Both the position numbers and the translations under genes were made by a program. Shown here piece by piece: positions 1 through 64,000 of a DNA stretch of 64,000 nucleotides. How positions within the stretch are numbered: position 1 is the stretch's first letter; each line of letters opens with the position of its first letter. The notes beneath the pieces are model-generated. The model made no database searches. It was not told the DNA's origin and saw only the letters and a list, made by a program, of their open reading frames with translations. Origin of the DNA: Alphaproteobacteria bacterium (GTDB taxonomy: Bacteria; Pseudomonadota; Alphaproteobacteria; UBA828); the NCBI GenBank assembly GCA_965237415.1, contig CBDEFM010000002.1, forward strand, positions 64,001 to 128,000. Direction: 5' to 3'.

Positions 1-869
1 TCGATTTCGACGTGAAGCGGGGGGAAACCCTCGGGCTGGTGGGCGAATCGGGCTGCGGCAAGTCGACGACGGCGCGGCTGGTCCTGCGGCTGATCGAGCC
101 GACCGCAGGCTCGGTCACCCTCGACGGCGTTGACGTGCTGGCGTGCACCAAGAAGGAGCTGCTCGCGCTCAGGCGCGAGATGCAGATCGTCTTTCAGGAT
201 CCGCTCAGCTCGCTCAACCCGCGCATGTCGGTCGGCAACCAGATCGCCGAGCCGCTGCGCTTCCACGGCATCGGCGACAAGGTGGACCGCTTCGACCGGG
301 CGCGGGAGTTCCTCGAGGTCGTGGGCCTCAGCACCGATTATTACGACCGGCTGCCCCACGAGTTCTCCGGCGGGCAGAACCAGCGCGTCGCCATCGCCCG
401 CGCCCTGATCCTGCAGCCCAAGCTGCTCATCCTCGACGAGCCGGTCTCGGCCCTCGATGTCTCGATCCGCGCCCAGATCCTCAGGCTCCTGATCGACCTG
501 CAGGGACGCTTCGAGCTCACCTACGTCTTCATCTCCCACGACCTCTCGGTGGTGAAGCGCTTCTGCAACCGCACCGCCGTGCTCTATCTCGGCCGCATCG
601 TGGAGATCGCGGAGAGCGAGAGCCTCTACCACGAGCCGCTCCACCCCTATTCCCAGGCGCTCATCAGCGCCATCCCCGAGGCCAATCCCGACGGGCCCAG
701 GGCCGAGTCTCTCGGCGGGCTGGAAGGCGATGTGCCGAGCCCGATCAGCCCGCCCTCGGGCTGTGCCTTCCACACGCGCTGCCCCCATCGGATGCCCGTC
801 TGCTCGGAGCAGAAGCCCGAGCTCAAGGAGGTGCGCGACGGCCACAAGGTCGCCTGCTTCCTCCACTAG
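1..869 (+). CDS. Oligopeptide/dipeptide ABC transporter ATP-binding subunit (OppF/DppF-like), 5'-truncated by window edge
   Basis: GESGCGKS Walker A, FSGGQNQR signature, LILDEP Walker B, C-terminal PSGCAFHTRCP...VAC. Confidence 0.95.
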   Translation, partial: DFDVKRGETLGLVGESGCGKSTTARLVLRLIEPTAGSVTLDGVDVLACTKKELLALRREMQIVFQDPLSSLNPRMSVGNQIAEPLRFHGIGDKVDRFDRAREFLEVVGLSTDYYDRLPHEFSGGQNQRVAIARALILQPKLLILDEPVSALDVSIRAQILRLLIDLQGRFELTYVFISHDLSVVKRFCNRTAVLYLGRIVEIAESESLYHEPLHPYSQALISAIPEANPDGPRAESLGGLEGDVPSPISPPSGCAFHTRCPHRMPVCSEQKPELKEVRDGHKVACFLH

Positions 870-1612
870 AGCGCGCGTCCACCTTCCCTGTCCCTCTCCC
901 CACTTATTTGTATCCCTCAGGCGTGGCATAGCCAGTCATGCCAGCCTGATGTGACCCCATAACCTACTGTAAGAACGATAACATTTCACTCTCGATGCAG
1001 CGTGGCGCGAGAGTGTCTTCGTAGCGCCCGTAAGCATATCGCTAGCGGATTCATTATAACTGCTGCGTATCAAACCGCGCAGGTGTCATATGATTGCGAC
1101 ACCACCGCGCGAGAGGCGCCCCCGTCCAAGCTGCGCTGGAAGCTGGAAGCGGTGGCGCATTGAGCGCCTACGCTGGAACGATGCGGCAACCGGCATCATG
1201 CGCCATGCCGATACAGCCTACGAGGACGCAGTCGATTGTGCCCCGTGGAACGGCCTTCGGCCACCAGCAACCCTCGACACCAGAAATCCTGGCTGCACTG
1301 GCGTATCCGGTTGAGTCGATGCACCGGGCGCGGGTAGAGCTCATGACCGCCTTCAACCAGCTACACAGGCAGCGTTAGAGAAGAAGATCGACGAGATCGT
1401 TACAGCTATCCATGAGACCGGCTTCAGCCGCGCTCTTACGGACCGGCTGCACAAGTTCGAGGCCGGCACTAAGAACTGCAACAACGTCTTGCAGCCGTTC
1501 CCCCCAAGATCTCAGACATCCATCCGAATATCGCCGGCATTTACGCCCGGAAGGTCGCATGCCTCGCGGAAGCGTTTGAAAAGCCCGATGAACGGGACGC
1601 GGCTGCGTCAGC

Positions 1613-1976
1613 CAACTACCGCCACGTCATCCATTCCTTGAAGAGGAAGCCGATGGCGCTGCTGAACCTGGTCTACCGCGACGCCCTGTTCCCCCGCGAC
1701 GCTTATCGGCGCTGCTTCGAGGCGGCCCTGGAGCGGTTCACCGAGCGCGAGGCCTGCCGGCTCACGGTGACCCTCCTGGCGCTTGCCCATGAGGAGAACT
1801 GCGAGGCCGAGCTGGCGGCGGCGATCGACGGCATCCTGGACGAGGGGCGGCTACCCGCCCCCAACGACCTCAAGGCGCGCTTCGCGCCGGACCCGGGCAA
1901 GATGCCCAGGATCGACGTCACCAGGACGCATCTGGCCGGCTACGGGTCTCTGCTGAGCGCAGGAAGTGCGTCATGA
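1613..1976 (+). pseudogene. istA: IS21-family IstA C-terminal fragment
   Basis: NYRHVIHSLKRKPMALLNLVYRDALFP is an IstA C-terminal stretch; the N-terminal/DDE part is missing; stop overlaps istB start (ATGA 1973-1976). Confidence 0.8.
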
Positions 1977-2044
1977 CCGGCAGCGACGACCTCACGGCAA
2001 CCGACCCCAACAAGGTCGATGCCATCAAGCTCTCCCTGATGCTC

Positions 2045-2268
2045 GCCACCAGCAGCCGATCGAAGCCCGGCCGCGACGTTCCGCCTCCAGAGCGGCCGAG
2101 ATCCTCGTCGATAATCACGGGCTCGTCCCAGCCCAGACCGCGAGCCCGATCCGCAAGGCCGTACTGACGACGGCGGCTCTCGTGGTTGTGCCGCAGCTGG
2201 TCCGGCGTCGACTGCCGAATGTAGACGACCGCCTCGCGTGCCAGATGATCAGGCGCGATCTTGTTCAT
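2045..2268 (-). pseudogene. Large serine recombinase N-terminal fragment
   Basis: MNKI...AVVYIRQST..Q...ES...QY, IDEDLGRSG...RPGFDRLL resolvase catalytic motifs; truncated after ~75 aa. Confidence 0.85.
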
Positions 2269-2739
2269 CGCCCGCCTCCTTCTCCGTGGCCGTCCCGTCC
2301 GCCATGTCCTCCGTCGGGTTCGCTGCCGCTTCGAGCAGCAGCGCCGCCAGTATCGGGATTACCGCCCCTCGCATCGCCGGCGTGAGTGCCGGACCCGGCT
2401 CCAGTAGTTCCAACAGCTCTCCCTGTCTTCCCATGTCGCCCTCCCAAATCCATGCGGGAGGGCGATGGTAGAACAGCGTCGATGTCCGAACGGAGGTCGC
2501 GCAGGGCGTCCACCGTAGCGCGATCCGCGGCTGATCCGTCACCGTCATCGCCGCCGCGTCTGGAAAGCACATCCAGGTCGGTATCTGCGCCAGCGTGCCA
2601 TCCGGCTGGCGGACGACGTAGATCATGGTCCCCTTGAAGCGGTGGCGCCGAACCACTTCCACGCGCTGGCCCGTGCGGGGGTGGAAGGGGTAGTGGATCT
2701 TCGTCGGACCGCCCTGGTATCGGGCAGTGTGTGGCTGTT
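2249..2739 (-). pseudogene. Accessory genes of a serine-recombinase element (YPFHP-type small protein, probably frameshifted, then a ~61 aa ORF overlapping the recombinase start)
   Basis: Frame EQPHTARY...IHYPFHPRTGQRVEVVRRHR...QPDGTLAQIPTWM, a motif set usually seen upstream of such recombinases; small ORF 2434-2249. Confidence 0.6.
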
Positions 2740-3363
2740 CCGCCCGGCGCCGGCAAAAGCCATCTTGCCTCTGCCATCGGCCTCGCCCTGGTCGAGAACG
2801 GCTATCGCGTACTCTTCACCCGCACCACCGATCTGGTGCAGCGCCTGCAGGTGGCAAGGCGTGAGCTCGCCCTGGAAAGCCAGCTCGCAAGGCTCGACCG
2901 CTACCATCTTCTGATCCTCGACGACCTCGCCTACGTGCAAAAGGATCAGGCCGAGACCAGCGTCCTCTTCGAGCTCATCTCGGCGCGCTACGAAAGGCGC
3001 TCTCTTCTAATAACCGCGAACCAGCCCTTCGGAGAATGGAACAAGGTGTTCCCGGACGAGACCACTGCGGTGGCCGCCGTCGATCGCCTCGTCCACCACG
3101 CCACAATCCTCGAGATGAACGTCGAGAGCTATCGCCGCCGCGCCGCGCTCGACAGACGAAAAAGGGGACCGGGGCGGCCCGCCAAGATCGCCACCGAGAA
3201 AAACACCACCGAGGACTGAGCCACGCACGGGTGCCGCCCCGGCGGCGCTCACGCTCGCTCCCTGCGGCCCGTCGGCATCTCAGTCGGCGGGCCGCACTTT
3301 ACTCCACGCATCCCGGCCGCAATCCCCCACAGCGATATCGCACCGATCGATCATGCGGACGCT

Positions 3364-3513
3364 CCGCGACAATCTGTGTGTGTCGCGCCGCGACAATCAA
3401 CGAGACGAAGGCCCTTGCAATGCCCGACGCTGCCCGCAATCATGCGCCCGCCGCTGGCGCCGGGAATCTCACCCTGATTGACGCGCGGCTCTCATCCAGA
3501 TCGTCGCGCTATA
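3364..3513 (+). repeat. IS21 right-end repeated transposase-binding motifs
   Basis: CCGCGACAATC at 3364 and 3388; inverted variants TGATTGACGCGC (3475) and GATCGTCGCGC (3499); element probably ends at ~3513. Confidence 0.6.
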
Positions 3514-4115
3514 AGTGGGCTCGGGTGGGGTGAAGAGGCCGTTCGCGCACTGGCGTGCTGTAGCGGCACCCGATGCTAAGCCTGGTCCGAACCATTTTGT
3601 CGCCTCGGTCACTGATGGCGCGGGTTTCCCGCGACCTCGTTGTGTGCCCAGCATGCTCGGTAGCTGGGAAGTGAAAGTCTTCTATCCAACCTGATGGAGG
3701 TGAAGGATTAGCAAAGCGCAAGGGCATCCCCGCGAGGTGGTGTCTGAAGGAAGCGTGGAGCAAAACCGCGACCTGACGAACAGAAACCGGATATGAGGCA
3801 GGCTTGGTCGGACGAGCGGGCAACGGATCGCGAAGTCCATATCCATCAAGGCCAAGTTTGTAGATCCGGCAGGTGTGCGGGGAAGGCGACCGAGCTTACC
3901 TGGGGAGGCCTGTGCCGTGTTCCAAGTCTGGAACTGAGGGAACTGCAAGGGGACCTGATCGCGGCGCAGGAGTCAGCAGACGGCATAGTAGGTCAGGCAG
4001 TCGGCAAAGCTATTTAGGCACTCCAAGGCCGAGAGGTGGAGCAACAGATAAGCCGAGCCGGTAACGATGGCCGAAGGCCTGAACGATTGGAAGCGGCAAG
4101 TAGGACGGACAACTC

Positions 4116-7100
4116 ATGCGTGGAAAGCGGCAGAACATCCAGTACTCACTGGCCTTGGAACTATCTGAGCGGGGTGAAACCCTGGTCGGCGGCTACCAAG
4201 GGACCGAACCACCTGTGGCGAAGCCCGACCCCGAAAGCCCGGCCTTGGCGGAACAGCTAATGGAGGAGATGTGCGGGCGGGAAAATTGCGAAACTGCGTG
4301 GAAGCACGTTCGAAAGAACAAGGGCGGTCCCGGCGTCGATGGGATGACCATCGACGAGGCCGCGGACTACCTGCGTGAGCACTGGCCAAGCATTCGGTCT
4401 CAACTGCTCGACGGAACCCACCAGCCCCAGCCGGTCAAGAGGGTCGAGATACCCAAGCCGGACGGCGGGGTCAGGAAACTCGGCGTCCCCTGTGTCGTCG
4501 ACAGACTGGTCCAGCAAGCCGTGTTGCAGGTTCTTCAGGCGCAATGGGACCCGACGTTTTCCGAACACAGCTACGGGTTCCGCCCGGGGCGCTCGGCCCA
4601 TCAGGCGGTGGCTCAGGCACAAGCGTATATTGCTGAGGGCTACGGTATCGTGGTTGACATCGACCTCGAAAAATTCTTCGACCGTGTCAACCAGGACCGA
4701 CTGATGGCTCGCGTTGCCGAACGGGTCTCCGACAAACGGGTACTCAAGCTGATCCGCGCCTTTCTCAAGGCCGGAGTGATGGAAGACGGGCTGGTTTATC
4801 CGGTTGACGAGGGGACCCCGCAAGGCGGTCCGCTTTCGCCTCTCCTGAGCAATCTCGTGCTCGATGAACTCGACAGGGAACTGACACGACGCGGCCACCG
4901 GTTCTGCCGGTACGCGGATGACTGTGTGCCACGAAGGCACGAGGAGGCTGAGATGATTTAGCCACCGAAGGGCCGTGCTGCACGAGAGATGGGGGTCGGC
5001 CCCCCGGAGCCGCCGTGCAGGCGGAGGCTTCAAACCACCCACTGCTGCTGTGTTCAAGAGACATGGTAGTGAGCGAGTGGGAAAAGGCAGGGCAATACCC
5101 TGTCAGGTAGGGATCGCGGAGTCGAACGCAAGTGAACCACTGTCAACGTGTCGAAAGCGTGTGGACGACGTCAAAACCGAGGGGTAGTCGTTACCTCGGG
5201 ATGAGTTCGGAAGGAACCTGCTTACTGACCGAATGGCGTCCGGCACAAAGGTGGCGAGACCGCGATCCAGGCTCTTCGGAACCTGTCAACGACTTTGAGA
5301 CAGTGACGATTGCGATTTACTGAGCAGTTTCTCCTGTTGTGGGTGTCACAGGTAGGTTGATCCAGACGGCTTGGGGAAGGGGATCCGGTTGTGGGATCCC
5401 TCGAACGAAGCGTTCGGGATGACGGGTCCAGGCGGCTTGAAGGGTCCGCCCGCGCTGCTCCAGCACGCTCTGGGTTCGATTGTGATGCACGTCGTCCGGG
5501 GTGAGCATCGCGATCCCGCCATGGCGATGTTCGGTGTTGTACCAAGGGAAGAACGTTCGGCAGAAGGCGATCGCGGCGGTGATGTCGTGGAAGCGGCCAG
5601 GGAAGCCGGGGTGGTACTTCAGGGTCTTGAACTGCGCCTCGGAGAAGGGGTTGTCGTCGGACACCTGAGGGCGGCTCAGTGAACGGGTCACGCCGAGGTC
5701 GGCGAGCAGTTGTGCGGTGCACTTGCTCGTCATCGGCGCGCCGCGGTCGGAGTGCAGGGTGAGCACCTGGGGCTGGACGCCCTGTTTGTGGCAGGTCTCT
5801 TCGATGAGACGACCGGCCAGCGCCGAGTTCTCCCGGTCTGCGACCATCCAGCCGACCGCGTAGCGGCTGAAGATGTCGAGCACGACGTAGAGGTAGAAGT
5901 ACGTCCACTTGGTCGGCCCCAACAGCTTGGTGATGTCCCAGGACCAGGTCTGGTTCGGCGCCGTGGCCACCAGCTCGGGCTTGATGTACTGGGGATGCTC
6001 GCGCTGATTGCGCCGCTCTCGGACCGGCTGATCGGCGGCCAGGATCCGATACATCGTCCGCTCCGAGCACAGGTAATGGCCTTCGTCGAGCAGCGTCGCC
6101 ACGACCTCCGCCGGCGCACGGTCGACGAAGCGCGGGCCGGCGAGCACATCGAGGATCTGCTCGCGCTCGGCTTCACACAGCGCCCGGGCGGGCGTTGGAC
6201 GGGGCTGCCGGTGCCCGGGAGTTGACCTCTGACGACGGTAGAAGGTCGCCCGTGACACGCCCAGTGCTTGGCAGGCCGGCGCCACGCCGACCTGCGCCGC
6301 AAGCGGTTGGACCGCGATCAAGAGCGCGTTCCGTGTTCGAGGTTCAATCCCAGCAGCCCGGCAACTTTTCCCTGCACGTCCAGGATCGTGTGCGCGGTGT
6401 GCAACTCGTGCTCCAGGCGAGCCACTTGCGCCTCGAGCGCGCGCACCTTCGCATCCAGCGGGTTGCGTTCGGCCGGTTTCGCGCCGCGCTTCTTCGCGGC
6501 CAACTCCCGCAGCGAGCCCTTGCGCCGCGCCTTGCGCCAAGCCGTCAGATGCGAGCTGTACAACCCCTCGCGGCGAAGCAGGCGGCCCACCTCGCCGGGC
6601 TGTGTGCAGCGATCCGCCTCCTCCAGAATCCGCAGCCGATACTCTGCGGTGAACTGGCGCCGCTTCGGCTTGGCCACAACCTCCGGGTCCGGGGTCGGTC
6701 TGGCGCGGCCGGCCCTGGGGGCCTCGTCGCTACGCTCCTCGACCCCCAGGGCCGGAACGGAAACCTCATTCAATGTCATCGAGTCTCTCTCTGCGGTCAT
6801 CGGTTTTCACCTCCGCCGCCCTACAGAAATTCCAAAGGTTGCTGGTGTCTCAGTGATGTTGGCAGAGAGGGCTTGTGCGGAACGTGGGAACCTGTCGCTT
6901 CGATGCCAAGGAAGAACCGCAAGTGGAGGCCCCACGAGCGGGAGAGTACCGATGCGGAGCACAGGGGCGGAGCGACCCGTAGTAGCGATGAAAGTTCTGT
7001 AATGGGGCTGGAGCGAAGGGGTTGCCCTATGCGGTTCGGGAAGTCGGGGCAACCGGCGACGGGAGGACCTTGATGGACCGGACGAAGCCGTTTCCCATCA

Positions 7101-8969
7101 GCAAACGTCAGGTCTGGGAAGCCTGGAAGAAGGTGAAAGCCAATCAGGGTGGGGCGGGGATTGACGGCCAGGCAATAGAAGCGTTCGAGGCCAAGGTTGG
7201 AGACAACCTGTACATGCTTTGGAACCGCATGGCGTCGGGCAGTTATCATCCGTCTCCGGTTCGACGAGTTGAGATTCCCAAGGCGGACGGCGGCGTTCGT
7301 CCGCTGGGGATACCAACGGTGGAGGATCGGGTAGCCCAAACGGTGGTGAAAGAGGTACTGGAGCCGGAACTGGAAAAACACTTTCATTCGGACTCCTACG
7401 GCTATCGGCCGGGGAAATCGGCTCACCAGGCACTGGGGCAGGCGCGAGAGCGCTGCTGGCGAAGTGACTGGGTGCTGGATCTCGATATCAGGTCGTTTTT
7501 CGACACGTTGGATCACGACCTGCTGCTTCGCGCAGTGCGCCGCCACACCGACGAGAACTGGGTGGTGCTGTATATCGAGAGGTGGCTGAAGGCCCCGGTA
7601 ATGCTGCCGAGCGGGGAGGTAGAAGAGCGGGATCGAGGCACGCCCCAAGGGGGTGTCGCAAGTCCGTTGCTTGCCAACCTGTTCCTGCATTATGTGTTCG
7701 ATTTGTGGATGGAGAGGCACTACCCGGCCATCCCGTTCGAGCGTTATGCCGACGATATCGTCTGCCATTGTCGCAGTGAGCGGCAGGCACACCATCTGAA
7801 GGGCGCACTGACACGTCGCTTTGAAGCCTGCGGGCTCGCGCTGCACCGGGAGAAGACGAAGATTGTCTACTGCCAGGACAGCGATCGACGAGGGAAGCAC
7901 CCCGTAACATCCTTTGACTTCCTGGGCTACACGTTTCGGCCCCGGCGGTCGAAGAACAAGTGGGGCGGGTTTTTCGTCAGTTTTAGTCCGGCGATCAGCA
8001 ACAAGGCGGCGAGAGCGATTCGGCGGGAAATCAGGAGTTGGAATCTGCATCGACGCAGTGACAAGAGCCTTGACGACCTTGCCCGAATGTTCAACGCAAC
8101 CATCAGGGGGTGGATCAACTATTACGGGGCCTTTTACAAGTCGACCCTCTTTGCCCCCTTGCGGATGATCGACAGGAGGCTCGCGCTTTGGGCCACGCGC
8201 AAGATGAAGCGTTTTCGGGCGCATCGGAGACGCGCTGCGCAATGGGTTGCCGACTGTGTTCGCCGGGACCCTAACCTGTTCGCACATTGGCGCGTTATTT
8301 ATCGTACGGCTGCATAGGAGGAGCCGTGTGAGCCGAGAGGTTCAAGCACGGTTCTGTGAGCGCCTCGGGGTGAGATTCCCCGGGGCGACTCGACGTAACA
8401 TCTACGTCCGCAGCCAGCGCGCCGGCGAACGTGTCATGGCCTCCGTGGCCAGGTTCCTGACCACGACGCTACGGCTCAAGGTCAACGAGTCAAAGAGCGC
8501 GGTCGCGCGACCGGAGGAGCGCAAGTTCCTGGGGTTCAGCATCGCGAATGATGGGAGCGAACGGCGCATCGCGCCGCAAGCTCTCGCGAAGTTCAAGGCG
8601 CGAATTCGGGACCTCACAAGCCGGACGCGGGGAATAAGTCTGCACCGGATGATCGAAACGCTAAAGCCATACCTGATGGGCTGGCGCGGCTACTTCGGTT
8701 TCTGCCAGACCCCGCGCGTGCTCACGAACCTGGAAGCGTGGATACGCCGAAGACTGCGTGCGTATCTGTGGCGACAGTGGAACAACGGTCACAAACGCTT
8801 CAAGGAGCTCCGCCGCCGGGGACTCTCAAAGGACCAAGCCGCCATCGCCGCTGGCTCGCCGACGGCGTACTGGCGCATGGCCGGACATGTGGTGGTCCAG
8901 CAGGCCCTACGCAACCACCATTTCGACTCGCTCGGCCTCCCCAGACTCTACACCCCTGCTGCGGCCTAA
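4116..8969 (+). CDS. ltrA: Class C group II intron reverse transcriptase/maturase, split (4116-4923 + 8395-8969; 460 aa when rejoined)
   Basis: GPGVDG, IPKPDGGVRKLG, SYGFRPGRS, GTPQGGPLSPLL; the rejoined junction GAC T|GT AAC reads YADDCNIYVRS in frame; GWRGYF maturase motif. Confidence 0.93.
5317..6321 (-). CDS. IS3-type OrfB DDE (rve) transposase
   Basis: PNQTWSWDITKL, LDIFSRY, LHSDRG, DNPFSEAQFKTLK; overlaps the OrfA stop; exact start uncertain (frameshift or coupling). Confidence 0.9.
   Translation of the reverse strand: MIAVQPLAAQVGVAPACQALGVSRATFYRRQRSTPGHRQPRPTPARALCEAEREQILDVLAGPRFVDRAPAEVVATLLDEGHYLCSERTMYRILAADQPVRERRNQREHPQYIKPELVATAPNQTWSWDITKLLGPTKWTYFYLYVVLDIFSRYAVGWMVADRENSALAGRLIEETCHKQGVQPQVLTLHSDRGAPMTSKCTAQLLADLGVTRSLSRPQVSDDNPFSEAQFKTLKYHPGFPGRFHDITAAIAFCRTFFPWYNTEHRHGGIAMLTPDDVHHNRTQSVLEQRGRTLQAAWTRHPERFVRGIPQPDPLPQAVWINLPVTPTTGETAQ
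6318..6800 (-). CDS. IS3-type OrfA (HTH)
   Basis: DPEVVAKPKRRQFTAEYRLRILEEAD...LLRREGLYSSHL. Confidence 0.85.
   Translation of the reverse strand: MTAERDSMTLNEVSVPALGVEERSDEAPRAGRARPTPDPEVVAKPKRRQFTAEYRLRILEEADRCTQPGEVGRLLRREGLYSSHLTAWRKARRKGSLRELAAKKRGAKPAERNPLDAKVRALEAQVARLEHELHTAHTILDVQGKVAGLLGLNLEHGTRS
7073..8317 (+). CDS. ltrA: Class D group II intron RT/maturase, intact ORF, no endonuclease domain
   Basis: KPFPISKRQVWEAWKKVKANQG, LWNRMASGSY, GTPQGGVASPLLANLFLHY, FERYADD, GWINYYG. Confidence 0.95.
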   Translation: MDRTKPFPISKRQVWEAWKKVKANQGGAGIDGQAIEAFEAKVGDNLYMLWNRMASGSYHPSPVRRVEIPKADGGVRPLGIPTVEDRVAQTVVKEVLEPELEKHFHSDSYGYRPGKSAHQALGQARERCWRSDWVLDLDIRSFFDTLDHDLLLRAVRRHTDENWVVLYIERWLKAPVMLPSGEVEERDRGTPQGGVASPLLANLFLHYVFDLWMERHYPAIPFERYADDIVCHCRSERQAHHLKGALTRRFEACGLALHREKTKIVYCQDSDRRGKHPVTSFDFLGYTFRPRRSKNKWGGFFVSFSPAISNKAARAIRREIRSWNLHRRSDKSLDDLARMFNATIRGWINYYGAFYKSTLFAPLRMIDRRLALWATRKMKRFRAHRRRAAQWVADCVRRDPNLFAHWRVIYRTAA

Positions 8970-9120
8970 TTCGGTCGAACCGCCGTGGTACGGACCCGTA
9001 TGCCCGGTGGTGTGGGAGGGGCGGCATCGTGAGATGCCCCCCTATCCCGATCAAGAGAATGGGACTTCGAACATGGTTCCTCCCCGCTCGCGACGGAGAT
9101 GAAACCTGGGAGGATGTTCC

Positions 9121-10539
9121 ATGGCGCGCAAGTCTCGAAGAACCCAGCGCCTCAGGGTGGTGAACCCGGACTGCGCAGGGATCGACATCGGCAAGGACCG
9201 GCATTTCGTGGCGGTCGACCCGGAACGCACCGAGGAGCCGGTGCGTTCGTTCGGCGCCTTTACCCGCGATCTGGAGGAGATGGCGGCGTGGCTAGCGTCG
9301 TGTGGGGTGACCAAGGTGGCGATGGAATCGACCTCGGTCTACTGGATAGCGGTCTACGAGACGCTGGAGCGCGCGGGCTTCGAGGTGATGCTGGTGCCGC
9401 CGCGCATGACGAAGCAGATCGGCGGGCGCAAGAGCGACGTGTTGGACTGCCAGTGGATCTGGCAGCTGATGTCCTACGGCCTGCTGCGGGGAGCGTTCCG
9501 TCCGGGCGACGAGGTTTGCCCGCTGCGCTCCTACGCACGCCAGATGAGGCGGCTGACCGGGGACCGCTCCCGCTGCGTCCTGCACATGCAGAAGGCGCTG
9601 ACCGAGATGAACGTCAAGCTCGACTCGGTGATCGCCAACATCGTGGGACTGACCGGCCAGCGCATCCTGCGCGCGATCATCGACGGCGAGCGTGACCCAG
9701 AGCGCCTGGCGACGCTCCGCCACCGGGGCATCAAGGCCGACGCCGATACGATCGCCGCGAGCCTTCAGGGGACGTGGCGTGAGGAGCATCTGTTCGCCCT
9801 CGAACAGGCCATGCAGCGCTACGACTTCCTGACCCAGCAGATCGACGACTGCGAGGCCCGGGTGATGGCCGAGATCGAGCGCCTGACACCGCCGGACGAT
9901 CTCCCGGACGGCGGCGCACCGGACCATGCCCCCGGCACGACCTCCGAAACCGCGTCGAGCCGCTCTGCGAACGCCGCAAGCAACTACACCGGCAAGGAGG
10001 GCATCCAGGCCCTGGCGTTGCGCGGAATGATGGGCGTCGACCTCACCGCGATCCCCACCATCGGTCCCGGTACCGCACTGGTGATCGCCTCGGAGATCGG
10101 CCCGGACTTCTCCGCCTTCCCCTCCGCCCAGCACTTCTGCTCCTGGCTTGCGCTCGCGCCGGGAACCAGGATCAGCGGCGGCAAGAACCTCCCCGGCAAG
10201 TCCCCGAAGGCGGTCAACCCCGTCGGGCAGGCCCTGCGCATGGCGGCCATGGCCGCGCGCCGCAGCGAGACCTTCATCGGCGCCAAGCACCGCGCAAGGC
10301 TCGCCCGAATGGACACCCCCGTTGCGATCAAGGCGACCGCCCGCGAACTCGCCTGCCTGATCTACCTCATGGTGACCGAAGGCCAGAAATACGTCGAGCA
10401 GGGCATCGACGCCTACGAGAAGCGGCGCCTCAACAGAAAGTTCGCTCATCTCGACCGCCAAGCCCGAAAACTCGGGCTCCAACTCGTCCCGGCACCGCAA
10501 AACGACGAAACGCAAAACTCAATGCCGTCAACTGCTTAG
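9121..10539 (+). CDS. IS110-family transposase (bridge recombinase), intact
   Basis: RuvC-like DEDD motifs AGIDIG, AMEST, KSDVLDC; C-terminal IPTIG...LAPGTRISGGK (serine motif); ATARELA. Confidence 0.95.
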   Translation: MARKSRRTQRLRVVNPDCAGIDIGKDRHFVAVDPERTEEPVRSFGAFTRDLEEMAAWLASCGVTKVAMESTSVYWIAVYETLERAGFEVMLVPPRMTKQIGGRKSDVLDCQWIWQLMSYGLLRGAFRPGDEVCPLRSYARQMRRLTGDRSRCVLHMQKALTEMNVKLDSVIANIVGLTGQRILRAIIDGERDPERLATLRHRGIKADADTIAASLQGTWREEHLFALEQAMQRYDFLTQQIDDCEARVMAEIERLTPPDDLPDGGAPDHAPGTTSETASSRSANAASNYTGKEGIQALALRGMMGVDLTAIPTIGPGTALVIASEIGPDFSAFPSAQHFCSWLALAPGTRISGGKNLPGKSPKAVNPVGQALRMAAMAARRSETFIGAKHRARLARMDTPVAIKATARELACLIYLMVTEGQKYVEQGIDAYEKRRLNRKFAHLDRQARKLGLQLVPAPQNDETQNSMPSTA

Positions 10540-10929
10540 GCAACTGTTACTCAAGAGCGCGCTTTGTTGACCCCCCGCAATCCAGCCAGATCATTGGGTT
10601 ACCGCGCCGATCGGCACCGAACCCGTGCGCCGATCAACAGTCGATCCCTCGCCGGAGACCGTCGAACACTATCGCGTCCAGGTTCGAACCTATCTCGACA
10701 TGACCGGCGCCGACCGGGGCTTGATCGTCATGATGACCGGCGGGAGGGTCGTCGAAATCCGTGGCCAGGGATGACGGATATAAGGCGGTGGGAGCGTGAC
10801 AGCTTCCGGGGGCGGAGATCGCTCTCGCGAGGCCCGGCGAGCGGAGAACGGATGAAGCGGCGGTGATCGTGGCAAGCCAGGTGAGAGCCAGCTAAATTGG
10901 TTTCCACACCAGAGACGGGCGACGGAAGA

Positions 10930-11245
10930 ATGGCCGAGTCTGGATTTCCGACGTTTTGCTCTGCCGACTTGCGCTTTATCGGCGACATGTTCTCCGACCC
11001 GCTGACCAGGGCCATCCGAAACGACATACTCTCGTTTCGCGCACCAGTCTGGTCCGAGGATGCACGCCGCGTCCTGACCGTACTTGGCGACGGGCGGTTT
11101 GATGCCGTGGCCGTTGCGATCCGGAGAGGCGCTCTGCGTTTCGCCGTGACGCCGGACTGGTCCTCGGGGATTCAGGCGATCGAGAGCGTTTTCGCGCTGA
11201 AGCGCCGGGCGCATCTGTTCCGGGCCGCGCCTTCGGTAACCTGGT
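10930..11245 (+). pseudogene. Hypothetical protein truncated by an IS21 end
   Basis: ORF MAESGFPTF... runs into the IS21 terminal repeat at 11246. Confidence 0.35.
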
Positions 11246-12263
11246 TGTTAGCGACGGCTTAGGAATGCGCGTATTTGCTGCATTTCTGGAGTTGGACGTG
11301 GTCGGCGGTTGATGCTGACGATCAATCCGAGGTGCCTCCAGGGTGCGTCATCGACATCGGGGTCGCGGCGGTAGCCGAGGGATCGCGCGACGCCTTCGAG
11401 GGGATAGGCTCTCAGGGTCTCGGCCTGCACCCGCCCGTACCATGGCGAGAGACGATCTATGACTACGCCGCCGACGGCGGCTCGCGGTCCAGGGCGTCGG
11501 CCTTTCCGGCTCGCCGACGGCCTGCTGCGCCCCGGCGGCGGCGGCGCTCTGCGCTGCGCTTCTTCTGGCGTTCCTCGGCCTCCTTTCGGCGATAGGAATC
11601 GCCGTCGATGGCGATGATCTCGGCGTTGTGGATGAGGCGGTCGACGAGGGCGACGACGCAGGCGGCGTTGGGGAAGGCTTCGCTCCACTCGGCGAAGGGC
11701 CGGTTTGTGGTGATTATGGTGGAGCGCTGCTGGCTGCGGCTGGAGACGATATTGAACAGCAGATCGGCATGGCGATTGCTATAGGAGAGGTAGCCGACCT
11801 CGTCGATCACCAGCAGCTGTTGGCGGGCGTAGAATCGGAGCTTGCGCTGGAGCAGGCTGTCGCTATCGAGGGCGGCGAGCTCACCGAGCATGTTTCCTGC
11901 AGTTGTGAAGCGCACGGTGTGCCCCTCGATGATGGCGCGGTGGGCGAGGTTGGCGGCGATGGTGGACTTGCCCACCCCGTTTGGGCCGACGAGGACGACG
12001 TTGGCGGCCTCGCGCAGGAACTCGAGGCTCATGAGGTCCTCGATGACCATTGGGTCGCAGCGGCGGGGCCAGTCCCAATCGAAGTCGACGAGGGGCTTGA
12101 AGTGTCCAATGCGGGCCTCGCTGAGGCGCCGCTTGAGGCTGCGGCTTCGCCGTTCTTCCTCTTCCCAGGCGATGAGGGTGGGCAGCCAGCTGCACTCGCC
12201 GATGTCGTCCCAGTGGGCGATGAGGCCGTACAGGCGCAGCGCGCGGGCACGGTCCTTGAGGGT
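11246..12263 (-). mobile_element. istB: Partial IS21 (istB + right end); inverted copy of 38367-39384
   Basis: Same IstB translation and same terminal TGTTAGCGACGGCTTAGG as the full element; both spans are 1018 bp. Confidence 0.92.
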
Positions 12264-12329
12264 ATCGTAGGCGGTCCTGCGCGGCCGCAGCGCCTTGACG
12301 CGGGCGTCGGTCAGGATGACCTTGGGCAT
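12264..12329 (-). pseudogene. Tyrosine integrase N-terminal (arm-binding) remnant fused in frame to IstB
   Basis: MPKVILTDARVKALRPRRTAYD resembles the N-terminus of P4-like integrases. Confidence 0.6.
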
Positions 12330-12705
12330 GAACCTTCTCCCGATTGCGGTTGCAGCCGGGGAAGCGTGAGTTACGCAATCCGTTCCGCTGCAACGATTGT
12401 CAGGAGAAAAAACAACCCTTTATCAAATAGTTAGAACCGAAGGTGCGTGTTAAGGTGTATTCCACCGTCTGACGGAGGAATGCAGATGAGCAGCAAGCGA
12501 CGCAGGTTGTCGGGGGAGCGACTGTTCGGGTTCTCAGGAACAGCGGACGGGGAGCCACGCTCACCCGCGGTCTTCGACACCAAAGGTGGATCGGTCTCCC
12601 GCCCGCTTCCACCGCCGTCAGAATAACAACGACGGCGATCAGACAAGATACAAGGTGGAGGCGCGTGTGCCTGTCGAGTGCTGCGACCTTCGCGCGAGCT
12701 GCGGG

Positions 12706-14799
12706 TCAGCGGCGGCGGCTCGTATCGAGGACGATGCAGCCGGCGTCGTTGAGGGTTGCATGCACGCCGGGCGGTACGACGCAGGTCGCGTCGTACTCCT
12801 CGACGATCACAGGGCCTTCCCGCGCCTCTGCAAGGTCGGCGCGGGCGATCACGTCGGCCTCGCACCAGCCGTCGTCCGGGCCGAAATAGGCGCGCCGGGT
12901 CGCGGGCCCGGACGCTGGCCCGGCGGCGTGGTCGATGCGGGGCGGCGGGGCGGCGGGGCGGCGGCCGCGGCCCAGCACGCGGAGCGTGACCAGCTCGACC
13001 GGCTCCTCTGGCCCGGCACGGTGGCCGTAGGTGCGCTCATGCTCCGCGCCGAAGGCCTCTTCGAGCGCAGCCAGCGCGTCATCGTCGAGCGGGCCGTCCG
13101 GCAGGGCGACGGTGAGCTCGTAGGTCTGGCCCTGATAGTGGAGGCTTGCGTGGCGCTCGATCGTGGCGGCGGGCCCGCCGTAGCCGTCGGCGGCGAGCCG
13201 GCGGAGCGCCTCCTCGGCCAGCGCGACCCACGCAGCGTTGAGCGCGGACTTGTCGAGGTCCCGCAGCAGCGCGCGAAAGGTGCGCGAGAGGTGGTGCTCG
13301 ACGTCCGCCGTGAGCAGGCCGAAGGAGGAGAAGAGGCCGGGGGCAGGGGGTACGACCACGCGCCGGATCGCGATGGCCTGGGCCATCGCGGCGCCGAACA
13401 CAGGCCCGTTGCCGCCGAAGGCGACGAGCGTATAGCCGCGCGGGTCGCGGCCACGCTCGGTCGAGACCGCGCGGATCGCCCGGATCATGTTGGAGGCCAC
13501 GATCCGGTGCGCGCCGTAGGCCGCCTCTTCGACCGAAACGCCGAGTGGCTCCGCGATCTGTTGCCGCATCGCGTCGATCGCCTTGGCGGAATCGATGGGC
13601 AGCGCGCCGCCCACGAGGTAGTCCGGATTGAGGTAGCCGAGAGCCACGTTGGCGTCGGTGATGGTGGGCGCGCTCCCGCCCTGGTCGTAGCAGACGGGGC
13701 CGGGCTCGGCGCCCGCGCTCTCAGGCCCGACCTGCATGGAACCGCCGGCGTCGATGGCGATGAGCGAGCCGCCGCCTGCACCCACCTCGGCGAGATCGAT
13801 GGCCGGCATCCGCACAAGATAGCCGGCGCCGGTCATCAGGCGGGAGCCGGTGAGGATGCCGCCCCCCACCTGGAACTCGCTGGAGCGGCTGATGACGCCG
13901 CCTTCGATCAGCGCCGCCTTCGCCGTGGTGCCCCCCATGTCGAAGGTGACGAGATCGTCCTGGCCGATATCGCCGGCCATGGCGAGTGCGCCGACCACGC
14001 CGCCGGCCGGTCCCGATTCGACGATGTTGACCGGGCGGTGCGACGCCTCCTCCGCCGAGGTCAGCCCGCCGTTCGACTGCATGATGAGCAGGTGCGCGTT
14101 CGGGCAGCGCTCCGTGATCGCCTGCCCCAAGCGCTCCAGATACGTGCGCACGATGGGGCTGATGTAGGTGTTGATGACCGTGGTCGACGTGCGCTCGTAC
14201 TCCTTGATCTCGGGCAGGACGTCGTAGCTGATGCTGACGGCGCAGCCCGGCGCGCGCTCCTTGACGATCGCCTCCACCGCCCGCTCGTGGACCGGATTGG
14301 CAAAGGCGTTGATGAGGCAGATGGCGATGGCGTCCACGCCTTCGGCGAGCAGCCGATCCACCGCAGCGCGTGCGTCCTCGGCATCGAGGGCCGTCTGCAC
14401 ATTGCCCGCCGTGTCGATCCGCTCGTCCACCACGGCGCGCAGGTAGCGCTCCACGAGCGGCGGCGGCTTCTCCCACGCGAGGTCGTAGAGCCGGGGCATC
14501 CTGAGGTTGCGGATCTCCAGCACGTCGCGGAAGCCGCGCGTGCCGATCAGCCCGGTGCGGGCGCCCTTGCGCTCCAGTAGCGCGTTGCTGGCGACGGTGG
14601 TTCCGTGCACCACCTCGGCGATGTCGGCGCCGTCGATCGCGTGCTCGGCGACGAGGGAGGCGACGCCTTCCATGATGGCGCGGGCGTAGTCGTCGACGCT
14701 GGAGGAGACTTTTCGCGTCGCGACCGTGCCATCCTCGGCCAGGAGAACGATATCGGTGAAGGTGCCGCCGATATCGACGCCGATGCGGTATGCGCTCAC
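12706..14799 (-). CDS. Hydantoinase/oxoprolinase A subunit (ATP-dependent)
   Basis: IGVDIGGTFTD, HGTTVASNALLERKG, ESGPAGG, FDMGGTT, GPESAGAEPGP; GTG start overlaps the B-subunit stop. Confidence 0.95.
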   Translation of the reverse strand: MSAYRIGVDIGGTFTDIVLLAEDGTVATRKVSSSVDDYARAIMEGVASLVAEHAIDGADIAEVVHGTTVASNALLERKGARTGLIGTRGFRDVLEIRNLRMPRLYDLAWEKPPPLVERYLRAVVDERIDTAGNVQTALDAEDARAAVDRLLAEGVDAIAICLINAFANPVHERAVEAIVKERAPGCAVSISYDVLPEIKEYERTSTTVINTYISPIVRTYLERLGQAITERCPNAHLLIMQSNGGLTSAEEASHRPVNIVESGPAGGVVGALAMAGDIGQDDLVTFDMGGTTAKAALIEGGVISRSSEFQVGGGILTGSRLMTGAGYLVRMPAIDLAEVGAGGGSLIAIDAGGSMQVGPESAGAEPGPVCYDQGGSAPTITDANVALGYLNPDYLVGGALPIDSAKAIDAMRQQIAEPLGVSVEEAAYGAHRIVASNMIRAIRAVSTERGRDPRGYTLVAFGGNGPVFGAAMAQAIAIRRVVVPPAPGLFSSFGLLTADVEHHLSRTFRALLRDLDKSALNAAWVALAEEALRRLAADGYGGPAATIERHASLHYQGQTYELTVALPDGPLDDDALAALEEAFGAEHERTYGHRAGPEEPVELVTLRVLGRGRRPAAPPPRIDHAAGPASGPATRRAYFGPDDGWCEADVIARADLAEAREGPVIVEEYDATCVVPPGVHATLNDAGCIVLDTSRRR

Positions 14800-16661
14800 G
14801 CCCTGCTCTCGGGCGCGGTGTCTACAGGCGGCATCTCGCCGCGCGAGACTGCCGGCGGCGCGGACCACCCTCGTGCGGCCCGCAATACCGCCCGGCGCGC
14901 CTCGGTTGCGGCATGATCCACCCGCCAAGAGGTGCGATCGACGATCACGCCGTAGTCGTCGCGCGCGGTGTCCTCACCGATCATCTCGTTGCGCAGGTCG
15001 CGCAGCACGGCTTGCGGATCGCGCTCCAGCGGATCGCCCCAGCCGCCGGCGCCGGCGAGCTCGTGGCGGAAGACATCGCCATGCTGGATCGTCTCGGTAA
15101 GCTTGCTCGGCAGCGGGCGTTCGTCCGGCCCCGGATTCATCGCGTTGCGCGAGGGCTGGCCGGGGCTCCCGCCATAGAGCCCGTAGGGGCGGAAGGTGTG
15201 GCGGTCGGAGCGCACCTGGAGCAGCCCTTCGGCCTCCAGAAAGCGATAGTCGCGGCGGAACGGCGTGCCGCCCCGGTAGCGGCCGGCGCCTGCGCGGTCG
15301 GGCACGAACTCGTAGGAGAGGATCTGCAGCGGATACTCGGCCTCGGTCACCTCCACCGACTGGGAGGCCATGTTGGCGAAGATGTTGGAGTTGCCGTCGA
15401 GGCCGTCGGCCCAGGGCCGGGCACCCCAGGTGCCGCAGGTGAAATCGACATAGATGAAGGGCTTCCGCTGATCGTCGTAGCCGCCGATGGTGATGCCGGT
15501 GTTGCCGCCGTCCGAAGCCGCAAACACTTTTTCGGGCAGCATCATGGCGAGCGCCCCGAAGGCGCAATCCACCATGCGGAACCCGGTGAGCCCGCGCGCG
15601 GCGCAGGCCGCCGGCAGCACGGCGTTGGTGATGGTGCCGGAGGGCGCTGAGACGGTGATGGCGCGGAACACGCCCTCGTTGTTGGGGATACCCGCTGGCA
15701 AGACCGAGCGGATCGCCGTGTAGGTGGCGGCCTTGGTCCAGGACAGCGTGCTGTTGATCGCGCCCTTCACTTGCGGCGATGAGCCCGCCCAGTCGGCATG
15801 GAGGCTGCCGCCCTCCTTGCGGAGCGTGACGAACAGCCTGATCGGCTTGCCGCGATCGACGCCGTCGTCGTCGATCCAGTCCTCGAAGCTGGTCTCGCCG
15901 TCGGGCAGGTCGCGGAGCGCGGCGCGGGTGAGGCGCTCGGCATAGTCGATGATCTCGCGCAGATAGAAGCGCGTGGCCTGGGCGCCGTGCTGGCGGACCA
16001 GTTCGATGAACTGGCGCTCCGCGATGTGGCAGGCCGCGAGCTGGGCGCGCAGGTCGCCGAAGAGCTTGACCGGCAGGCGCACGTTCTTCTCCAGGATCGC
16101 GAAGAGGGTCTCGTTGCGCGCGCCCTTATCGTAGAGGCGGAGCGGCGGGATGCGCACCCCTTCCTGGTAGATCTCGGTGGAATCGGAGGCGTTGGAGCCT
16201 GCCACACGGCCGCCGACATCGGCGTGGTGGCAGACCGTGGCTGCGAAGGCCAGACGCTCGCCCCCGTCGAAGACCGGCTTGAAGATGAAGATGTCCGGCA
16301 GGTGCATGCCGCCGTCGAACGGGTCGTTCATCACGAACACGTCGTCGGGATGGATGTCGTCGCCATAGTGGCGCAACACCGATTCGATGGCGGTCGGCAC
16401 TGAGCCGAGATGGCCAGGCAGGGTGAGACCCTGCGCGATGAGGCGCCCGTCACCGTCGGTGAGCGCCGTGGAGAAATCCATGTTGTCGCGGAGCACGCCC
16501 GAATAGGTGGTGCGGCAGACGGTGAGCGCCATCTCGTCCGCGATGGCGAAGATGGCGTTCCTGAAGAGCTCGAAGCCGAAGGGATCGGCCCCGCCCGCGC
16601 CCTGCGCCTCGGCCGCGCCCGCCGCTCCTGCGCTCTCACCGCGCTCTACGATTGCTTCCAT
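14796..16661 (-). CDS. Hydantoinase B/oxoprolinase subunit
   Basis: NDPFDGGMHLPD, HHADVGG, EIYQEG, GAGGWGDPLERD. Confidence 0.95.
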   Translation of the reverse strand: MEAIVERGESAGAAGAAEAQGAGGADPFGFELFRNAIFAIADEMALTVCRTTYSGVLRDNMDFSTALTDGDGRLIAQGLTLPGHLGSVPTAIESVLRHYGDDIHPDDVFVMNDPFDGGMHLPDIFIFKPVFDGGERLAFAATVCHHADVGGRVAGSNASDSTEIYQEGVRIPPLRLYDKGARNETLFAILEKNVRLPVKLFGDLRAQLAACHIAERQFIELVRQHGAQATRFYLREIIDYAERLTRAALRDLPDGETSFEDWIDDDGVDRGKPIRLFVTLRKEGGSLHADWAGSSPQVKGAINSTLSWTKAATYTAIRSVLPAGIPNNEGVFRAITVSAPSGTITNAVLPAACAARGLTGFRMVDCAFGALAMMLPEKVFAASDGGNTGITIGGYDDQRKPFIYVDFTCGTWGARPWADGLDGNSNIFANMASQSVEVTEAEYPLQILSYEFVPDRAGAGRYRGGTPFRRDYRFLEAEGLLQVRSDRHTFRPYGLYGGSPGQPSRNAMNPGPDERPLPSKLTETIQHGDVFRHELAGAGGWGDPLERDPQAVLRDLRNEMIGEDTARDDYGVIVDRTSWRVDHAATEARRAVLRAARGWSAPPAVSRGEMPPVDTAPESRA

Positions 16662-16912
16662 GCGTCCCTCCCCCCGTTCAGCCTCGATGATAGCGAGGGG
16701 GGCGAGCGCGAGTCGACTCTGGCTGCAGACTGGACTGTCGCGGTGGCGGGGTAACGCCCTGGATTTGCCATCCGCTCGATTTCTGGTCTTGATGCCACTC
16801 CCGCCCTGCTCAGGCTGCGTAACTTCGACGTAAGGCTGTTGTGGCTACCCCATATGGCGTTCGTTGAACCTCACGAGGAATTAGAGGGTTCCATGACTGA
16901 TGCAGATTTGAG

Positions 16913-18667
16913 CTAGCGAATTCCGCCAAAGCCCGCAAGGAGTTCGACTCCCTGAGTTTGGTCATTGAGGATGCCCGCCATTTCCTCGTGAGCAGGGCCG
17001 AAGAAGGAGCCTGCAAGATGGCCATCGGCATCAGAAAACGCGTTTCCGGAGACCTCGATGTCGTACATGAGATCAGAAGATCGGAAGCCAACCGCTTCGC
17101 CATCGGTATGAACAGTGAGATTTTCAAACTGTGCAGTACCGTCAAGGGTCGACAAGTCAACGGCAAGCTCGGCGTCGCCGAATACAGGCGGCAAGTGTGC
17201 GCTGCCAAGATCGACACCGATGAGCGATCCTGTCCATGTAGCGCTGCCTAAAGATCCTGATGTGTGCAGCTCGGCAAGTGTCATGCTCGGGGAAACACCA
17301 AACGCATCGGCACCGGCGCGCAACTGGTCCTGGGCAAAGACTTCCGATCCATCATCTTCGTACTCAAGCATACGCTCCACGCCCGCCCCCCAGGCGCTGT
17401 ACTGGCCCCAAGCGCCGTAACCGTACAGTTCCGGCTCCGATGCGGTGTCTGCATCAAGAATCTCGTACCCAATGTCATCAAGGTACGCAAAGTCAATCTC
17501 GGAGGGTTCGTACACCTCTCTCGGTTCATTGCAGTACGCCATGAGAGACGAGCAGACGCCCAAATGACCGTAATCCACCGTCGCACCAGGCGTGAAAGGA
17601 GGCACTTCTTGCCTGCCATCAAGCCACTGGAACGGAACGGGGTTGCCGCCATTGGCCCGTTGCGATTCCGGACCTTCGAAGGTAGCGTCTTGATAGTTCA
17701 TATAGCGCTCAATGCTCGGAACATTCCATCCGCCTTGATGATTCGTTACGCCGACAATGTGCCCTATTTCATGCCCCAGCACGTGTACAAACCACCAATT
17801 TCCAACCGATCGTCGCTCATCGATATTTGCTTTGGACAGGACCATCTTTCCATGCCAAGGTTCGTAGTCGTTTTGGGTGATGTCAGCGTTGTGTGGTCCA
17901 CCTGAAGATAATGGGTCCGTCGTAGCATGAGTGACGGTGATCAAAACGCCGTCCGTTTCGACATCTTCTGTATATGTCACCATGGTCTGTACTGCGCCTG
18001 CATGTGACCCCCTGGCAGTAACTGTCGTGCCTGCCGTTACCGAATGTGTGCCGAAATCGTCGAGGAGTCGATGCGACCAGAGCTTCCCCGCCCTTTCCGC
18101 CTGCGCGCGTGTTTTGGAATCAATATTGGGTGCGAACTGCCAGTCGAACTCTATGTTGAGCGTTCCGGCAGGACCGCCTTTCCAGTGCCCATACGTGATC
18201 CCGTCGCGCTCTCCGATTATTTGGATTTCGTCAGGTTGAATATTGCGGAGGACAGTTCCGGAAGTTATGGGGTCGGCCTCGGTCGCATCAATCAAATTCT
18301 TTATCAACGTTCTCCGGCTCTCAATATCTCCCTGGCTGACTGGAAACAAGGAAAATAAGTTCCTCAAAGCCTCCGGATCATTCCAGTGGTCGAGCAGGTC
18401 TTCGGCGGTAGAGTTGCTGCGCCACTCGGTCACAACCGATTGGATTATATCGCCGTCGCCGTCACCAGACATCATGCCGTCGCCATCGCCGTCGTCCGGC
18501 ATCATGCCGTCGCCATCGCCGTCGCCGGGCATCATGCCGTCGCCATCGCCAGGCGGCATACCTCCTGTCTCTGGGCCGTCTCCCCCTCCGCCTCCACAAG
18601 CGGACAAGGCCAGTAACGCGACCATTGAAAGGGCGGTCGAGCTCTTCAGAAGTGTGGCGATTTTCAT
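16913..18667 (-). CDS. Lipoprotein with HEXXH zinc-peptidase-like domain and C-terminal TbpB-like beta-barrel
   Basis: Lipobox LALSAC-GGGG; Gly/Asp/Met repeats; LGHEIGH; C-terminal ATWTGSLIG...GSFFGPAHEEMAG...GFGG; lower GC than flanks. Confidence 0.7.
   Translation of the reverse strand: MKIATLLKSSTALSMVALLALSACGGGGGDGPETGGMPPGDGDGMMPGDGDGDGMMPDDGDGDGMMSGDGDGDIIQSVVTEWRSNSTAEDLLDHWNDPEALRNLFSLFPVSQGDIESRRTLIKNLIDATEADPITSGTVLRNIQPDEIQIIGERDGITYGHWKGGPAGTLNIEFDWQFAPNIDSKTRAQAERAGKLWSHRLLDDFGTHSVTAGTTVTARGSHAGAVQTMVTYTEDVETDGVLITVTHATTDPLSSGGPHNADITQNDYEPWHGKMVLSKANIDERRSVGNWWFVHVLGHEIGHIVGVTNHQGGWNVPSIERYMNYQDATFEGPESQRANGGNPVPFQWLDGRQEVPPFTPGATVDYGHLGVCSSLMAYCNEPREVYEPSEIDFAYLDDIGYEILDADTASEPELYGYGAWGQYSAWGAGVERMLEYEDDGSEVFAQDQLRAGADAFGVSPSMTLAELHTSGSLGSATWTGSLIGVDLGSAHLPPVFGDAELAVDLSTLDGTAQFENLTVHTDGEAVGFRSSDLMYDIEVSGNAFSDADGHLAGSFFGPAHEEMAGILNDQTQGVELLAGFGGIR
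18451..18560 (-). repeat. Coding tandem repeat (GDGDGMMP-like, 24-30 bp units)
   Basis: CATCATGCCGTCGCCATCGCC occurs three times, plus degenerate units. Confidence 0.85.
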
Positions 18668-19038
18668 GGTGTCCTCCCTCAAATTTAGCTTATGTGCCTT
18701 TGCTGAGGCTCCCTCGCCGGCGCCCGTTTATACGAACCGCGCTTCAGGGCGGACGCAGGGCCTCGCACATCCATATGCATGGCTGCTCCCGCCCCCTGCC
18801 TTCCCTCACGTCAAGAACGGTGCAGAGTGCGGCCGCGTGCCAGTGACGCGATGACATTTAAGGTATGCCGATGTTCTCTAGGCTATTTACTAAAGTCAAT
18901 CCGATTATCGCTATATTCGATTTTAGCTGGGGCAAGAGACCTTGATGTGCGAAGCCGCGCAGGGAGGCTGGCCGCCTCCGTGGCCGCTCCCTAGAATGAG
19001 TGCCCGGATTTTCGGCTCGGATGCGGCCAGGCTGCCAG

Positions 19039-20088
19039 ATGTCTTCACAACCGCCGACCACGCCCGTGCGCGCGGCGCACCGCATCGATCAGGCGGCGCT
19101 GGAGCGTTATCTCGCCAAGCATGTGCCCGAGGCGGCGCCGATCCGCGGCGTCAGCCAGTTCGCAGCGGGGCAGTCGAACCCGACCTATCTGATTGAGGGG
19201 CCTGAGAAACGCTTCGTGCTGCGCAAGAAGCCGCCGGGCACGCTGCTGCCGTCTGCCCACCTGGTCGAGCGGGAATACCGCATCCTCGCGGCGCTGGCCG
19301 AGACCGACGTGCCCGTGCCGCGCGTCCATCACCTCTGCGAGGACACCGACATCGTCGGCACGGCCTTCTACGTGATGGACTATGTGGAGGGATCGGTCGA
19401 TCAGGACCCGGCCTGGCCCGCGTTTGCGGCGGATCGCCGCAGCGCGCTCTACGACTCGATGGCCGATGTGCTGGCGCGGCTGCACCGGGTCGACTGGCGC
19501 GCGCTCGGCCTCGCCGACTTCGGGCGGGAGGGCAACTATATCGCCCGCCAGATCCGCCGCTGGAGCGGCCAGTACGAGGCGTCGCGCACCGACGAGATAC
19601 CCGAAATGGACCGCCTGCTCGCGTGGCTGCCCGACCACATCCCCGACGATGACGAGACCGCCATCGTCCACGGCGACTACCGGCCGGGCAATCTGATCGT
19701 GCACGTGCACGAGCCGCGCGTCGCCGCGGTGCTCGACTGGGAGCTCAGCACCCTGGGCCACCCGCTGAGCGACCTCGCCCACAACTGCCTCGCCTTCTCG
19801 ATCCCCCGCGGCACGTCGGCGCTGCCGGGGCTCGGCGGCGCCGACTTCGAGGCGCTGGGGCTGCCGGGGGAAGAGGCGCACCGGGACGCCTACTGCGAAC
19901 GCGCGGGCCGCGGCGAGATCGCCGACTGGCGCTTCTACATGGCCTTCGCCTTCTTCCGCATGGCGGCGATCTGCCAGGGAGTCTACGCGCGCGGCCTCAA
20001 GGGCAATGCGAGCGCGCCCAATGCGCACGAGTACGGAGACCGCGCCCGTGCCCTCGCCGAGCTGGGATGGGAGAAGGCCGCGGGTTAG
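19039..20088 (+). CDS. Phosphotransferase family protein (APH/ACAD10-N-like)
   Basis: GQSNPTY, VLRKKPPG.LLPSAH, HGDYRPGN, VLDWELSTLGHP. Confidence 0.92.
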   Translation: MSSQPPTTPVRAAHRIDQAALERYLAKHVPEAAPIRGVSQFAAGQSNPTYLIEGPEKRFVLRKKPPGTLLPSAHLVEREYRILAALAETDVPVPRVHHLCEDTDIVGTAFYVMDYVEGSVDQDPAWPAFAADRRSALYDSMADVLARLHRVDWRALGLADFGREGNYIARQIRRWSGQYEASRTDEIPEMDRLLAWLPDHIPDDDETAIVHGDYRPGNLIVHVHEPRVAAVLDWELSTLGHPLSDLAHNCLAFSIPRGTSALPGLGGADFEALGLPGEEAHRDAYCERAGRGEIADWRFYMAFAFFRMAAICQGVYARGLKGNASAPNAHEYGDRARALAELGWEKAAG

Positions 20089-20152
20089 CCTTTTTCGCTC
20101 ACGGCAGCCGGCCACTCTCCGATTCCGCGCGCCTCCGGCGCGACGGCCGCGG

Positions 20153-21133
20153 TCAGACGCCGTAGTGGTCGCGGTACCAGGCGACGAAGCGCGGGATTCC
20201 CTCGGCAATGGCGGTCTTCGGCTCGAAGCCGTGATCGCGTTGCAGCGCCGAGATGTCGGCCCAGGTCTCCGCCACGTCGCCGGGCTGCATCGGCGCGTGC
20301 TCGATCACCGCCTTGCGACCGATCGCCCGCTCGAGCGTGGCGACATAGTCGATCAGGGCCTCGGGCCGGTTGTTGCCGACGTTGTAGATGCGGTGGGGAA
20401 CGGCGCCGTCGCCCGCCGGCGGCGCGTCGAGGACGCTGAGAACCGCTGGCACCACGTCGTCGATGTAGGTGAAGTCGCGCTTCATGCGGCCGTGGTTGAA
20501 GAGCGCGATCGGCCGGCCCTCCAGGATCGCCCGGGTGAAGAGGAAGGCGGCCATGTCGGGGCGCCCCCAGGGGCCATAAACGGTGAAGAAGCGGAGCCCG
20601 GTCGCAGGCACCGCGAAGAGGTGTCCGTAAACGTGGCCGATGAGCTCGCCCGCCTTCTTGGTCGCCGCATACAGGGAAATCGGGGTGTCGACCCGTGCAT
20701 CGACGGCGAACGGCGCCTCGGCAAGGCCGCCATAGACCGAGCTGGAGCTGGCGTAGACGATGTGCTCAAGCTGGGGCAGCGAGCGGCAGAGCTCCAGGAT
20801 CACGACCTGGCCCATCACATTGGCCTGCACATAGGCGTAGGGGTCGACCAGCGAATGGCGGACCCCGGCCTGGGCGGCGAGATGGACGATCCGGGCGATC
20901 GATTCGCGTTCCGGCTCGATCGCCGCAGCCGTGGCCTCGCAATCGGAAATGTCGGCGCGGGCGAAAGCGAAGGACTCGTGCGCCTGCAGCAGGGCGAGCC
21001 GCGCCTCCTTGAGGCGGGCGTCGTAGTAGTGGTTCAGATTGTCGATGCCGAGAACGCGTTCGCCGCGCGCCAGCAGCGCCTTGCAGACGTGGAACCCGAT
21101 GAAGCCGGCGGCCCCGGTCACGAGGATCGTCAT
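20153..21133 (-). CDS. UDP-glucuronate 4-epimerase-like NAD-dependent epimerase
   Basis: GAAGFIG, HLAAQAGVR, YAATK, RFFTVYGPWGRPDMA. Confidence 0.92.
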   Translation of the reverse strand: MTILVTGAAGFIGFHVCKALLARGERVLGIDNLNHYYDARLKEARLALLQAHESFAFARADISDCEATAAAIEPERESIARIVHLAAQAGVRHSLVDPYAYVQANVMGQVVILELCRSLPQLEHIVYASSSSVYGGLAEAPFAVDARVDTPISLYAATKKAGELIGHVYGHLFAVPATGLRFFTVYGPWGRPDMAAFLFTRAILEGRPIALFNHGRMKRDFTYIDDVVPAVLSVLDAPPAGDGAVPHRIYNVGNNRPEALIDYVATLERAIGRKAVIEHAPMQPGDVAETWADISALQRDHGFEPKTAIAEGIPRFVAWYRDHYGV

Positions 21134-21303
21134 CCGCTCGGCAACTCCCGATCGTTGCGCACTGGGCGCGGGGATATCGTTTGACACGGCGCCGGTTGCG
21201 CGCGCATAGCGCTCTCGGCGATCCCGCTTGCGCGCCCATTGTCGGCGGATCGGCGGCGCGGGCAAGCGCGGGTGCCCCTCGCTCACCGTTCGGACACCAC
21301 CCC

Positions 21304-21466
21304 ATGCGCGTTGCGGTCATCGGTCTCGGTTACGTCGGCCTGCCCCTCGCCGCCGCGCTCGGCGACCTTCGCATCCCTGCTGACGCCGGGAGGCCTCGTC
21401 GCCGACATCAAGAACATGTGGCGGGACGTCGAATTGCCCGGCGGGCTCAGGCTTTGGACGCTGTGA
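21304..21466 (+). pseudogene. Nucleotide-sugar dehydrogenase gene with nearly all internal sequence deleted
   Basis: MRVAVIGLGYVGLPLA N-terminus joined out of frame to C-terminal GGLVADIKNMWR...WTL*. Confidence 0.75.
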
Positions 21467-21488
21467 GCGGCCGTCGCGGCGACCCTCG

Positions 21489-22646
21489 ATGATCGAATCG
21501 GAAAACGCTCGCGCCGGTGAAGGGCGGCCGAAATTGCTTTTCGTCGCGGGCGACGACGGCTTCTTCGTCTCCCACCGGATGCCGATCGCGCGGGCGGCGC
21601 GGGACGCCGGCTTCGCCGTCGCCGTTGCCTGCCCGGTTGCGACCCACGGCGATGCGATCCGCGCCGAAGGAATGCGGGTGCTGCCCATCCCCATGAAGCG
21701 GGGACGAATCTCGCCGCTGGCGGACCTGCGCACGCTTGCCGCGCTCGTGTGCATCCATCGGGCCGAGCGGCCGGACATCGTCCATGCGGTCGCGATGAAG
21801 CCGGTGCTCTACGGCGGCGCTGCGGCGCGGCTCGCCGGCGTTCCGGCGGTCGTCGGCGCGTTGACTGGGTTGGGTTACGTGTTCTCGTCCGGCGATTTGC
21901 GGGCGCGGTTGCTGCGCCCGCTCGTGCGCATCGCGCTTCGCTGGGCGCTGAACGGCCGGCGCACCACCTGCCTGACCCAGAACCCGGACGACGCGGCGTT
22001 CGTTGCAGGGCTGGGCATCGACCGGCACCGCATCGCGGTGATTCCGGGCTCCGGCGTCGACACGGCCCGCTTCGCTCCGTCGCCGGAGCCGGACGGGCCT
22101 CTCCGCGCGACCATGGTCTCGCGGCTGTTGTGGGACAAAGGGGTCGGCGAGTTCGTCGAGGCGGCGAGAGTTGCGCGGGCGCGACGCCCCGACCTCCGCT
22201 TCACCCTGATCGGCGCGCCGGACGAGGGCAACCCGGCGGCGGTCCCCCTGGCGCAACTTGAAGAGTGGCGGGACGAAGGCGTCGTCGAGTGGCAGGGCCG
22301 CCGCGACGATATTCCGGCGGTGTGGAAGGAGTCGCACATCGCGGTCCTGCCCTCCTACTACGCGGAGGGTCTTCCCAAGGCGCTGCTCGAAGCCGCGTCG
22401 TGCGGACGGCCGATCGTTGCGGCGGACGTGCCGGGCAGCCGCGAAATTGCGCGCGACGGTGAGAGCGGGCTTCTGGTCCCACCCCGCGATCCAACCGCGC
22501 TGGCAGCGGCGATCCTGCGCCTCGCCGACGATCCCGCTCTGCGCGCCCGCCTCGGTGCAGGCGGGCGTCGCCTCGTCGAGCGCGAATTCTCCGAGGATCG
22601 TATCGCGGACGCGACACTGGAGCTCTGGCGTCGGCTGCTGGATTAG
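21489..22646 (+). CDS. GT4 glycosyltransferase
   Basis: IPGSGVD, SRLLWDKGVGEF, LPSYYAEGLPKALLEA. Confidence 0.92.
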   Translation: MIESENARAGEGRPKLLFVAGDDGFFVSHRMPIARAARDAGFAVAVACPVATHGDAIRAEGMRVLPIPMKRGRISPLADLRTLAALVCIHRAERPDIVHAVAMKPVLYGGAAARLAGVPAVVGALTGLGYVFSSGDLRARLLRPLVRIALRWALNGRRTTCLTQNPDDAAFVAGLGIDRHRIAVIPGSGVDTARFAPSPEPDGPLRATMVSRLLWDKGVGEFVEAARVARARRPDLRFTLIGAPDEGNPAAVPLAQLEEWRDEGVVEWQGRRDDIPAVWKESHIAVLPSYYAEGLPKALLEAASCGRPIVAADVPGSREIARDGESGLLVPPRDPTALAAAILRLADDPALRARLGAGGRRLVEREFSEDRIADATLELWRRLLD

Positions 22647-22652
22647 CCCGGG

Positions 22653-23333
22653 CTAGGCCTGGAAGAGACGCTCGATCGACGCCGGCAACTGGGCGAAATC
22701 GTCGATCACCGCGTCGGCGCCCAAGGCATGCGGGGAGATCGGGCTGTACCCATAAGCCGTCACGATCACGGCAACGCCGGCACTCTGCGCGGATTCAACA
22801 TCGGCGGCGCTGTCGCCGACCATGACCGCACGTCCCGGCTCGGCGCCGAGGGCGGCCAGCGCCTCGCGAATATGGCCGGGATGGGGCTTCATCTTGTCGA
22901 CGGTGTCGCCCGCGAGCACCGCCTCGATGTGATGGTCGATATCGAAGTGGGCGAGCAGGCGGCGCGTCGAGCGATCCCCCCTGTTGGTGCAGACGGCGAG
23001 CGAGACACCGGCGTCGCGCAGGCGCTCGATCGTGGCGACGACCGCCGGGAAAGGCTGGATCTGCTCGGTCTCGATTTCGAAGTAGTAGGCGATGAGCCGC
23101 TCGATCAGGGGCCGAAGGGCCGCGTCGTCGGGCCGCTCCGCCCCCTGCGCGTCGAGCGCCGCGAGAAGCAGGCGCTTGGCGCCCTCGCCGGCACGCTGGC
23201 GGAACGCCTCGAACGCGACCGGCGCGTGGCCCATCTCCGTCAATAGCCGGTTGAGCGCCGCGATGAGATCGGGCGCGGTATCGAAGAGGGTCCCGTCGAA
23301 GTCGACGAGCACCGCGTCCACATGCTCACGCAT
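22653..23333 (-). CDS. gph: Phosphoglycolate phosphatase (HAD)
   Basis: DFDGTLFDTAPD, KPHP, MVGDS; divergent from glmU as is common in Alphaproteobacteria. Confidence 0.85.
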   Translation of the reverse strand: MREHVDAVLVDFDGTLFDTAPDLIAALNRLLTEMGHAPVAFEAFRQRAGEGAKRLLLAALDAQGAERPDDAALRPLIERLIAYYFEIETEQIQPFPAVVATIERLRDAGVSLAVCTNRGDRSTRRLLAHFDIDHHIEAVLAGDTVDKMKPHPGHIREALAALGAEPGRAVMVGDSAADVESAQSAGVAVIVTAYGYSPISPHALGADAVIDDFAQLPASIERLFQA

Positions 23334-23584
23334 CGCGCCGATGGTGCGGGAAGGGGCCAATGTTGACAAGGCGTCGCAGCGCGTGGGGCCGCAACGAGGG
23401 CGGACATGCTATGATGGCATTTCGCGCGGTACCCCATCCATCCGGCGTCGGATATCCCTGAGCGAATGAGTATTTCGGGCGTGAGCCAAGCGGTCTCCCA
23501 TCGCACTCGTCGCCACCGAGCGCACGCACGCGAAGCCGAGAGCGGCGCCCTGCACCCAGTCTGTCACCCACCGCGGAGGCGCGG

Positions 23585-24940
23585 GTGAGCGGGCTCGCCT
23601 GTGTCGTGCTCGCGGCGGGCAAGGGGACGCGCATGCGCTCAGGCCTGCCGAAAGTCCTGCACCCGCTCGCCGGGCGGCCGATGGTGGAGCACGTGCTGGC
23701 CAGTGCCCGCGCGCTTGCGCCCGTGCGCACGGTCATGTTGATCGGGCCGGAGATGGAAACCGCGGCCCGCGGTCTGGAAGGAGCCGGCGAGGCGTTCGCC
23801 TGCGTGGTGCAGGACAAGCCCCTGGGCACCGCCCACGCGGTGGCGGCCGCGCGGCCATTGCTGGAGGATTTCGACGGCGATGTCCTCGTGCTCTATGCGG
23901 ACACGCCGCTGGTCCGAGCCGAAACCTTGGAACGGCTCATCCAGGCGCGGCGCGAGGGCGCCGGAGCGGCCGCCGCGGTCCTGGGTTTTCGACCGGAGGA
24001 TCCGGCGGAGTACGGCCGGCTCATCCTGGCGCCGGACGGGACGCTCGCACGCATCGTCGAGTACGCCGAGGCCAGCGAAGAGGAGCGCGCCGTCACGCTC
24101 TGCAACGCCGGCATGATGGCGATCGACGGGCGCCGGCTCTTCTCTCTGCTGGATGCGATCGGCAACGACAACGAGGGCGGCGAGTACTACCTGACCGACC
24201 TCCCGGCCGTCGTCGGGACGCAAGGCGGCGTCTGTGCCGTTGCCGAAGCGCCGGCGGAAGAGGTCATGGGCATCAACGACCGCGTCCAGCTCGCCGCCGC
24301 CGAACGCGTTATCCAGGACCGGCTGCGCCGGGCCGCTATGGAGGGAGGGGCGACGCTTCTCGATCCCGCCACCGTCTGGCTCAGCCTCGACACGCGCTTG
24401 GGCTCCGACGTGACCATCGGGCCCAACGTGGTAATCGGCCCCGGCGTCACCCTCGAGGACGGCGCCGAGATCCGGCCATTCAGCCATCTGGAAGGAGTCC
24501 GTGTGGGAAGAGGGGCGCTGATCGGCCCGTTCGCGCGGCTCCGGCCGGGCAGCGATATCGGCGAAGAGGCCCGGGTCGGCAACTTCGTCGAGGTGAAGAA
24601 CAGCACGGTCGAGCGGGGCGCCAAGATCAACCACCTGAGCTATGTCGGCGACGCCGGCGTTGGCGCGGGCGCCAACATCGGCGCCGGCACCATCACCTGC
24701 AATTACGACGGCTACGAAAAATCCCGCACCGAGATCGGCGAGGGCGCCTTCATCGGCTCCAACACGGCGCTGGTGGCGCCGGTTACCGTCGGCCCCGGCG
24801 CGGTCGTGGGCGCCGGCAGCGTGATTACCGAGGACGTGGAGGCGGACGCCATCGCGGTCGCCAGAGGCGAGCAGCGCCAGCGCGAAGGCGCCGCGGCGCG
24901 CAGGCGCGCCCGGCGCCGGCCCGGCCCGGCCGAAGACTAG
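23585..24940 (+). CDS. glmU: Bifunctional UDP-GlcNAc pyrophosphorylase/glucosamine-1-P acetyltransferase
   Basis: LAAGKGTRMRS.LPKVLH, EYYLTD, GNFVEVK, NHLSYVGD, TCNYDG. Confidence 0.97.
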   Translation: MSGLACVVLAAGKGTRMRSGLPKVLHPLAGRPMVEHVLASARALAPVRTVMLIGPEMETAARGLEGAGEAFACVVQDKPLGTAHAVAAARPLLEDFDGDVLVLYADTPLVRAETLERLIQARREGAGAAAAVLGFRPEDPAEYGRLILAPDGTLARIVEYAEASEEERAVTLCNAGMMAIDGRRLFSLLDAIGNDNEGGEYYLTDLPAVVGTQGGVCAVAEAPAEEVMGINDRVQLAAAERVIQDRLRRAAMEGGATLLDPATVWLSLDTRLGSDVTIGPNVVIGPGVTLEDGAEIRPFSHLEGVRVGRGALIGPFARLRPGSDIGEEARVGNFVEVKNSTVERGAKINHLSYVGDAGVGAGANIGAGTITCNYDGYEKSRTEIGEGAFIGSNTALVAPVTVGPGAVVGAGSVITEDVEADAIAVARGEQRQREGAAARRRARRRPGPAED

Positions 24941-24969
24941 GCGGCGCGCAAGAGGGGAGTGCCGGCAGC

Positions 24970-26793
24970 GTGTGCGGAATCATCGGTGTCACGGGCCCGG
25001 ATCAGGCGGCGCCGCACATCCTCGACGGGCTGCGGCGCCTCGAATACCGCGGCTACGATTCGGCAGGTCTCGCGACGCTCGCCAACGGCCTGATCGAGCT
25101 TCGCCGCGCCGAGGGCAAGCTCATCGAGCTCGAACGCCTGGTCGCCCGGAGCCCCGTCAGCGGCACCACGGGCATCGGGCACACCCGCTGGGCCACGCAT
25201 GGCGAGCCCAGCGAGACCAACGCCCACCCCCATGCCGCCGGCCGGGTGGCGGTGGTCCACAACGGCATTATCGAGAACTACCGCGAGCTCAGGGCCAGGC
25301 TGGAGGCGGAGGGGCGCGAGCTCGTCTCCGACACCGATACCGAGGTGGTCCCCCACCTGATCGATTCCCACATGGAGCGCGGCCTCGACCCGGAACAGGC
25401 CACGGCCGCGACGCTCGCGCAGCTCGATGGCGCGTTCGCGCTGGCGATCATCTTCGCCGGCCACGCGGGCCTCCTGATCGGCGCCCGGCGCGGCTCCCCG
25501 CTCGCCATCGGCCACGGCGAGGACGCCACCTATCTCGCCTCGGACGCGCTGGCGCTCAGCACCTTCGCCCGCCGGATCAGCTATCTCGACGAGGGCGACT
25601 GGGCGGTGCTGAGCGCCGGCGAGGTCGCCATACGCGATTCAAGCGGGCGGCCTGTTGAGCGTCCGCAGAGCGTTACCGCCCACGATGGCGCCATGATCGG
25701 CAAGGGCAATTTCCGCCACTACATGCTGAAGGAGATCCACGAGCAGCCGAGCGCAGTCGGCGACACCCTCGGCGCCTACTACAATCCGGGGGCCGAGACG
25801 GTCGCGCTCCCGGCGCTCCCCTTCGCGCTGGCGAGGGTGGAGAGGGTGACGATCGTCGCCTGCGGCACCTCCTACTACGCCGGCCTCGCCGCGCGCTATT
25901 GGATCGAGCAGACCGCGCGGGTCCCGGTCGAGATCGACATCGCGTCCGAGTTCCGCTACCGCGCGCCGCCGCTCGCGGAGGGCGGCGTGACGCTCTTCAT
26001 CTCGCAGTCGGGCGAGACCGCGGACACGCTGGCGGCGCTGCGCTTCGCCAAGCAGGCGGGCACGCCGACCGCGGCGGTGGTGAACGTGCGCGAGAGCACC
26101 ATGGCGCGGGAGGCGGACGCGCTGCTCCCCACCTATGCCGGGGTCGAGATCGGGGTGGCATCGACCAAGGCCTTCACCGCCCAGCTCGTCACCCTCGCCT
26201 GCTTCGCGATCGCGCTCGCCCGTGCGCGGGGCGCCATCGATAAGGCGGAGGAAGCCCGCCTCGCCGCGGCGCTGGCCCACGTCCCGGCCCACATGGCGCA
26301 CGTGCTGGGCCACGACGAGCGCATCCTGGACCTCGCCGAGACCCTGCGCCAGGCCCAGACCGTGCTCTACATCGGGCGCGGCACCGGCTATCCCATCGCC
26401 ATGGAGGGGGCGCTCAAGCTCAAGGAGCTCTCCTACATCCATGCCGAGGGCTTCGCCGCCGGCGAGCTCAAGCACGGCCCCATCGCCCTCATCGACCGGG
26501 GCGTGCCGGTGATCGTCGTGGCGCCGCCCGGCCCGCTCTTCGACAAGACGGCGTCGAACCTGCGGGAGGCCGCGGCCCGCGGCGCCCACATCGTCGTCAT
26601 CAGCGACGCCACGGGCTGCGAAGCGATGGCGCCGCTGGCCGCAGACGCCATCGCGCTCCCCTCGCTCGACCCCTTCGTCGCCCCCATCCTCTACGCGATC
26701 CCGGTCCAGCTCATCGCCTACCATGTGGCGGTGCTCAAGGGGACCGACGTGGACCAGCCCCGCAACCTCGCGAAATCGGTCACCGTGGAATGA
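24970..26793 (+). CDS. glmS: Glutamine-fructose-6-phosphate transaminase
   Basis: CGIIG N-terminus (GTG start), LEYRGYDSAG, HTRWATHG, QPRNLAKSVTVE. Confidence 0.98.
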   Translation: MCGIIGVTGPDQAAPHILDGLRRLEYRGYDSAGLATLANGLIELRRAEGKLIELERLVARSPVSGTTGIGHTRWATHGEPSETNAHPHAAGRVAVVHNGIIENYRELRARLEAEGRELVSDTDTEVVPHLIDSHMERGLDPEQATAATLAQLDGAFALAIIFAGHAGLLIGARRGSPLAIGHGEDATYLASDALALSTFARRISYLDEGDWAVLSAGEVAIRDSSGRPVERPQSVTAHDGAMIGKGNFRHYMLKEIHEQPSAVGDTLGAYYNPGAETVALPALPFALARVERVTIVACGTSYYAGLAARYWIEQTARVPVEIDIASEFRYRAPPLAEGGVTLFISQSGETADTLAALRFAKQAGTPTAAVVNVRESTMAREADALLPTYAGVEIGVASTKAFTAQLVTLACFAIALARARGAIDKAEEARLAAALAHVPAHMAHVLGHDERILDLAETLRQAQTVLYIGRGTGYPIAMEGALKLKELSYIHAEGFAAGELKHGPIALIDRGVPVIVVAPPGPLFDKTASNLREAAARGAHIVVISDATGCEAMAPLAADAIALPSLDPFVAPILYAIPVQLIAYHVAVLKGTDVDQPRNLAKSVTVE

Positions 26794-27971
26794 GCGAACG
26801 TCCGGCCCTCATCGACCTCGACGACGACCACCGCGAGCTGCGCGAGCCGGTCCGGTCGCTCTGCGCGCGCTATCCCGGCGAGTACTGGCGGGAGAAAGAC
26901 CGGGCGCGCACCTACCCGGAGGAGTTCGTGCAGGCGCTCACCGATGCGGGCTTCCTCGCCGCGCTGATCCCCGAGCGCTACGGCGGCAGCGGGCTCGGCA
27001 TCGGCGCGGCTGCGGCGATCCTCGAGGAAATCCACGCGTCGGGCTGCAACGGCGGCGCCTGCCACGCCCAGATGTACACCATGGGGACGGTGCTGCGGCA
27101 CGGCTCGGACGCACAGAAGGAGGCCTACCTGCCCGAGATCGCGAGCGGTGCCCGGCGGCTCCAGGCGTTCGGCGTCACCGAGCCCACCGCGGGCTCGGAC
27201 ACGACCCAGCTCCGCACCACCGCCGAGCGCCGCGCGGACGGCGATTACACGGTGAACGGTCAGAAGGTCTGGATCTCGCGGGCCGAGCACTCGGACCTGC
27301 TGCTCCTCCTCGCCCGCACCACGCCGAAGGAAGAGTGCGCCAAGCGCACGGACGGGCTCTCGGTCTTCCTCATCGAGCTGGAGCACGCGATCGGCAACGG
27401 CCTCGAAATCAGGCCGATCCGCACCATGATCAACCACGCGACCACCGAGCTCTTCTTCGACGACCTCGTGATCCCGGGCGCGAGCCTGATCGGCGAGGAG
27501 GGCAGGGGCTTTCGCTACATCCTGGACGGCATGAATGCCGAGCGAATCCTGATCGCAGCCGAGTGCATCGGCGATAGCCGCTGGTTCATCGAGAAGGCCA
27601 GTGCGTATGCCACCGAGCGCCAGGTTTTTGGGCGACCCATCGGCGCCAACCAAGGCGTGCAGTTCCCCATCGCCGAGGCGTACGCGCAGATGGAGGCGGC
27701 GGGGCTGATGGTGAGTAAGGCCGCCGCGCTCTTCGACGCAGGCCGCGCCTGCGGGCCCGAGGCCAACATGGCCAAGCTGCTCGCGTCGGAAGCCTCGTGG
27801 AAGGCCGGCGATACCTGCCTGCAGACCCACGGCGGCTTCGGCTTCGCCGAGGAATACGACGTGGAGCGCAAGTTCCGCGAGACCCGGCTCTACCGCGTGG
27901 CCCCGATCTCGACCAATCTCATCCTCGCCTATCTCGGCCAGCATGTGCTCGGCATGCCGCGCTCCTACTAG
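26790..27971 (+). CDS. Acyl-CoA dehydrogenase
   Basis: FGVTEPTAGSDT, NGQKVWISR, THGGFGFAEEY. Confidence 0.93.
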   Translation: MSERPALIDLDDDHRELREPVRSLCARYPGEYWREKDRARTYPEEFVQALTDAGFLAALIPERYGGSGLGIGAAAAILEEIHASGCNGGACHAQMYTMGTVLRHGSDAQKEAYLPEIASGARRLQAFGVTEPTAGSDTTQLRTTAERRADGDYTVNGQKVWISRAEHSDLLLLLARTTPKEECAKRTDGLSVFLIELEHAIGNGLEIRPIRTMINHATTELFFDDLVIPGASLIGEEGRGFRYILDGMNAERILIAAECIGDSRWFIEKASAYATERQVFGRPIGANQGVQFPIAEAYAQMEAAGLMVSKAAALFDAGRACGPEANMAKLLASEASWKAGDTCLQTHGGFGFAEEYDVERKFRETRLYRVAPISTNLILAYLGQHVLGMPRSY

Positions 27972-28018
27972 GGGCGCGACAGAGACCTTCGCATGCCTTC
28001 GCACGGTGTCCCCATCAC

Positions 28019-28129
28019 GTCATGGCCGGGCTTGTCCCGGCCATCCATGCGGCCGCCCATCCGCGGACACACCTGGGCGAGATGGATACCCGGATACCCG
28101 GAACAAGTCCGGGCAGGTCCGGGCATGAC
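28019..28129. repeat. Alphaproteobacterial REP-like palindromic element, copy 1
   Basis: GTCATGGCCGGGCTTGTCCCGGCCATCC...CCCGGAACAAGTCCGGGCA..TGAC, with short internal duplications. Confidence 0.85.
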
Positions 28130-28151
28130 GGTGTAGAGACGTGAGCGGGTC

Positions 28152-29324
28152 GTGAGCGAGGGAGCCGAAGGGCCGCTCGCAGGCCTCCTGGTGGTCTCGG
28201 TCGAACAGGCCGTCGCCGCGCCCTTCGCCACCAGCCGGCTCGCCGACGCGGGCGCGCGCGTCATCAAGGTCGAGCGGGCGGAGGGCGACTTCGCCCGCTT
28301 CTACGACCATGTGGTGGGCGGCGAGTGCGCGTGGTTCGTCTGGCTCAACCGCGGCAAGGAATCCGTCGTCCTCGACATCAAGAACACAGACGACAACGCC
28401 CTGCTGCACCGCATTATAGAGCGCGCCGATATCTTCGTGCAGAACCTGGCGCCGGGCGCAGCGGCACGGGCGGGCTTCGACTCAAGCGCGCTCCGAGAGC
28501 GCCATTCCCGCCTCATCACCTGCGACATCAGCGGCTATGGCGAGAGCGGCCCTTATGCCGCGATGAAGGCCTACGACTTCCTCATCCAGTGCGAATCGGG
28601 CATCGCGTCCGTGACCGGCACGCCCGAATCGGCGAGCCGCGTCGGGGTCTCGGTCTGCGATATCGGCGCCGGCCTCAACGCCTACGGCGCGATCCTGGAG
28701 GCCCTGCACGCACGCCACCGCAGCGGCCGGGGCAGCGGCATCGGGGTCTCGCTCTTCGACGGCATGGCGGACTGGATGACCGTGCCGCTCCTGCACCTGG
28801 AGCACGGCGGCAAGGCGCCCGCGCGCACGGGCCTCAGCCACGCCATGATCGCGCCCTACGGCGCCTATCCGGTAGGCGACGGCGGCCAGATGGTGATCGC
28901 CATCCAGAACGAGCGCGAGTGGGCCCGCTTCTGCGAGGGAATCCTGGGCGACGCTGCCCTCACGACGGACCCACGCTTCGCCGGTCACCCGGCCCGCCTC
29001 GCGAACCGCCCGGCGATGGACGCGCTGATCGTCGCGGCCTTCAACAAGCACGACATGGAGTCGCTCGCGGCAGCCCTACGCGACGCGGGAATCGCCTTCG
29101 GCCGCCTCAACGAGGTCTCGGGACTCTCGGCACACCCGCAGCTCCGCCGCACAGCCGTGGCGACCCCTGCGGGCACGGTCGAGATCGTCGCACCCCCCGC
29201 CCGCCACGCCGACGACCGCCCCCTCCGCCCCGTCCCGGCGCTGGGGGCGCACAGCGAGGCGATACGGGCGGAGTTTGGTGGCAACGACGAAATTAAGTCG
29301 CCAGATGGTGCGTCTCGAAATTGA
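28152..29324 (+). CDS. CaiB/BaiF class III CoA-transferase
   Basis: EQAVAAPF, LADAGARVIKVER, NRGKES, KAYDFLIQ. Confidence 0.92.
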   Translation: MSEGAEGPLAGLLVVSVEQAVAAPFATSRLADAGARVIKVERAEGDFARFYDHVVGGECAWFVWLNRGKESVVLDIKNTDDNALLHRIIERADIFVQNLAPGAAARAGFDSSALRERHSRLITCDISGYGESGPYAAMKAYDFLIQCESGIASVTGTPESASRVGVSVCDIGAGLNAYGAILEALHARHRSGRGSGIGVSLFDGMADWMTVPLLHLEHGGKAPARTGLSHAMIAPYGAYPVGDGGQMVIAIQNEREWARFCEGILGDAALTTDPRFAGHPARLANRPAMDALIVAAFNKHDMESLAAALRDAGIAFGRLNEVSGLSAHPQLRRTAVATPAGTVEIVAPPARHADDRPLRPVPALGAHSEAIRAEFGGNDEIKSPDGASRN

Positions 29325-29339
29325 CGGAGGATCACGAAG

Positions 29340-30284
29340 TTGCCCATTTCTAATTTGTACTCGTATCGGAAACGCGTCGCTAAGGGAGAGACGCCGGATG
29401 TGTTCATTTATGACCAACTCCCCCAAGAACTTAGGGTCCAAATGGTTCATATTTGGAGAGATGCTATTGGACCGTACTATGTGTACGGTCAATTCGAGGA
29501 TAGGAACGCAAGGGAGAACAATGAAGCTTGGGAGCTTATTCACAAGACCGTCGCACGGGAGCATGGCGTATTCTCTTTGGGTGATGAACGTCGCATTGAC
29601 GAACGCTGCGAGCGCTATTTCTTGGATGTCTCTCCTGTGGATGCTGCCCTCGACGTCATCGAGGTGGCTTTCCTATACCTTGATCGGTTTGCGCGGGACT
29701 TCGGCCCCGCTGCCCGCCAGAACAGAGGAATAGAGCAATCAGCTGAGAGTGCTATCGAAGAACTCAATGCGCGATTTCGGCGAGCCGGCGTGGGGTATCA
29801 GTTTGAAGAAGGACGAATCTTCCGTGTCGACTCAGAGTTGATTCATTCCGAAGTTGTGCGCCAGGCGCTTCGGTTTCTCAACGAGCCGGGCTTCGAGGGA
29901 CCACGTGACGAATTCCTACGAGCGCATGGCCATTACCGATCTGGCGAGATTGAAGGCGCCGTCACTGATGCCAACAATGCGTTCGAGAGCACGCTGAAAG
30001 TAGTTTGCGAGCAAAGAGGGTGGCCGTATCCACCTGGTGCGCGAGCGTCAGACCTTCTCAAGATTGTCCGTAATAAGGGTTTGCTGCCGGATTATTTGGA
30101 CAATTCATTCGATCAGCTAGTGGCAACGCTTAAGTCAGGACTTCCGAAAGTGCGCGGCGAGAAAGGCGCACACGGCCAAGGCGCAAAGCCGCAAAGAGCG
30201 CCCGATTATGTGGGCGCCTATGCGCTCCACCTGGCGGCTGCTAACATCTTGTTTATCGTCGAGGCGCACAAAGCGCTAGATTAA
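29340..30284 (+). CDS. Abortive-infection-like protein (AbiJ-N/Abi_C, STM4504-like)
   Basis: YSYRK...PDVFIYD..P..LRVQ, ELNARF...GVGYQF, AFESTLK, R...GAHGQG C-terminal motif; lower GC than flanks. Confidence 0.7.
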   Translation: MPISNLYSYRKRVAKGETPDVFIYDQLPQELRVQMVHIWRDAIGPYYVYGQFEDRNARENNEAWELIHKTVAREHGVFSLGDERRIDERCERYFLDVSPVDAALDVIEVAFLYLDRFARDFGPAARQNRGIEQSAESAIEELNARFRRAGVGYQFEEGRIFRVDSELIHSEVVRQALRFLNEPGFEGPRDEFLRAHGHYRSGEIEGAVTDANNAFESTLKVVCEQRGWPYPPGARASDLLKIVRNKGLLPDYLDNSFDQLVATLKSGLPKVRGEKGAHGQGAKPQRAPDYVGAYALHLAAANILFIVEAHKALD

Positions 30285-30356
30285 TATCATGTTTCCAGAG
30301 TTCGCATGATGGTGGATCGGTGCGTATTTTCTCCGATCCGGTCACGCCCTCACATC

Positions 30357-30449
30357 GTCATGCCCGGACTTGTTCCGGGCATCTCCCTCGGCCAAGTCCG
30401 TCAGAGGGTGGGCGGCCGCGTGGATGGCCGGGACAAGCCCGGCCATGAC
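30357..30449. repeat. REP-like palindromic element, copy 2 (opposite orientation to copy 1)
   Basis: GTCATGCCCGGACTTGTTCCGGGCATC...GGATGGCCGGGACAAGCCCGGCCATGAC. Confidence 0.85.
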
Positions 30450-30670
30450 GAGGAGGGAGACCGCTCTCCCCGAGCGTGACCCCATTTTGTCGCGCGCGGG
30501 ACCCGGATTTACCGCGCGCGGGACCCGGAGTTACCGCGCGCGAGACCTTTCAGGCTCGCCCGAGTCAGGCCCGCGTGACACCCGGAACATCGTGCGGTGC
30601 ACGGAGCGCGCCGCGCGCACCAGGATCGCGGCATGCAGCAGGGCGAGGGCGAGCGGAGCACGGCAAGTGA

Positions 30671-31340
30671 AATGGGCGGGCGCGCGTCGGCCGAGCCGGC
30701 GCCGGCCGCAATCCAGGACGCCCTTGCCGCAGCGATCGAGGACGGCGCCACCACGGACGAGATCGTGGCACGCGTCCGCGCGCGCGGCGGCGGCGGCGAC
30801 TGTCCGCATTCCGCCAAGGGCAGCTGGGCCGAGCGCATGGACGGCCTGATCTGCCTGCAGCGCGAGACCGTTCGCTTTGCCGAGGAATGGGAGCGCACGC
30901 GCGACCCCCGCGCCGAGGGGCTTAGCGCCCTCATCGCGATCGAGACCCTGCGAACGCTGGCGCTCCGCACGATGGCCGAGCTCAGCGCGCGCGAGGAGCC
31001 GGTGGTGACCGAGGACCTCGGCCGCCTCGCCCTCGCGCTCCACCGCATCGAAAGCGCCGACAGGCTCCGCATCGAGCGCGAGCAGGCGGCAGCCGATGCC
31101 GCCGCCCCGCACGCCGGGCTGGCCGCGCGCGCGGCCAGTATGACGCATGCCGAACGGGTCGAAACCGTCCGCCGGGCTCTCGAGGGGCACGTCTTCCCTG
31201 GGCGCACAGAGCCGCCACCGCCGGCATCCGGGTGGGCCGCCGCCTCTGCCGAGGACTCTCCCGTCACCCCGCGCCGAAGTCGGCGCCCGATCCGCCTACC
31301 GCCGACGGGGCGCCCGTCGCGCCTCCACGCGCGCAAGTAG
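30671..31340 (+). CDS. Degenerate Mu-like gp27/DUF3486-like protein
   Basis: IQDALAAAIEDGATTDEIVARVR HTH-like start and helical C-terminus; family call is from memory and tentative. Confidence 0.4.
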
Positions 31341-31737
31341 ACGATGACGATGCGCAGGACGCCGGCGGGACGCCGGATGCATGGGACGCGCGCAGAGCGC
31401 CGGATGTATGTGACGCGCGCGGGGGGCGCGATACATGGGACGCGCACAGGGCGCGGGATGCCGAGCTGAGGCGGCGGGAGGCGGAAGGCCGACTCTGGCC
31501 GACCGACCCTCCCTTCTGCCCCGCGGCATGGAGCGGGCCAGGGTGAGGCGGGGGATTCCGCCTCCGCCGCAGCCGGACACGCGCTCGACTCTTGATTCCG
31601 CGCCCGCGACCTTTCAGGCGCGGGCGACAGGCGCCAGTTTCGCGTCATGCAGTGCGCGATCGAGCGGTCCGATGCGGGCGCGATCGTCCGCAACTCTCAC
31701 TGGGTCGCGCCTCGCGACTGGGCCGCGCGCCCCAGGG

Positions 31738-31775
31738 AATCCCACTTATCCCACTTAATCCCACTTAATCCCGGC
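31738..31775 (+). repeat. Short tandem repeat ATCCCACTT(A) x3
   Basis: AATCCCACTTATCCCACTTAATCCCACTTAATCCC; also a 22-bp unit x2 at ~30491-30540. Confidence 0.8.
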
Positions 31776-32184
31776 AAATCCCGGCTCAGAAAAAAGAGTC
31801 CGATCCCGTGGGCCGGGCAGATCGGGCGAGAGGCGGAAGACGGAGGGGGGACGCAGGCGGCGATGACGGCGGGTTCTCCCTCTCCTCCCTCGGGCGGAGA
31901 GGGCCGGGAAGCGTAGCGGGGACTACGGTTGAGACCCGCGACACGTGATCGGGCGTGCCGCGAACCGCGACCGCCTCCTGGGGGTTAGCACCAACCGACC
32001 GGGACCTCGGTCAATTCTCGTTGACCGGTGTGGGAAACTCTGCGCAGGGTCGAAGCGAGGGGCATCATCGAGCAGCGATCCCGGCGCGCCATGCGCATCG
32101 AAGTCGAGGAAGGCTGCAGGAACGTCGAGGCCATGGTCAAGCAGGCCCTGGCCAAGGCCCACAGCTTAGCACGCGGAGGTTCCG

Positions 32185-32994
32185 ATGAAGTTCAAATGGA
32201 AGAAAGGAACGCCGATTCTCTGGGAGGAGTTCACGTGGGAAGAAGTCGAGGAGTTCGTGGATCGCTGCAATATGGTGATCATCCCGGTGGGCGCGATCGA
32301 GCAGCACGGCCCCCATCTCCCTTTGATGACAGACACAGCGCAAGCGCTCGAGATTTCGAAACGGGTGTCCGCGAACACTGGCGTTCCGGTCGTGCCGCCA
32401 GTCGCCGTGGGCATCTCCCAGAGTCATGGGAATTTCCCCGGAACTCTCTGGGTCCGCGTCGATACCATGATCAGTCTTCTCTATGACCTGTGCACGTCGC
32501 TCTACGAGTCCGGGATCCGGAAATTCTTCTTCATTAACGGGCATATGTACAACGACTGGGGAATCAAGGGCGTGCGGGACCATTTCCGTTGCGACTATGA
32601 CGACGTCCAGATCACGACAGTCAACTATTGGCAGACCACCGAAACGAGATTTGCCGAGGATTGCCCGCAGAACAAGCATATCCACGGCAACTTCGGGGAG
32701 ACGGCGCAGATGTTGGTGATCCGTCCCGACCTGGTCAAGATGGATCGCGCGGAGGACACGCCAGACTTCTTCACCCTCTTCGACTATCGCTTCGATCAGG
32801 TTTCGGCCAACGGCGTCATCGGCGGCAACGCGACCGGGGCCACGCCCGAGGACGGCGCGGAGATGTTGGCGGCCTTCGAGGCCAAAATCACCGAGCTGGT
32901 CCAGAAGGGGCTAGAGGAGAACATTCCCATTCCGGGCGGCTATGAAAGGAAAAACAAGTCGATCGTCAATCGCCGCCGCAGCTGGAGCCGTTGA
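32185..32994 (+). CDS. Creatininase-family amidohydrolase
   Basis: PVGAIEQHGPHLPLMTD, SHGNFPGT, NGH, HGNFGET. Confidence 0.92.
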   Translation: MKFKWKKGTPILWEEFTWEEVEEFVDRCNMVIIPVGAIEQHGPHLPLMTDTAQALEISKRVSANTGVPVVPPVAVGISQSHGNFPGTLWVRVDTMISLLYDLCTSLYESGIRKFFFINGHMYNDWGIKGVRDHFRCDYDDVQITTVNYWQTTETRFAEDCPQNKHIHGNFGETAQMLVIRPDLVKMDRAEDTPDFFTLFDYRFDQVSANGVIGGNATGATPEDGAEMLAAFEAKITELVQKGLEENIPIPGGYERKNKSIVNRRRSWSR

Positions 32995-33144
32995 AGGCGG
33001 CAGGGGCGGCGGCCGGTGCCGCCCAGGGAGACGATGCATCTGTGATCGAGATCGGTTCGGCGAGGGCGAAGCTTCCGCGCGCCCGGCGATGCGAGTCGCG
33101 GGCAACTCACCGTAGCGACTTCTCCAATTGGCAAGGAGGATATC

Positions 33145-34272
33145 ATGGCCAGAGTTCAAAAGATCCAAGTTCACAAGATCCCCATGAATTCACCGAGCGA
33201 TGTCTCGGGAATCGAAAGTCTCATCGAGAGCGGCGAGCTGAAGCCTGAAACCATCGTCGCCATCGTCGCCAAGACGGAGGGCAACGGGCTGGTCAACGAT
33301 TTCAGCCGTGGCTTCGCCGAGCTGACGCTCAAGATTCTCTTGGCCGAGAAAATGGGAATCTCTCGGGACGAAATGGGAGATCGTATCTCCCTGGTAATGT
33401 CGGGCGGATGCCCGGGACTGATGAGCCCCCATTTCACTGTATTCGCCCGCGAGTGGGTGGAGGGGGAGGAGAGCCCGGAGAAGAGGCTCGCGGTGGGGAT
33501 CGCGCGTTCGCGTGATATCCTTCCCGAGGAGATCGGCCGCATGGGCCAGATCGAGGTCGTCGCTGACGCGGTCAGGGAAGCGACGGCGGACGCGTGCATT
33601 TCGGATCCCGCCGATATCCATTTCGTTCAGGTCAAGAATCCGCTCCTGACCAAGCCGCGCATCGCCGACGCCAAGAGCCGTGGGCAGACTGTGGTGACCG
33701 AGGAAACGGGCGTCACCTATTTCGGCTCGATGTGCTACGCGAACGATGCCTCGGCCCTGGGCGTCGGCCTCGGGACCGGCGAAATTCCCAGGGAGAAGCT
33801 GAGCGACGAGGCGGTGCGCCGCGATTTCTCGCTCTACTCCAACGTCTCTTCGACGTCGTCGGGGGGAGAGAAGTCCCGCGCCGAGGTCGTTGTCATGGGC
33901 AATTCCTCCCAGGCAGTGAGCGATTTTCGCATCGGCCACAGCATCATGAAGGATCTGATAGACGCGAACGGCGTGAAGGAGGCGCTGAGGAGCGCGGGGC
34001 TCGACTTCGCCTGCTGCCCCTCCGAATCCGACCTCGAGAGGGTCGTGAACGTGCTGGCGAAGGCCGTCGTGCCCGGTCACGGGGCGTGCCGGGGCCGGCG
34101 CTTCGCGATGCACGATGATTCCGATATCGGAACCAAGCCGGCCCGCGCCGTCGGCAATGCCGTCATTGCCTCCGTCATCGGAGACACGATGAACTACGTG
34201 TCGGGCGGCGAAGTCGATTCTCATTCGGGACCGCCGGACGGAAACCCCGTGGCCGCCATCGTTCGCATGTGA
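33145..34272 (+). CDS. Cyclic amide hydrolase (AtzD/barbiturase family)
   Basis: KTEGNG.VNDFSR, MSGG...SPH, VQVKNPLLT, SSTSSG, YVSGG...GP. Confidence 0.93.
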   Translation: MARVQKIQVHKIPMNSPSDVSGIESLIESGELKPETIVAIVAKTEGNGLVNDFSRGFAELTLKILLAEKMGISRDEMGDRISLVMSGGCPGLMSPHFTVFAREWVEGEESPEKRLAVGIARSRDILPEEIGRMGQIEVVADAVREATADACISDPADIHFVQVKNPLLTKPRIADAKSRGQTVVTEETGVTYFGSMCYANDASALGVGLGTGEIPREKLSDEAVRRDFSLYSNVSSTSSGGEKSRAEVVVMGNSSQAVSDFRIGHSIMKDLIDANGVKEALRSAGLDFACCPSESDLERVVNVLAKAVVPGHGACRGRRFAMHDDSDIGTKPARAVGNAVIASVIGDTMNYVSGGEVDSHSGPPDGNPVAAIVRM

Positions 34273-34779
34273 CTTCACGAGGTTTCCGCGCAGCCCTTGT
34301 GCAGTAGGAGGAGGGAGAATGCGGTGTCGTTCGAGTTGTTCGTCAACGGAACGCTGATGCGGGGCCTCGAGCTCCACGGGAACCTCGAGGGGGCGGAGTT
34401 CTTGGGGGAGGCCCAGACGGCGCCGACCTATCGCGTGTATTCCATCGACGACCGCCATCCCGGCATGTTCGAGGTGGGCGTGGGCGGTGTCTCGGTGAAG
34501 GGAGAACTCTACCTGGTGGACGATGCGCTGTGGGCACGCATCGAGGCTGGCGAGCCGCCTCACCTCTATCGCGGGGAGGCGACGCTATCGGACGGCAGGC
34601 GCGTGCAAGCCGTCCTTTACCCGCGTGTCGATGACGGTCCAAAAGTGCGCCTATTCGCTGCATTCAGCACGTGAGTGCGGTGACGATGTAGCAGCTTGTT
34701 TGGCGGGTGGAAGCGTGCCTCGTCGGAGCTGTGGATAGGCGGCTTGTCGCAGCGACCGCCCTCGTCTATGGACGCCCCC

Positions 34780-35036
34780 GGTAATGCAAGCTTTTCTTTG
34801 AACGGCACGGTGCATGCGGTCAGGTGCTGTCGTCTATCCGGCCTGTTGATGCGGCATTTCGATCGCCGCTGGCCCGTATGGAGATACGCGAACCGGGTCC
34901 AAAATCGAGTCTGCGAGCTTGAACGCTCTCAGGACGGTGCTGGTTTTCCCGATCCGGTCTCATTGACCGTATGCCCTCCTTACCTGTCCTCCGACCTGCC
35001 CACATCCCCGACGGCTTCCCGCGATTGTCCGCCCTG
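34780..35036 (-). ncRNA. Putative bridge/seek RNA of the IS1111-group element
   Basis: Contains TCGAGTCTG (34905-13), matching the empty-target junction, and TCGTCTAT (34830-37), matching the circle junction. Confidence 0.7.
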
Positions 35037-36062
35037 TCAGGCGGTTGCGGGAACCCGATAGATCTCCTTCTTCGCCGTCACCGCCCAGGCGACGCGCGCC
35101 ATTTTGTTGGCCAGCGCAACCGCGACGAGCATCTTCGGCTTGCGCGCCAGCATTTCGGCCAGCCAAGGATCCCTCGTCTCGCCACCACGGCGCTCCGCCG
35201 CTTGGATTACAGACATGGCACCCGTGATCAAGAGCCGCCTGAGATCGCGCTGGCCCATCTTCGATACCTTGCCAAGCCTTGGCTTGCCGCCAGTCGTATG
35301 CTGTCGCGGCACGAGGCCTAGCCAGGCGGCGAAGTCGCGCCCGCGCCTGAAGCTCTCCATCGGTGGGGCGAAAGCCTGTACTGCCATGGCCGTGATCGGC
35401 CCGATGCCCGGGATCGTCATGAGCCGTGCCGCCTCTTCGTCCTGGCGTGCGCAAACGCGGAGCTCCTTCTCCAAATCGTAGATCTTCGCATCGAGGTCTG
35501 AGACCTGACCGAGCAGTAGGTCACCCAGCTCGCGAACCGGCTCCGGTAGCCCCGAGCTCGGATCCATGAGTGCCGCCTCCAGCCGCTTGACATGAGCTGG
35601 CCCCTGTGGAGCGATGACGCCGAACTCCGCCAGGTGACCCCGTAGCGCGTTAATCGTCTGCGTGCGCTGGCGCACCAGGAGGTCGCGTGTGCGGAACAGC
35701 ATCCCTCGAGCCTGCTGCTCTTCCGTCTTCACGGCCACCAAGCTCATGGTGGGGCGCTGCGCGGCCTCGCAAGTCGCCTCCGCGTCCCTCGCGTCATTTT
35801 TCTGCCGTTTGACGAATGGCTTGACATATATCGGTGGGATTAGCTTGACCTCGTGTCCGAGCATCTCGGTCTCTCTACCCCAATAGTGAGCGCTCGCGCA
35901 GGCCTCCATCGCCACCACGCAGGGCGGTTGCGAGGCGAGGAAGTCGAGTAGCTTGCCCCGGCTCAGCTTCTTGCGGAACACAACGGACCCGTCTGCCCGC
36001 GCACCATGCAACTGAAAGCTGTGCTTCGCCAGATCGATCCCGATGATGCTAGCCTGATCCAT
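35037..36062 (-). CDS. IS110 (IS1111-group) transposase
   Basis: IGIDLAKHSFQLHG, AMEAC, KNDARDA, TIPGIG, GLVPRQHTTGGK, VALANKMAR. Confidence 0.95.
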   Translation of the reverse strand: MDQASIIGIDLAKHSFQLHGARADGSVVFRKKLSRGKLLDFLASQPPCVVAMEACASAHYWGRETEMLGHEVKLIPPIYVKPFVKRQKNDARDAEATCEAAQRPTMSLVAVKTEEQQARGMLFRTRDLLVRQRTQTINALRGHLAEFGVIAPQGPAHVKRLEAALMDPSSGLPEPVRELGDLLLGQVSDLDAKIYDLEKELRVCARQDEEAARLMTIPGIGPITAMAVQAFAPPMESFRRGRDFAAWLGLVPRQHTTGGKPRLGKVSKMGQRDLRRLLITGAMSVIQAAERRGGETRDPWLAEMLARKPKMLVAVALANKMARVAWAVTAKKEIYRVPATA

Positions 36063-36407
36063 GGAGGCCTCCTCCCTCAGGTGGTTCGACACCACCACCT
36101 TGGCACGATTCGCTGCCGTCGGGAGGGGGCGTCCACTCCCTCGAGTCTGGCAAGGCAAGCCGGCTATCCACAGCGGGCAGGCGTCGCGATTCCGGTGGCG
36201 GCGGGCGAACTGGCGGCAGCCCCTCGGACCTGAACAGCAAGATCGGTAGGGCTACACTCGGGCCGCTGAGAACGATGCGGCGCCGGCCACGTCTGCTTGG
36301 TGGCAAGAGCCGGCGCCGCACCCCCCGAGCCATGCTCGGCACGGCCCAGATGCACAGTATCGTGCGGGTTTTGGCGGGGGTCGAGCCCGTTCTCATCGAC
36401 CGCCGCG

Positions 36408-36854
36408 ATGAGGAACTTCGGCCGCCTGTTCAACTGCGCCCACTGCGATCGGCAGGTGGTTCTCTGCCCGCGCTGCGACCACGGCAACATGTACTGCTCA
36501 GCGGACTGCCGCGAGACGGCGCGCAGGCAGGCGCAGCGTCTTTGCGGGCAGCGCTATCAGGACAGCCTCCAGGGTCGTCGCAAGCACGCGCAGCGGCAGC
36601 AGCGCTATCGCGATCGGCACCGGCGTCGGGTGCCGGAGAATGAGGTCTGCGCGCAGAAAGTGACGCATCACCCTTTGACCCGCGGGCACCGTCGTCCTGT
36701 TGTGCCACAGACGCCGATGACGCGTCGCGGGACACAACCCTTTGGGCACGGGCGGCCTGCCAGGGTCTTCCGCTGCCATCGCTGCGGCCGGTTCTGCGCG
36801 CAGTTTGTCCATCCGGGCCTGCGCCCGGTCCGGCATCCGGCACGAGAAGGGTGA
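36408..36854 (+). CDS. Cys-rich accessory protein upstream of istA
   Basis: CAHC..CPRC..YCSADC and C-terminal CHRCGRFC; stop lies 1 nt before the istA start. Confidence 0.65.
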   Translation: MRNFGRLFNCAHCDRQVVLCPRCDHGNMYCSADCRETARRQAQRLCGQRYQDSLQGRRKHAQRQQRYRDRHRRRVPENEVCAQKVTHHPLTRGHRRPVVPQTPMTRRGTQPFGHGRPARVFRCHRCGRFCAQFVHPGLRPVRHPAREG

Positions 36855-36855
36855 G

Positions 36856-38361
36856 ATGACCATCGACAAGAAGACGCGCGCGGAGATCCTGCGCCTCCAT
36901 TACGCCGAGAAGTGGAAGATCGGCACGATCGCAAACCAACTCGGCGTCCATCACATCACGGTCCGCCGCGTTCTGGCCGACGACGGGGTGCCTCGGCATA
37001 TGAGGCGGCACCGGCGCTCGAAGCTCGATCCCTTCATGCCCTTCATCCGCCAGACACTGGCTCACTATCCGAAGCTGACCGCCAGCCGGCTCTACGAGAT
37101 GGCGTGCGAGCGCGGCTACCAGGGGAGCCAGAGCCACTTCCGCAACATGATCGCCCCCGAGCGGCCGAAGCCTGTGGCCGAGGCCTATCTGCGTCTCAAG
37201 ACCCTTCCCGGCGAGCAGGCCCAGGTCGATTGGGGACACTTCGGCAAAGTGAAGCTCGGTCGCGCGGAGCGCCCGCTGATGGGCTTCGTGATGGTTCTGA
37301 GCTTCTCGCGACGCATCTTCCTGCGCTTCTACCTCAACGCCGCGATGAGCAACTTCCTGCGTGGCCATATCGACGCCTTCGAGGCGTGGCAGGGCGTGCC
37401 CCGCGAGCTCTGGTACGACAACCTGAAGAGCGTCGTGCTGGAGCGCCGCGGCGACGCCATCCGCTTCAATCCCCAGTTCCTCGACTTCGCCGGCCACTAC
37501 CGTTTCCTGGCACAGCCCGTCGCGATCGCGCGCGGCAATGAGAAGGGGCGCGTGGAACGGGCGATACGCTACGCTCGCGACAGCTTCTTCGCCGCTCGCT
37601 CATGGCGCGATATCGACGACCTCAACGCCCAGGCCCAGGCCTGGTGCGATGGCATCGCCGCCGAGCGGCCCTGGCCCGAAGACCACTCCATCAGCGTGCG
37701 CGAGGCCTTCGAGCGGGAACGCAGCTCTCTCATTGCGCTGCCCGGCGATCGCTTCCCCGCCGACGAACGGGTCGAGGCCTCCATCGGCAAGACCCCTTAC
37801 GTCAGATTCGACCTCAACGACTACAGCGTGCCGCACACCCATGTGAGCCGCACTCTCGTCGTCCTCGCGACCCTCGACGAGGTGCGCATCCTCGACGGCG
37901 CGGACGTCATCGCCACCCATCCACGCAGCTTCGACAAGGCAGAGCGTGTCGAAAACCCCGACCACATCGCCGGCCTGGTCAGGCACAAGCGTCATGCCCG
38001 GCGCCTTCGCGGGCAGGATCGGCTGGTCCAGGCCGCGCCCAACAGCGAGCGCCTGCTCACCGACGCCGCCAAGCGCGGCAGCAATCTCGGCACCATCGTC
38101 GCCGCCCTACTGCGCCTCCTCGACGGGTACGGCGCCGCCGAGCTCGAGGCGGGCATCGACGAGGCCCTGAAGCGCGGCGTCCCCCATCCGAACGCCGTGC
38201 GCCTGAGCCTGGCCCGGCGGCGCGAACTGCGAGACGAGCCCCCGCCCATCCCCGTCGACCTGCCCAAGCATCCACGCCTGCGCGATATCGCGGTGCGCGA
38301 CCACGATCTCGGCGGATACGACGGACTGGCCGGTGGGCCCGAAGAGGACAGCGAAGAATGA
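36856..38361 (+). CDS. istA: IS21 transposase IstA
   Basis: [31 protein letters not shown]. Confidence 0.95.
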
Positions 38362-39167
38362 CCGACACCCTCAAGGACCGTGCCCGCGCGCTGCGCCTGT
38401 ACGGCCTCATCGCCCACTGGGACGACATCGGCGAGTGCAGCTGGCTGCCCACCCTCATCGCCTGGGAAGAGGAAGAACGGCGAAGCCGCAGCCTCAAGCG
38501 GCGCCTCAGCGAGGCCCGCATTGGACACTTCAAGCCCCTCGTCGACTTCGATTGGGACTGGCCCCGCCGCTGCGACCCAATGGTCATCGAGGACCTCATG
38601 AGCCTCGAGTTCCTGCGCGAGGCCGCCAACGTCGTCCTCGTCGGCCCAAACGGGGTGGGCAAGTCCACCATCGCCGCCAACCTCGCCCACCGCGCCATCA
38701 TCGAGGGGCACACCGTGCGCTTCACAACTGCAGGAAACATGCTCGGTGAGCTCGCCGCCCTCGATAGCGACAGCCTGCTCCAGCGCAAGCTCCGATTCTA
38801 CGCCCGCCAACAGCTGCTGGTGATCGACGAGGTCGGCTACCTCTCCTATAGCAATCGCCATGCCGATCTGCTGTTCAATATCGTCTCCAGCCGCAGCCAG
38901 CAGCGCTCCACCATAATCACCACAAACCGGCCCTTCGCCGAGTGGAGCGAAGCCTTCCCCAACGCCGCCTGCGTCGTCGCCCTCGTCGACCGCCTCATCC
39001 ACAACGCCGAGATCATCGCCATCGACGGCGATTCCTATCGCCGAAAGGAGGCCGAGGAACGCCAGAAGAAGCGCAGCGCAGAGCGCCGCCGCCGCCGGGG
39101 CGCAGCAGGCCGTCGGCGAGCCGGAAAGGCCGACGCCCTGGACCGCGAGCCGCCGTCGGCGGCGTAG
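38358..39167 (+). CDS. istB: IS21 helper ATPase IstB
   Basis: GPNGVGKS, LLVIDEVGY, VDRLIH, GDSYR. Confidence 0.95.
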   Translation: MTDTLKDRARALRLYGLIAHWDDIGECSWLPTLIAWEEEERRSRSLKRRLSEARIGHFKPLVDFDWDWPRRCDPMVIEDLMSLEFLREAANVVLVGPNGVGKSTIAANLAHRAIIEGHTVRFTTAGNMLGELAALDSDSLLQRKLRFYARQQLLVIDEVGYLSYSNRHADLLFNIVSSRSQQRSTIITTNRPFAEWSEAFPNAACVVALVDRLIHNAEIIAIDGDSYRRKEAEERQKKRSAERRRRRGAAGRRRAGKADALDREPPSAA

Positions 39168-39494
39168 TCATAGATCGTCTCTCGCCATGGTACGGGCGGG
39201 TGCAGGCCGAGACCCTGAGAGCCTATCCCCTCGAAGGCGTCGCGCGATCCCTCGGCTACCGCCGCGACCCCGATGTCGATGACGCACCCTGGAGGCACCT
39301 CGGATTGATCGTCAGCATCAACCGCCGACCACGTCCAACTCCAGAAATGCAGCAAATACGCGCATTCCTAAGCCGTCGCTAACACCCGCGCGAGCAGGCC
39401 GAAGACGGGCATCGCGACATTTCCGAATACGGCGGCTGGCGTGCCTACTTGGAGCAACGAAGCGGCGGCTGACTGGCGGGCCGAATCGCCACCG

Positions 39495-39630
39495 GTATTG
39501 CGCATGCACTGGAAGCCATAGCGGATGGAGCCGAGCAGGTTGGGCGCATCGTCACGATCCTGGATGTCGGCGGCGTGAGCCGACGCCGTCAGCCGACGCC
39601 GTCACCGGCAGACCGCCCGTGTCGGCAATG
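39495..39630 (-). pseudogene. IS5-family transposase internal fragment
   Basis: HAADIQDRDDAPNLL resembles the IS5-family HxADIQDRDG motif. Confidence 0.5.
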
Positions 39631-39632
39631 CT

Positions 39633-40032
39633 CTAACAGGCTGGGAAAAAAGCCGCTTCAGTCGGGCCTCGATGGGGGCTTTGCAGCCTGAGCCCGTTGG
39701 ACACGTTGATTTCGTCTGATCGGCGGGTTTCGTGGTTCTGGCACCACAGGTCTCGCGTGGGGTATGTCCGATTATCTGTGTAAGCGGCGCCATGGTCCGC
39801 AGCGTGCCAGTCGGACGATCCCCGGTCTCGACGCTCATGCCGCTGCCCCCATTAGCTTCGGCAGGCGGATCAGATCGTAAGCCGCGAGCGCCAGGGTTAA
39901 TTGCCAATCGACCTGCCCCAGCCCCCGATGCCGGGTCTTTGAGAGACCGGCCACAGTCTTCACCCAAGCGAAGACCTCTTCGATGCGCTTGCGACGGACC
40001 TGGCTCGTCCGATAGGGAGCGCTCGCCGCCAC
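39633..40032 (-). pseudogene. IS5-family transposase C-terminal remnant with right end
   Basis: SQVRRKRIEEVFAWVKTVAGL.KTRHRG...AAYDLIRLPKL; terminal CTAACAGGCTG.GAAAA. Confidence 0.7.
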
Positions 40033-40463
40033 CTCGTCCTCGAGTTCGCCCCCTTGTCAGGCACCAACTTGTGTAAGCCTTCGGTCGTCGGGTGATAGAT
40101 TGCCTGGACTGATGTCGAGAGGGTCCGCTGAGCGGGAAGATCGCTTGGCTGCCCCGGCCTGCGCCACCCGCCAGCCGAACGGTCACCGCTCACGTCGGCT
40201 GCGCCGCGATCTGCCGTAGACAATCTCCCGCCGGGATACGCATGAGTTCGAATGAATCCGCTGACGATACGCTTACGCAAATTGTGACGAACCATTTGAT
40301 AAGAGCAGTGATGAAAAAGAAAACTCAATGAATCCAACGCCAAAGGGATGCCATCGTGGACGAACCACGGATAGGCGAGTCAAGTGGGTCGGGGTGAGGA
40401 GGGGCGGCGCGCAGGCCGCGGCCGCAGTGAGAGAGTCGGGCTGAGCCCCGCGAAGGCAGGCGC

Positions 40464-41111
40464 TCAGAACGCTGCGAGCGCGTCAGCGATCGGCGTCTCG
40501 CCTCCGATCATCTCGAAGGTCTTCTCGATGGTGTTGTCGAGGGCGAGGCAATCCACCAGCACCCGCGCCACGTCCTCGCGGGTCACCGTGTGGGTCTCCT
40601 TGGCGAGGGGGCCGAGGTCGTCGCCCGTGGCGATGGCGCCGGTGCCCGGCTCGTTGGTGAGGAAGCCCGGCCGCACGATGGTGTAGTTGAGGCCGCTCGC
40701 CTGCAGGTGCCGGTCGGCGGTCGCCTTTGCCCTGAAATAGTGATGCAGGCTCTCGGGCCCGCGTTCCGGCGCATCGACGGCGATGGAACTCAGCATGACG
40801 AAGCGGCGGGCGTTCATGCGCACGCAGGTCTCGATGAAGGCCATCGCGCCGTTCTGGTCCACGTCGGTGGTCTTCTCCGGCCCGGTCTTGGAGCCCGAGC
40901 CCGCGGCGAAGATGGCGCCCCGGCAGCCGCGAACGGCATAGCCGACCGGCTTCTCCAGATCGCCAATCCGGCATTCCGCGCCGAGCGCCTCAAGTTCGTC
41001 GCGCTGGGCGAAGTCCCGGATCATGGCGACCGGCTGGTGCCCGGCCTCCGCCAGCATCCTCAGCACGATCCGCCCGGTGAGCCCGTTCGCGCCCGCAACC
41101 ACAACCTGCAT
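40464..41111 (-). CDS. NAD(P)H-binding atypical SDR
   Basis: VVAGANGLTG, FAAGSG, TIVRPG, REDVA. Confidence 0.9.
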   Translation of the reverse strand: MQVVVAGANGLTGRIVLRMLAEAGHQPVAMIRDFAQRDELEALGAECRIGDLEKPVGYAVRGCRGAIFAAGSGSKTGPEKTTDVDQNGAMAFIETCVRMNARRFVMLSSIAVDAPERGPESLHHYFRAKATADRHLQASGLNYTIVRPGFLTNEPGTGAIATGDDLGPLAKETHTVTREDVARVLVDCLALDNTIEKTFEMIGGETPIADALAAF

Positions 41112-41301
41112 CGCCGCCTCCGTTCTTGCGCGCGCCCGATCATGGCAGACACGCAGAGCTCTTCAAATCCCCGATGATGGCTGCGCCGTCTCCCGATGAC
41201 GGCGTCGGCATTTCGAGTATTCTGTCCGACGAAGGCCGCTGGCGCGCCTCATCGGCGATAGCCTTGCCCGCCTCTCGGAACGGACGAGCCCGTCACGAAG
41301 C

Positions 41302-42324
41302 ATGAAGATTTCGGTGCCTGGCGTCCCGGACGGACTCAAGCCCCAACCGCGTTTCCTCGCGATCTGGCTGGCGCTGGTCGTGCTCATCGTCATCAGCGCG
41401 ATTTTCGTGCCGCGAAGCCTGATGGCCACCTCGATCCTCGCCATCATTCCCTTGGCGGCCTTTCTCTGCCTCGCGTCGATGGGCGAGGCCCTGGTCCTCA
41501 TGGCGCGCGGCATCGACCTCTCGATCCCGGCCGTCATCACGCTCTCCAGCAGCCTGCTTCTCGGCGTCTCCGGCGGCGACGATGCGGCGCTCGGCCAGGC
41601 GGTCGTCGTCGCGCTCGCGGTCTCGGCCGGCGTCGGTGCGGTCAACGGCGTGCTGGTCTCCAACTTCAGGCTCAATCCCCTGGTCGTCACGCTCGCCGTC
41701 GGCACCATCGTGATGGGCGCGGCGATCTGGTACCGGGAAGGGATCGCCCAGGAGTCACGGGTGCCGCCGATCCTCGCGGACTGGGGCGAGACGCGCTTCC
41801 TCTCGATCAACTTCTCGGTGTGGGTGGCGATGGCGCTCGTGCTCGTCTCCACCTTCCTGCTGCGCCTCACCCTCTACGGGCGGCGCTTCATCGCCGTGGG
41901 CGCCAACCCCGTTGCCGCCTGGATCAGCGGCATCGGCGTGAACCGCTACCGTGTCGCGGCGTACGCCTCGGCCGGGCTGCTCTACGGCGTTGCAGGTATC
42001 CTGCTCTCGGCGTTCATCCGCAATCCCACTCTCGATGTCGGCGCCGCCTATCTGCTCGCGCCCATCGCCGCCGCCGTGCTCGGCGGCACTGCGGTGAGCG
42101 GCGGGGTCGGCAGCATGATCGCGGTGGCCGGCGCGGCTTTGTTCCTGACCCATCTCGGGCAGATCCTGAAGATGATGGGGCTCACCACGGCGATCCAGTT
42201 CATGGTCTACGGCGGCGCCATCGCCGTCGGCATGGCGCTCGCCGGCGTCCGCTTCTCCGACCTGCGCGACGCCTGGGCACGGCGGCTGGGCCGCGTCGCC
42301 ACCCCCGGCCCCGAGTCTCCGTGA
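41302..42324 (+). CDS. Ribose-type ABC transporter permease
   Basis: GIDLS, GRRFIAVGANP.AA, IAAAVLGGT. Confidence 0.9.
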   Translation: MKISVPGVPDGLKPQPRFLAIWLALVVLIVISAIFVPRSLMATSILAIIPLAAFLCLASMGEALVLMARGIDLSIPAVITLSSSLLLGVSGGDDAALGQAVVVALAVSAGVGAVNGVLVSNFRLNPLVVTLAVGTIVMGAAIWYREGIAQESRVPPILADWGETRFLSINFSVWVAMALVLVSTFLLRLTLYGRRFIAVGANPVAAWISGIGVNRYRVAAYASAGLLYGVAGILLSAFIRNPTLDVGAAYLLAPIAAAVLGGTAVSGGVGSMIAVAGAALFLTHLGQILKMMGLTTAIQFMVYGGAIAVGMALAGVRFSDLRDAWARRLGRVATPGPESP

Positions 42325-42465
42325 GGCGCCATGGGGCACTTATGCGCGCTTATGCCAAGGCGGAGGGTCTGGTATCTAAGGGATGCATGCCGTGAGCAAC
42401 CCGTTCACGGAATTGATCAGTCTGTATCCTGCTTCACCGACACACAGGCATCGGAGGACACGAAC

Positions 42466-43650
42466 ATGAGCCGTTTGCATTGGATGAGGAACACAGCCGC
42501 CTCGGCGTTGATGGCCGGCACCGTGGCGCTGGGCGCCCAAGGCGGCGCGAACGCCGCCGATCCCGAGCTGATGCTGAAGGCGCTCGGCACCACGGAGGGG
42601 ATCGGCCCCATCGTCACAGCCACCTTCGACCGCGCGAGCGAGGCGCTCAGCGAGGAAGACCGCGCACTGGCACTGAAGTGCTGGCAGGAGCAGGTGTGCG
42701 AGACCGGTCGCGGCGATCTCACCGTGGCACTCGCCGACGGCTTCGGCGAGAACGTCTGGCGCCGCGTGACGCACATGGAGTTCGTCATGCAGGCGCTGAG
42801 CTACCCCGAGGTCAGCAAGATCATCTACACCTCGGCCCGGGGCGATGCCAGCAAGGCGATCTCCGACATGCGGAGCCTGATCGCGCAGGGCGTCGACATC
42901 ATCGTGACCTTCCCCGACGCGGGCCCGGCGCTGCTGCCGACCGCCCAGGAGGCAACCGAGACGGGCATCACCGTGGTCCCCTATATCGCCGGTCTCGGCG
43001 GTACCGCGGGTGAGGACTATCTCACCTTCGTCGCGGAGGACCTGTGCGAGCTGGGCCGCCAGTTCGTCCAGTTCGTGGCCGGCGCCAACAGCGAAGAGAG
43101 CATCGAGATCGTCGAGCTCGGCGGGACGCCCGGCAATCAGCTGAGCGCCGCCTGGCAGGCCTGCTCCGAGGCCGAGATCGAGGGCAACGCCGCCATGACG
43201 CTGCTCGGCAAGGCCGACACCAACTGGACCCAGCAGGGCACCTTCGAGGCGATGTCGAGCTTTCTCTCGCAGAACCCCGATGTCGACGCGGTGCTCTATG
43301 AGTATGCGGACGGCTTCCGCGGCGGCGTGCGCGCCTATGCCGCCGCGGATCGCGCCATGGACGTGATCGTCACGCTGCGTACCGACGAGCAGGGCCTCTT
43401 CTGCGATTGGGAGGAGGTGGGCAACCCGAACTTCCGCATCTTCTTCTCCTCGGGCGGCACCTTCCAGGTCCGTATCGCGCTGACCGCCGCCATGGAGGCG
43501 AGAGGCGGTGCCGAGATCGGCGCCCATGTCGATGTCCCCTTCAAGATGAAGGAAGTGCAGCAGGGCATGTGCGACAAGGCGCTGCCGGATCAGATGCCGG
43601 TCTCCACGCTGGTGGATACCGACATGCTGAACGCGATGTTCAAGGAGTAG
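42466..43650 (+). CDS. ABC substrate-binding protein (type I periplasmic)
   Basis: Signal peptide; ISDMRSLIAQGVDII, GGTPGN; located between permease and ATPase. Confidence 0.85.
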   Translation: MSRLHWMRNTAASALMAGTVALGAQGGANAADPELMLKALGTTEGIGPIVTATFDRASEALSEEDRALALKCWQEQVCETGRGDLTVALADGFGENVWRRVTHMEFVMQALSYPEVSKIIYTSARGDASKAISDMRSLIAQGVDIIVTFPDAGPALLPTAQEATETGITVVPYIAGLGGTAGEDYLTFVAEDLCELGRQFVQFVAGANSEESIEIVELGGTPGNQLSAAWQACSEAEIEGNAAMTLLGKADTNWTQQGTFEAMSSFLSQNPDVDAVLYEYADGFRGGVRAYAAADRAMDVIVTLRTDEQGLFCDWEEVGNPNFRIFFSSGGTFQVRIALTAAMEARGGAEIGAHVDVPFKMKEVQQGMCDKALPDQMPVSTLVDTDMLNAMFKE

Positions 43651-43670
43651 CGGCCGCAACGAACGGCCTC

Positions 43671-43718
43671 ACCGCCGGGCGGGGCAGAAGACACTCTTCT
43701 CCGCCCGGCGGTTTCGTT
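43671..43718 (+). terminator. Stem-loop after the binding-protein gene (terminator or mRNA stabiliser)
   Basis: ACCGCCGGGCGG...CCGCCCGGCGGT followed by TTCGTTTG. Confidence 0.55.
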
Positions 43719-43746
43719 TGAACGCCCGCAGATCGCCGCCGAGAGA

Positions 43747-46320
43747 ATGCCCGAACCATCGCTCCGCCTGTCAGGGATCTCCAAGCGCTTCCCCGGAGTC
43801 CAGGCGCTCCGCGATGTCAGCCTCGACTGCGTGGCCGGCGAGGTCCACGCGGTGCTCGGCGAGAACGGCTCGGGCAAGAGCACGCTGCTCAAGATCGCGA
43901 GCGGCGCGCTGGCGGCGGACGACGGCACGGTCGAAATCCTGGGCAATCGGCTGGCCTCGGCGGACACGTCGCAGGCCCAGCGCTTTGGGCTCGCCACCGT
44001 TTATCAGGACAACTCGCTCGTGCCGGAGCTCACCGTCGCCCAGAACCTCTACATCGGCACGGTCGGTCAAACGCTGCCCTATCGCCGGGTGCAAGCCTGG
44101 GCCGAGGAGCAGCTCGCGCCATACGATCTCGCAATAGACGGCGCCGCGCGCGTCGCCGATCTCTCTCCGGCTCAACGACAATTCCTGGAGGTGGTGAAGG
44201 CTCTAGTTTGGAAGCCCAACGTGCTTCTGCTCGACGAGCCGACCGCGTCGCTCGACGTCAACGACGTGGACACCCTCCATCGCATCGTCCGCGGGATCGT
44301 CGCCGAAGGGACGACTGTCGTCTATGTCAGCCACCGGCTCCCGGAAATCCTTTCCCTCGCTCAGCGCGTGACCGTGCTGCGCGACGGCGAGGGGCAGGGC
44401 ACCTTCGAAACGCACGCGCTCTCGGAGGACGACCTCATCGCGCTCATGGTCGGCCGGCCGATCGAGGCGGAGTTCCCGCCCAGGCGAGGCGCCGAGGTTC
44501 TATCGAGCGAGGTGTGCCTCTCAGTGCAGGCGCTCTCCGGCGACGCGTTCAGTGACGTTGCCTTCGAGGTCCACCGGGGCGAGATCCTCGGCCTCGCCGG
44601 CGCCGAGGGCAACGGGCAGCGCGAGGTGCTTCGCGCCATTGGGGGATTCGAGGACGCGTCCGGCGTCCTCTCCTGCGAGGGCCGGCGCATTCCCCTCGTC
44701 GCGCCGCAGCGCGCGCTCGGCGCCGGCGTGATGATGCTGAGCGGCGACCGGGCGGTCGAGTCCATCTATCCGGCCATGAGCGTGCGCGAGAACATCACGA
44801 TCCAGGTTCTCAAGGACTTCGCGACCGCAAGCGTGATCTCGGGTCGTAGGGAGCGCGCGCGCACGCGCGCGATGATCGAGGAACTCGACATCGTTACCGC
44901 ATCCCTCGATCAGCCCATCGTCTCGCTCTCGGGCGGCAATCAACAGAAGAGCATGCTGGCGCGGAGCTTCCTGCATGGCGCCAGGGTTGTGCTGATCGAC
45001 GAGCCGACCCAGGGCGTGGATGCGGCCGCGCGCTTCGATATCTATCAGGCGGTTAGGGCCAAGGCCGACAGCGGCACCACCTTCGTCATCAAGTCGTCGG
45101 ACGCGCTGGAGCTCGCGGGTCTCTGCGACCGCGTTCTGGTGTTCTCGCGCGGAAACCTCATCAAGGAGCTGGTGGGCGACGAGGTGAGCGAGGAGAGCAT
45201 CGTTTCTTCGTTCCTGACGTCGCGTGTGGGACGAACGACGGAAGCCTCCGCCACCGCGCCGCCCGCGCCCGATACGCCCGCAGGCTTCGCTCTCATGCGA
45301 GATGTCGGGCGGCTCGCGCTCGCCCGCGATCAGTGGTGGACACCGCTCGGCTTCCTCCTCCTTCTGATCGTCCTGGTCGGCGCCTACGCGTCCAGTCAGT
45401 CCGATGCCTTCCTCTCCCCGCTCAACGGGCGGCACATGCTGCTGGCGACCGCGCCGCTCGCCTTGGTCGCGATGGCCCAGCTGAACGTGCTGCTCGTCGG
45501 CGGGTTCGACATGTCGGTCGGCTCGCTCATGAGCATGACGGTCGTCGCCGCGTCCTTCCTGCTCGGCATGGGGGCGGACATTCCGGTGCTGTTTGGCGGC
45601 ACGCTCGCCTGCCTCGGCGCGGGGCTCGCGGTCGGGGTCATCAACGGGACGATGGTGCGACGGCTCCGGATCAACCCGGTGATCACGACCATCGCCATGC
45701 TGAGCGTGCTGCAGGGCGTGGCACTCCACTTCAGGCCGGTGCCGACCGGCTTGGTGGAGCCCGGCTTCATGGCGGCGCTGCGCACCCGCGTCGATTTCCT
45801 CCCGGTCTCCTTCCTCGGCCTGATCGCGATCGCCGTGCTGGGCGATCTCTGGCTCTACCGCACCAAGAGCGGGCTCAAGCTTCGGGCCGTCGGCTTTTAC
45901 GAGGAAGCCGCGCGGCGCAACGGCATCAAGACCGGCTTCGTGCATTTCCGCGCCTATGTGATCTCGGGTGGGATCGCGGCGCTGGCCGGGCTCTTTCTCA
46001 GCACCGAGGTGGGCGTCGGGCACCCGACGGTGGGCGCCACCTACACGCTGACCAGCATCGCCGCGGCGGTGCTGGGCGGCGCTGCGCTCTCAGGCGGGCG
46101 CGGCTCCTATTCCGGCGCGCTGCTCGGCGCGCTCTTCTTCACGCTGATCGTCAACATCATGCCGTTCCTCGCGGTCAATACCGCACTCGGCGTCATCGTC
46201 AGCGGTGCATTGACTCTGCTTGCCGTCCTTCTCTATTCCGGGCGTCTGCCGACCGGCCGCGTGGGTCATCTCTTGCGCGTCCTTGCCGAGCGCCGCTCCA
46301 CTCCAACATCACGGGTATGA
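43747..46320 (+). CDS. Fused double ABC ATPase + permease (sugar type)
   Basis: GENGSGKS, LSGGNQQK, DEPTQGVD, followed by a permease domain (GGFDMSVG, IAAAVLGG). Confidence 0.92.
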   Translation: MPEPSLRLSGISKRFPGVQALRDVSLDCVAGEVHAVLGENGSGKSTLLKIASGALAADDGTVEILGNRLASADTSQAQRFGLATVYQDNSLVPELTVAQNLYIGTVGQTLPYRRVQAWAEEQLAPYDLAIDGAARVADLSPAQRQFLEVVKALVWKPNVLLLDEPTASLDVNDVDTLHRIVRGIVAEGTTVVYVSHRLPEILSLAQRVTVLRDGEGQGTFETHALSEDDLIALMVGRPIEAEFPPRRGAEVLSSEVCLSVQALSGDAFSDVAFEVHRGEILGLAGAEGNGQREVLRAIGGFEDASGVLSCEGRRIPLVAPQRALGAGVMMLSGDRAVESIYPAMSVRENITIQVLKDFATASVISGRRERARTRAMIEELDIVTASLDQPIVSLSGGNQQKSMLARSFLHGARVVLIDEPTQGVDAAARFDIYQAVRAKADSGTTFVIKSSDALELAGLCDRVLVFSRGNLIKELVGDEVSEESIVSSFLTSRVGRTTEASATAPPAPDTPAGFALMRDVGRLALARDQWWTPLGFLLLLIVLVGAYASSQSDAFLSPLNGRHMLLATAPLALVAMAQLNVLLVGGFDMSVGSLMSMTVVAASFLLGMGADIPVLFGGTLACLGAGLAVGVINGTMVRRLRINPVITTIAMLSVLQGVALHFRPVPTGLVEPGFMAALRTRVDFLPVSFLGLIAIAVLGDLWLYRTKSGLKLRAVGFYEEAARRNGIKTGFVHFRAYVISGGIAALAGLFLSTEVGVGHPTVGATYTLTSIAAAVLGGAALSGGRGSYSGALLGALFFTLIVNIMPFLAVNTALGVIVSGALTLLAVLLYSGRLPTGRVGHLLRVLAERRSTPTSRV

Positions 46321-46324
46321 GGTC

Positions 46325-47998
46325 ATGACAGAGCTCTTGCCAATCGCGGAACGAGAATCCGCCCGCCCAGCCGCTGCGCGCGGACCCTACGACGGCGCCT
46401 TCGACATCGTGTGCATCGGTGCCGGCGCAGGCGGCCTCGCCACCGCGCTCTTCTCGCGCTGGCTCGGCAACAGCGTGCTGATCCTGGAGAAAGCACCGGA
46501 GATCGGCGGCACGACGCGCAAGGCCGCCTTCTGGTACTGGGTGCCCAACAACCAGGCGATGCGGGACAAGGGCATGGAGGACCCGCGCGAGGATTGCCTG
46601 CGCTACATGGCGCGACTTTCCCGCCCGGAATGCTACGACCCCACGGACGAGCGTCTCGGCATGCCCGCGTGGGAATACGCGATGTTCGAGGCGATTTACG
46701 ACAACGCCTCGACGGCGACCGAGCTCCTGAAGGAGAAGGGCGCGCTCGACTATCGGCACTGCGACTTCGTGCCGGACTATTGGGCCGAGCTGCCGGAGGA
46801 CAAGGCGCCCACAGGCCGCGTTCTGGTCCCTGTGGACGCGAGGGACACGATGTCGGACGGCGGCCTCCGCGCCGTGGAGTCGATGTCGCGTGCGGCCCAA
46901 GAGGCCGGCGTCGATATCCGCACCGGGCATCGGGTGCAGCGCGTCATCCGCAATCTCGCGGGCGATGTCGTCGGCGTCGAGGCCAGCGCCGGCAACGGCA
47001 CGGTGCGGCGCTTCCACGCCCGCAAGGCCGTCGTCTTCTGCACCGGCGGCTTCACCCACAACGTCGAGATCCGCAAGAACTTCCTGAACGTGCCGATCTA
47101 CGGCGGCTGCGCCGCGAAAACCAACGAGGGCGACTTCATCCCTATCGCCGGCGGCATGGGCGCGCAGCTGAGGAACATGAATTATGCCTGGATGTGCCCC
47201 GTCGTCCTTGAGAAGGCGATTGCCGGCGATCCCACGCTGATCGGCACCTTCTCCCCCTCCGGCGATTCGATGATCTATGTGAGCAAGCAAGGCCATCGGG
47301 TCGCCAACGAGAAGCTGGCCTACAACGAGATGGCGCAAAAGTTCTTCGAGTGGGACCCGACGGCCGGGGCGTATCCCAACCTGGTGTTGATCGCGGTCTG
47401 GGACCAGCGAAGCCAGGATCACTGCGCGAGCGACGAATACGGCCGCTTCATCGTGCCGCCGGGGGTGGACGATGCCCACGTGATCAAGGGCGAGACCCTG
47501 GGCGCGCTGGGCCAGGCCATCGACGAGCGACTCGCACTCTACGAGGCCGAGACCGGCGGTATCCGGCTCTCCGCCGATTTCGAGGCCAATCTGGAGGCGG
47601 CCATCGCGCGCTTCAACGGCTTCGCCGAGACTGGCAAGGACGCCGACTTCCACCGCGGCGAACGACAGGTTGAGCAGCTCTTCAATGGGCCGGTGGCGGA
47701 ATCGCCGTCAGCGCCCAACCCCACGATGTATCCGATCAGCGACCAGGGCCCTTACTATGCGGCACTGCTCTCCGGCGGGACCCTCGATACCAAGGGAGGC
47801 CCCAAGGCCACGCCCACTGGAAAGGTCCTCGACGATACCGATGCGCCGATCGCGGGGCTCTACGGCGTCGGCAACTGCGTCGCCTCGGCCTCGGCGCGCG
47901 CCTACTGGGCCGGCGGCGCCACTCTGGGGCCGATCCTGGCCTTCGCCTATCTGGCCGCGAACGAGGCCGACCGCGAGTCGCCGAAGCTCACCAACTAG
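46325..47998 (+). CDS. FAD-dependent oxidoreductase (KstD/fumarate reductase flavoprotein superfamily)
   Basis: IGAGAGG, EK...GGTT, CTGGF, LDTKGG, GLYGVGN, YWAGGATLG. Confidence 0.88.
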   Translation: MTELLPIAERESARPAAARGPYDGAFDIVCIGAGAGGLATALFSRWLGNSVLILEKAPEIGGTTRKAAFWYWVPNNQAMRDKGMEDPREDCLRYMARLSRPECYDPTDERLGMPAWEYAMFEAIYDNASTATELLKEKGALDYRHCDFVPDYWAELPEDKAPTGRVLVPVDARDTMSDGGLRAVESMSRAAQEAGVDIRTGHRVQRVIRNLAGDVVGVEASAGNGTVRRFHARKAVVFCTGGFTHNVEIRKNFLNVPIYGGCAAKTNEGDFIPIAGGMGAQLRNMNYAWMCPVVLEKAIAGDPTLIGTFSPSGDSMIYVSKQGHRVANEKLAYNEMAQKFFEWDPTAGAYPNLVLIAVWDQRSQDHCASDEYGRFIVPPGVDDAHVIKGETLGALGQAIDERLALYEAETGGIRLSADFEANLEAAIARFNGFAETGKDADFHRGERQVEQLFNGPVAESPSAPNPTMYPISDQGPYYAALLSGGTLDTKGGPKATPTGKVLDDTDAPIAGLYGVGNCVASASARAYWAGGATLGPILAFAYLAANEADRESPKLTN

Positions 47999-48177
47999 GG
48001 CACCCGCCCGGACATCTGCTAGTCATCTGGCACTGAAGTTGAGATCATTATAGATTAGCAGTGCTGCCACACTAAGTCGCTCTATTGTCGAAGAATTTAG
48101 TCGTTCAACATAGTTAGCTTTATGTGGCGAACTTCAGATTCAGGTGACTAGAGACTGAACGCGCAAGGAGGAACAGC

Positions 48178-48642
48178 ATGGCTCTCACCACACAAACGAT
48201 GACCGACGAGCAGCGCAAGTCGGTCGCTATCGAATACCTCAAGGCCTTCGACAATGGGGGCGTGACGTCGACCGGCGGCAGCATCCTCGACCTGTTCGCC
48301 GACGATGCCCAGGTCTATTTCCCGAAATGGGGCATCGCGACCGGCAAGGAGCAGATCACCCAGTTGTTCACCGACGTGGGCGGCACCATCAAGTCGATCG
48401 AGCACCACTACTCGCACTTCAACTGGATTTTCTCCGGCAGCGACTACGTCGTGGCCGAAGGCACCAGCCACGGCGAGCATCGCGACGGCCCCTGGCGCGC
48501 CGGCGTGCCGGAATCGGGCGCGGGCCGCTGGTGCGATGTGTTCGAGATCCGCGACTGGAAGATCCAGCGCTGCTTCATCTACCTCGACCCCGACTACGCA
48601 GGCGGGGATAGGGCGCGCTACCCGTGGCTCGCCGACAAGTAG
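48178..48642 (+). CDS. SnoaL/NTF2-like protein
   Basis: LFADDA.VYFP, VVAEG, WCDVFEIRDWKIQR..IYLDPD; RBS GGAGG. Confidence 0.85.
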   Translation: MALTTQTMTDEQRKSVAIEYLKAFDNGGVTSTGGSILDLFADDAQVYFPKWGIATGKEQITQLFTDVGGTIKSIEHHYSHFNWIFSGSDYVVAEGTSHGEHRDGPWRAGVPESGAGRWCDVFEIRDWKIQRCFIYLDPDYAGGDRARYPWLADK

Positions 48643-48680
48643 GCGCGCGCAATCGCCTCAACGGGCGAAGGGCCGGGCCG

Positions 48681-49418
48681 CTACGCCTGCCGGCCGCCGT
48701 CGAGCAGGGCGGCGGTAAAGCGGGGGTAGACCCCGGCCAGCGCCGTGCCGACCGGGCCGCGGATGAGCTCCATCGTCTCCGCGCTCGGCTCGGGCGTCAC
48801 GGGCGGGTCTTCGGCACTATCGAAGTCGAAGCCGGTGGCGGCGTGCACCTCGTCGAGGTCGTGGCCGGGGTGCAGCGAGGCGAGGCGGAAGCGCCCGCGC
48901 GCCGCGTCGAAGCGGAAGACGCAGCGGCCGGTCACCAGCGCGTAGGGTCCGCCCGGCCGGTAGACCCCCAGTGGGCTCGTGCCGGGTGCGCTGATGAAAT
49001 CCACCTTGCGCACAAGCGTTCGGGGCGTGTGCTCGATGCGGAACAGGATGACCCGGGGCACCACGAAGTAGAGGTAGGCGGAGCCGTAGGAGCCGGGAAA
49101 GCGCTTGTCTGCCGTGGGGTGCGGGCCGGTCCCCACCAGGTTGATATTGGCGCCGCCGTCGATCTGCACACCGCCCAGGAAGAAGGCGTCGACGCGGCCC
49201 TGGCCGGCGCGGTCGAAGAGCTCCCGGCCACCGTCGGTGAAATCGCTCTGCGCCTGACTACCGAGCAGGCTGACCTCCGGCTGGCCGCCGCCGCGCTCGC
49301 GCGCGAGCAGGGCGGCTGCGCCAGGAATCGGCGACGAGGCCCCGACCGCGACACGGCCGAGGCCTGCCAGCATGCCGGCGATGACCTCGACGAGGAGCGC
49401 GGTCTTTTCCGGGCTCAT
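48681..49418 (-). CDS. CoA-transferase beta subunit (glutaconate/3-oxoadipate type)
   Basis: FFLGGVQIDGGANIN, RFPGSYGS, VDFISAPG, SLHPG. Confidence 0.85.
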   Translation of the reverse strand: MSPEKTALLVEVIAGMLAGLGRVAVGASSPIPGAAALLARERGGGQPEVSLLGSQAQSDFTDGGRELFDRAGQGRVDAFFLGGVQIDGGANINLVGTGPHPTADKRFPGSYGSAYLYFVVPRVILFRIEHTPRTLVRKVDFISAPGTSPLGVYRPGGPYALVTGRCVFRFDAARGRFRLASLHPGHDLDEVHAATGFDFDSAEDPPVTPEPSAETMELIRGPVGTALAGVYPRFTAALLDGGRQA

Positions 49419-50257
49419 TCGGCGGCGATGAGGCTCGCGGTCTCGTCCGTCGTCCCGCCCGTCACATGCACCGCGCAGTAGCGGGCGAAGCCCTCCTCGC
49501 TCGCCGCAAGCCGGGCGTAGTCGGCGAGGTGGGCACGGTCGGGCTCGTAACGGCCGGCGAGGCCCAAGGGCCAAGCGCCGCGCGGAGCTTCGGCGAGCGC
49601 CGTGACGTAGAGCGCCGGCAGGGTGCCTGCCGCCAGCGTCTCGTCGGCCAGCAGGTCGCCGGGCCGCACTTCCTCGACGGTGACGAGTGTCTCCCTGGCC
49701 GCATGGGCCATGGTCACGAGCTCGCGCCGCGCGCCGAGCCACACGTTGCCGTGCTCGTCGGCATAGGGCGCGTGGAAGAGCGCGATATCGGGCCTGAGCG
49801 CCGGCAGCAGGACGATGGGGTCGCCCTCAGCAAGGGGGTTGTCGATGACCTGCCAGTCCGGCCTCGCGCTCAGAAGGTCCGAGCCGATGAGGCCGCGCAA
49901 CGGCATGAAGGGCACGCCCTTCTCGGCCGCCTGGAGCGCGGCGTGAATCGCGGGGCAGGTGGAGTCGCGGATCGCGAGCCGGCCGCCTTCGACCGCTGCG
50001 GTGAAGCGGGGGGCGTTGCCGAGCTCGCCGAGGCTCACCGCCGCGGTCTCGATGGTGGCAACGCAGCCCGCGCCGATCAGGAGGTCCGCCGCGATGCCGG
50101 CCTGCGGCACGGTGACGAGGTGCAGGTCGCGCACCCCGCGCCGCACCAGCGCGCGCACCGCCGCCATCGGCACGAACGAATAGTCCGGCGGCAGCGCCAG
50201 CATGGCGCCGTCCGCGACCCGGCCCGCCAGCCGGTCGAGGGAGAGGGTCTCGGTCAC
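49415..50257 (-). CDS. CoA-transferase alpha subunit
   Basis: DLLIGAGCV, LQAAEKGVPFMP, PALRPDIALFHA..AD..GN. Confidence 0.88.
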   Translation of the reverse strand: MTETLSLDRLAGRVADGAMLALPPDYSFVPMAAVRALVRRGVRDLHLVTVPQAGIAADLLIGAGCVATIETAAVSLGELGNAPRFTAAVEGGRLAIRDSTCPAIHAALQAAEKGVPFMPLRGLIGSDLLSARPDWQVIDNPLAEGDPIVLLPALRPDIALFHAPYADEHGNVWLGARRELVTMAHAARETLVTVEEVRPGDLLADETLAAGTLPALYVTALAEAPRGAWPLGLAGRYEPDRAHLADYARLAASEEGFARYCAVHVTGGTTDETASLIAAE

Positions 50258-50325
50258 GGGCTTCTCACCCTCGCCTCCTAGCGTCCCGTCCCGGACATAC
50301 GCAGCAGCAACGCTGTCCTCCCACC

Positions 50326-50411
50326 GTCATGCCCGGACTTGTTCCGGGCATCTCGTCGTGCGTGGCGAGGTCGGGGCGCCCCTGGATGGCCGGGACAAGC
50401 CCGGCCATGAC
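50326..50411. repeat. REP-like palindromic element, copy 3
   Basis: GTCATGCCCGGACTTGTTCCGGGCATC...GGATGGCCGGGACAAGCCCGGCCATGAC. Confidence 0.85.
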
Positions 50412-50428
50412 GGGAAGGGGACACTGCA

Positions 50429-52207
50429 CTAGAACTCGTCCGCGCCGTGGGCCATGACGGTGCCCTTGCCGGCCATGATCTTGAGGAAGAGCCCGGCGGT
50501 GTCCGGCAGGATCTTCTGCACGTAGAAGCGCGCGGTCTTGAGCTTGGTGTCGTAGAAGGCGTCGCCGTTCTGCTTGTCGCGGGCGAGCTTCGCCATCTGG
50601 CACCACATGTAGCCCACCGCCACCAAGCCGAACATCTTGAGATAGTCGGACGCCGCCGCGCCGGCTTCCTCGGGATCGCCCAGGCCCCGCTGGGCGATGA
50701 CGAGCGTAGCGGTCTGCAGCTTGCCGAGCGCCTTGCCGACGGGGCCCACGATGTCGGCGAGCTCCGGGTCGTCCTTGTTGGCCTCGACGAAGGCGACGGC
50801 GGGGTGGAAGAAGTGCCGCAGATAGCGGCCGGCCCGCTGGGGCAGCTTGCGTCCCACCAGATCGAGAGCCTGGATGCCGTTCGCGCCCTCGTAGATCTGG
50901 CTGATCCGCGCATCGCGCACGAGCTGCTCCATGCCGTGCTCGCGGATGTAGCCGTGGCCGCCGTGGACCTGGACCGCGAGATTGGTGGCCTCGAAGCCGT
51001 AGTCGGTGAAGAAGGCCTTGATGATCGGCGTCATGAGCTGCACCAGCTCGTCGGCATCCTCGCGCACCGAGGCGTCCTCGTGGCTGCGCGAGATGTCGAG
51101 CTGCAACGCCGCCCAGTAGGCGAGCGCGCGGGCGCCCTCGTTGATGGCACGCTGGGTGAGCAGCATGCGGCGAACGTCGGGGTGCACGATGATCGGGTCG
51201 GCAGATGCCTCCGGCTCTTCGGCGCCCTTGAGCCCGCGTCCCTGGCGGCGGTCCTTCGCGTAAGCCGTCGCGCTCTGATAGGCGGTCTCGCCCAGGCCCA
51301 AGCCCTGGAGGCCGACGCCGAGGCGGGCGCCGTTCATCATCGTGAACATGCAGCGCAGCCCCTTGTGCGGCTCGCCGACCAGGTAGCCCTCAGCCTCCTC
51401 GAAGTGCATCACGCAGGTCGCCGACCCGTGGATGCCCATCTTCTCCTCGATGGAGCCGCAGGAGACGCCGTTAGCGGGCCCCGGGCTGCCATCGGCGGTG
51501 AGCGCGCGCTTCGGCACCAGAAAGAGGCTGATGCCGCGCACGCCGGGCGGTGCGTCCGGCAGCTTCGCCAGCACCAGATGGACGATGTTCTCGGTGAGGT
51601 CGTGCTCGCCGGCGGAAATGAAGATCTTGGTGCCGGAGACCGCGTAGCGGCCCTCGCCCGCCGGCACCGCCTTGGTGCGGATGAGCCCCAAGTCCGTGCC
51701 GCAATGGGGTTCGGTCAGGCACATGGTGCCGCTCCAGGTGCCGTCGGCAAGGCGGGGCAGATAGGTCTCCTTGAGCGTCTCCGTGGCATGGTTTTCGATC
51801 AGCGCCGCGGCCCCGTTCGAGAGCAGCGGGTAGACGCCGAAGGCGAGGTTGGTCGAGCAGACCATCTCGTCGAAGACCATGCTGATGAGCTGCGGCAGAC
51901 CCTTGCCACCATAGGCGGGCGACAGCGTGACCCCGGTCCAGCCGGCATCCACGAAGGTCTTGTAGGCCTCCTTGTAGCCGGCGGGTGTGCGCACCACGCC
52001 GTTCTCGTAGTGGCAGCCTTCCTCGTCCGCCGAGCGGTTGAGCGGCAGCAGCGTGTTCTCGCAGAGCTTGGCGCCTTCCTCGATCATGGCGTCGATCACG
52101 TCGGGCGTGGCGTCCTCGTAGCCGGGCAGCGTGGCGAGCTCACCCACATCGAGGAGCTCGTTGAGCACGAAGCGCATGTCGCGGAGCGGCGCGTTGTAGG
52201 TCTGCAT
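50429..52207 (-). CDS. Acyl-CoA dehydrogenase (long form with C-terminal extension)
   Basis: GTMCLTEPHCGTDLG, EEKMGIHGS, VHGGHGYIRE, QIYEGANGIQ. Confidence 0.93.
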   Translation of the reverse strand: MQTYNAPLRDMRFVLNELLDVGELATLPGYEDATPDVIDAMIEEGAKLCENTLLPLNRSADEEGCHYENGVVRTPAGYKEAYKTFVDAGWTGVTLSPAYGGKGLPQLISMVFDEMVCSTNLAFGVYPLLSNGAAALIENHATETLKETYLPRLADGTWSGTMCLTEPHCGTDLGLIRTKAVPAGEGRYAVSGTKIFISAGEHDLTENIVHLVLAKLPDAPPGVRGISLFLVPKRALTADGSPGPANGVSCGSIEEKMGIHGSATCVMHFEEAEGYLVGEPHKGLRCMFTMMNGARLGVGLQGLGLGETAYQSATAYAKDRRQGRGLKGAEEPEASADPIIVHPDVRRMLLTQRAINEGARALAYWAALQLDISRSHEDASVREDADELVQLMTPIIKAFFTDYGFEATNLAVQVHGGHGYIREHGMEQLVRDARISQIYEGANGIQALDLVGRKLPQRAGRYLRHFFHPAVAFVEANKDDPELADIVGPVGKALGKLQTATLVIAQRGLGDPEEAGAAASDYLKMFGLVAVGYMWCQMAKLARDKQNGDAFYDTKLKTARFYVQKILPDTAGLFLKIMAGKGTVMAHGADEF

Positions 52208-52240
52208 GATCGTTACTCCCAGTTTCTCGAGGCGCCGCGC

Positions 52241-53509
52241 TCAGCTGCCGAGCGTCAGGTCGACCGTGCGCCCCATCACCGTGCGGCTCGCCGGTGTGGT
52301 CGCGGCGACCAGTTTGCCCCGCTTGAAGACATGAGTGCACGCCGGGTTGATCCGCAGCACGTCCGCCTTGCTGGAGGCGTCGAACACCGCCAGGTCCGCG
52401 CGGCAGCCGGGGGCCACGCCATAGTCCTCCAGCGCGAGTATCTCGGCGTTTTTCCAGGTGACCATGTCGAAGCAGGCGTCGATCTCCGCCGTGCCGGACA
52501 TCTGGCAGACGTGGAGCGTGAGCGACGCCGCCTGCACCATGTCGCCGCGCCCCAGCGGATACCAGGGGTCCATGATCGAATCGTGGCCGATGCCGACGGT
52601 GATACCGGCCTGCCACAGCTCCTTGACGCGGGTCATCGAGCGGCGCTTAGGGTAGGTGTCCTCCCGCGCCAGCAGGATCAGATTGTCGAAGGGGTTGGCG
52701 ATGACGTTGAGCCCGCCCTGTTGCAGCCAGCCGAAGAGGCGGAAGGCGTAAGCGTTGGCGTAGGAGTGCATGGCCGCGCAGTGGCTCGCCGTCACCCGGC
52801 CCTGCATGCCGCGGTAGTAGGTCTCATGCGCCATCACCTCGGTGAAGCGCGAGTTTGGGTCGTCGACCTCGTCGCAGTGGGCGTCGATCAGGAGGCCGCG
52901 CTTCTCCGCCTCGTCGAAGATCAGCTTGAGGCTGGCGACGCCCGCCTCCCGCGTCGCCTCGTTGTGCGGGATGCCGCCGATCACGTCGGGCCCCATGTCG
53001 AGGGCACGGAGGAAGAGCTCCGGGCCGCCGGGGTGGGAGTGGATGCCGTCCTGGGGAAAGGCGACGATCTGCAGGTCGACCCGGTCGCTCACCTCGTCCT
53101 TGACCTCCAGCAGGGCCTGCATCGAGAGCTGTTCCTCGTCCGAGGTATCGGCATGGGTGCGGATGAAGCCCGCGCCCTGGGCGACCTCCCAATCGATGGC
53201 CTGCTTGGCCCGGGCCTTCACCGATTCGAGAGCGCGGATCTTCTTCTGCCGGCCCCAGACCGCGATGCCCTCGTGCAGCGTGCCGCTGACGTTGGGCTCC
53301 AGGTTCGCAGTGAGCGCCGCGTCGAGATGGACGTGCGGGTCGATCAGCGGGCCCGAGACGAGCCGGCCCGCGCAATCGATCGTCTCACCGGCCTCGGCCG
53401 TGATCCCCGGCTCGACGGCCACGATGCGCTCGCCCTCGATGGCGATGTCGGCCGCGCGCACGGGCTGATCCTCGTGCGCCACCAGCGCATTCTTCAAAAT
53501 GATGTCCAT
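52241..53509 (-). CDS. codA: Cytosine (possibly creatinine) deaminase
   Basis: DPHVHLD, IVAFPQDG, GGIPH, HCDEVDD, TASHC, GHDSIMDPWYPLG. Confidence 0.88.
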   Translation of the reverse strand: MDIILKNALVAHEDQPVRAADIAIEGERIVAVEPGITAEAGETIDCAGRLVSGPLIDPHVHLDAALTANLEPNVSGTLHEGIAVWGRQKKIRALESVKARAKQAIDWEVAQGAGFIRTHADTSDEEQLSMQALLEVKDEVSDRVDLQIVAFPQDGIHSHPGGPELFLRALDMGPDVIGGIPHNEATREAGVASLKLIFDEAEKRGLLIDAHCDEVDDPNSRFTEVMAHETYYRGMQGRVTASHCAAMHSYANAYAFRLFGWLQQGGLNVIANPFDNLILLAREDTYPKRRSMTRVKELWQAGITVGIGHDSIMDPWYPLGRGDMVQAASLTLHVCQMSGTAEIDACFDMVTWKNAEILALEDYGVAPGCRADLAVFDASSKADVLRINPACTHVFKRGKLVAATTPASRTVMGRTVDLTLGS

Positions 53510-53665
53510 ACCCGCCTGTCTCCCCCTGCGGACGCGAGGCCCGCGTCATCTCGCATTCGCCCGCATTTTCGCCGAATGCGCGCGCAACCGCCAGCCGGGC
53601 GCGCGTCGCGAAGTTATCCGCTATTCTGGATGGCCACACACTCTAAGTGACGGGGAAGCGGGCGG

Positions 53666-53890
53666 ATGCAACTTGCCAAGATCGGGGCACGCGGCCGGAC
53701 GACGATCCCCAAGACCATTCGAGAGGCGGCGGACTTGCGCGAAGGCGACGCGATCGCCTTCGAGATCGAGGGCGGCCGCCTGCTGGTGCACAAGGTGCTT
53801 CCGGGGCGGCACGAGTACCTGCATGGACTCTGCGCGGCGATGGGCGAATGGCTCTCCCCCGAGGACGATGAAGCGTGGCACGACCTTTGA
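53666..53890 (+). CDS. AbrB/MazE-type antitoxin
   Basis: KIGARGRTTIPKTIREA.DL.EGD...EWLSPEDDEAWHDL. Confidence 0.85.
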   Translation: MQLAKIGARGRTTIPKTIREAADLREGDAIAFEIEGGRLLVHKVLPGRHEYLHGLCAAMGEWLSPEDDEAWHDL

Positions 53891-54000
53891 GCAGCTCGAT
53901 GTCGTGGTCGGCCCTTGCCCTTTCACCGACCGACAGGCAGCTAAGTGCAGGCCGACTCTGATCGTCTCATCCGCGCATTTCCACGAGGCTCATGGCCCAA
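53868..54000 (+). pseudogene. Truncated PemK/MazF-type toxin
   Basis: TFEQLDVVVGPCPFTD...KCRPTLIVSS; similarity ends where the low-GC block starts. Confidence 0.7.
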
Positions 54001-54023
54001 ACTGTCACACCGATTACGCAGCC

Positions 54024-54692
54024 TTAGGACTGTTTTCTCAGAACAATATCGCCCAAAACTCCATGCTCTGCCATATAAGCGATAGCTACGTTTGAGAATT
54101 TAATCTCCGCCTTATGGCGACGATGTAGTTCGAAGGTAGATGTGCCGAGCACTGGTGCTCTGTTGACGAATACTCCGCCAATGGAGAACTTGATAGTGTT
54201 TCTAAAATCGTTGTTCAGTACAATGATGATAGCAGAGTCAGAAAGGCTGACACTTCGATGGAATTTGTCTTCCATTCTTTCCGTCAGAGTTCTGTATTTA
54301 TTCACATTCATGGACATAGTCGCGCGTATATCGTCGTCTTGGGGAGCTACTAAAACTCCAAACAGAGAATTAGCATTTTCCCACGCCTCAGGAGATGCAA
54401 CTATAGGTATTTGAGTATCTGCTAGCAAGTACGATTCCATTCCGTCTTTTTTACATCCCTTAGGCGAGAAGTCACCAACAATGCCTGTCATGATTTCCGC
54501 AATATCGGAAGTATATTCATCGCATTTGTCGGTACTGGGAACTTGAAAGGCCATCGTCGCAGGGGTGCTGAGTCCCTCAGTTCCTGCCACTGCATCCCAG
54601 AGATCGGTTGAGTATACATCTGTCGTTAGGTTCATCTTGCAGGCAGTTACAAGACCAACTAATACAAGTGCAGCAAGAGCAGCGCGTTTCAT
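54024..54692 (-). CDS. Hypothetical lipoprotein
   Basis: MKRAALAALVLVGLVTAC lipobox; low GC. Confidence 0.7.
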   Translation of the reverse strand: MKRAALAALVLVGLVTACKMNLTTDVYSTDLWDAVAGTEGLSTPATMAFQVPSTDKCDEYTSDIAEIMTGIVGDFSPKGCKKDGMESYLLADTQIPIVASPEAWENANSLFGVLVAPQDDDIRATMSMNVNKYRTLTERMEDKFHRSVSLSDSAIIIVLNNDFRNTIKFSIGGVFVNRAPVLGTSTFELHRRHKAEIKFSNVAIAYMAEHGVLGDIVLRKQS

Positions 54693-54746
54693 TGGATTAC
54701 ATTCCCTCTATTATTTCAGGCTTCGGTTGCCGCTGGACCGCTTCAA

Positions 54747-54953
54747 TCACTCAAGAAAACTCTTCTGCTTGACGTCGTCCTCACGCTTCGCCAGCGTGTT
54801 TAGTTTGCCGGCTACGACCGCAAAGCCAAATGAGCTCGTTCCGATGAGTAAGAATACCGATGCTACGAGTTCCTGAAGGATGGCCCCGGCCACAAGGCCG
54901 ATGACGCCGACTAGTATTGCGGCAGCAGAACCCGCATAGAGAATCCATTTCAT
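54747..54953 (-). CDS. Small two-TM hypothetical protein
   Basis: Two hydrophobic segments; in tandem with neighbouring ORFs. Confidence 0.5.
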   Translation of the reverse strand: MKWILYAGSAAAILVGVIGLVAGAILQELVASVFLLIGTSSFGFAVVAGKLNTLAKREDDVKQKSFLE

Positions 54954-54968
54954 GCCTATTTCCTGGAT

Positions 54969-55328
54969 CTACTTCCGGACAATGTACTCGATTACTAGGT
55001 TCTCAGGTCGGACGTGGATGGACTTGATCTTCGCCGTAAAGATGAAGTCTCTAATGCGCGCACTATCGGAGCCGATGAACTGTCGTGTGTTTGCCGGTCC
55101 TGTATAAGCAAAGATCGACACCTTTCCGCGTTCGCAGGTAGTCCGCCCTTCGACATATAGCTTAACTTGATCAGCTTCGTGCCAGTACCGCCAGTCCTCG
55201 ATCTTGCATAAATCGGTAGTGTCGCCTTGGCCAAGCGCGGGGTCACCGCCCATCAGTACAAGCGCTATTCCTATGGCGATTACTCGTACGCTCGGAGATT
55301 GCACAAACCAGTACACAAATCGTTGCAT
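54969..55328 (-). CDS. Hypothetical secreted protein
   Basis: Signal-like N-terminus, two Cys, low GC. Confidence 0.55.
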   Translation of the reverse strand: MQRFVYWFVQSPSVRVIAIGIALVLMGGDPALGQGDTTDLCKIEDWRYWHEADQVKLYVEGRTTCERGKVSIFAYTGPANTRQFIGSDSARIRDFIFTAKIKSIHVRPENLVIEYIVRK

Positions 55329-55377
55329 CGTTTCGCTTTCATCCCCTTGCTAGATGGAGACCGTCGAGGGTCTTGAT

Positions 55378-55530
55378 CGCTACGACGATGGCAGAGCAGC
55401 CTCCCCTCCATGTGCAGGCTCTCGTCGTTCATGATCGCATGGGAGGCGTGGCTGTGTCTCAAGTCGTGGAGTCGCGCATCCGCCACGATGCCTGCGTCGT
55501 CGCGCAGGCCGCACGAGAACCAGAACAGCG
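55378..55530 (-). pseudogene. Tyrosine integrase C-terminal remnant
   Basis: DARLHDLRHSHASHA...GRLLCH (HxLRH box, degenerate LLGH). Confidence 0.75.
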
Positions 55531-55539
55531 CTCCTGCGC

Positions 55540-56337
55540 TCAGCCGTCCGTTTGGGCCAGCGCCTCTTGCAGCGTCCGGTGGAGGTGGCCGTTGGTGACC
55601 AGCACGTCGCCGCTCGACATGAAGTCCGCCCCGCCTGTGACGCCGGTCACGATGCCGCCGGATTCGCGCACGATTGCGACGCCGGCCGCGAGGTCCCACG
55701 GCGCGAGCGCGTAGCCCCAGAAGCCGTCGAGGCGCCCGGCGGCGACATAGGCGAGGTCGAGCGCGGCCGAGCCCGTGCGGCGCACCCCCGAGGTCTCGCC
55801 CGAGAGCCGGTGAACGATGGCGCCGTGGTTGGGGCAGCGCGGCCGTGCAATGAAGGGGAATGCAGTCGCGAGCAGCGCGGTCGGCAGCGTGCGCCGGGCC
55901 GAGACCCGCAGCCGCTGGTTGTTCAGGAAGGCGCTAGTGCCGTTCTCCGCCCAGAAGAGCTCGTCGCGGATCGGGTCGTAGATCACGCCGGCATGCGGCT
56001 TGCCGTCGCGTTCGAGCCCGATGGAGATGCAGAAATGGGGCAGCCCGTGCAGGAAGTTGGTGGTGCCGTCCAGCGGATCGACGACCCAGCGGTTGGAGGT
56101 GTCCTCGCCCTCGATCGCGCCGCCCTCCTCGAGCAGGAAGCCGAACTTCGGGCGCGCGCGGCGGAGCTCCGCGACGATGGTCTCCTCCGCCCGATGGTCT
56201 GCGGCCGAGACGAAGTCGGCCGGCCCCTTGCGCGAGACCTGCAGGTTCTCGACCTCGCCGAAATCGCGGATCAGGTCGCGCGCCGCCTTGTAGGCGGCGT
56301 TCACCATGACCGTTACGAGCGGCGAGCGGCGGGACAT
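55540..56337 (-). CDS. suhB: Inositol monophosphatase family protein
   Basis: RDFGEVENLQVSRKGPADFVS, WVVDPLDGTTNF, GSAALDL, WDLAAG. Confidence 0.92.
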   Translation of the reverse strand: MSRRSPLVTVMVNAAYKAARDLIRDFGEVENLQVSRKGPADFVSAADHRAEETIVAELRRARPKFGFLLEEGGAIEGEDTSNRWVVDPLDGTTNFLHGLPHFCISIGLERDGKPHAGVIYDPIRDELFWAENGTSAFLNNQRLRVSARRTLPTALLATAFPFIARPRCPNHGAIVHRLSGETSGVRRTGSAALDLAYVAAGRLDGFWGYALAPWDLAAGVAIVRESGGIVTGVTGGADFMSSGDVLVTNGHLHRTLQEALAQTDG

Positions 56338-56403
56338 CGGCGTGTGGCAGTCGTTGTGCGACAGGGGGCGGGAGGGCGGTTGCCCCACCCGCGAGCGGGT
56401 CCC

Positions 56404-56970
56404 TCAGTCGCGGGCACGCTCGACATAGGTCGAATCGGCGGTGCTGATCACCACCCGCTCGCCCTCGGAGATATGCGGCGGCACCATCAGGCGCACGCCA
56501 TTGTCGAGTAGCGCCGGCTTGTAGGAGGCCGCGGCCGTCTGGCCCCTCACCACCGGCTCGGTCTCGGTCACGGTCTGCACAGCCGTATCGGGCAGGCTCA
56601 CGCCGAGGGGCTCACCCTCGTGCGATTCGATGGTGACGATCATTCCTTCATGGAGGAAGACGATTCCCTCGCCGATCAGATCGCGCGAGAGGCTGGTCTG
56701 CTCGTAGGTGTCCTGATCCATGAAGTGGAGCAGCCCGCCGTCTTCGTAGAGGTACTGGAACTGCTTCTGGTCGAGGCGGGCGCGCTCGACGTTCTCGGAC
56801 GCCCTGAAGCGCTCGTTCAGCTTGGTCCCGTTGCGCAGATCCTTGAGCTCGACCTGGAGGTAGGCGCCGCCCTTGCCGGGCTGGGTGTGCTGAATTTTCA
56901 CCGCCACCCAGAGGCGATCCTGATGCTCGATCACCATGCCGGGGCGGATGGCGTTGCCGTTGATCTTCAT
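56404..56970 (-). CDS. efp: Elongation factor P
   Basis: [24 protein letters not shown]. Confidence 0.97.
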
Positions 56971-57004
56971 GGGTTCTGCTACCGGAAAGAGGCTGCAGGC
57001 TATA

Positions 57005-57643
57005 TCAACTCGCCTCCGCGCTGGCAATGGCACGGTTGATCGCCTTGACGCCCGCCTCCGGCCCCTCCGGGTGCGCCCACACGCCGCCGACCACGGCGAG
57101 AAAATCCGCGCCGGCTTCCACCAGTGGTGCGCAGTTCTCGGCCGTGATGCCGCCGATGGCGACGCAGGGCACCACCATCAGGGTATGCCACCACTTGAGC
57201 AGGTGGACGTCCGCCTTTGCGCGCGGCGTCTTGGTTTCGGTGGGGAAGAAGGCGCCGAAGGCCACATAGTCTGCGCCCGATGCCGCCGCCTCCACGGCCC
57301 GGTGGCGTGAATCGTAGCAGCTCACGCCCACCGTCCCGTTCGCGCCAACCCGTTCGCGCGCCTGCGCGTAATCCGCGTCGTCGGCTCCCACGTGGACGCC
57401 ATCGGCGCCCAACTCCGCCGCGAGGTCGGGCCGGTCGTTGATGAGCAGCGGCACATCGCGCGCCTGGCAGATCGGCAGCAGCCACTCGCCTGCGCGGCGC
57501 ACGTCATCGTCGTCCGCGCCCTTCAGCCGGAGCTGAAGGCAGGCGACATCGCCTGCGTCGAGCGCGGCCTCCAACTTGGGCGCGAACCGGTCCAGCGCGA
57601 ACTCCGGCGGTGTGATCAGGTACAGCCGGCACGGGTCTCTCAT
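57005..57643 (-). CDS. thiE: Thiamine-phosphate synthase
   Basis: [34 protein letters not shown]. Confidence 0.92.
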
Positions 57644-57708
57644 AAGGTATGGTCCTCTAGCCACACGGCGGTCTGGCGCGCTGCCGACATACGCGCAATC
57701 GGGTGCAT

Positions 57709-58920
57709 TCAGATGACGCCCTTCTCGCGCAGGGCGTCGCGCTCGTCCGCCGAGAGGTCGAGCAGGGTGCCATACACCTCGTCGTTGTGGGCGCCGAGCC
57801 TGGGGCCGAGGCTTTCGATCCGCCCCGGCGTCTCGGAGAGGGCGGGGAGCACGTTCGGCACGTGGACGTGCTCGCCAGTCTCGGGTTCGATCACATCCTT
57901 CAGGGTGCCGCGCGCCTGATACTGCGGGTCCTCGAAAATGTCGGCGATGGAGTAGACGGGTGCCGTCGGCACGCCGCCCGCATTGCAGGTCTCCACCACC
58001 CGGTCGCGCGGCAGCGAAAGCGTGAAGGCCGTGACCATGGCCTCGACATCGTCGCGGTTCTCCACACGCCGGGCGCTGGTGGCGTAGTGCTCATCCTCGC
58101 CCAGCTCTTCGCGGCCGAGCACCGCGGCCATGCGGCGCCACATCTTGTCGCTGGTGCACGCAATCGCGACCCAGCCGCCGTCGCCGCACTCAAAATGGCC
58201 GTGAGGGCAGACGTTACTGGTCATCAGCCCGAGCCGCGGGCGGACGAACCCGGTGGCGGCATAGAGCGGCGCCATCTCGTCCAGCACGCGGAAGATCGAT
58301 TCGTAGAGCGCGATGTCGATCACCTGCCCGCCCGTGTCCTCGCGGCTGCGGAGCGCGAGCAGCGCGCCGACGGCGCCATAGAGGCCGGAGATGTAGTCGG
58401 CAAGCGAGGTGGAGCCTGGCGTCAGCGGCGGCCCGCCGGGGACGCCGGTGAGATGAGTGAGGCCGCCGAAGGCGTGCGCAATGCGGGCGAAGCCGGGGCG
58501 GTCCTTGTAGGGGCCGGTCTGGCCGTAGCCGGAGATGCGCACCAGCACCAGGCCGGGGTTCACGCGCTTCAGCTCATCCGGCCCCAGGCCCCACTTCTCC
58601 ATGGTGCCGGGCCGAAAGTTCTCGCAGAGGATGTCGGCTTCGGCGACGAGGCGCTTGAAGAGCGCCGCGCCCTCGGGCTGGCGGAGGTCGAGGGTGACGG
58701 ACTTCTTGTTGCGCTGCTCCGAGAGCCAAGTATAGCCGTCGCCGCGCTTGCTGGGCGTCCCGAATTTGCGCAGGGGATCGCCCGTCCGCGGCTGCTCGAC
58801 CTTGATGACCTCGGCGCCGAACTCGCTGAGGATGGCGGCCGTGAACGGCCCGGCAATGAAGGTCGCAAGGTCGATGACGCGGACGCCGTGGAGCGGCAGC
58901 TTCTCAGGCTTCTCGGGCAT
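57709..58920 (-). CDS. CaiB/BaiF class III CoA-transferase
   Basis: [37 protein letters not shown]. Confidence 0.93.
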
Positions 58921-58997
58921 AGCGGCTGAAAGCGGCGTTCAGGCCGGCATGTCAATCGCCGCCGCCGCGGCCGCCGCGCGATACGCCGGGCGGGATA

Positions 58998-59723
58998 TCA
59001 GAACTGCTCCTTGTGGGTGCGCAGATCGAGCTCCTGGGTCCAGGCGTTGCGCGGCTGGCGGTAGAGGAAGCGATAGGACTCCGCGAGCCCGTCGAGGCCG
59101 ATCAGCCCGCCCTCGCCCATCCGTTCGGCGAACTGCGGCGCGCGGGTCTTGAGCCTCTCGCCGTCGATGCCGCCGTCGACCACGACATGGGCCACGTGAA
59201 TGCCCTCGGGGCCGAATTCGCGCGCGAGGCTTTGGCCCAGCGCGCGGAGCCCGGCCTTGGCGGAGGTGAAGGCGGCGAAGTTGGGCTTGCCGCGCATCGA
59301 GGCGCTCGCGCCGGTGAGCAGCAGCGTACCCTCGCCCCGCGGCACCATGCGGCGCAGCGCCTCGCGGCTGAACAGGAAGCCGCCGAAGCAGCCGATCCGC
59401 CAGCAGGTCTCGAAATACGCGGCCTCCATTTCGAGCGGGCTGCCCGGCATGTTGTTGCCGGCGTTGAAGATGGCGAGGTCGATCGGCCCATGGCTCTCCG
59501 CCGCTTCGACGAAGGCGGCGACCGAGGCTTCGTCGGTGGTGTCGGCGACGACGGCCGTGGCGTTTCCTCCTGCCGCGCGGATCGCATCGGCAACCGCCTC
59601 GACCTTGGCCTCGGTGCGGCCGCCGACGAAGACGTGGAGGCCTTCGCTCGCCGCCATGCGGCACACCGCCGCCCCAAGCCCTTCGCCTGCGCCCACGCCG
59701 ATTACGATCGCCGTCTTGCTCAT
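58998..59723 (-). CDS. SDR family oxidoreductase
   Basis: GVGAGEGLG, FNAG, TGASASMRG, F..AK, HVVVDG. Confidence 0.9.
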   Translation of the reverse strand: MSKTAIVIGVGAGEGLGAAVCRMAASEGLHVFVGGRTEAKVEAVADAIRAAGGNATAVVADTTDEASVAAFVEAAESHGPIDLAIFNAGNNMPGSPLEMEAAYFETCWRIGCFGGFLFSREALRRMVPRGEGTLLLTGASASMRGKPNFAAFTSAKAGLRALGQSLAREFGPEGIHVAHVVVDGGIDGERLKTRAPQFAERMGEGGLIGLDGLAESYRFLYRQPRNAWTQELDLRTHKEQF

Positions 59724-59893
59724 TTTGTCCCCCGTGTGGTCTCAAACCCGGCGCCCCGCCGCGCGGCGGGAGAGTACAGCTTTCTGCCGGCGGGGCGGAA
59801 CAGGATTCGCAAGTCTGGTGCCCGCAGATGCGAGTGAGAGGGCGGGCTTCGGATCACTGGGCCGACGCCGCCAAGTCGTTGGCCCCCTGAGTG

Positions 59894-60295
59894 TTAGCGA
59901 ATCAGGGTAACGCCCTCGGCCGCCGCGGCGTTCGCCAACTCCCGGTCCAAAGTCGCCAAACTGTCGCCGCGGCGAAGCGCAGTCTCCAGATATGCGGCAT
60001 CATAGGCACTCAGCCCATGTTTACGGGCGAGAGCCATGATCGTGTCCTCGTCATGAGCATCGTCCCGTAGCAGGCGTAAATCCCGCAAGCGCGTCATGAA
60101 TCGTGCACTGTCCGCTTGATCGATGCGACCGCGGCGCTCGTTCACGACCAGCACGTTGCGTATTTCGTATCGAAAAATGCCTGGAACCACGCCGCCAAGC
60201 CGCGGCAACTCGTCGAGTGCCCGCTCGGCGGCATCGGCCTGCTCATCGGGGAAGCACCAGGCAGCGGCGATTGACACATCCACGACGATGGCCAT
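59894..60295 (-). CDS. vapC: VapC PIN-domain toxin
   Basis: VVDVS, YEIRNVL, LSAYDAAYL, LATLD. Confidence 0.9.
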   Translation of the reverse strand: MAIVVDVSIAAAWCFPDEQADAAERALDELPRLGGVVPGIFRYEIRNVLVVNERRGRIDQADSARFMTRLRDLRLLRDDAHDEDTIMALARKHGLSAYDAAYLETALRRGDSLATLDRELANAAAAEGVTLIR

Positions 60296-60528
60296 CAGGC
60301 ACGGCCCTGCTCCTTGGCAGCCCGAATGTCCGCGGCGGGGACCCCCGACCGTTTGGCCCGTTCTTGCCGCATAAGCGCGATGGTCTCGCCGACGGGCCGT
60401 TCCAAGGGCACGATGCGGGCCGCAGGCACGCCGTCGCGCGCGATGATCACGTCTTCGCCGGCCTCTGCACGCGCGATTAGTTGGGACAACCGCGCCTTGG
60501 CCTCTCCGACATTGACTGTCTGCGCCAT
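60295..60528 (-). CDS. Phd/YefM antitoxin
   Basis: VNVGEAKARLSQLI...GEDVIIARDG.P.ARIVP; TGATG overlap with the toxin gene. Confidence 0.9.
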   Translation of the reverse strand: MAQTVNVGEAKARLSQLIARAEAGEDVIIARDGVPAARIVPLERPVGETIALMRQERAKRSGVPAADIRAAKEQGRA

Positions 60529-60588
60529 GGTATTCCCTGCACGCTGGTTCCATCGACTAAGAACATCAACGCATAGCGGCAGCCTCAT

Positions 60589-60612
60589 GCTTGGTCAAGG
60601 CTCGGACCAAGC
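60589..60612. promoter_or_regulatory. Inverted repeat, candidate TA autoregulatory operator
   Basis: GCTTGGTC-AAGGCTCG-GACCAAGC about 60 bp upstream of the antitoxin. Confidence 0.5.
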
Positions 60613-60806
60613 AATTTCGTACAGGTTCGTACAGGAGCGTGAACCAAGCCGACTCTAGGCCGGTCCGCGTACATTGGATAGCGGACTGCGGGGCAGCACC
60701 CGGCCTTGTCCCGTTCGCCGGGCGTCGCCATGATGGCGCGCGCCGGGGCCGCCGGCCGGCGGGGGAGCCACCTTCGCTGCCGTCTTGAAGCACGGAAAAG
60801 GGAGCC

Positions 60807-61964
60807 ATGCGCGCCGATCTCGACACCCTTTTGCCCGCCCTTCGCGCGCGGCGGGAAGAGACCCGCGGGAACCGCACCGTCCTGCCCGATATTCGCGAGA
60901 TGGTCCGGGAGTCAGGCGTTGCACGCATCCTGCAGCCGCCGGCCTACGGCGGCGCTGGCGGGCCTTTGCGCGACGTCGTCGATGCGGTCTCCGAAGTCGG
61001 TGCCGCCTGCGGCTCGACGGGCTGGGCGGTCGTTCAATATGTCGTTCACCCCTTCATGGTCGCCCAGTGGCCGCGTGACGCTCAGGATGAGGTCTGGGGC
61101 GACGATCCCGAGAACCTGGTCGCCGGCATCCTGATCCAGAGCCTGGGCCGCTACGAGCGCGCCCGTGGCGGCTACCGGGTGAACGGGCGTTGGCCCTTCG
61201 TCACCGGCGTGGACACCTGCGACTGGTGCATCGTCTCCGGCTACGAGGAGGGCAGGGCAGGGCAGCACGAGAGCCACCTGCACTTCCTAATTAGGCGTGA
61301 GGAGATCGAGATCCTGGATACCTGGCACGCGCTGGGACTGCGCGGCAGCGGCACCAACGACGTCCGGCTCCAGGAGTTCTTCGTGCCCGCTCACCGGGCG
61401 CTCTCGATGGAAGTACTGCGCGGCGGCGAATCGCCCGGCGGCCACTGGCGGGAGACGCCGCTCTACCTGCTTCCGAGCTATCCCATCTTCGGCTGCGGCA
61501 TTTCCAGCGGCGCGGTCGGGATCGCGCTGGAGATGGTCGCGGAATACAACGAGATCGCGCGCAAGAAAGGCTCGATCATGGCGGAGAAGGGCGTGGCGAC
61601 CTTCGCCTCGCAGCATATCCGCTTCGCCGAAGCGAAGGCCGCCGTCGATTGTGCGCGGCAGCTCCTGAGATTCGCAGGCGACGAGATCAGCGCGATCGCT
61701 CGTGAGGAGGGCCGCGTGCCGAACCTGGAGGAGCGTGCCCGCTGCCGCGCGCTTGCGACCTACGCCGGCAACACCGCCATGGATGCCGCGCGTGCCGTCT
61801 GGGACCTCTCCGGCGCTGCCAGCGTTTACAGCAAGAGCTCGCTCGGCAACCTCTACACCGACATGATGGTCGCCAACCAGCATTTCACCCAGAACAAGGA
61901 CGTGAACTACACGACCTACGGGCGAATTCTCTACGGGCTCGACATCGACAACCCGACGCTGTGA
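60807..61964 (+). CDS. Flavin-dependent monooxygenase, oxygenase component (HsaA/ACAD-like)
   Basis: ILQPPAYGG, CGSTGW, GRWPFVTG, DTWHALGLRGSG. Confidence 0.88.
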   Translation: MRADLDTLLPALRARREETRGNRTVLPDIREMVRESGVARILQPPAYGGAGGPLRDVVDAVSEVGAACGSTGWAVVQYVVHPFMVAQWPRDAQDEVWGDDPENLVAGILIQSLGRYERARGGYRVNGRWPFVTGVDTCDWCIVSGYEEGRAGQHESHLHFLIRREEIEILDTWHALGLRGSGTNDVRLQEFFVPAHRALSMEVLRGGESPGGHWRETPLYLLPSYPIFGCGISSGAVGIALEMVAEYNEIARKKGSIMAEKGVATFASQHIRFAEAKAAVDCARQLLRFAGDEISAIAREEGRVPNLEERARCRALATYAGNTAMDAARAVWDLSGAASVYSKSSLGNLYTDMMVANQHFTQNKDVNYTTYGRILYGLDIDNPTL

Positions 61965-62470
61965 CCGCGAATTGCGTGTCCGGCCCGGCGCCGGAAGCAG
62001 CGCGTTACTTCGACGATCTGAAGCCCGGCGAGCGCTTCGTCACGGGCGAATGGGCGCTCGACGAGGCGGAGATTGTCGCCTTCGCACGCAAGTTCGATCC
62101 GCAGCCGATCCACGTCGATGCTGTGCAAGCAGCCGACGGCCCCTATGGCGGCCTGATCGCCAGCGGCTTTCAAACCATGGCGCTGGGGTTCCGCCTCTTC
62201 TACGAGCTCGGCGTGATCAACGAGGCCTGCATCGGCGGGCCGGGCATCGACGCGGTGCGTTTCCACCGGCCAGCGCGGCCGGGCGATTCCATCCACGCGG
62301 TCGCGACCGTCGCCGAGACCCGCCTCTCGCGCTCCAAGCCGGACCGCGGCTATGTGCGCATCGCCTACGACGTCCGCAACCAGCGGGACGAGCCGGTGCT
62401 GAGCTACGAGATCGTTCACATCCTCATGCGCAGGCCGCAGAACACGCACGAGGCAACGCCGGCGCCTTGA
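61961..62470 (+). CDS. MaoC-like dehydratase
   Basis: FARKFDPQPIHVD, GLIASGFQT, RF..P.RPGD. Confidence 0.88.
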   Translation: MTANCVSGPAPEAARYFDDLKPGERFVTGEWALDEAEIVAFARKFDPQPIHVDAVQAADGPYGGLIASGFQTMALGFRLFYELGVINEACIGGPGIDAVRFHRPARPGDSIHAVATVAETRLSRSKPDRGYVRIAYDVRNQRDEPVLSYEIVHILMRRPQNTHEATPAP

Positions 62471-62528
62471 CTCAGGTGCGCCCCTGTGCGGCCATCGTGC
62501 GCGCGGGGAGAGAGAAGCGGAGCACGCC

Positions 62529-63437
62529 GTGACCAGCCTCTATGACGGGCCGATCGTCGACGCCCACCATCACCTCTGGGATCTCGAGTCCGGCCGCTAT
62601 TCGTGGCTCACCGACGGCCCCCGCGAGGTGGTGTTCGGCAGCACCGCGCCGCTCATCCGCGACTATCTGCTCGACGACTATCTAGCGGACATGGCCGGCA
62701 TAAATCTGGTCAAGTCGGTCCATATCCAGGCGAGTTTTCTGGAGGACGACCCGGCCGCCGAGACCCGCTGGCTGCAAGGCATCGCCGACGAGCGCGGCTT
62801 CCCCCACGGGATCGTCGCCCACGCGCGCCTGGAGGAGCCGGACGCGGAAGCGGTGCTGGAGGCCCACTGCTCGCAGGCCAACATGCGCGGTATCCGCCAG
62901 ATCCTGAGCTGGCATCGGAACCCGGCCTGGAGCTTCAACGAGCGCGCCGACCTGATGCAGGATGCGGCGTGGCGGCACGGCTTCGGCCTGCTGCGGCGGT
63001 TCGATCTCGCCTTCGACATGATGATCTATTCCGGCCAACTCGGCGACGCTTTGGACCTCGCCAGCGCCTTCCCCGACACGCAGATCATCGTCAACCACAC
63101 CGGCAGCCCTGCCGATAGGGACGATGACGCCATCGCGGCCTGGCGCTCAGGCATGAGCGCGCTCGCCGATGCCACCAACGTCGCGGTCAAGATCTCCGAC
63201 CTCGGCGCCTACGACCACAACTGGACCACGGAAAGCACGCGGCCCTTCATCCGCCACACCATCGACGCCTTCGGCACCGAGCGCTGCATGTTCGCGAGCG
63301 ACTTTCCGGTGGCCGGACTGCACGGCGGTGCCGACGCGGTCTACAACTCGTTCAAGACCATCGTCGCGGATTTCTCGGAGGCCGAGCAGCGCGCGCTCTT
63401 CCACGACAACGCCGTCCGCTTCTACCGACTGGGCTGA
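62529..63437 (+). CDS. Amidohydrolase_2 family (lactonase-like)
   Basis: DAHHHLWD, GIRQ, NHTG, VKIS, MFASDFPV. Confidence 0.88.
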   Translation: MTSLYDGPIVDAHHHLWDLESGRYSWLTDGPREVVFGSTAPLIRDYLLDDYLADMAGINLVKSVHIQASFLEDDPAAETRWLQGIADERGFPHGIVAHARLEEPDAEAVLEAHCSQANMRGIRQILSWHRNPAWSFNERADLMQDAAWRHGFGLLRRFDLAFDMMIYSGQLGDALDLASAFPDTQIIVNHTGSPADRDDDAIAAWRSGMSALADATNVAVKISDLGAYDHNWTTESTRPFIRHTIDAFGTERCMFASDFPVAGLHGGADAVYNSFKTIVADFSEAEQRALFHDNAVRFYRLG

Positions 63438-64000
63438 ACCGGGCTCCCGAGCACTTCGTCCACGAACGCGTCGAAGAGGGCGAAGACGCGCGCCCTGACG
63501 TCGTCCGTCTCCATCAGCGCCTCGTGGCGGGCGTCGGGGATCGTCTCGAGCCGGCAGTCGGGCAGCCGCGCGGCGAGCCGGGCCTGAGCGGCGTTGGAGA
63601 CGACCCTGTCGGCTGCCGCGCCGATCATGAGCACCGGCGTTCCGACCCGTTCGGGATAGTCCCGGCTGCGCAGGATCGTCACCGAGCGCCGTGTGGCGGC
63701 AAGCCAGCCCACCGTCGGCCAGCCGATGGCGAGCGCCGGGTTCTCCCGCATCAGCGTTTCCATGCGCTCGTACCGCACGCGGTCGCGAGTCAGCGGATTG
63801 CCGTCGAACGGCGGCGGGAAGGGGCCGCGCGCCGGCACGTACTGGTTCCTGAGGCCGACGCTCATGGCGGCGACGGTAAGCACCGCGCCCAAGGCCCGCT
63901 CTGCCGGGTTCATCAGGATGTCCACCATGGGGGCGGAGAGGGCGATCCCTGCGGCGAAATAGGGCGCGGCGCGGGAGTCGTGCTCGGCCCGATGACGGAG
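63422..64000 (-). CDS. Alpha/beta hydrolase (lysophospholipase-like), 5' part outside window
   Basis: LSAPM, NPLTRD..RY, A.ADRVV, ARHEALME. Confidence 0.75.
   Translation of the reverse strand, partial: LRHRAEHDSRAAPYFAAGIALSAPMVDILMNPAERALGAVLTVAAMSVGLRNQYVPARGPFPPPFDGNPLTRDRVRYERMETLMRENPALAIGWPTVGWLAATRRSVTILRSRDYPERVGTPVLMIGAAADRVVSNAAQARLAARLPDCRLETIPDARHEALMETDDVRARVFALFDAFVDEVLGSPVQPSR

Follow-up and report, generated by a model that had tools for sequence, protein, structure and literature searches.

Introduction

Several described systems come close to the locus reported here, each sharing part of its design; they are summarized below from the accessible portions of the cited sources. 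In Sinorhizobium meliloti the group II intron RmInt1 homes on a multicopy insertion sequence (IS), ISRm2011-2, as the intron studied here appears to do on its own host; because the splicing of RmInt1 is low, its insertion stops the spread of the IS, and it is a known instance of a homing group II intron with this effect (PMC5894124). The group IIC introns found at terminators and attC sites are characterized, like the present intron, by site choice through a stem-loop, a 4-bp IBS1/EBS1 pairing and IBS3, and by a CGC triad (PMC7923331, PMC1702495). The elements IS621 and IS622 resemble the host element: their left end specifies a non-coding RNA with a target-binding and a donor-binding loop, the guides include a 2-nt core, and the target guides covary with the insertion sites, as they do here (PMC11208160, 10.1101/2025.05.14.653916). 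The two loops of IS622 function as separate RNAs (10.1101/2025.05.14.653916), the excision complex of IS621 uses both (PMC13626964), and a cell-free study available as a preprint describes donor-only recognition as enough for excision (10.64898/2026.08.31.748434). In IStrons, finally, a self-splicing intron and a guide RNA are united in one mobile unit and their functions are coupled (10.1101/2023.11.20.567912), a combination that recurs at this locus.

In a literature search that covered mostly open papers, no published intron within a bridge or seek RNA was retrieved. The word 'intron' is absent from the main text of PMC11208160 and of 10.64898/2026.08.14.744561, and the accessible passages of 10.64898/2026.10.21.760802 (12 of 24) mention all three key terms, each separately. 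The arrangement described here is real and recurrent, apparently unreported, and apparently a variant of the IS-homing group II introns.

Architecture of the locus

The window, which is the whole analysed stretch of 64,000 nt from genome G000, contains at 3514–9120 a nest of four elements: an IS110, an outer group IIC intron, an inner group II intron and an IS3-family element. The last lies on the minus strand and the remaining features on the plus strand. The left border is formed by an IS21-like remnant (IstB; IstB_IS21 match) with its end, at 2731–3513, which stands where the left 74 nt of the IS110 should be. The rest of the IS110 left end follows as the 5′ exon (3514–3641), which is 96.8% identical to an intron-free twin, L003, and which, by leader alignment and pair counts, comprises the complete target-binding loop and the 5′ portion of the donor-binding loop. 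Within it are found the right-target guide (3542–3549), which is antisense to the DNA on the right side of the core AG; the left-target guide plus core, ATGCTA-AG (3573–3580), recognized by guide/target covariation; the 5′ arm of the donor-loop outer stem (3589–3595), which pairs with 9073–9079 across the intron; and, at 3617–3641, the donor-loop inner hairpin, which is the IIC stem-loop, with IBS1 CGTT behind it at 3638–3641.

The 5′ part of the outer intron (3642–4923; RF02001, RVT_1) is 99.8% identical to the intron of L026, a copy in another genome, and includes EBS1 AACG at 3822–3825 and the start of a reverse transcriptase (RT) ORF at 4116. Just after the YADD codons of this RT the inner group II intron is inserted (4924–8394; RF01999, RF00029, TIGR04416), making the whole a twintron; it is absent from L026, its own RT ORF lies within 7022–8317, and its 5′ region accommodates the IS3-family element (5277–6871; NF033516), with a CTT duplication at the flanks. 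The stretch 3642–9051 had been claimed as one intron, a description that these two insertions replace. The 3′ part of the outer intron (8395–9051; GIIM) is 100% identical to L026 and holds the RT/maturase remainder to 8969, DV and DVI. The 3′ exon (9052–9085) comprises the donor guide remainder plus core, CAAG-AG (9052–9057), the 3′ arm of the donor-loop stem and the closing stem. The IS110 transposase proposed at 9121 is indeed present as an open frame of 472 aa (9121–10539) matching PF01548, PF02371 and NF033542, and is followed by the right end of the element, GTTACTCAAG-AG (10546–10557), which consists of the left-donor half and the AG core. The right target half (10558–10639) is a miniature repeat of ~84 bp with six other copies in G000 at 76–92% identity; this repeat is a frequent insertion target of the IS110 lineage, and several homologues share it. 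The genome harbours one outer intron and one close IS110 copy.

The outer intron starts with GTGTG at 3642 and ends with CCCGAT at 9051. Its GUGYG…AY ends, group II domains and RT/maturase ORF identify it as a group II intron, and the Rfam group-II D1D4-3 model matches 3726–3895 with 140 bits. Minus the inner insertion (3642–4923 + 8395–9051) it measures 1,939 nt; the uninterrupted intron of L026 differs at 3 of these 1,939 positions and encodes a 460-aa RT/maturase. The CGC triad in a shortened DV is the hallmark of group IIC, and the DV at 8979–9011 is short when folded, with a 3-bp upper helix and the triad CGC. The IBS1 lies 4 nt after a 6-bp hairpin and EBS1 is its exact complement, in agreement with the original prediction of a IIC intron with AACG:CGTT pairing; an exact complement was found in 9 of the 15 introns whose EBS1 loop could be located. 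The RT belongs among the terminator-targeting class C enzymes, with 41–64% identity to those of terminator-sited introns. The RT tree referred to below has 28 rows, a partly open backbone and site labels assigned by the analyst, and leaves out the named reference introns; one of its rows, L270, derives from an unpublished genome (G298), and the central claims are independent of it.

The window copy has lost its left end

The AG at 3514 had been taken as the core of the element. It is internal to the leader: intact IS110 copies start 74 nt upstream at AG-CCTCCACC, which lies 272 nt before the ATG, and the window retains only the last 197 nt. The lost 74 nt comprise the core, the right-donor half and a subterminal repeat, and were not found anywhere in G000. 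The IS21-like end (3300–3513) is identical at two other places in this genome, both of which stop at the same base. Since the left 74 nt were lost at that end, the circle junction proposed earlier, ACTCAAG-AG-TG with CACT as a matching part, was wrong; tandem copies show TTACTCAAG-AG-CCTCCACC and leave CACT unmatched. A mobile copy needs both of its ends for the donor junction to form; L026 has the two, and the window copy, with its left 74 nt gone, does not. Other RT matches in G000 reach only 30–39%, and the genome contains no close RT elsewhere. With its left end gone, its RT split and no close RT elsewhere in G000, the IS110/intron copy of the window is, judged by its sequence, most likely dead, a decayed example. 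The lost left end and the split RT also make it uninformative on any guide function in vivo and on whether the intron rides with the IS.

The interrupted bridge RNA

At least 159 loci were fetched with the transposase query (two scans, best 80 of each). The IS110 character of the element is evident from a DEDD + Tnp20 recombinase accompanied by a long non-coding end, which measures 272 nt on the left in intact copies. Among the matches listed, intron-free homologues run continuously over CTCGTT|CAAGAG: one genome contributes 24 such loci, at 97.8% identity along 274 nt, and in further genomes elements at 83–95% and ~69–76% identity are likewise continuous over the exon junction. Comparison of the rejoined exons with intron-free IS110 copies had been proposed as a check, and it bears the proposal out, as homologues span the junction and 3514–3641 is matched as well. 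This continuity indicates that a group IIC intron interrupts a genuine IS110 bridge RNA. The intron lies in sense orientation and with the anticipated hairpin and IBS1 placement, so that precise splicing would restore the native RNA letter for letter.

The structure of this RNA is defined by an alignment of 26 leaders picked as distinct, from which a closing stem and two loops, one for the target and one for the donor, emerge. In 32 stem pairs 98.3% of the cells are paired and 11 of the 32 show two-sided changes; none of 500 shuffles equals this result and slid controls score 0–4, in a test that leans towards the model, as the structure was derived from the same alignment and two short donor-loop consensus helices were dropped before counting. 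The predicted pairing of GAACCAT (3589) with ATGGTTC (9073) holds across the 26 homologues, with 99.5% of cells paired and two-sided changes in 4 of 7 pairs. Folding of the rejoined exons, also suggested as a check, gave a divided answer: the two loops have the support of covariation in the alignment, and single-sequence folds do not contain two open loops. A hand-built fold, in which one stem was mis-registered, reached −31 kcal/mol versus −59 kcal/mol for the minimum-free-energy structure. Scoring against a bridge-RNA covariance model yielded nothing, as no Rfam model matches the bridge RNA.

The guides can be read against the DNA that they would recognize. The left-target guide (3573–3580) equals left target plus core in 21 elements, with 99 of 105 bases matching; set against the insertion sites in 16 unique pairs it scores 74 of 80 (shuffle mean 25.7, maximum 52). 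For the right-target guide (3542–3549) the figure is 60 of 120 matches in 30 unique pairs, with a shuffle mean of 33.7 and none of 100,000 shuffles reaching 60. As the guide rows are mutually related, these shuffle counts overstate significance. The right-target guide of the window predicts CGCG, which is the flank actually present. The insertion target of IS110 elements of the L026/L003 type is written as TGTTGTTA-AG-CRCGC. The donor guide, on the 3′ strand of the second loop, agrees with the element's own right end at 7–8 of 8 positions in 26 of 28 elements (5–6 of 8 in ORF controls), and guide and right end change together in L032, L042, L079 and L086. The earlier proposal that TCAAG-AG of loop 2 matches the element end thus holds at the right end, TTACTCAAG-AG. 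The intron cuts within this donor guide, at T|CAAG-AG, the T at 3641 being the first matching guide base. No guide for the right-donor half was found in the left-end alignment, in which, judged by eye, the left-end sequence is variable and the donor-loop 5′ strand conserved. A sigma-70 promoter was sought at 3200–4300 and not found. The idea that splicing exposes the ribosome-binding site of the transposase was dropped, as the site is predicted to be paired in both forms.

Recurrence of the occupied site

A near-identical intron occupies the identical base in three genomes, G000, G061 (L026) and G013 (L192), and in three IS haplotypes. In L192 only the 5′ 409 nt of the intron are present. L026, by comparison, is a complete IS::intron composite with both IS ends, an intact RT and an intact transposase; it stems from a metagenome-assembled genome titled Dehalococcoidia, whose Chloroflexota label is taken from the record title only, it is the sole copy of either element found in G061, and its neighbours on G061:C11 are other IS elements. 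Across the three carriers the introns differ at 0–1 of 409 nt and the 5′ exons at 3–7 of ~120 nt; between the window and L026, the intron has 3 differences in 1,939 positions and the 3′ part of the IS has 54 in 1,506. L026 itself is a mosaic, with a leader of the L003 type, identical over 203 nt, and a 3′ part at 97%; the intron-free twin L003 shares an identical 5′ exon with it.

Among all compared loci, which overlap, 158 sites are empty and 14 occupied, and the 14 collapse to three places. Five genomes contain 56, 7, 4, 11 and 28 empty sites. A search for the junction pattern in 30 genomes returned 12 matches, of which three are intron junctions and nine unrelated. Further carriers were not encountered in 150 relatives of G061, in 81 genomes around G067, in 401 genomes of the class and 401 of the phylum, or on the viral contigs and plasmids searched, and 49 genomes of the order yielded none that was new. 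Near-identical RT sequences number about 100 in all, in clusters of 21 and 78, and with two further clusters of 70 and 4 the total is roughly 170; the count of three carriers covers the genomes compared here. In the genomes searched the intron was seen at no site other than the IS110 leader, and no genome had two composite copies.

The stretch is present in 20 public runs from 11 studies, and all of the habitat-labelled ones are sponge metagenomes, in which occupied and empty forms were found together. The exon joint occurs in all four runs examined, as does the joint 4923–8395; a joint 5273–6872 was also seen. Contigs with the 5′ junction, from three runs of two studies, pass unbroken from exon into intron over only 30 exon letters, and one of them is below the tool's bar. 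In the same sample the depths of joint and junction are 22.8:34 in the DNA run and 5.17:10.9 in the RNA run, where depth is not copy number; no enrichment of the joined form in RNA relative to DNA is seen in this one sample, and all four runs consist of contigs. The RNA runs were rejected as splicing evidence, since the exon joint is present in the DNA run too; as the joint exists as DNA and RNA is not enriched, the runs are uninformative on splicing.

Origin of the site preference

In the RT tree the outer-intron RT groups at 100/100 with those of rhizobial and other introns at IS91 ends, to which it is 75–82% identical. Sister-clade copies with a visible 5′ end on five rhizobial plasmids all (12 of 12) lie after a short GC hairpin plus TT(C/A)GT(T/C/G), and in 10 of the 12 an IS91-type integrase gene is found ~100 bp away; L267 and L338 are arranged likewise. 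Such a hairpin end beside an IS91-type integrase is what we take to be the terIS end of IS91. Among the matches listed, three sister-clade copies (L246, L247 and L249) have GTT|CAA junctions like that of the bridge site, and more distant relatives of the intron lie mostly after terminators. G000 has no close IS91-type element. On these sequence comparisons the intron lineage looks like a specialist for mobile-element hairpins that moved to a look-alike site. G000 contains 1,224 sites with a hairpin and CGTT|C, 47 of them with CGTT|CAA, and all are empty; the 47 imply that the hairpin/IBS rule alone is insufficient to account for site choice.

The broader suggestion that bridge-RNA hairpins are a target class of IIC introns is not borne out: a single lineage was seen at such a site, the clade closest to it is located at IS91-type ends, and the proposed survey of the 5′ exons of related IIC introns for IS110 leaders led to those ends instead. 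A Skermanella TT6 plasmid (L252) carries another IIC intron, with an RT of 59% identity; it is positioned in the right end of an IS110, 125 nt past the stop codon, at a site that is continuous in a 91% intron-free twin. As a second bridge-RNA case it was rejected: the conserved RNA-like region with a donor-matching motif is the left end in that family, and the right-end structure is missing from three homologues, which speaks against a bridge-RNA reading. As the only other IIC intron found inside an IS110 thus lies outside the bridge RNA, a general target class is unsupported.

How the intron came to the bridge RNA

The probable explanation is that a IIC intron from the IS91-end clade adopted the donor-binding loop of the IS110 bridge-RNA gene, with dampening of the IS as its default effect. 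The site in that loop, as the sequences show, combines CGTT|C with a GC hairpin and a 4-nt spacer, is nearly invariant in the IS110 family and is often multicopy. The intron would be co-transcribed with the bridge RNA from the IS promoter and would spread mainly via retrohoming into empty IS copies. Its insertion, as read from the sequence, leaves the target loop whole and splits the donor guide. A functional donor loop would then presumably be available to an occupied element only through splicing of the intron or from an empty copy acting in trans. The second route is conceivable because the target and donor loops of IS622 work as separate RNAs. By default the IS would be dampened, much as ISRm2011-2 is by RmInt1. 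Uniformity is far greater among the introns than among their IS hosts, which favours repeated homing over riding; repeated retrohoming into different IS haplotypes is what the sequences point to as a better fit than clonal spread of one composite. The three carriers form a small sample from one habitat, in which recombination between IS copies could also shift the intron among haplotypes.

A rather doubtful reading makes the composite itself the travelling unit: the IS with its intron would excise and integrate with its own ligated bridge RNA, the intron riding the IS and splicing gating transposition. In its favour are the completeness of L026, with its two IS ends, RT and transposase, and its solitary presence in G061 and absence from 150 relatives; in addition, IIC exon ligation is reported as accurate in vivo (PMC1702495, citing unpublished data). 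The greater divergence of the hosts, the lack of any searched genome with two composite copies and the depths given above speak against it, and L026, in an IS-dense island, may have arrived as cargo. Seen from the requirements of IIC introns, which need only a hairpin and 3–4 bp (PMC7923331, PMC1702495), the locus might instead record one chance insertion without site preference, which gene conversion or homologous recombination subsequently copied among IS haplotypes; the mosaic leader of L026 agrees with this. It is nonetheless unlikely in view of the exact EBS1 match, the intact intron of L026, the unbroken sponge contigs with their 30 exon letters, and a distribution confined to this site in the genomes searched. 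That the assembly falsely joined repeats is scarcely credible: the region is dense in mobile elements and no examined contig spans the whole stretch, but two further genomes, assembled independently, show the same junctions, and contigs from three runs of two studies contain the 5′ one.

A more ambitious possibility, itself rather doubtful, can also be put forward. In intact carriers such as L026 the donor guide might exist only after splicing, which would make this a natural spliced guide RNA that switches recombination on, while the intron would home into empty IS copies and travel between phyla in the IS circle. With L026 and its intron-free twin L003 a pair for testing is at hand, along with a model of bridge recombinases gated by splicing. 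Should splicing prove poor, a retroelement would still be disabling the donor loop, which is reportedly sufficient to drive excision (10.64898/2026.08.31.748434). The locus is a natural, recurring case in which one mobile element aims at the most conserved part of the RNA-guided machinery of another.

Comparison with known systems

As far as the accessible portions of the sources extend, the locus departs from each of its closest counterparts. RmInt1 is a IIB3/class D intron in an IS630-family host, whereas here a IIC intron lies inside the guide of a non-coding guide RNA (PMC5894124). In contrast to the terminator and attC introns, which are located outside of functional transcripts and for which the accuracy of ligation is considered immaterial (PMC1702495), the exons are here the halves of one functional guide RNA, and accurate splicing therefore has a selectable output. 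Relative to IS621 and IS622 (PMC11208160, 10.1101/2025.05.14.653916), the coding strand reads AG at the core (and the other strand CT), the same-sense guide is preceded on its 5′ side by the antisense one, the two ends of the RNA are brought together in a long closing stem, and a right-donor guide was not found. IStrons are group I introns co-extensive with IS605/IS607 elements; intron and element are then one and the same, and splicing and guide are in competition (10.1101/2023.11.20.567912), whereas here a group II retroelement is a guest in an IS110 host, and its splicing would create the guide.

Target preference and self-insertion

The preferred target of the IS110 element is the end of a miniature repeat of ~84 bp (TGTTGTT...AACAACA), possibly an IS21-derived MITE. 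Copies lie at window positions 10558–10639 and, elsewhere in the same genome (G000), at C2:3412322, C1:283207 and other sites. At two further loci, L011 and the G013 carrier locus L192, ends related to the miniature repeat run on into longer elements. Within the target guide of the window copy, position 3576 is occupied by C, and T is present in the sponge contigs examined and in most homologues; among the G000 copies of the repeat, one has a TGCTA flank that matches this C-type guide. The DNA encoding the element's own left-target guide (GATGTTA-AG-CCTGG) also serves as an insertion site for this IS110, and such elements form head-to-tail arrays with a period of 1,707 bp (L001:3869, L009:3667–3733 and L013:5436).

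Ends and core of the element

At the right junctions of L046–L052, L062, L066, L069 and L080, the AG core has grown to (AG)n, with up to about 12 units, which suggests repeated core duplication. About 40 nt inward from the left end lies a covarying subterminal inverted repeat, either AGTAAC/GTTACT or AGTAAAA/TTTTACT, seen in the left and right ends of L003 (an intron-free relative), L032, L033, L038, L044, L046 and L064; the window copy has lost it. The Skermanella IS110 is characterized by an unusually long right end with strong folding (z = -5.5; L252:2873–3000 and 4829–4930; L254:3977–4190), a feature missing from three homologues. One copy of this long end holds a group IIC intron.

Group IIC introns at other sites and the twintron form

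A sister clade of IIC introns is located at one end of IS91-type elements (integrase plus transposase) in rhizobia and beyond (L246–L249, L283–L294, L267 and L338); a literature search, confined to titles, found none on this subject. Separately, genome G005 carries a IIC intron internally deleted to roughly 500 nt with both ends kept (L193:1501–2001, reverse strand), which sits 3′ of a terminator. The reverse transcriptase cluster includes members of 281 aa, namely P0257 on seven contigs and P0268 on two. As this is the length of the window's truncated outer-intron ORF (4116–4961), the twintron form may be common to several assemblies.

Follow-up and report, generated by a model that had tools for sequence, protein, structure and literature searches.

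A class C group II intron within the predicted bridge RNA of an IS110-family element, in a stack of nested mobile elements

Background

The programmable component of IS110 recombinases is the bridge RNA, and bridge RNAs now find use as genome-writing tools. Elements of this group, such as IS621, are the subject of the report by Durrant et al. (2024; PMC11208160). Among group II introns, those of class C insert after intrinsic terminators or attC stem-loops, according to the relevant part of a review (PMC4424553), which also deals with nested introns (twintrons) in bacteria and Methanosarcina, homing into related intron ORFs. The Sinorhizobium class D introns RmInt1, RmInt2 and Sr.md.I1 home into insertion sequences, and LX3AX3PXLF[V/A]HW is the class D C-terminal motif in the same account (PMC4615759).

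Here, we describe a locus in which these element types meet, found in a stretch of 64,000 nucleotides from an alphaproteobacterial contig (CBDEFM010000002.1), hereafter the window.

Results

Organization of the locus

The features of the region, in window coordinates, are as follows.

2740..3513, + strand: IS21-like remnant; 3' part of istB and element terminus at 3513, truncating the IS110 left end
3514..3641, + strand: IS110 left end, part 1; first 73 nt and core absent (from alignment and RNAalifold of six left ends)
3642..9051, + strand: class C (IIC) group II intron, the outer of the two; 1939 nt once its insert is removed, ending ...CCCGAU
4116..4923, + strand: first part of the outer intron RT, up to and including RYADD and one base of the codon that follows
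4924..8394, + strand: inner group II intron, class D (IIB-type); 1873 nt without IS3
5277..6871, - strand: IS3-family element, 1595 bp; CTT duplication at 5274-5276 and 6872-6874
7022..8317, + strand: inner intron RT/maturase; likely ATG at 7073, giving 414 aa; YADD present
8395..8969, + strand: outer intron RT, second part; remaining RT domain and maturase domain
9052..9120, + strand: second part of the IS110 left end; remaining donor guide, 3' strands of the stems, transposase ribosome-binding region
9121..10539, + strand: IS110-family transposase (bridge recombinase), 472 aa, open
10540..10557, + strand: IS110 right end, through 10555, and AG core at 10556-10557
10556..10639, + strand: 84-bp genomic repeat targeted by IS110 and starting with the core and the right target half

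The region as a whole is best explained as a decayed stack of selfish elements, produced by four separate insertions and one truncation (probability about 0.85), a reading built on the observed boundaries, empty sites, open ORFs and truncation, and on the position of the outer intron relative to the guides. A 1705-bp IS110-family element would have entered the border of the 84-bp repeat, at the AG of a TGTTGTTA-AG-CGCGC site; a class C group II intron would then have retrohomed into its left non-coding end, and a class D intron into the RT gene of the former, right behind the YADD codons. IS3 would have followed, its insertion duplicating 3 bp of the inner intron and interrupting a conserved 9-bp domain I helix in the 3' strand. 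In a separate step, an IS21-like element may have inserted into the IS110 left end, a later rearrangement keeping its right part alone.

The nesting order of the original prediction, IS110 > IIC intron > class D intron > IS3, is borne out by profile and Rfam matches and by the empty sites. The statement that each layer removes cleanly holds for the three inner layers, empty sites being found in relatives and in public contigs, and fails for the IS110 layer, whose left 73 bp are absent. As had been claimed, the element ORFs are open after rejoining (outer RT, 460 aa; inner RT, 431 aa; IS3 orfA and orfB), the two introns belong to classes IIC and D with exact junctions, on the evidence detailed below, and IS3 carries a CTT duplication and lies within domain I of the inner intron, splitting a helix supported by covariation.

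In public data, contigs of all four runs pass directly from 3640 to 9051 (skipping 5410 nt), from 4923 to 8395 (3471 nt) and from 5273 to 6872 (1598 nt). All four runs consist of assembled contigs, and joined forms exist at the DNA level as well; the largest share of sampled window words in any one run is 0.72.

The IS110 element and its left neighbor

The transposase belongs to the IS110 family by its DEDD domains: it matches NF033542 with 264 bits (cut-off 140), Pfam DEDD_Tnp_IS110 (PF01548) at 7.3e-22 and Transposase_20 (PF02371) at 9.9e-13, and is 96-98% identical to 33 copies in another genome, G048. In the genome of the window the lineage has a single match, i.e. no sister copy. In G048, copies in tandem recur every 1707 bp, that is 1705 bp plus the core; the IS110 sequence in the window amounts to 128 + 1504 = 1632 bp. 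In five IS110 lineages from six other genomes, 73 more bases and the AG core are found to the left of the position equivalent to 3514, and the left ends of the five lineages diverge only past this AG, at sites matching their own left target guide (LTG). A genome-wide search for the missing 73 nt gave a longest match of 21 nt. The right end, CTGTTACTCAAG followed by AG, is the same in the relatives examined.

An AG core had been predicted at both IS110 ends. The right one stands, next to an intact end (10555-10557); the left terminus is absent, and 3514 is not an IS110 terminus. Because relatives read AC, AG, GG or TG at the bases aligned to 3514-3515, the AG found there is not a core and is, judging from this alignment, due to chance. 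Compared with its relatives, the window copy is thus a truncated member of the IS110 family, whose left donor end is missing. Since it has no left donor half-site, this copy would be unable to excise, and is very probably immobile and probably dead. Four other genome copies of the 84-bp repeat start at the same base, preceded by a TGTTGTTA-like sequence, and an IS110 copy of a different genome (L011 in G037) is inserted in the same repeat.

The IS21-like neighbor is a fragment. Its ORF (2731-3219) matches the NF038214 IstB profile with 187 bits, at positions 98-231 of 232, and in tblastn with the intact IstB of the window the remnant matches only residues 116-246. No istA is present at the remnant: of an istA and istB pair enclosed by terminal repeats, what is left is the C-terminal portion of IstB with a single terminus. 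Position 3513 is the terminus of an IS21-like repeat, two other genome copies of which stop at exactly this base, next to unrelated sequence. The broken IS21 of the original prediction is real, yet the nest does not merely abut it, as the IS21 terminus replaces the first 73 bp of IS110. Another repeat is located at 2043-2820, near the remnant.

The predicted bridge RNA and the position of the outer intron

A bridge RNA model was derived by alignment and RNAalifold of six left ends, and two of the four guides were found. The consensus fold features a long-range stem enclosing two stem-loops, with compensatory change at 9 pairs. The LTG matches left flank and core over 7 nt in all five lineages, with a different sequence in each; a donor-guide segment, UC[A/G]AGAG, matches the right end in four of the five, with A/G covariation. 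On these two of the four guides, the long left non-coding end encodes a bridge RNA with loops matching target and donor, as expected in the IS110 family. Right-target and right-donor guides were sought in the six left ends and were not identified; right flanks vary freely within IS110 lineage B. No family was matched in a Rfam search of an intact IS110 left end.

In this model, the IIC intron is inside the donor-binding loop of the predicted bridge RNA, directly past its apical hairpin (3617-3636). Insertion is after 3641, 5 nt downstream, one base into the donor guide matching the right end of the element. The remainder of the guide, CAAGAG, is found 3' of the intron, at 9052-9057. Next come the 3' strands of two stems, the donor-loop stem (9073-9079) and the long-range stem (9079-9089). 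The intron interrupts the donor guide, and the guide RNA is whole only with the intron spliced out. A limited literature search found no published report of a group II intron in a bridge RNA gene.

The two introns

The outer intron matches Rfam D1D4-3 at 3726-3895 (140 bits) and a D5/D6 model at 8978-9051, over the full model length with 30.5 bits, below the Rfam gathering score of 40. D5 contains a CGC triad, at 8981-8983, which is typical of IIC. The intron boundaries coincide with canonical GUGUG...AY ends and reading frames are restored exactly, both here and for the inner intron. The empty site CGACCTCGTT^CAAGAGAATGGG is present in relatives, and IS110 copies of other genomes align gap-free across 3641/9052. 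The first part of the RT matches RVT_1 (4.9e-31), the second GIIM (8.7e-21), and TIGR04416 matches both; the rejoined protein, 460 aa, has the same length as a Mesorhizobium ltrA. Compared with PDB chains, it scores 316 bits with the GsI-IIC RT and at most 226 with all others, and no HNH endonuclease domain was found in a Pfam search, so that it is predicted to be a class C RT/maturase without an endonuclease domain. Insertion just past a stem-loop and a short IBS1 also fit class C; the candidate EBS1, AACG at 3822-3825, is weak. The related Mesorhizobium intron, 83% identical, follows a different hairpin, GCCGC-GACTA-GCGGC.

In the inner intron, Rfam models identify D1D4-2 at 4991-5108 and D5/D6 at 8319-8394 (55.8 bits), with an AGC triad in D5. 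Its RT, an ORF of 431 aa, or 414 aa from the ATG, matches TIGR04416 (447 bits) and, in Pfam, RVT_1 and GIIM alone, and ends in PNLFAHW. In the C-terminal sequence ...VADCVRRDPNLFAHW..., the class D motif is matched exactly in its PXLFAHW part, with V and V in place of L and A; with this motif and neither D nor En domain, the protein conforms to class D. It is 66% identical to a 419-aa S. meliloti LtrA, whose intron occupies the same YADD insertion site and is itself nested in the RT of another intron. Exon recognition is predicted to be of the IIB type: EBS2, near 5157-5161, would pair through GCGUG with IBS2 UACGC, and EBS1, AGUCGU at 5187-5192, with IBS1 AUGACU. From the alignment, both pairings are kept in the S. 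meliloti relative with different letters (GCGUA/UAUGC).

The insertion site separates fingers and palm of the outer RT from the maturase domain, and the empty form is represented by the Mesorhizobium intron and by locus L034, both of which align across 4923/8395. The 5' end of the inner intron was found at 121 loci of a metagenome set, 116 of which include at least 90 nt upstream: directly before the junction, 78 of these 116 encode RYADD and 14 RFADD. Judging from these contexts, the lineage of the inner intron is widespread, its homing target being YADD-coding stretches of other RT genes.

IS3 and the dependence of the outer layers

The innermost element matches NF033516 with 184 bits (cut-off 160) and rve at 3.8e-22. 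It features the typical IS3 arrangement, with orfA (6800-6318, 160 aa), orfB extending to 5317 in the -1 frame, a slippery site, G GGA AAA, at 6365-6372, a 3-bp duplication and imperfect terminal repeats. The usual TG...CA is not seen at its termini. Elsewhere in the genome, a sister copy is flanked by a GAT duplication, and the S. meliloti intron, aligning across 5276/6875, represents the empty form.

All 9 pairs of the domain I helix split by IS3 are formed in the seven homologues scored by script, with compensatory changes, and in one more by eye. The duplication leaves 7 of the 9 helix bases beside the 3' part, so that folding of the inner intron is not provably abolished. If IS3 impairs inner splicing, the outer maturase, whose gene is split at YADD, upstream of the maturase domain, would not be made, and the bridge RNA would not be repaired. 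This chain, from IS3 through inner splicing and outer RT to the bridge RNA, is logically sound as a reading of the layout. No close RT that might act in trans was found in the genome, the best showing 41% identity. The chain has no bearing on whether this copy can move, since the left end is gone and the genome holds no sister IS110 copy.

Discussion

Two other accounts of the locus were weighed against a truncated, stepwise stack. In the original prediction, a complete IS110 spans 3514-10557, with an AG core at each end, inserted beside a broken IS21. AG is indeed found at both 3514-3515 and 10556-10557, and the transposase ORF is intact; yet all relatives have 73 further conserved bases on the left, 3513 is a terminus common to three IS21-like copies, and only 4 of 7 positions agree between the IS21 end plus AG (CTATAAG) and the LTG of the element itself (TGCTAAG), which makes a complete element very improbable. 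A still smaller chance is given to a repeat-driven chimera, in which the assembler brought together layers that are separate in the cell. Repeats are dense in this region, IS3-like depth reaches more than 10 times that of neighbors in public runs, and some junctions (3513/3514, 5276/5277, 6871/6872) are seen in this assembly only, that between outer and inner intron being found elsewhere in one contig only, with a short side of 28 nt. Both introns and IS110, however, are single-copy in the genome, leaving no repeat to cross over on; the closest genome copy of IS3 is 16% divergent from it, and a 3-bp duplication flanks the element; the intron boundaries fall on canonical ends that restore the frames; and the IS110/intron junction occurs independently in two other genomes.

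This last junction is identical in three genomes, represented by the window, G037 (L024, the same as L033) and L034. Of the three, L034 is an intact composite, at its own target site. Both facts would also be expected if the intron had entered one ancestral IS110 once, the composite then spreading by IS110 transposition and horizontal transfer, without repeated homing. The degree of divergence is what makes this scenario rather unlikely. In the three-genome comparison, the first 409 nt of the intron are identical at 408-409 positions, and 124 nt of the left end at 117-120; between window and L034, identity is 1936/1939 over the whole intron and 1450/1504 over the IS110 3' part. A single entry would not be expected to leave 3 differences in 1939 nt of intron against 54 in 1504 and 4-7 in 124 nt of IS110, unless recombination or gene conversion had homogenized the intron. 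With introns at least 99.75% identical, and host IS110 copies differing by 3-6%, intron identity is far above that of the host, and therefore points to repeated homing of the IIC intron into the donor-loop hairpin of the bridge RNA. We infer that this hairpin is treated by the intron as a homing site.

A more far-reaching proposal, which we hold to be possible but tentative, concerns intact composites such as L034. There, the class C intron may act as a splicing-dependent switch on an RNA-guided transposon: its own RT/maturase would complete the donor-binding loop, thus gating IS110 transposition, the conserved hairpin would serve as a dedicated homing site, and the intron would ride IS110 to new genomes. 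The window would represent a copy silenced stepwise, by the YADD-homing intron, IS3 and IS21.

The presence of an intron at the same base of the donor-binding loop in three genomes indicates that the loop hairpin may be recognized by a retroelement, and suggests a natural route to making guide RNA maturation conditional on splicing. The locus is also of interest for the extent of stacking, with IS3 inside a class D intron, the latter inside a class C intron, and all of them inside an IS110 cut by an IS21, and because it points to a very widespread intron lineage homing into YADD codons of other RT genes. For annotation, it warns that a dinucleotide core at both ends is insufficient to call the boundaries of an IS110.

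Compared with IS621, as presented in PMC11208160, the element shares the DEDD-type transposase, a long left non-coding end and a short right one, a dinucleotide core, a non-coding RNA with target-binding and donor-binding internal loops, a left target guide corresponding to the top strand of left flank and core, and a repeated extragenic target. It differs from that description in its AG core, 472-aa transposase and 273-nt left end, in the guides being found on the 3' sides of the loops, with no clear right-target guide, and in the group II intron carried by the guide RNA gene. The outer intron has the CGC triad in D5 of IIC introns. It also resembles them, as outlined in PMC4424553, in an RT without endonuclease domain, closest to the GsI-IIC RT, and in insertion a few bases past a G+C-rich hairpin, with a short candidate IBS1. 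Unlike the sites outlined there, the hairpin is the apical stem of a donor-binding loop, neither terminator nor attC, and a guide RNA is interrupted, whereas those introns are positioned downstream of a gene.

The inner intron is similar to RmInt1, RmInt2 and Sr.md.I1, in the terms of PMC4615759, for an IEP that measures about 414-419 aa and lacks D and En domains, the class D motif, IIB-type EBS1 and EBS2 pairings, residence within other mobile elements and the idea that splicing may control the host element. Its homing site, in contrast to those reported there, is YADD-coding DNA of RT genes and not an IS transposase gene, and the nearest S. meliloti relative examined has an IEP 66% identical to its own. 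With the twintrons covered by PMC4424553, finally, the locus shares an intron within an intron, the inner of which must leave before the outer protein is expressed, and the lack of housekeeping exons. It departs from those examples in combining two classes, D inside C, with an IS3 in the inner intron, and in the location of the whole stack inside an RNA-guided transposon.

Organization of the nested elements

The source genome, that of an alphaproteobacterium, comprises 4.75 Mb in two contigs, C1 and C2, the latter carrying the window at 64001-128000. Positions 1-16000 of the window were scanned for ORFs and for Pfam, NCBIfam and Rfam families, and the four kinds of element originally predicted (an IS110 element containing a class C, or IIC, group II intron, containing in turn a class D intron and an IS3 element) were found in the claimed order.

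Features of the nest (window positions)
3726-3895, plus: Rfam D1D4-3 match, outer intron
4116-4961, plus: outer group II RT, N-terminal half (RVT_1, profile positions 1-157 of 205)
4991-5108, plus: Rfam D1D4-2 match, inner intron
5317-6540, minus: IS3-family transposase (NF033516, 184 bits)
6800-6318, minus: IS3 orfA, upstream of the transposase ORF
7022-8317, plus: complete RT/maturase of the inner intron (TIGR04416, 447 bits)
8247-8969, plus: outer group II RT, C-terminal half (GIIM)
8319-8394, plus: Rfam D5/D6 match, inner intron (55.8 bits)
8978-9051, plus: Rfam D5/D6 match, outer intron (weaker, 30.5 bits, below the gathering score)
9121-10539, plus: IS110-family transposase (472 aa; NF033542, 264 bits)

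Joints, i.e. window positions found adjacent with the intervening layer absent, were counted in the public contigs of 4 sequencing runs; such joined forms occur in DNA too, and the joints therefore do not bear on splicing, RNA ends or expression. The best run contained 0.72 of the sampled words of the window, and uncovered parts of the runs were not counted as evidence. Evidence against an assembly chimera comes from the 3-bp duplication around the IS3, the canonical intron ends and the single-copy state of three of the four elements.

The outer intron extends from 3642 (GUGUGCCC...) to 9051 (...CCCGAU). Its exact junctions, as predicted, are borne out by the IS110 copies of other genomes, which align gap-free across 3641/9052 (the empty site in intron-less relatives reads CGACCTCGTT^CAAGAGAATGGG), and by the joint 3640>9051, present in all 4 runs. 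The N-terminal part of its RT scores 316 bits against the GsI-IIC RT and at most 226 against other PDB chains, while the inner RT reaches only 176 bits with GsI-IIC; in the D5 alignment, CGC occupies the positions of the AGC triad, a CGC triad being typical of IIC ribozymes.

The inner intron runs from 4924 (GUGUGCC...) to 8394 (...CUCGAC). On its excision ...CGG TAC GCG GAT GAC T joins GT AAC ATC TAC..., restoring RYADDCNIYV in a stop-free outer RT of 460 aa, the length also of ltrA in an 83%-identical Mesorhizobium intron; clean removal and an open frame, both claimed for this layer, were thus recovered. The joint 4923>8395 is found in 4 of 4 runs, and L034, an intact IS110/outer-intron composite, is gapless there.

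IS110 ends and neighbouring repeats

Among 49 genomes of the order searched, the IS110 transposase lineage is present in 7, the source genome included. One of them, G048, has 33 copies with 96-98% identity, some of them in tandem at 1707-bp spacing. In every relative examined, 73 further conserved nucleotides lie to the left of the position corresponding to 3514; the left end then stops at AG, beyond which the flanks vary by locus. A complete element measures 1705-1706 bp, against 128 + 1504 = 1632 bp for the window copy. Since relatives read AC, AG, GG or TG at 3514-3515, the AG found there is, on this alignment, not a core. Position 3513 is the final base of an IS21-like repeat, two further copies of which stop at the identical base in the source genome, next to unrelated flanks, and no match longer than 21 nt to the missing 73 nt was found anywhere in that genome. 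The IS110 layer, contrary to the original prediction, is therefore not clean, having lost 73 nt where the IS21-like repeat ends. Of the proposed AG core, the right-hand part stands, the right end (…CTGTTACTCAAG, followed by AG and CGCGC) being intact, and the left-hand part falls. The broken IS21 reported beside the nest is indeed there, as a remnant keeping only the C-terminal part of IstB.

Next to the right end is an 84-bp repeat; its other copies follow TGTTGTTA-like sequence and represent empty target sites. The repeat (window 10556-10639) starts with AGCGCGCTTTGTTGACCCC and contains internal palindromes; further copies lie at C2:197419-197488, C2:3412322-3412405, C1:283207-283290 and C2:3661592-3661673. 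It serves as insertion site for the IS110 lineage both in the window and in another genome, G037 (locus L011), and may be a REP-like element or the end of another element.

Other repeats surround the nest. A repeat of about 780 bp (2043-2820), with five genome copies at 88-97% identity, lies between a resolvase-like ORF (1918-2268) and the IS21 remnant, overlapping the start of the istB fragment. Another copy of this remnant, at C1:15981-19169, is interrupted, where window 2919-2923 would align, by about 2.4 kb containing a full group II RT gene (C1:17125-18171), hence another intron within an IS fragment. A second, distinct IS21-like element occupies 11246-12329 (minus-strand istB at 11463-12329). 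Two other copies share at least 755 bp with it at 100% identity, and one of these lies within the window, at about 38630-39384 (C2:102630-103384).

Position of the outer intron in the bridge RNA

An intact left end from the IS110 lineage matches no Rfam family, the best E-value, 1.5, being that of a chance hit. Six left ends, representing five lineages, were aligned and gave a consensus fold in which 5' stem-loops are followed by a long-range stem, enclosing two stem-loops with internal loops; compensatory changes are seen in 9 of the 72 predicted pairs. In the first internal loop, 7 nt of the 3' side equal the left flank plus core in 5 of 5 lineages, with a different heptamer in each (TGTTAAG, TTGGAAG, TTACCAG, CCCATAG, TCATGAG); because of this match, the rule in PMC11208160 identifies this side as the left target guide (LTG). 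The window LTG is GAUGCUAAG, at 3572-3580. At position 3576 the public contigs of 4 of 4 runs, L034 and L024, a locus of G037, have T (GATGTTAAG) against the GAUGCUAAG of the window; TGCTA-AG precedes an empty copy of the 84-bp repeat at C2:197488, in agreement with the window variant.

UC[A/G]AGAG occupies the 3' side of the second loop, right behind the apical hairpin. It corresponds to the right end plus core, CTC[A/G]AGAG, exactly and with A/G covariation in four lineages; the fifth departs from this by one G·T wobble. The outer intron splits this segment between its U and its C, at position 205 of 273 of the left end; downstream of the intron, at 9073-9089, follow the 3' strands of both the donor-loop stem and the long-range stem. 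As modelled by this fold, the intron interrupts the bridge RNA within its donor-binding loop, and splicing would restore the guide exactly: the spliced bridge RNA of an intact composite, such as L034, would read CGACCUCGUU-CAAGAG. Complementarity scans gave no convincing right-target or right-donor guide, and right flanks differ freely inside one lineage.

Among the papers listed by literature searches in a collection with few subscription journals, none was found to describe a group II intron within the bridge RNA gene of an IS110 element. Of two papers that mention IS110 along with cargo or introns, one (10.64898/2026.08.14.744561) uses the word 'intron' 0 times, and the other (10.64898/2026.10.21.760802) mentions introns only as an RNA class.

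Loci of the same IS110 lineage occur outside the window in G048 (L004, L015, L020) and in a further genome, G039 (L006, L012), and many G048 copies form head-to-tail arrays, with a spacing of 1707 bp or about 1570 bp. At L015 one copy sits within the left end of another, at GATGTTA-AG-CTTGG, which is LTG-encoding DNA; the LTG gene so appears to mimic its own target and to draw self-insertion.

Recurrence of the composite

The same left-end/intron junction is found in G037 at L024 (also listed as L033), where the left end is whole and another IS interrupts the intron after 409 nt. In L034 the IS110 retains both ends between target flanks of its own, the RT has 460 aa and the transposase 472 aa, and the inner intron and the IS3 are both absent. 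Between window and L034, the outer intron differs at 3 of 1939 positions, as against 54 of 1504 in the 3' part of the IS110 and 4 of 124 in its left end; between window and L024 the figures are 1 of 409 for the intron and 7 of 124 for the left end. The intron, differing less than the IS110 parts, is thus younger than the divergence of its hosts, which favours repeated homing into the bridge RNA hairpin over a single co-inheritance; recombination is a possible source of the same low intron divergence. In JGI metagenome contigs the IS110/intron junction had 0 exact matches.

L034 lies on a contig assigned to a Dehalococcoidia MAG, although the identity of its IS110 and intron to the versions in this alphaproteobacterial genus is 96-99.8%, which points to recent horizontal transfer or to a binning error.

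The IS3 insertion and its probable consequences

The region 5276-6872 is about 84% identical to other IS3 copies of the source genome (genome-wide BLAST). The termini are 5277 and 6871, with CTT on either side; a sister copy has identical ends, both flanked by GAT, in keeping with the CTT duplication originally noted. The IS3 carries orfA (160 aa, frame 0) and, in the -1 frame, an overlapping orfB; a G GGA AAA site lies at 6365-6372. The insertion site is uninterrupted in the S. meliloti homologue of the inner intron (...GGCTCTT|GTGTGGAACGTGGGAACC), and the joint 5273>6872, skipping 1598 bases, occurs in 4 of 4 runs.

The 5' part of the inner intron (roughly its first 590 nt), from which the IS3 was deleted by coordinates, was aligned with eight homologues; one is that of S. 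meliloti, and the others come from seven further alphaproteobacterial genomes. RNAalifold predicts a helix in which GCACGAGAG (4979-4987) pairs with CUCUU|GUGC, the bar marking the IS3. Scripted scoring located both strands in 7 homologues, and 7 of these 7 keep all 9 pairs, with compensatory substitutions, AUGGAAAAG/CUUUUCCAU for example; L156, where the 5' strand is absent, was excluded, and S. meliloti, read by eye outside the scripted 7, also has 9 of 9. An alternative GCAC/GUGC helix with intron nt 14-17 was dropped; the one at nt 56-64 has covariation support. Since the split helix encloses most of domain I, the placement of the IS3 in that domain is upheld. Seven of the 9 helix bases are still contiguous on the 3' side of the IS3, because CUU is duplicated, and for this reason loss of folding of the inner intron is rated as likely only.

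Rescue in trans, for either intron, is unlikely, because the 11 further full-length group II RT genes of the source genome are each at most 41% identical to either RT of the nest. The predicted chain of dependence, from IS3 through inner splicing and outer RT to bridge RNA, is logically sound at the RNA level; it has no bearing on whether this IS110 copy can move. The window IS110 lacks the left donor half-site, and a search of the source genome for a sister copy of its lineage returned one match, the window copy itself; IS110-family transposases of other lineages exist in the genome.

Comparison with known introns

The C-terminus of the inner IEP (...DPNLFAHW...) agrees with the class D motif, given as LX3AX3PXLF[V/A]HW in PMC4615759, over its conserved stretch, and a Pfam scan found no endonuclease domain in this protein. 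The IEP is 66% identical to an S. meliloti LtrA (419 aa), whose intron occupies the identical site, right behind GAC GAC T of the YADD codons, in a different host RT (42% identity to the outer RT of the window). Candidate EBS1 (AGUCGU, 5187-5192) and EBS2 (GCGUG, about 5157-5161) pair with 5' exon AUGACU and UACGC, respectively, and both pairings are kept in S. meliloti with changed letters. In S. meliloti pSymB (L002; CP140948.1, 1120779-1124807), a nested class D intron divides a single intron RT at YADD, in the arrangement of the window; the annotation shows three genes there: 'reverse transcriptase domain-containing protein', ltrA and 'maturase'.

A metagenome scan with GAYGAYT plus the first 12 bases of the inner intron matched at least 121 loci. 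Among the 121 listed (L035-L155), 116 have 90 nt or more of upstream sequence. The five residues ahead of the junction are RYADD in 78 of these 116 and RFADD in 14, the listed remainder showing other xxADD/xxCDD forms, and the host RTs belong to visibly different families. Taken with the S. meliloti site, these loci argue that the inner intron is an ordinary member of a widespread lineage homing into RT active-site codons. In Methanosarcina, according to PMC4424553, introns home into related intron ORFs, and nests of up to five introns occur.

The insertion point of the outer intron is 5 nt downstream of the hairpin GGCGCGGG-UUU-CCCGCGACC (3617-3636), and a Mesorhizobium relative sits similarly far behind another G+C-rich hairpin, both sites being GTT|CA. 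This placement is the one that PMC4424553 describes for class C introns, which insert after a hairpin. AACG (3822-3825), a candidate EBS1 for the outer intron, pairs at 4 bases in the window and at only 3 in the Mesorhizobium relative.
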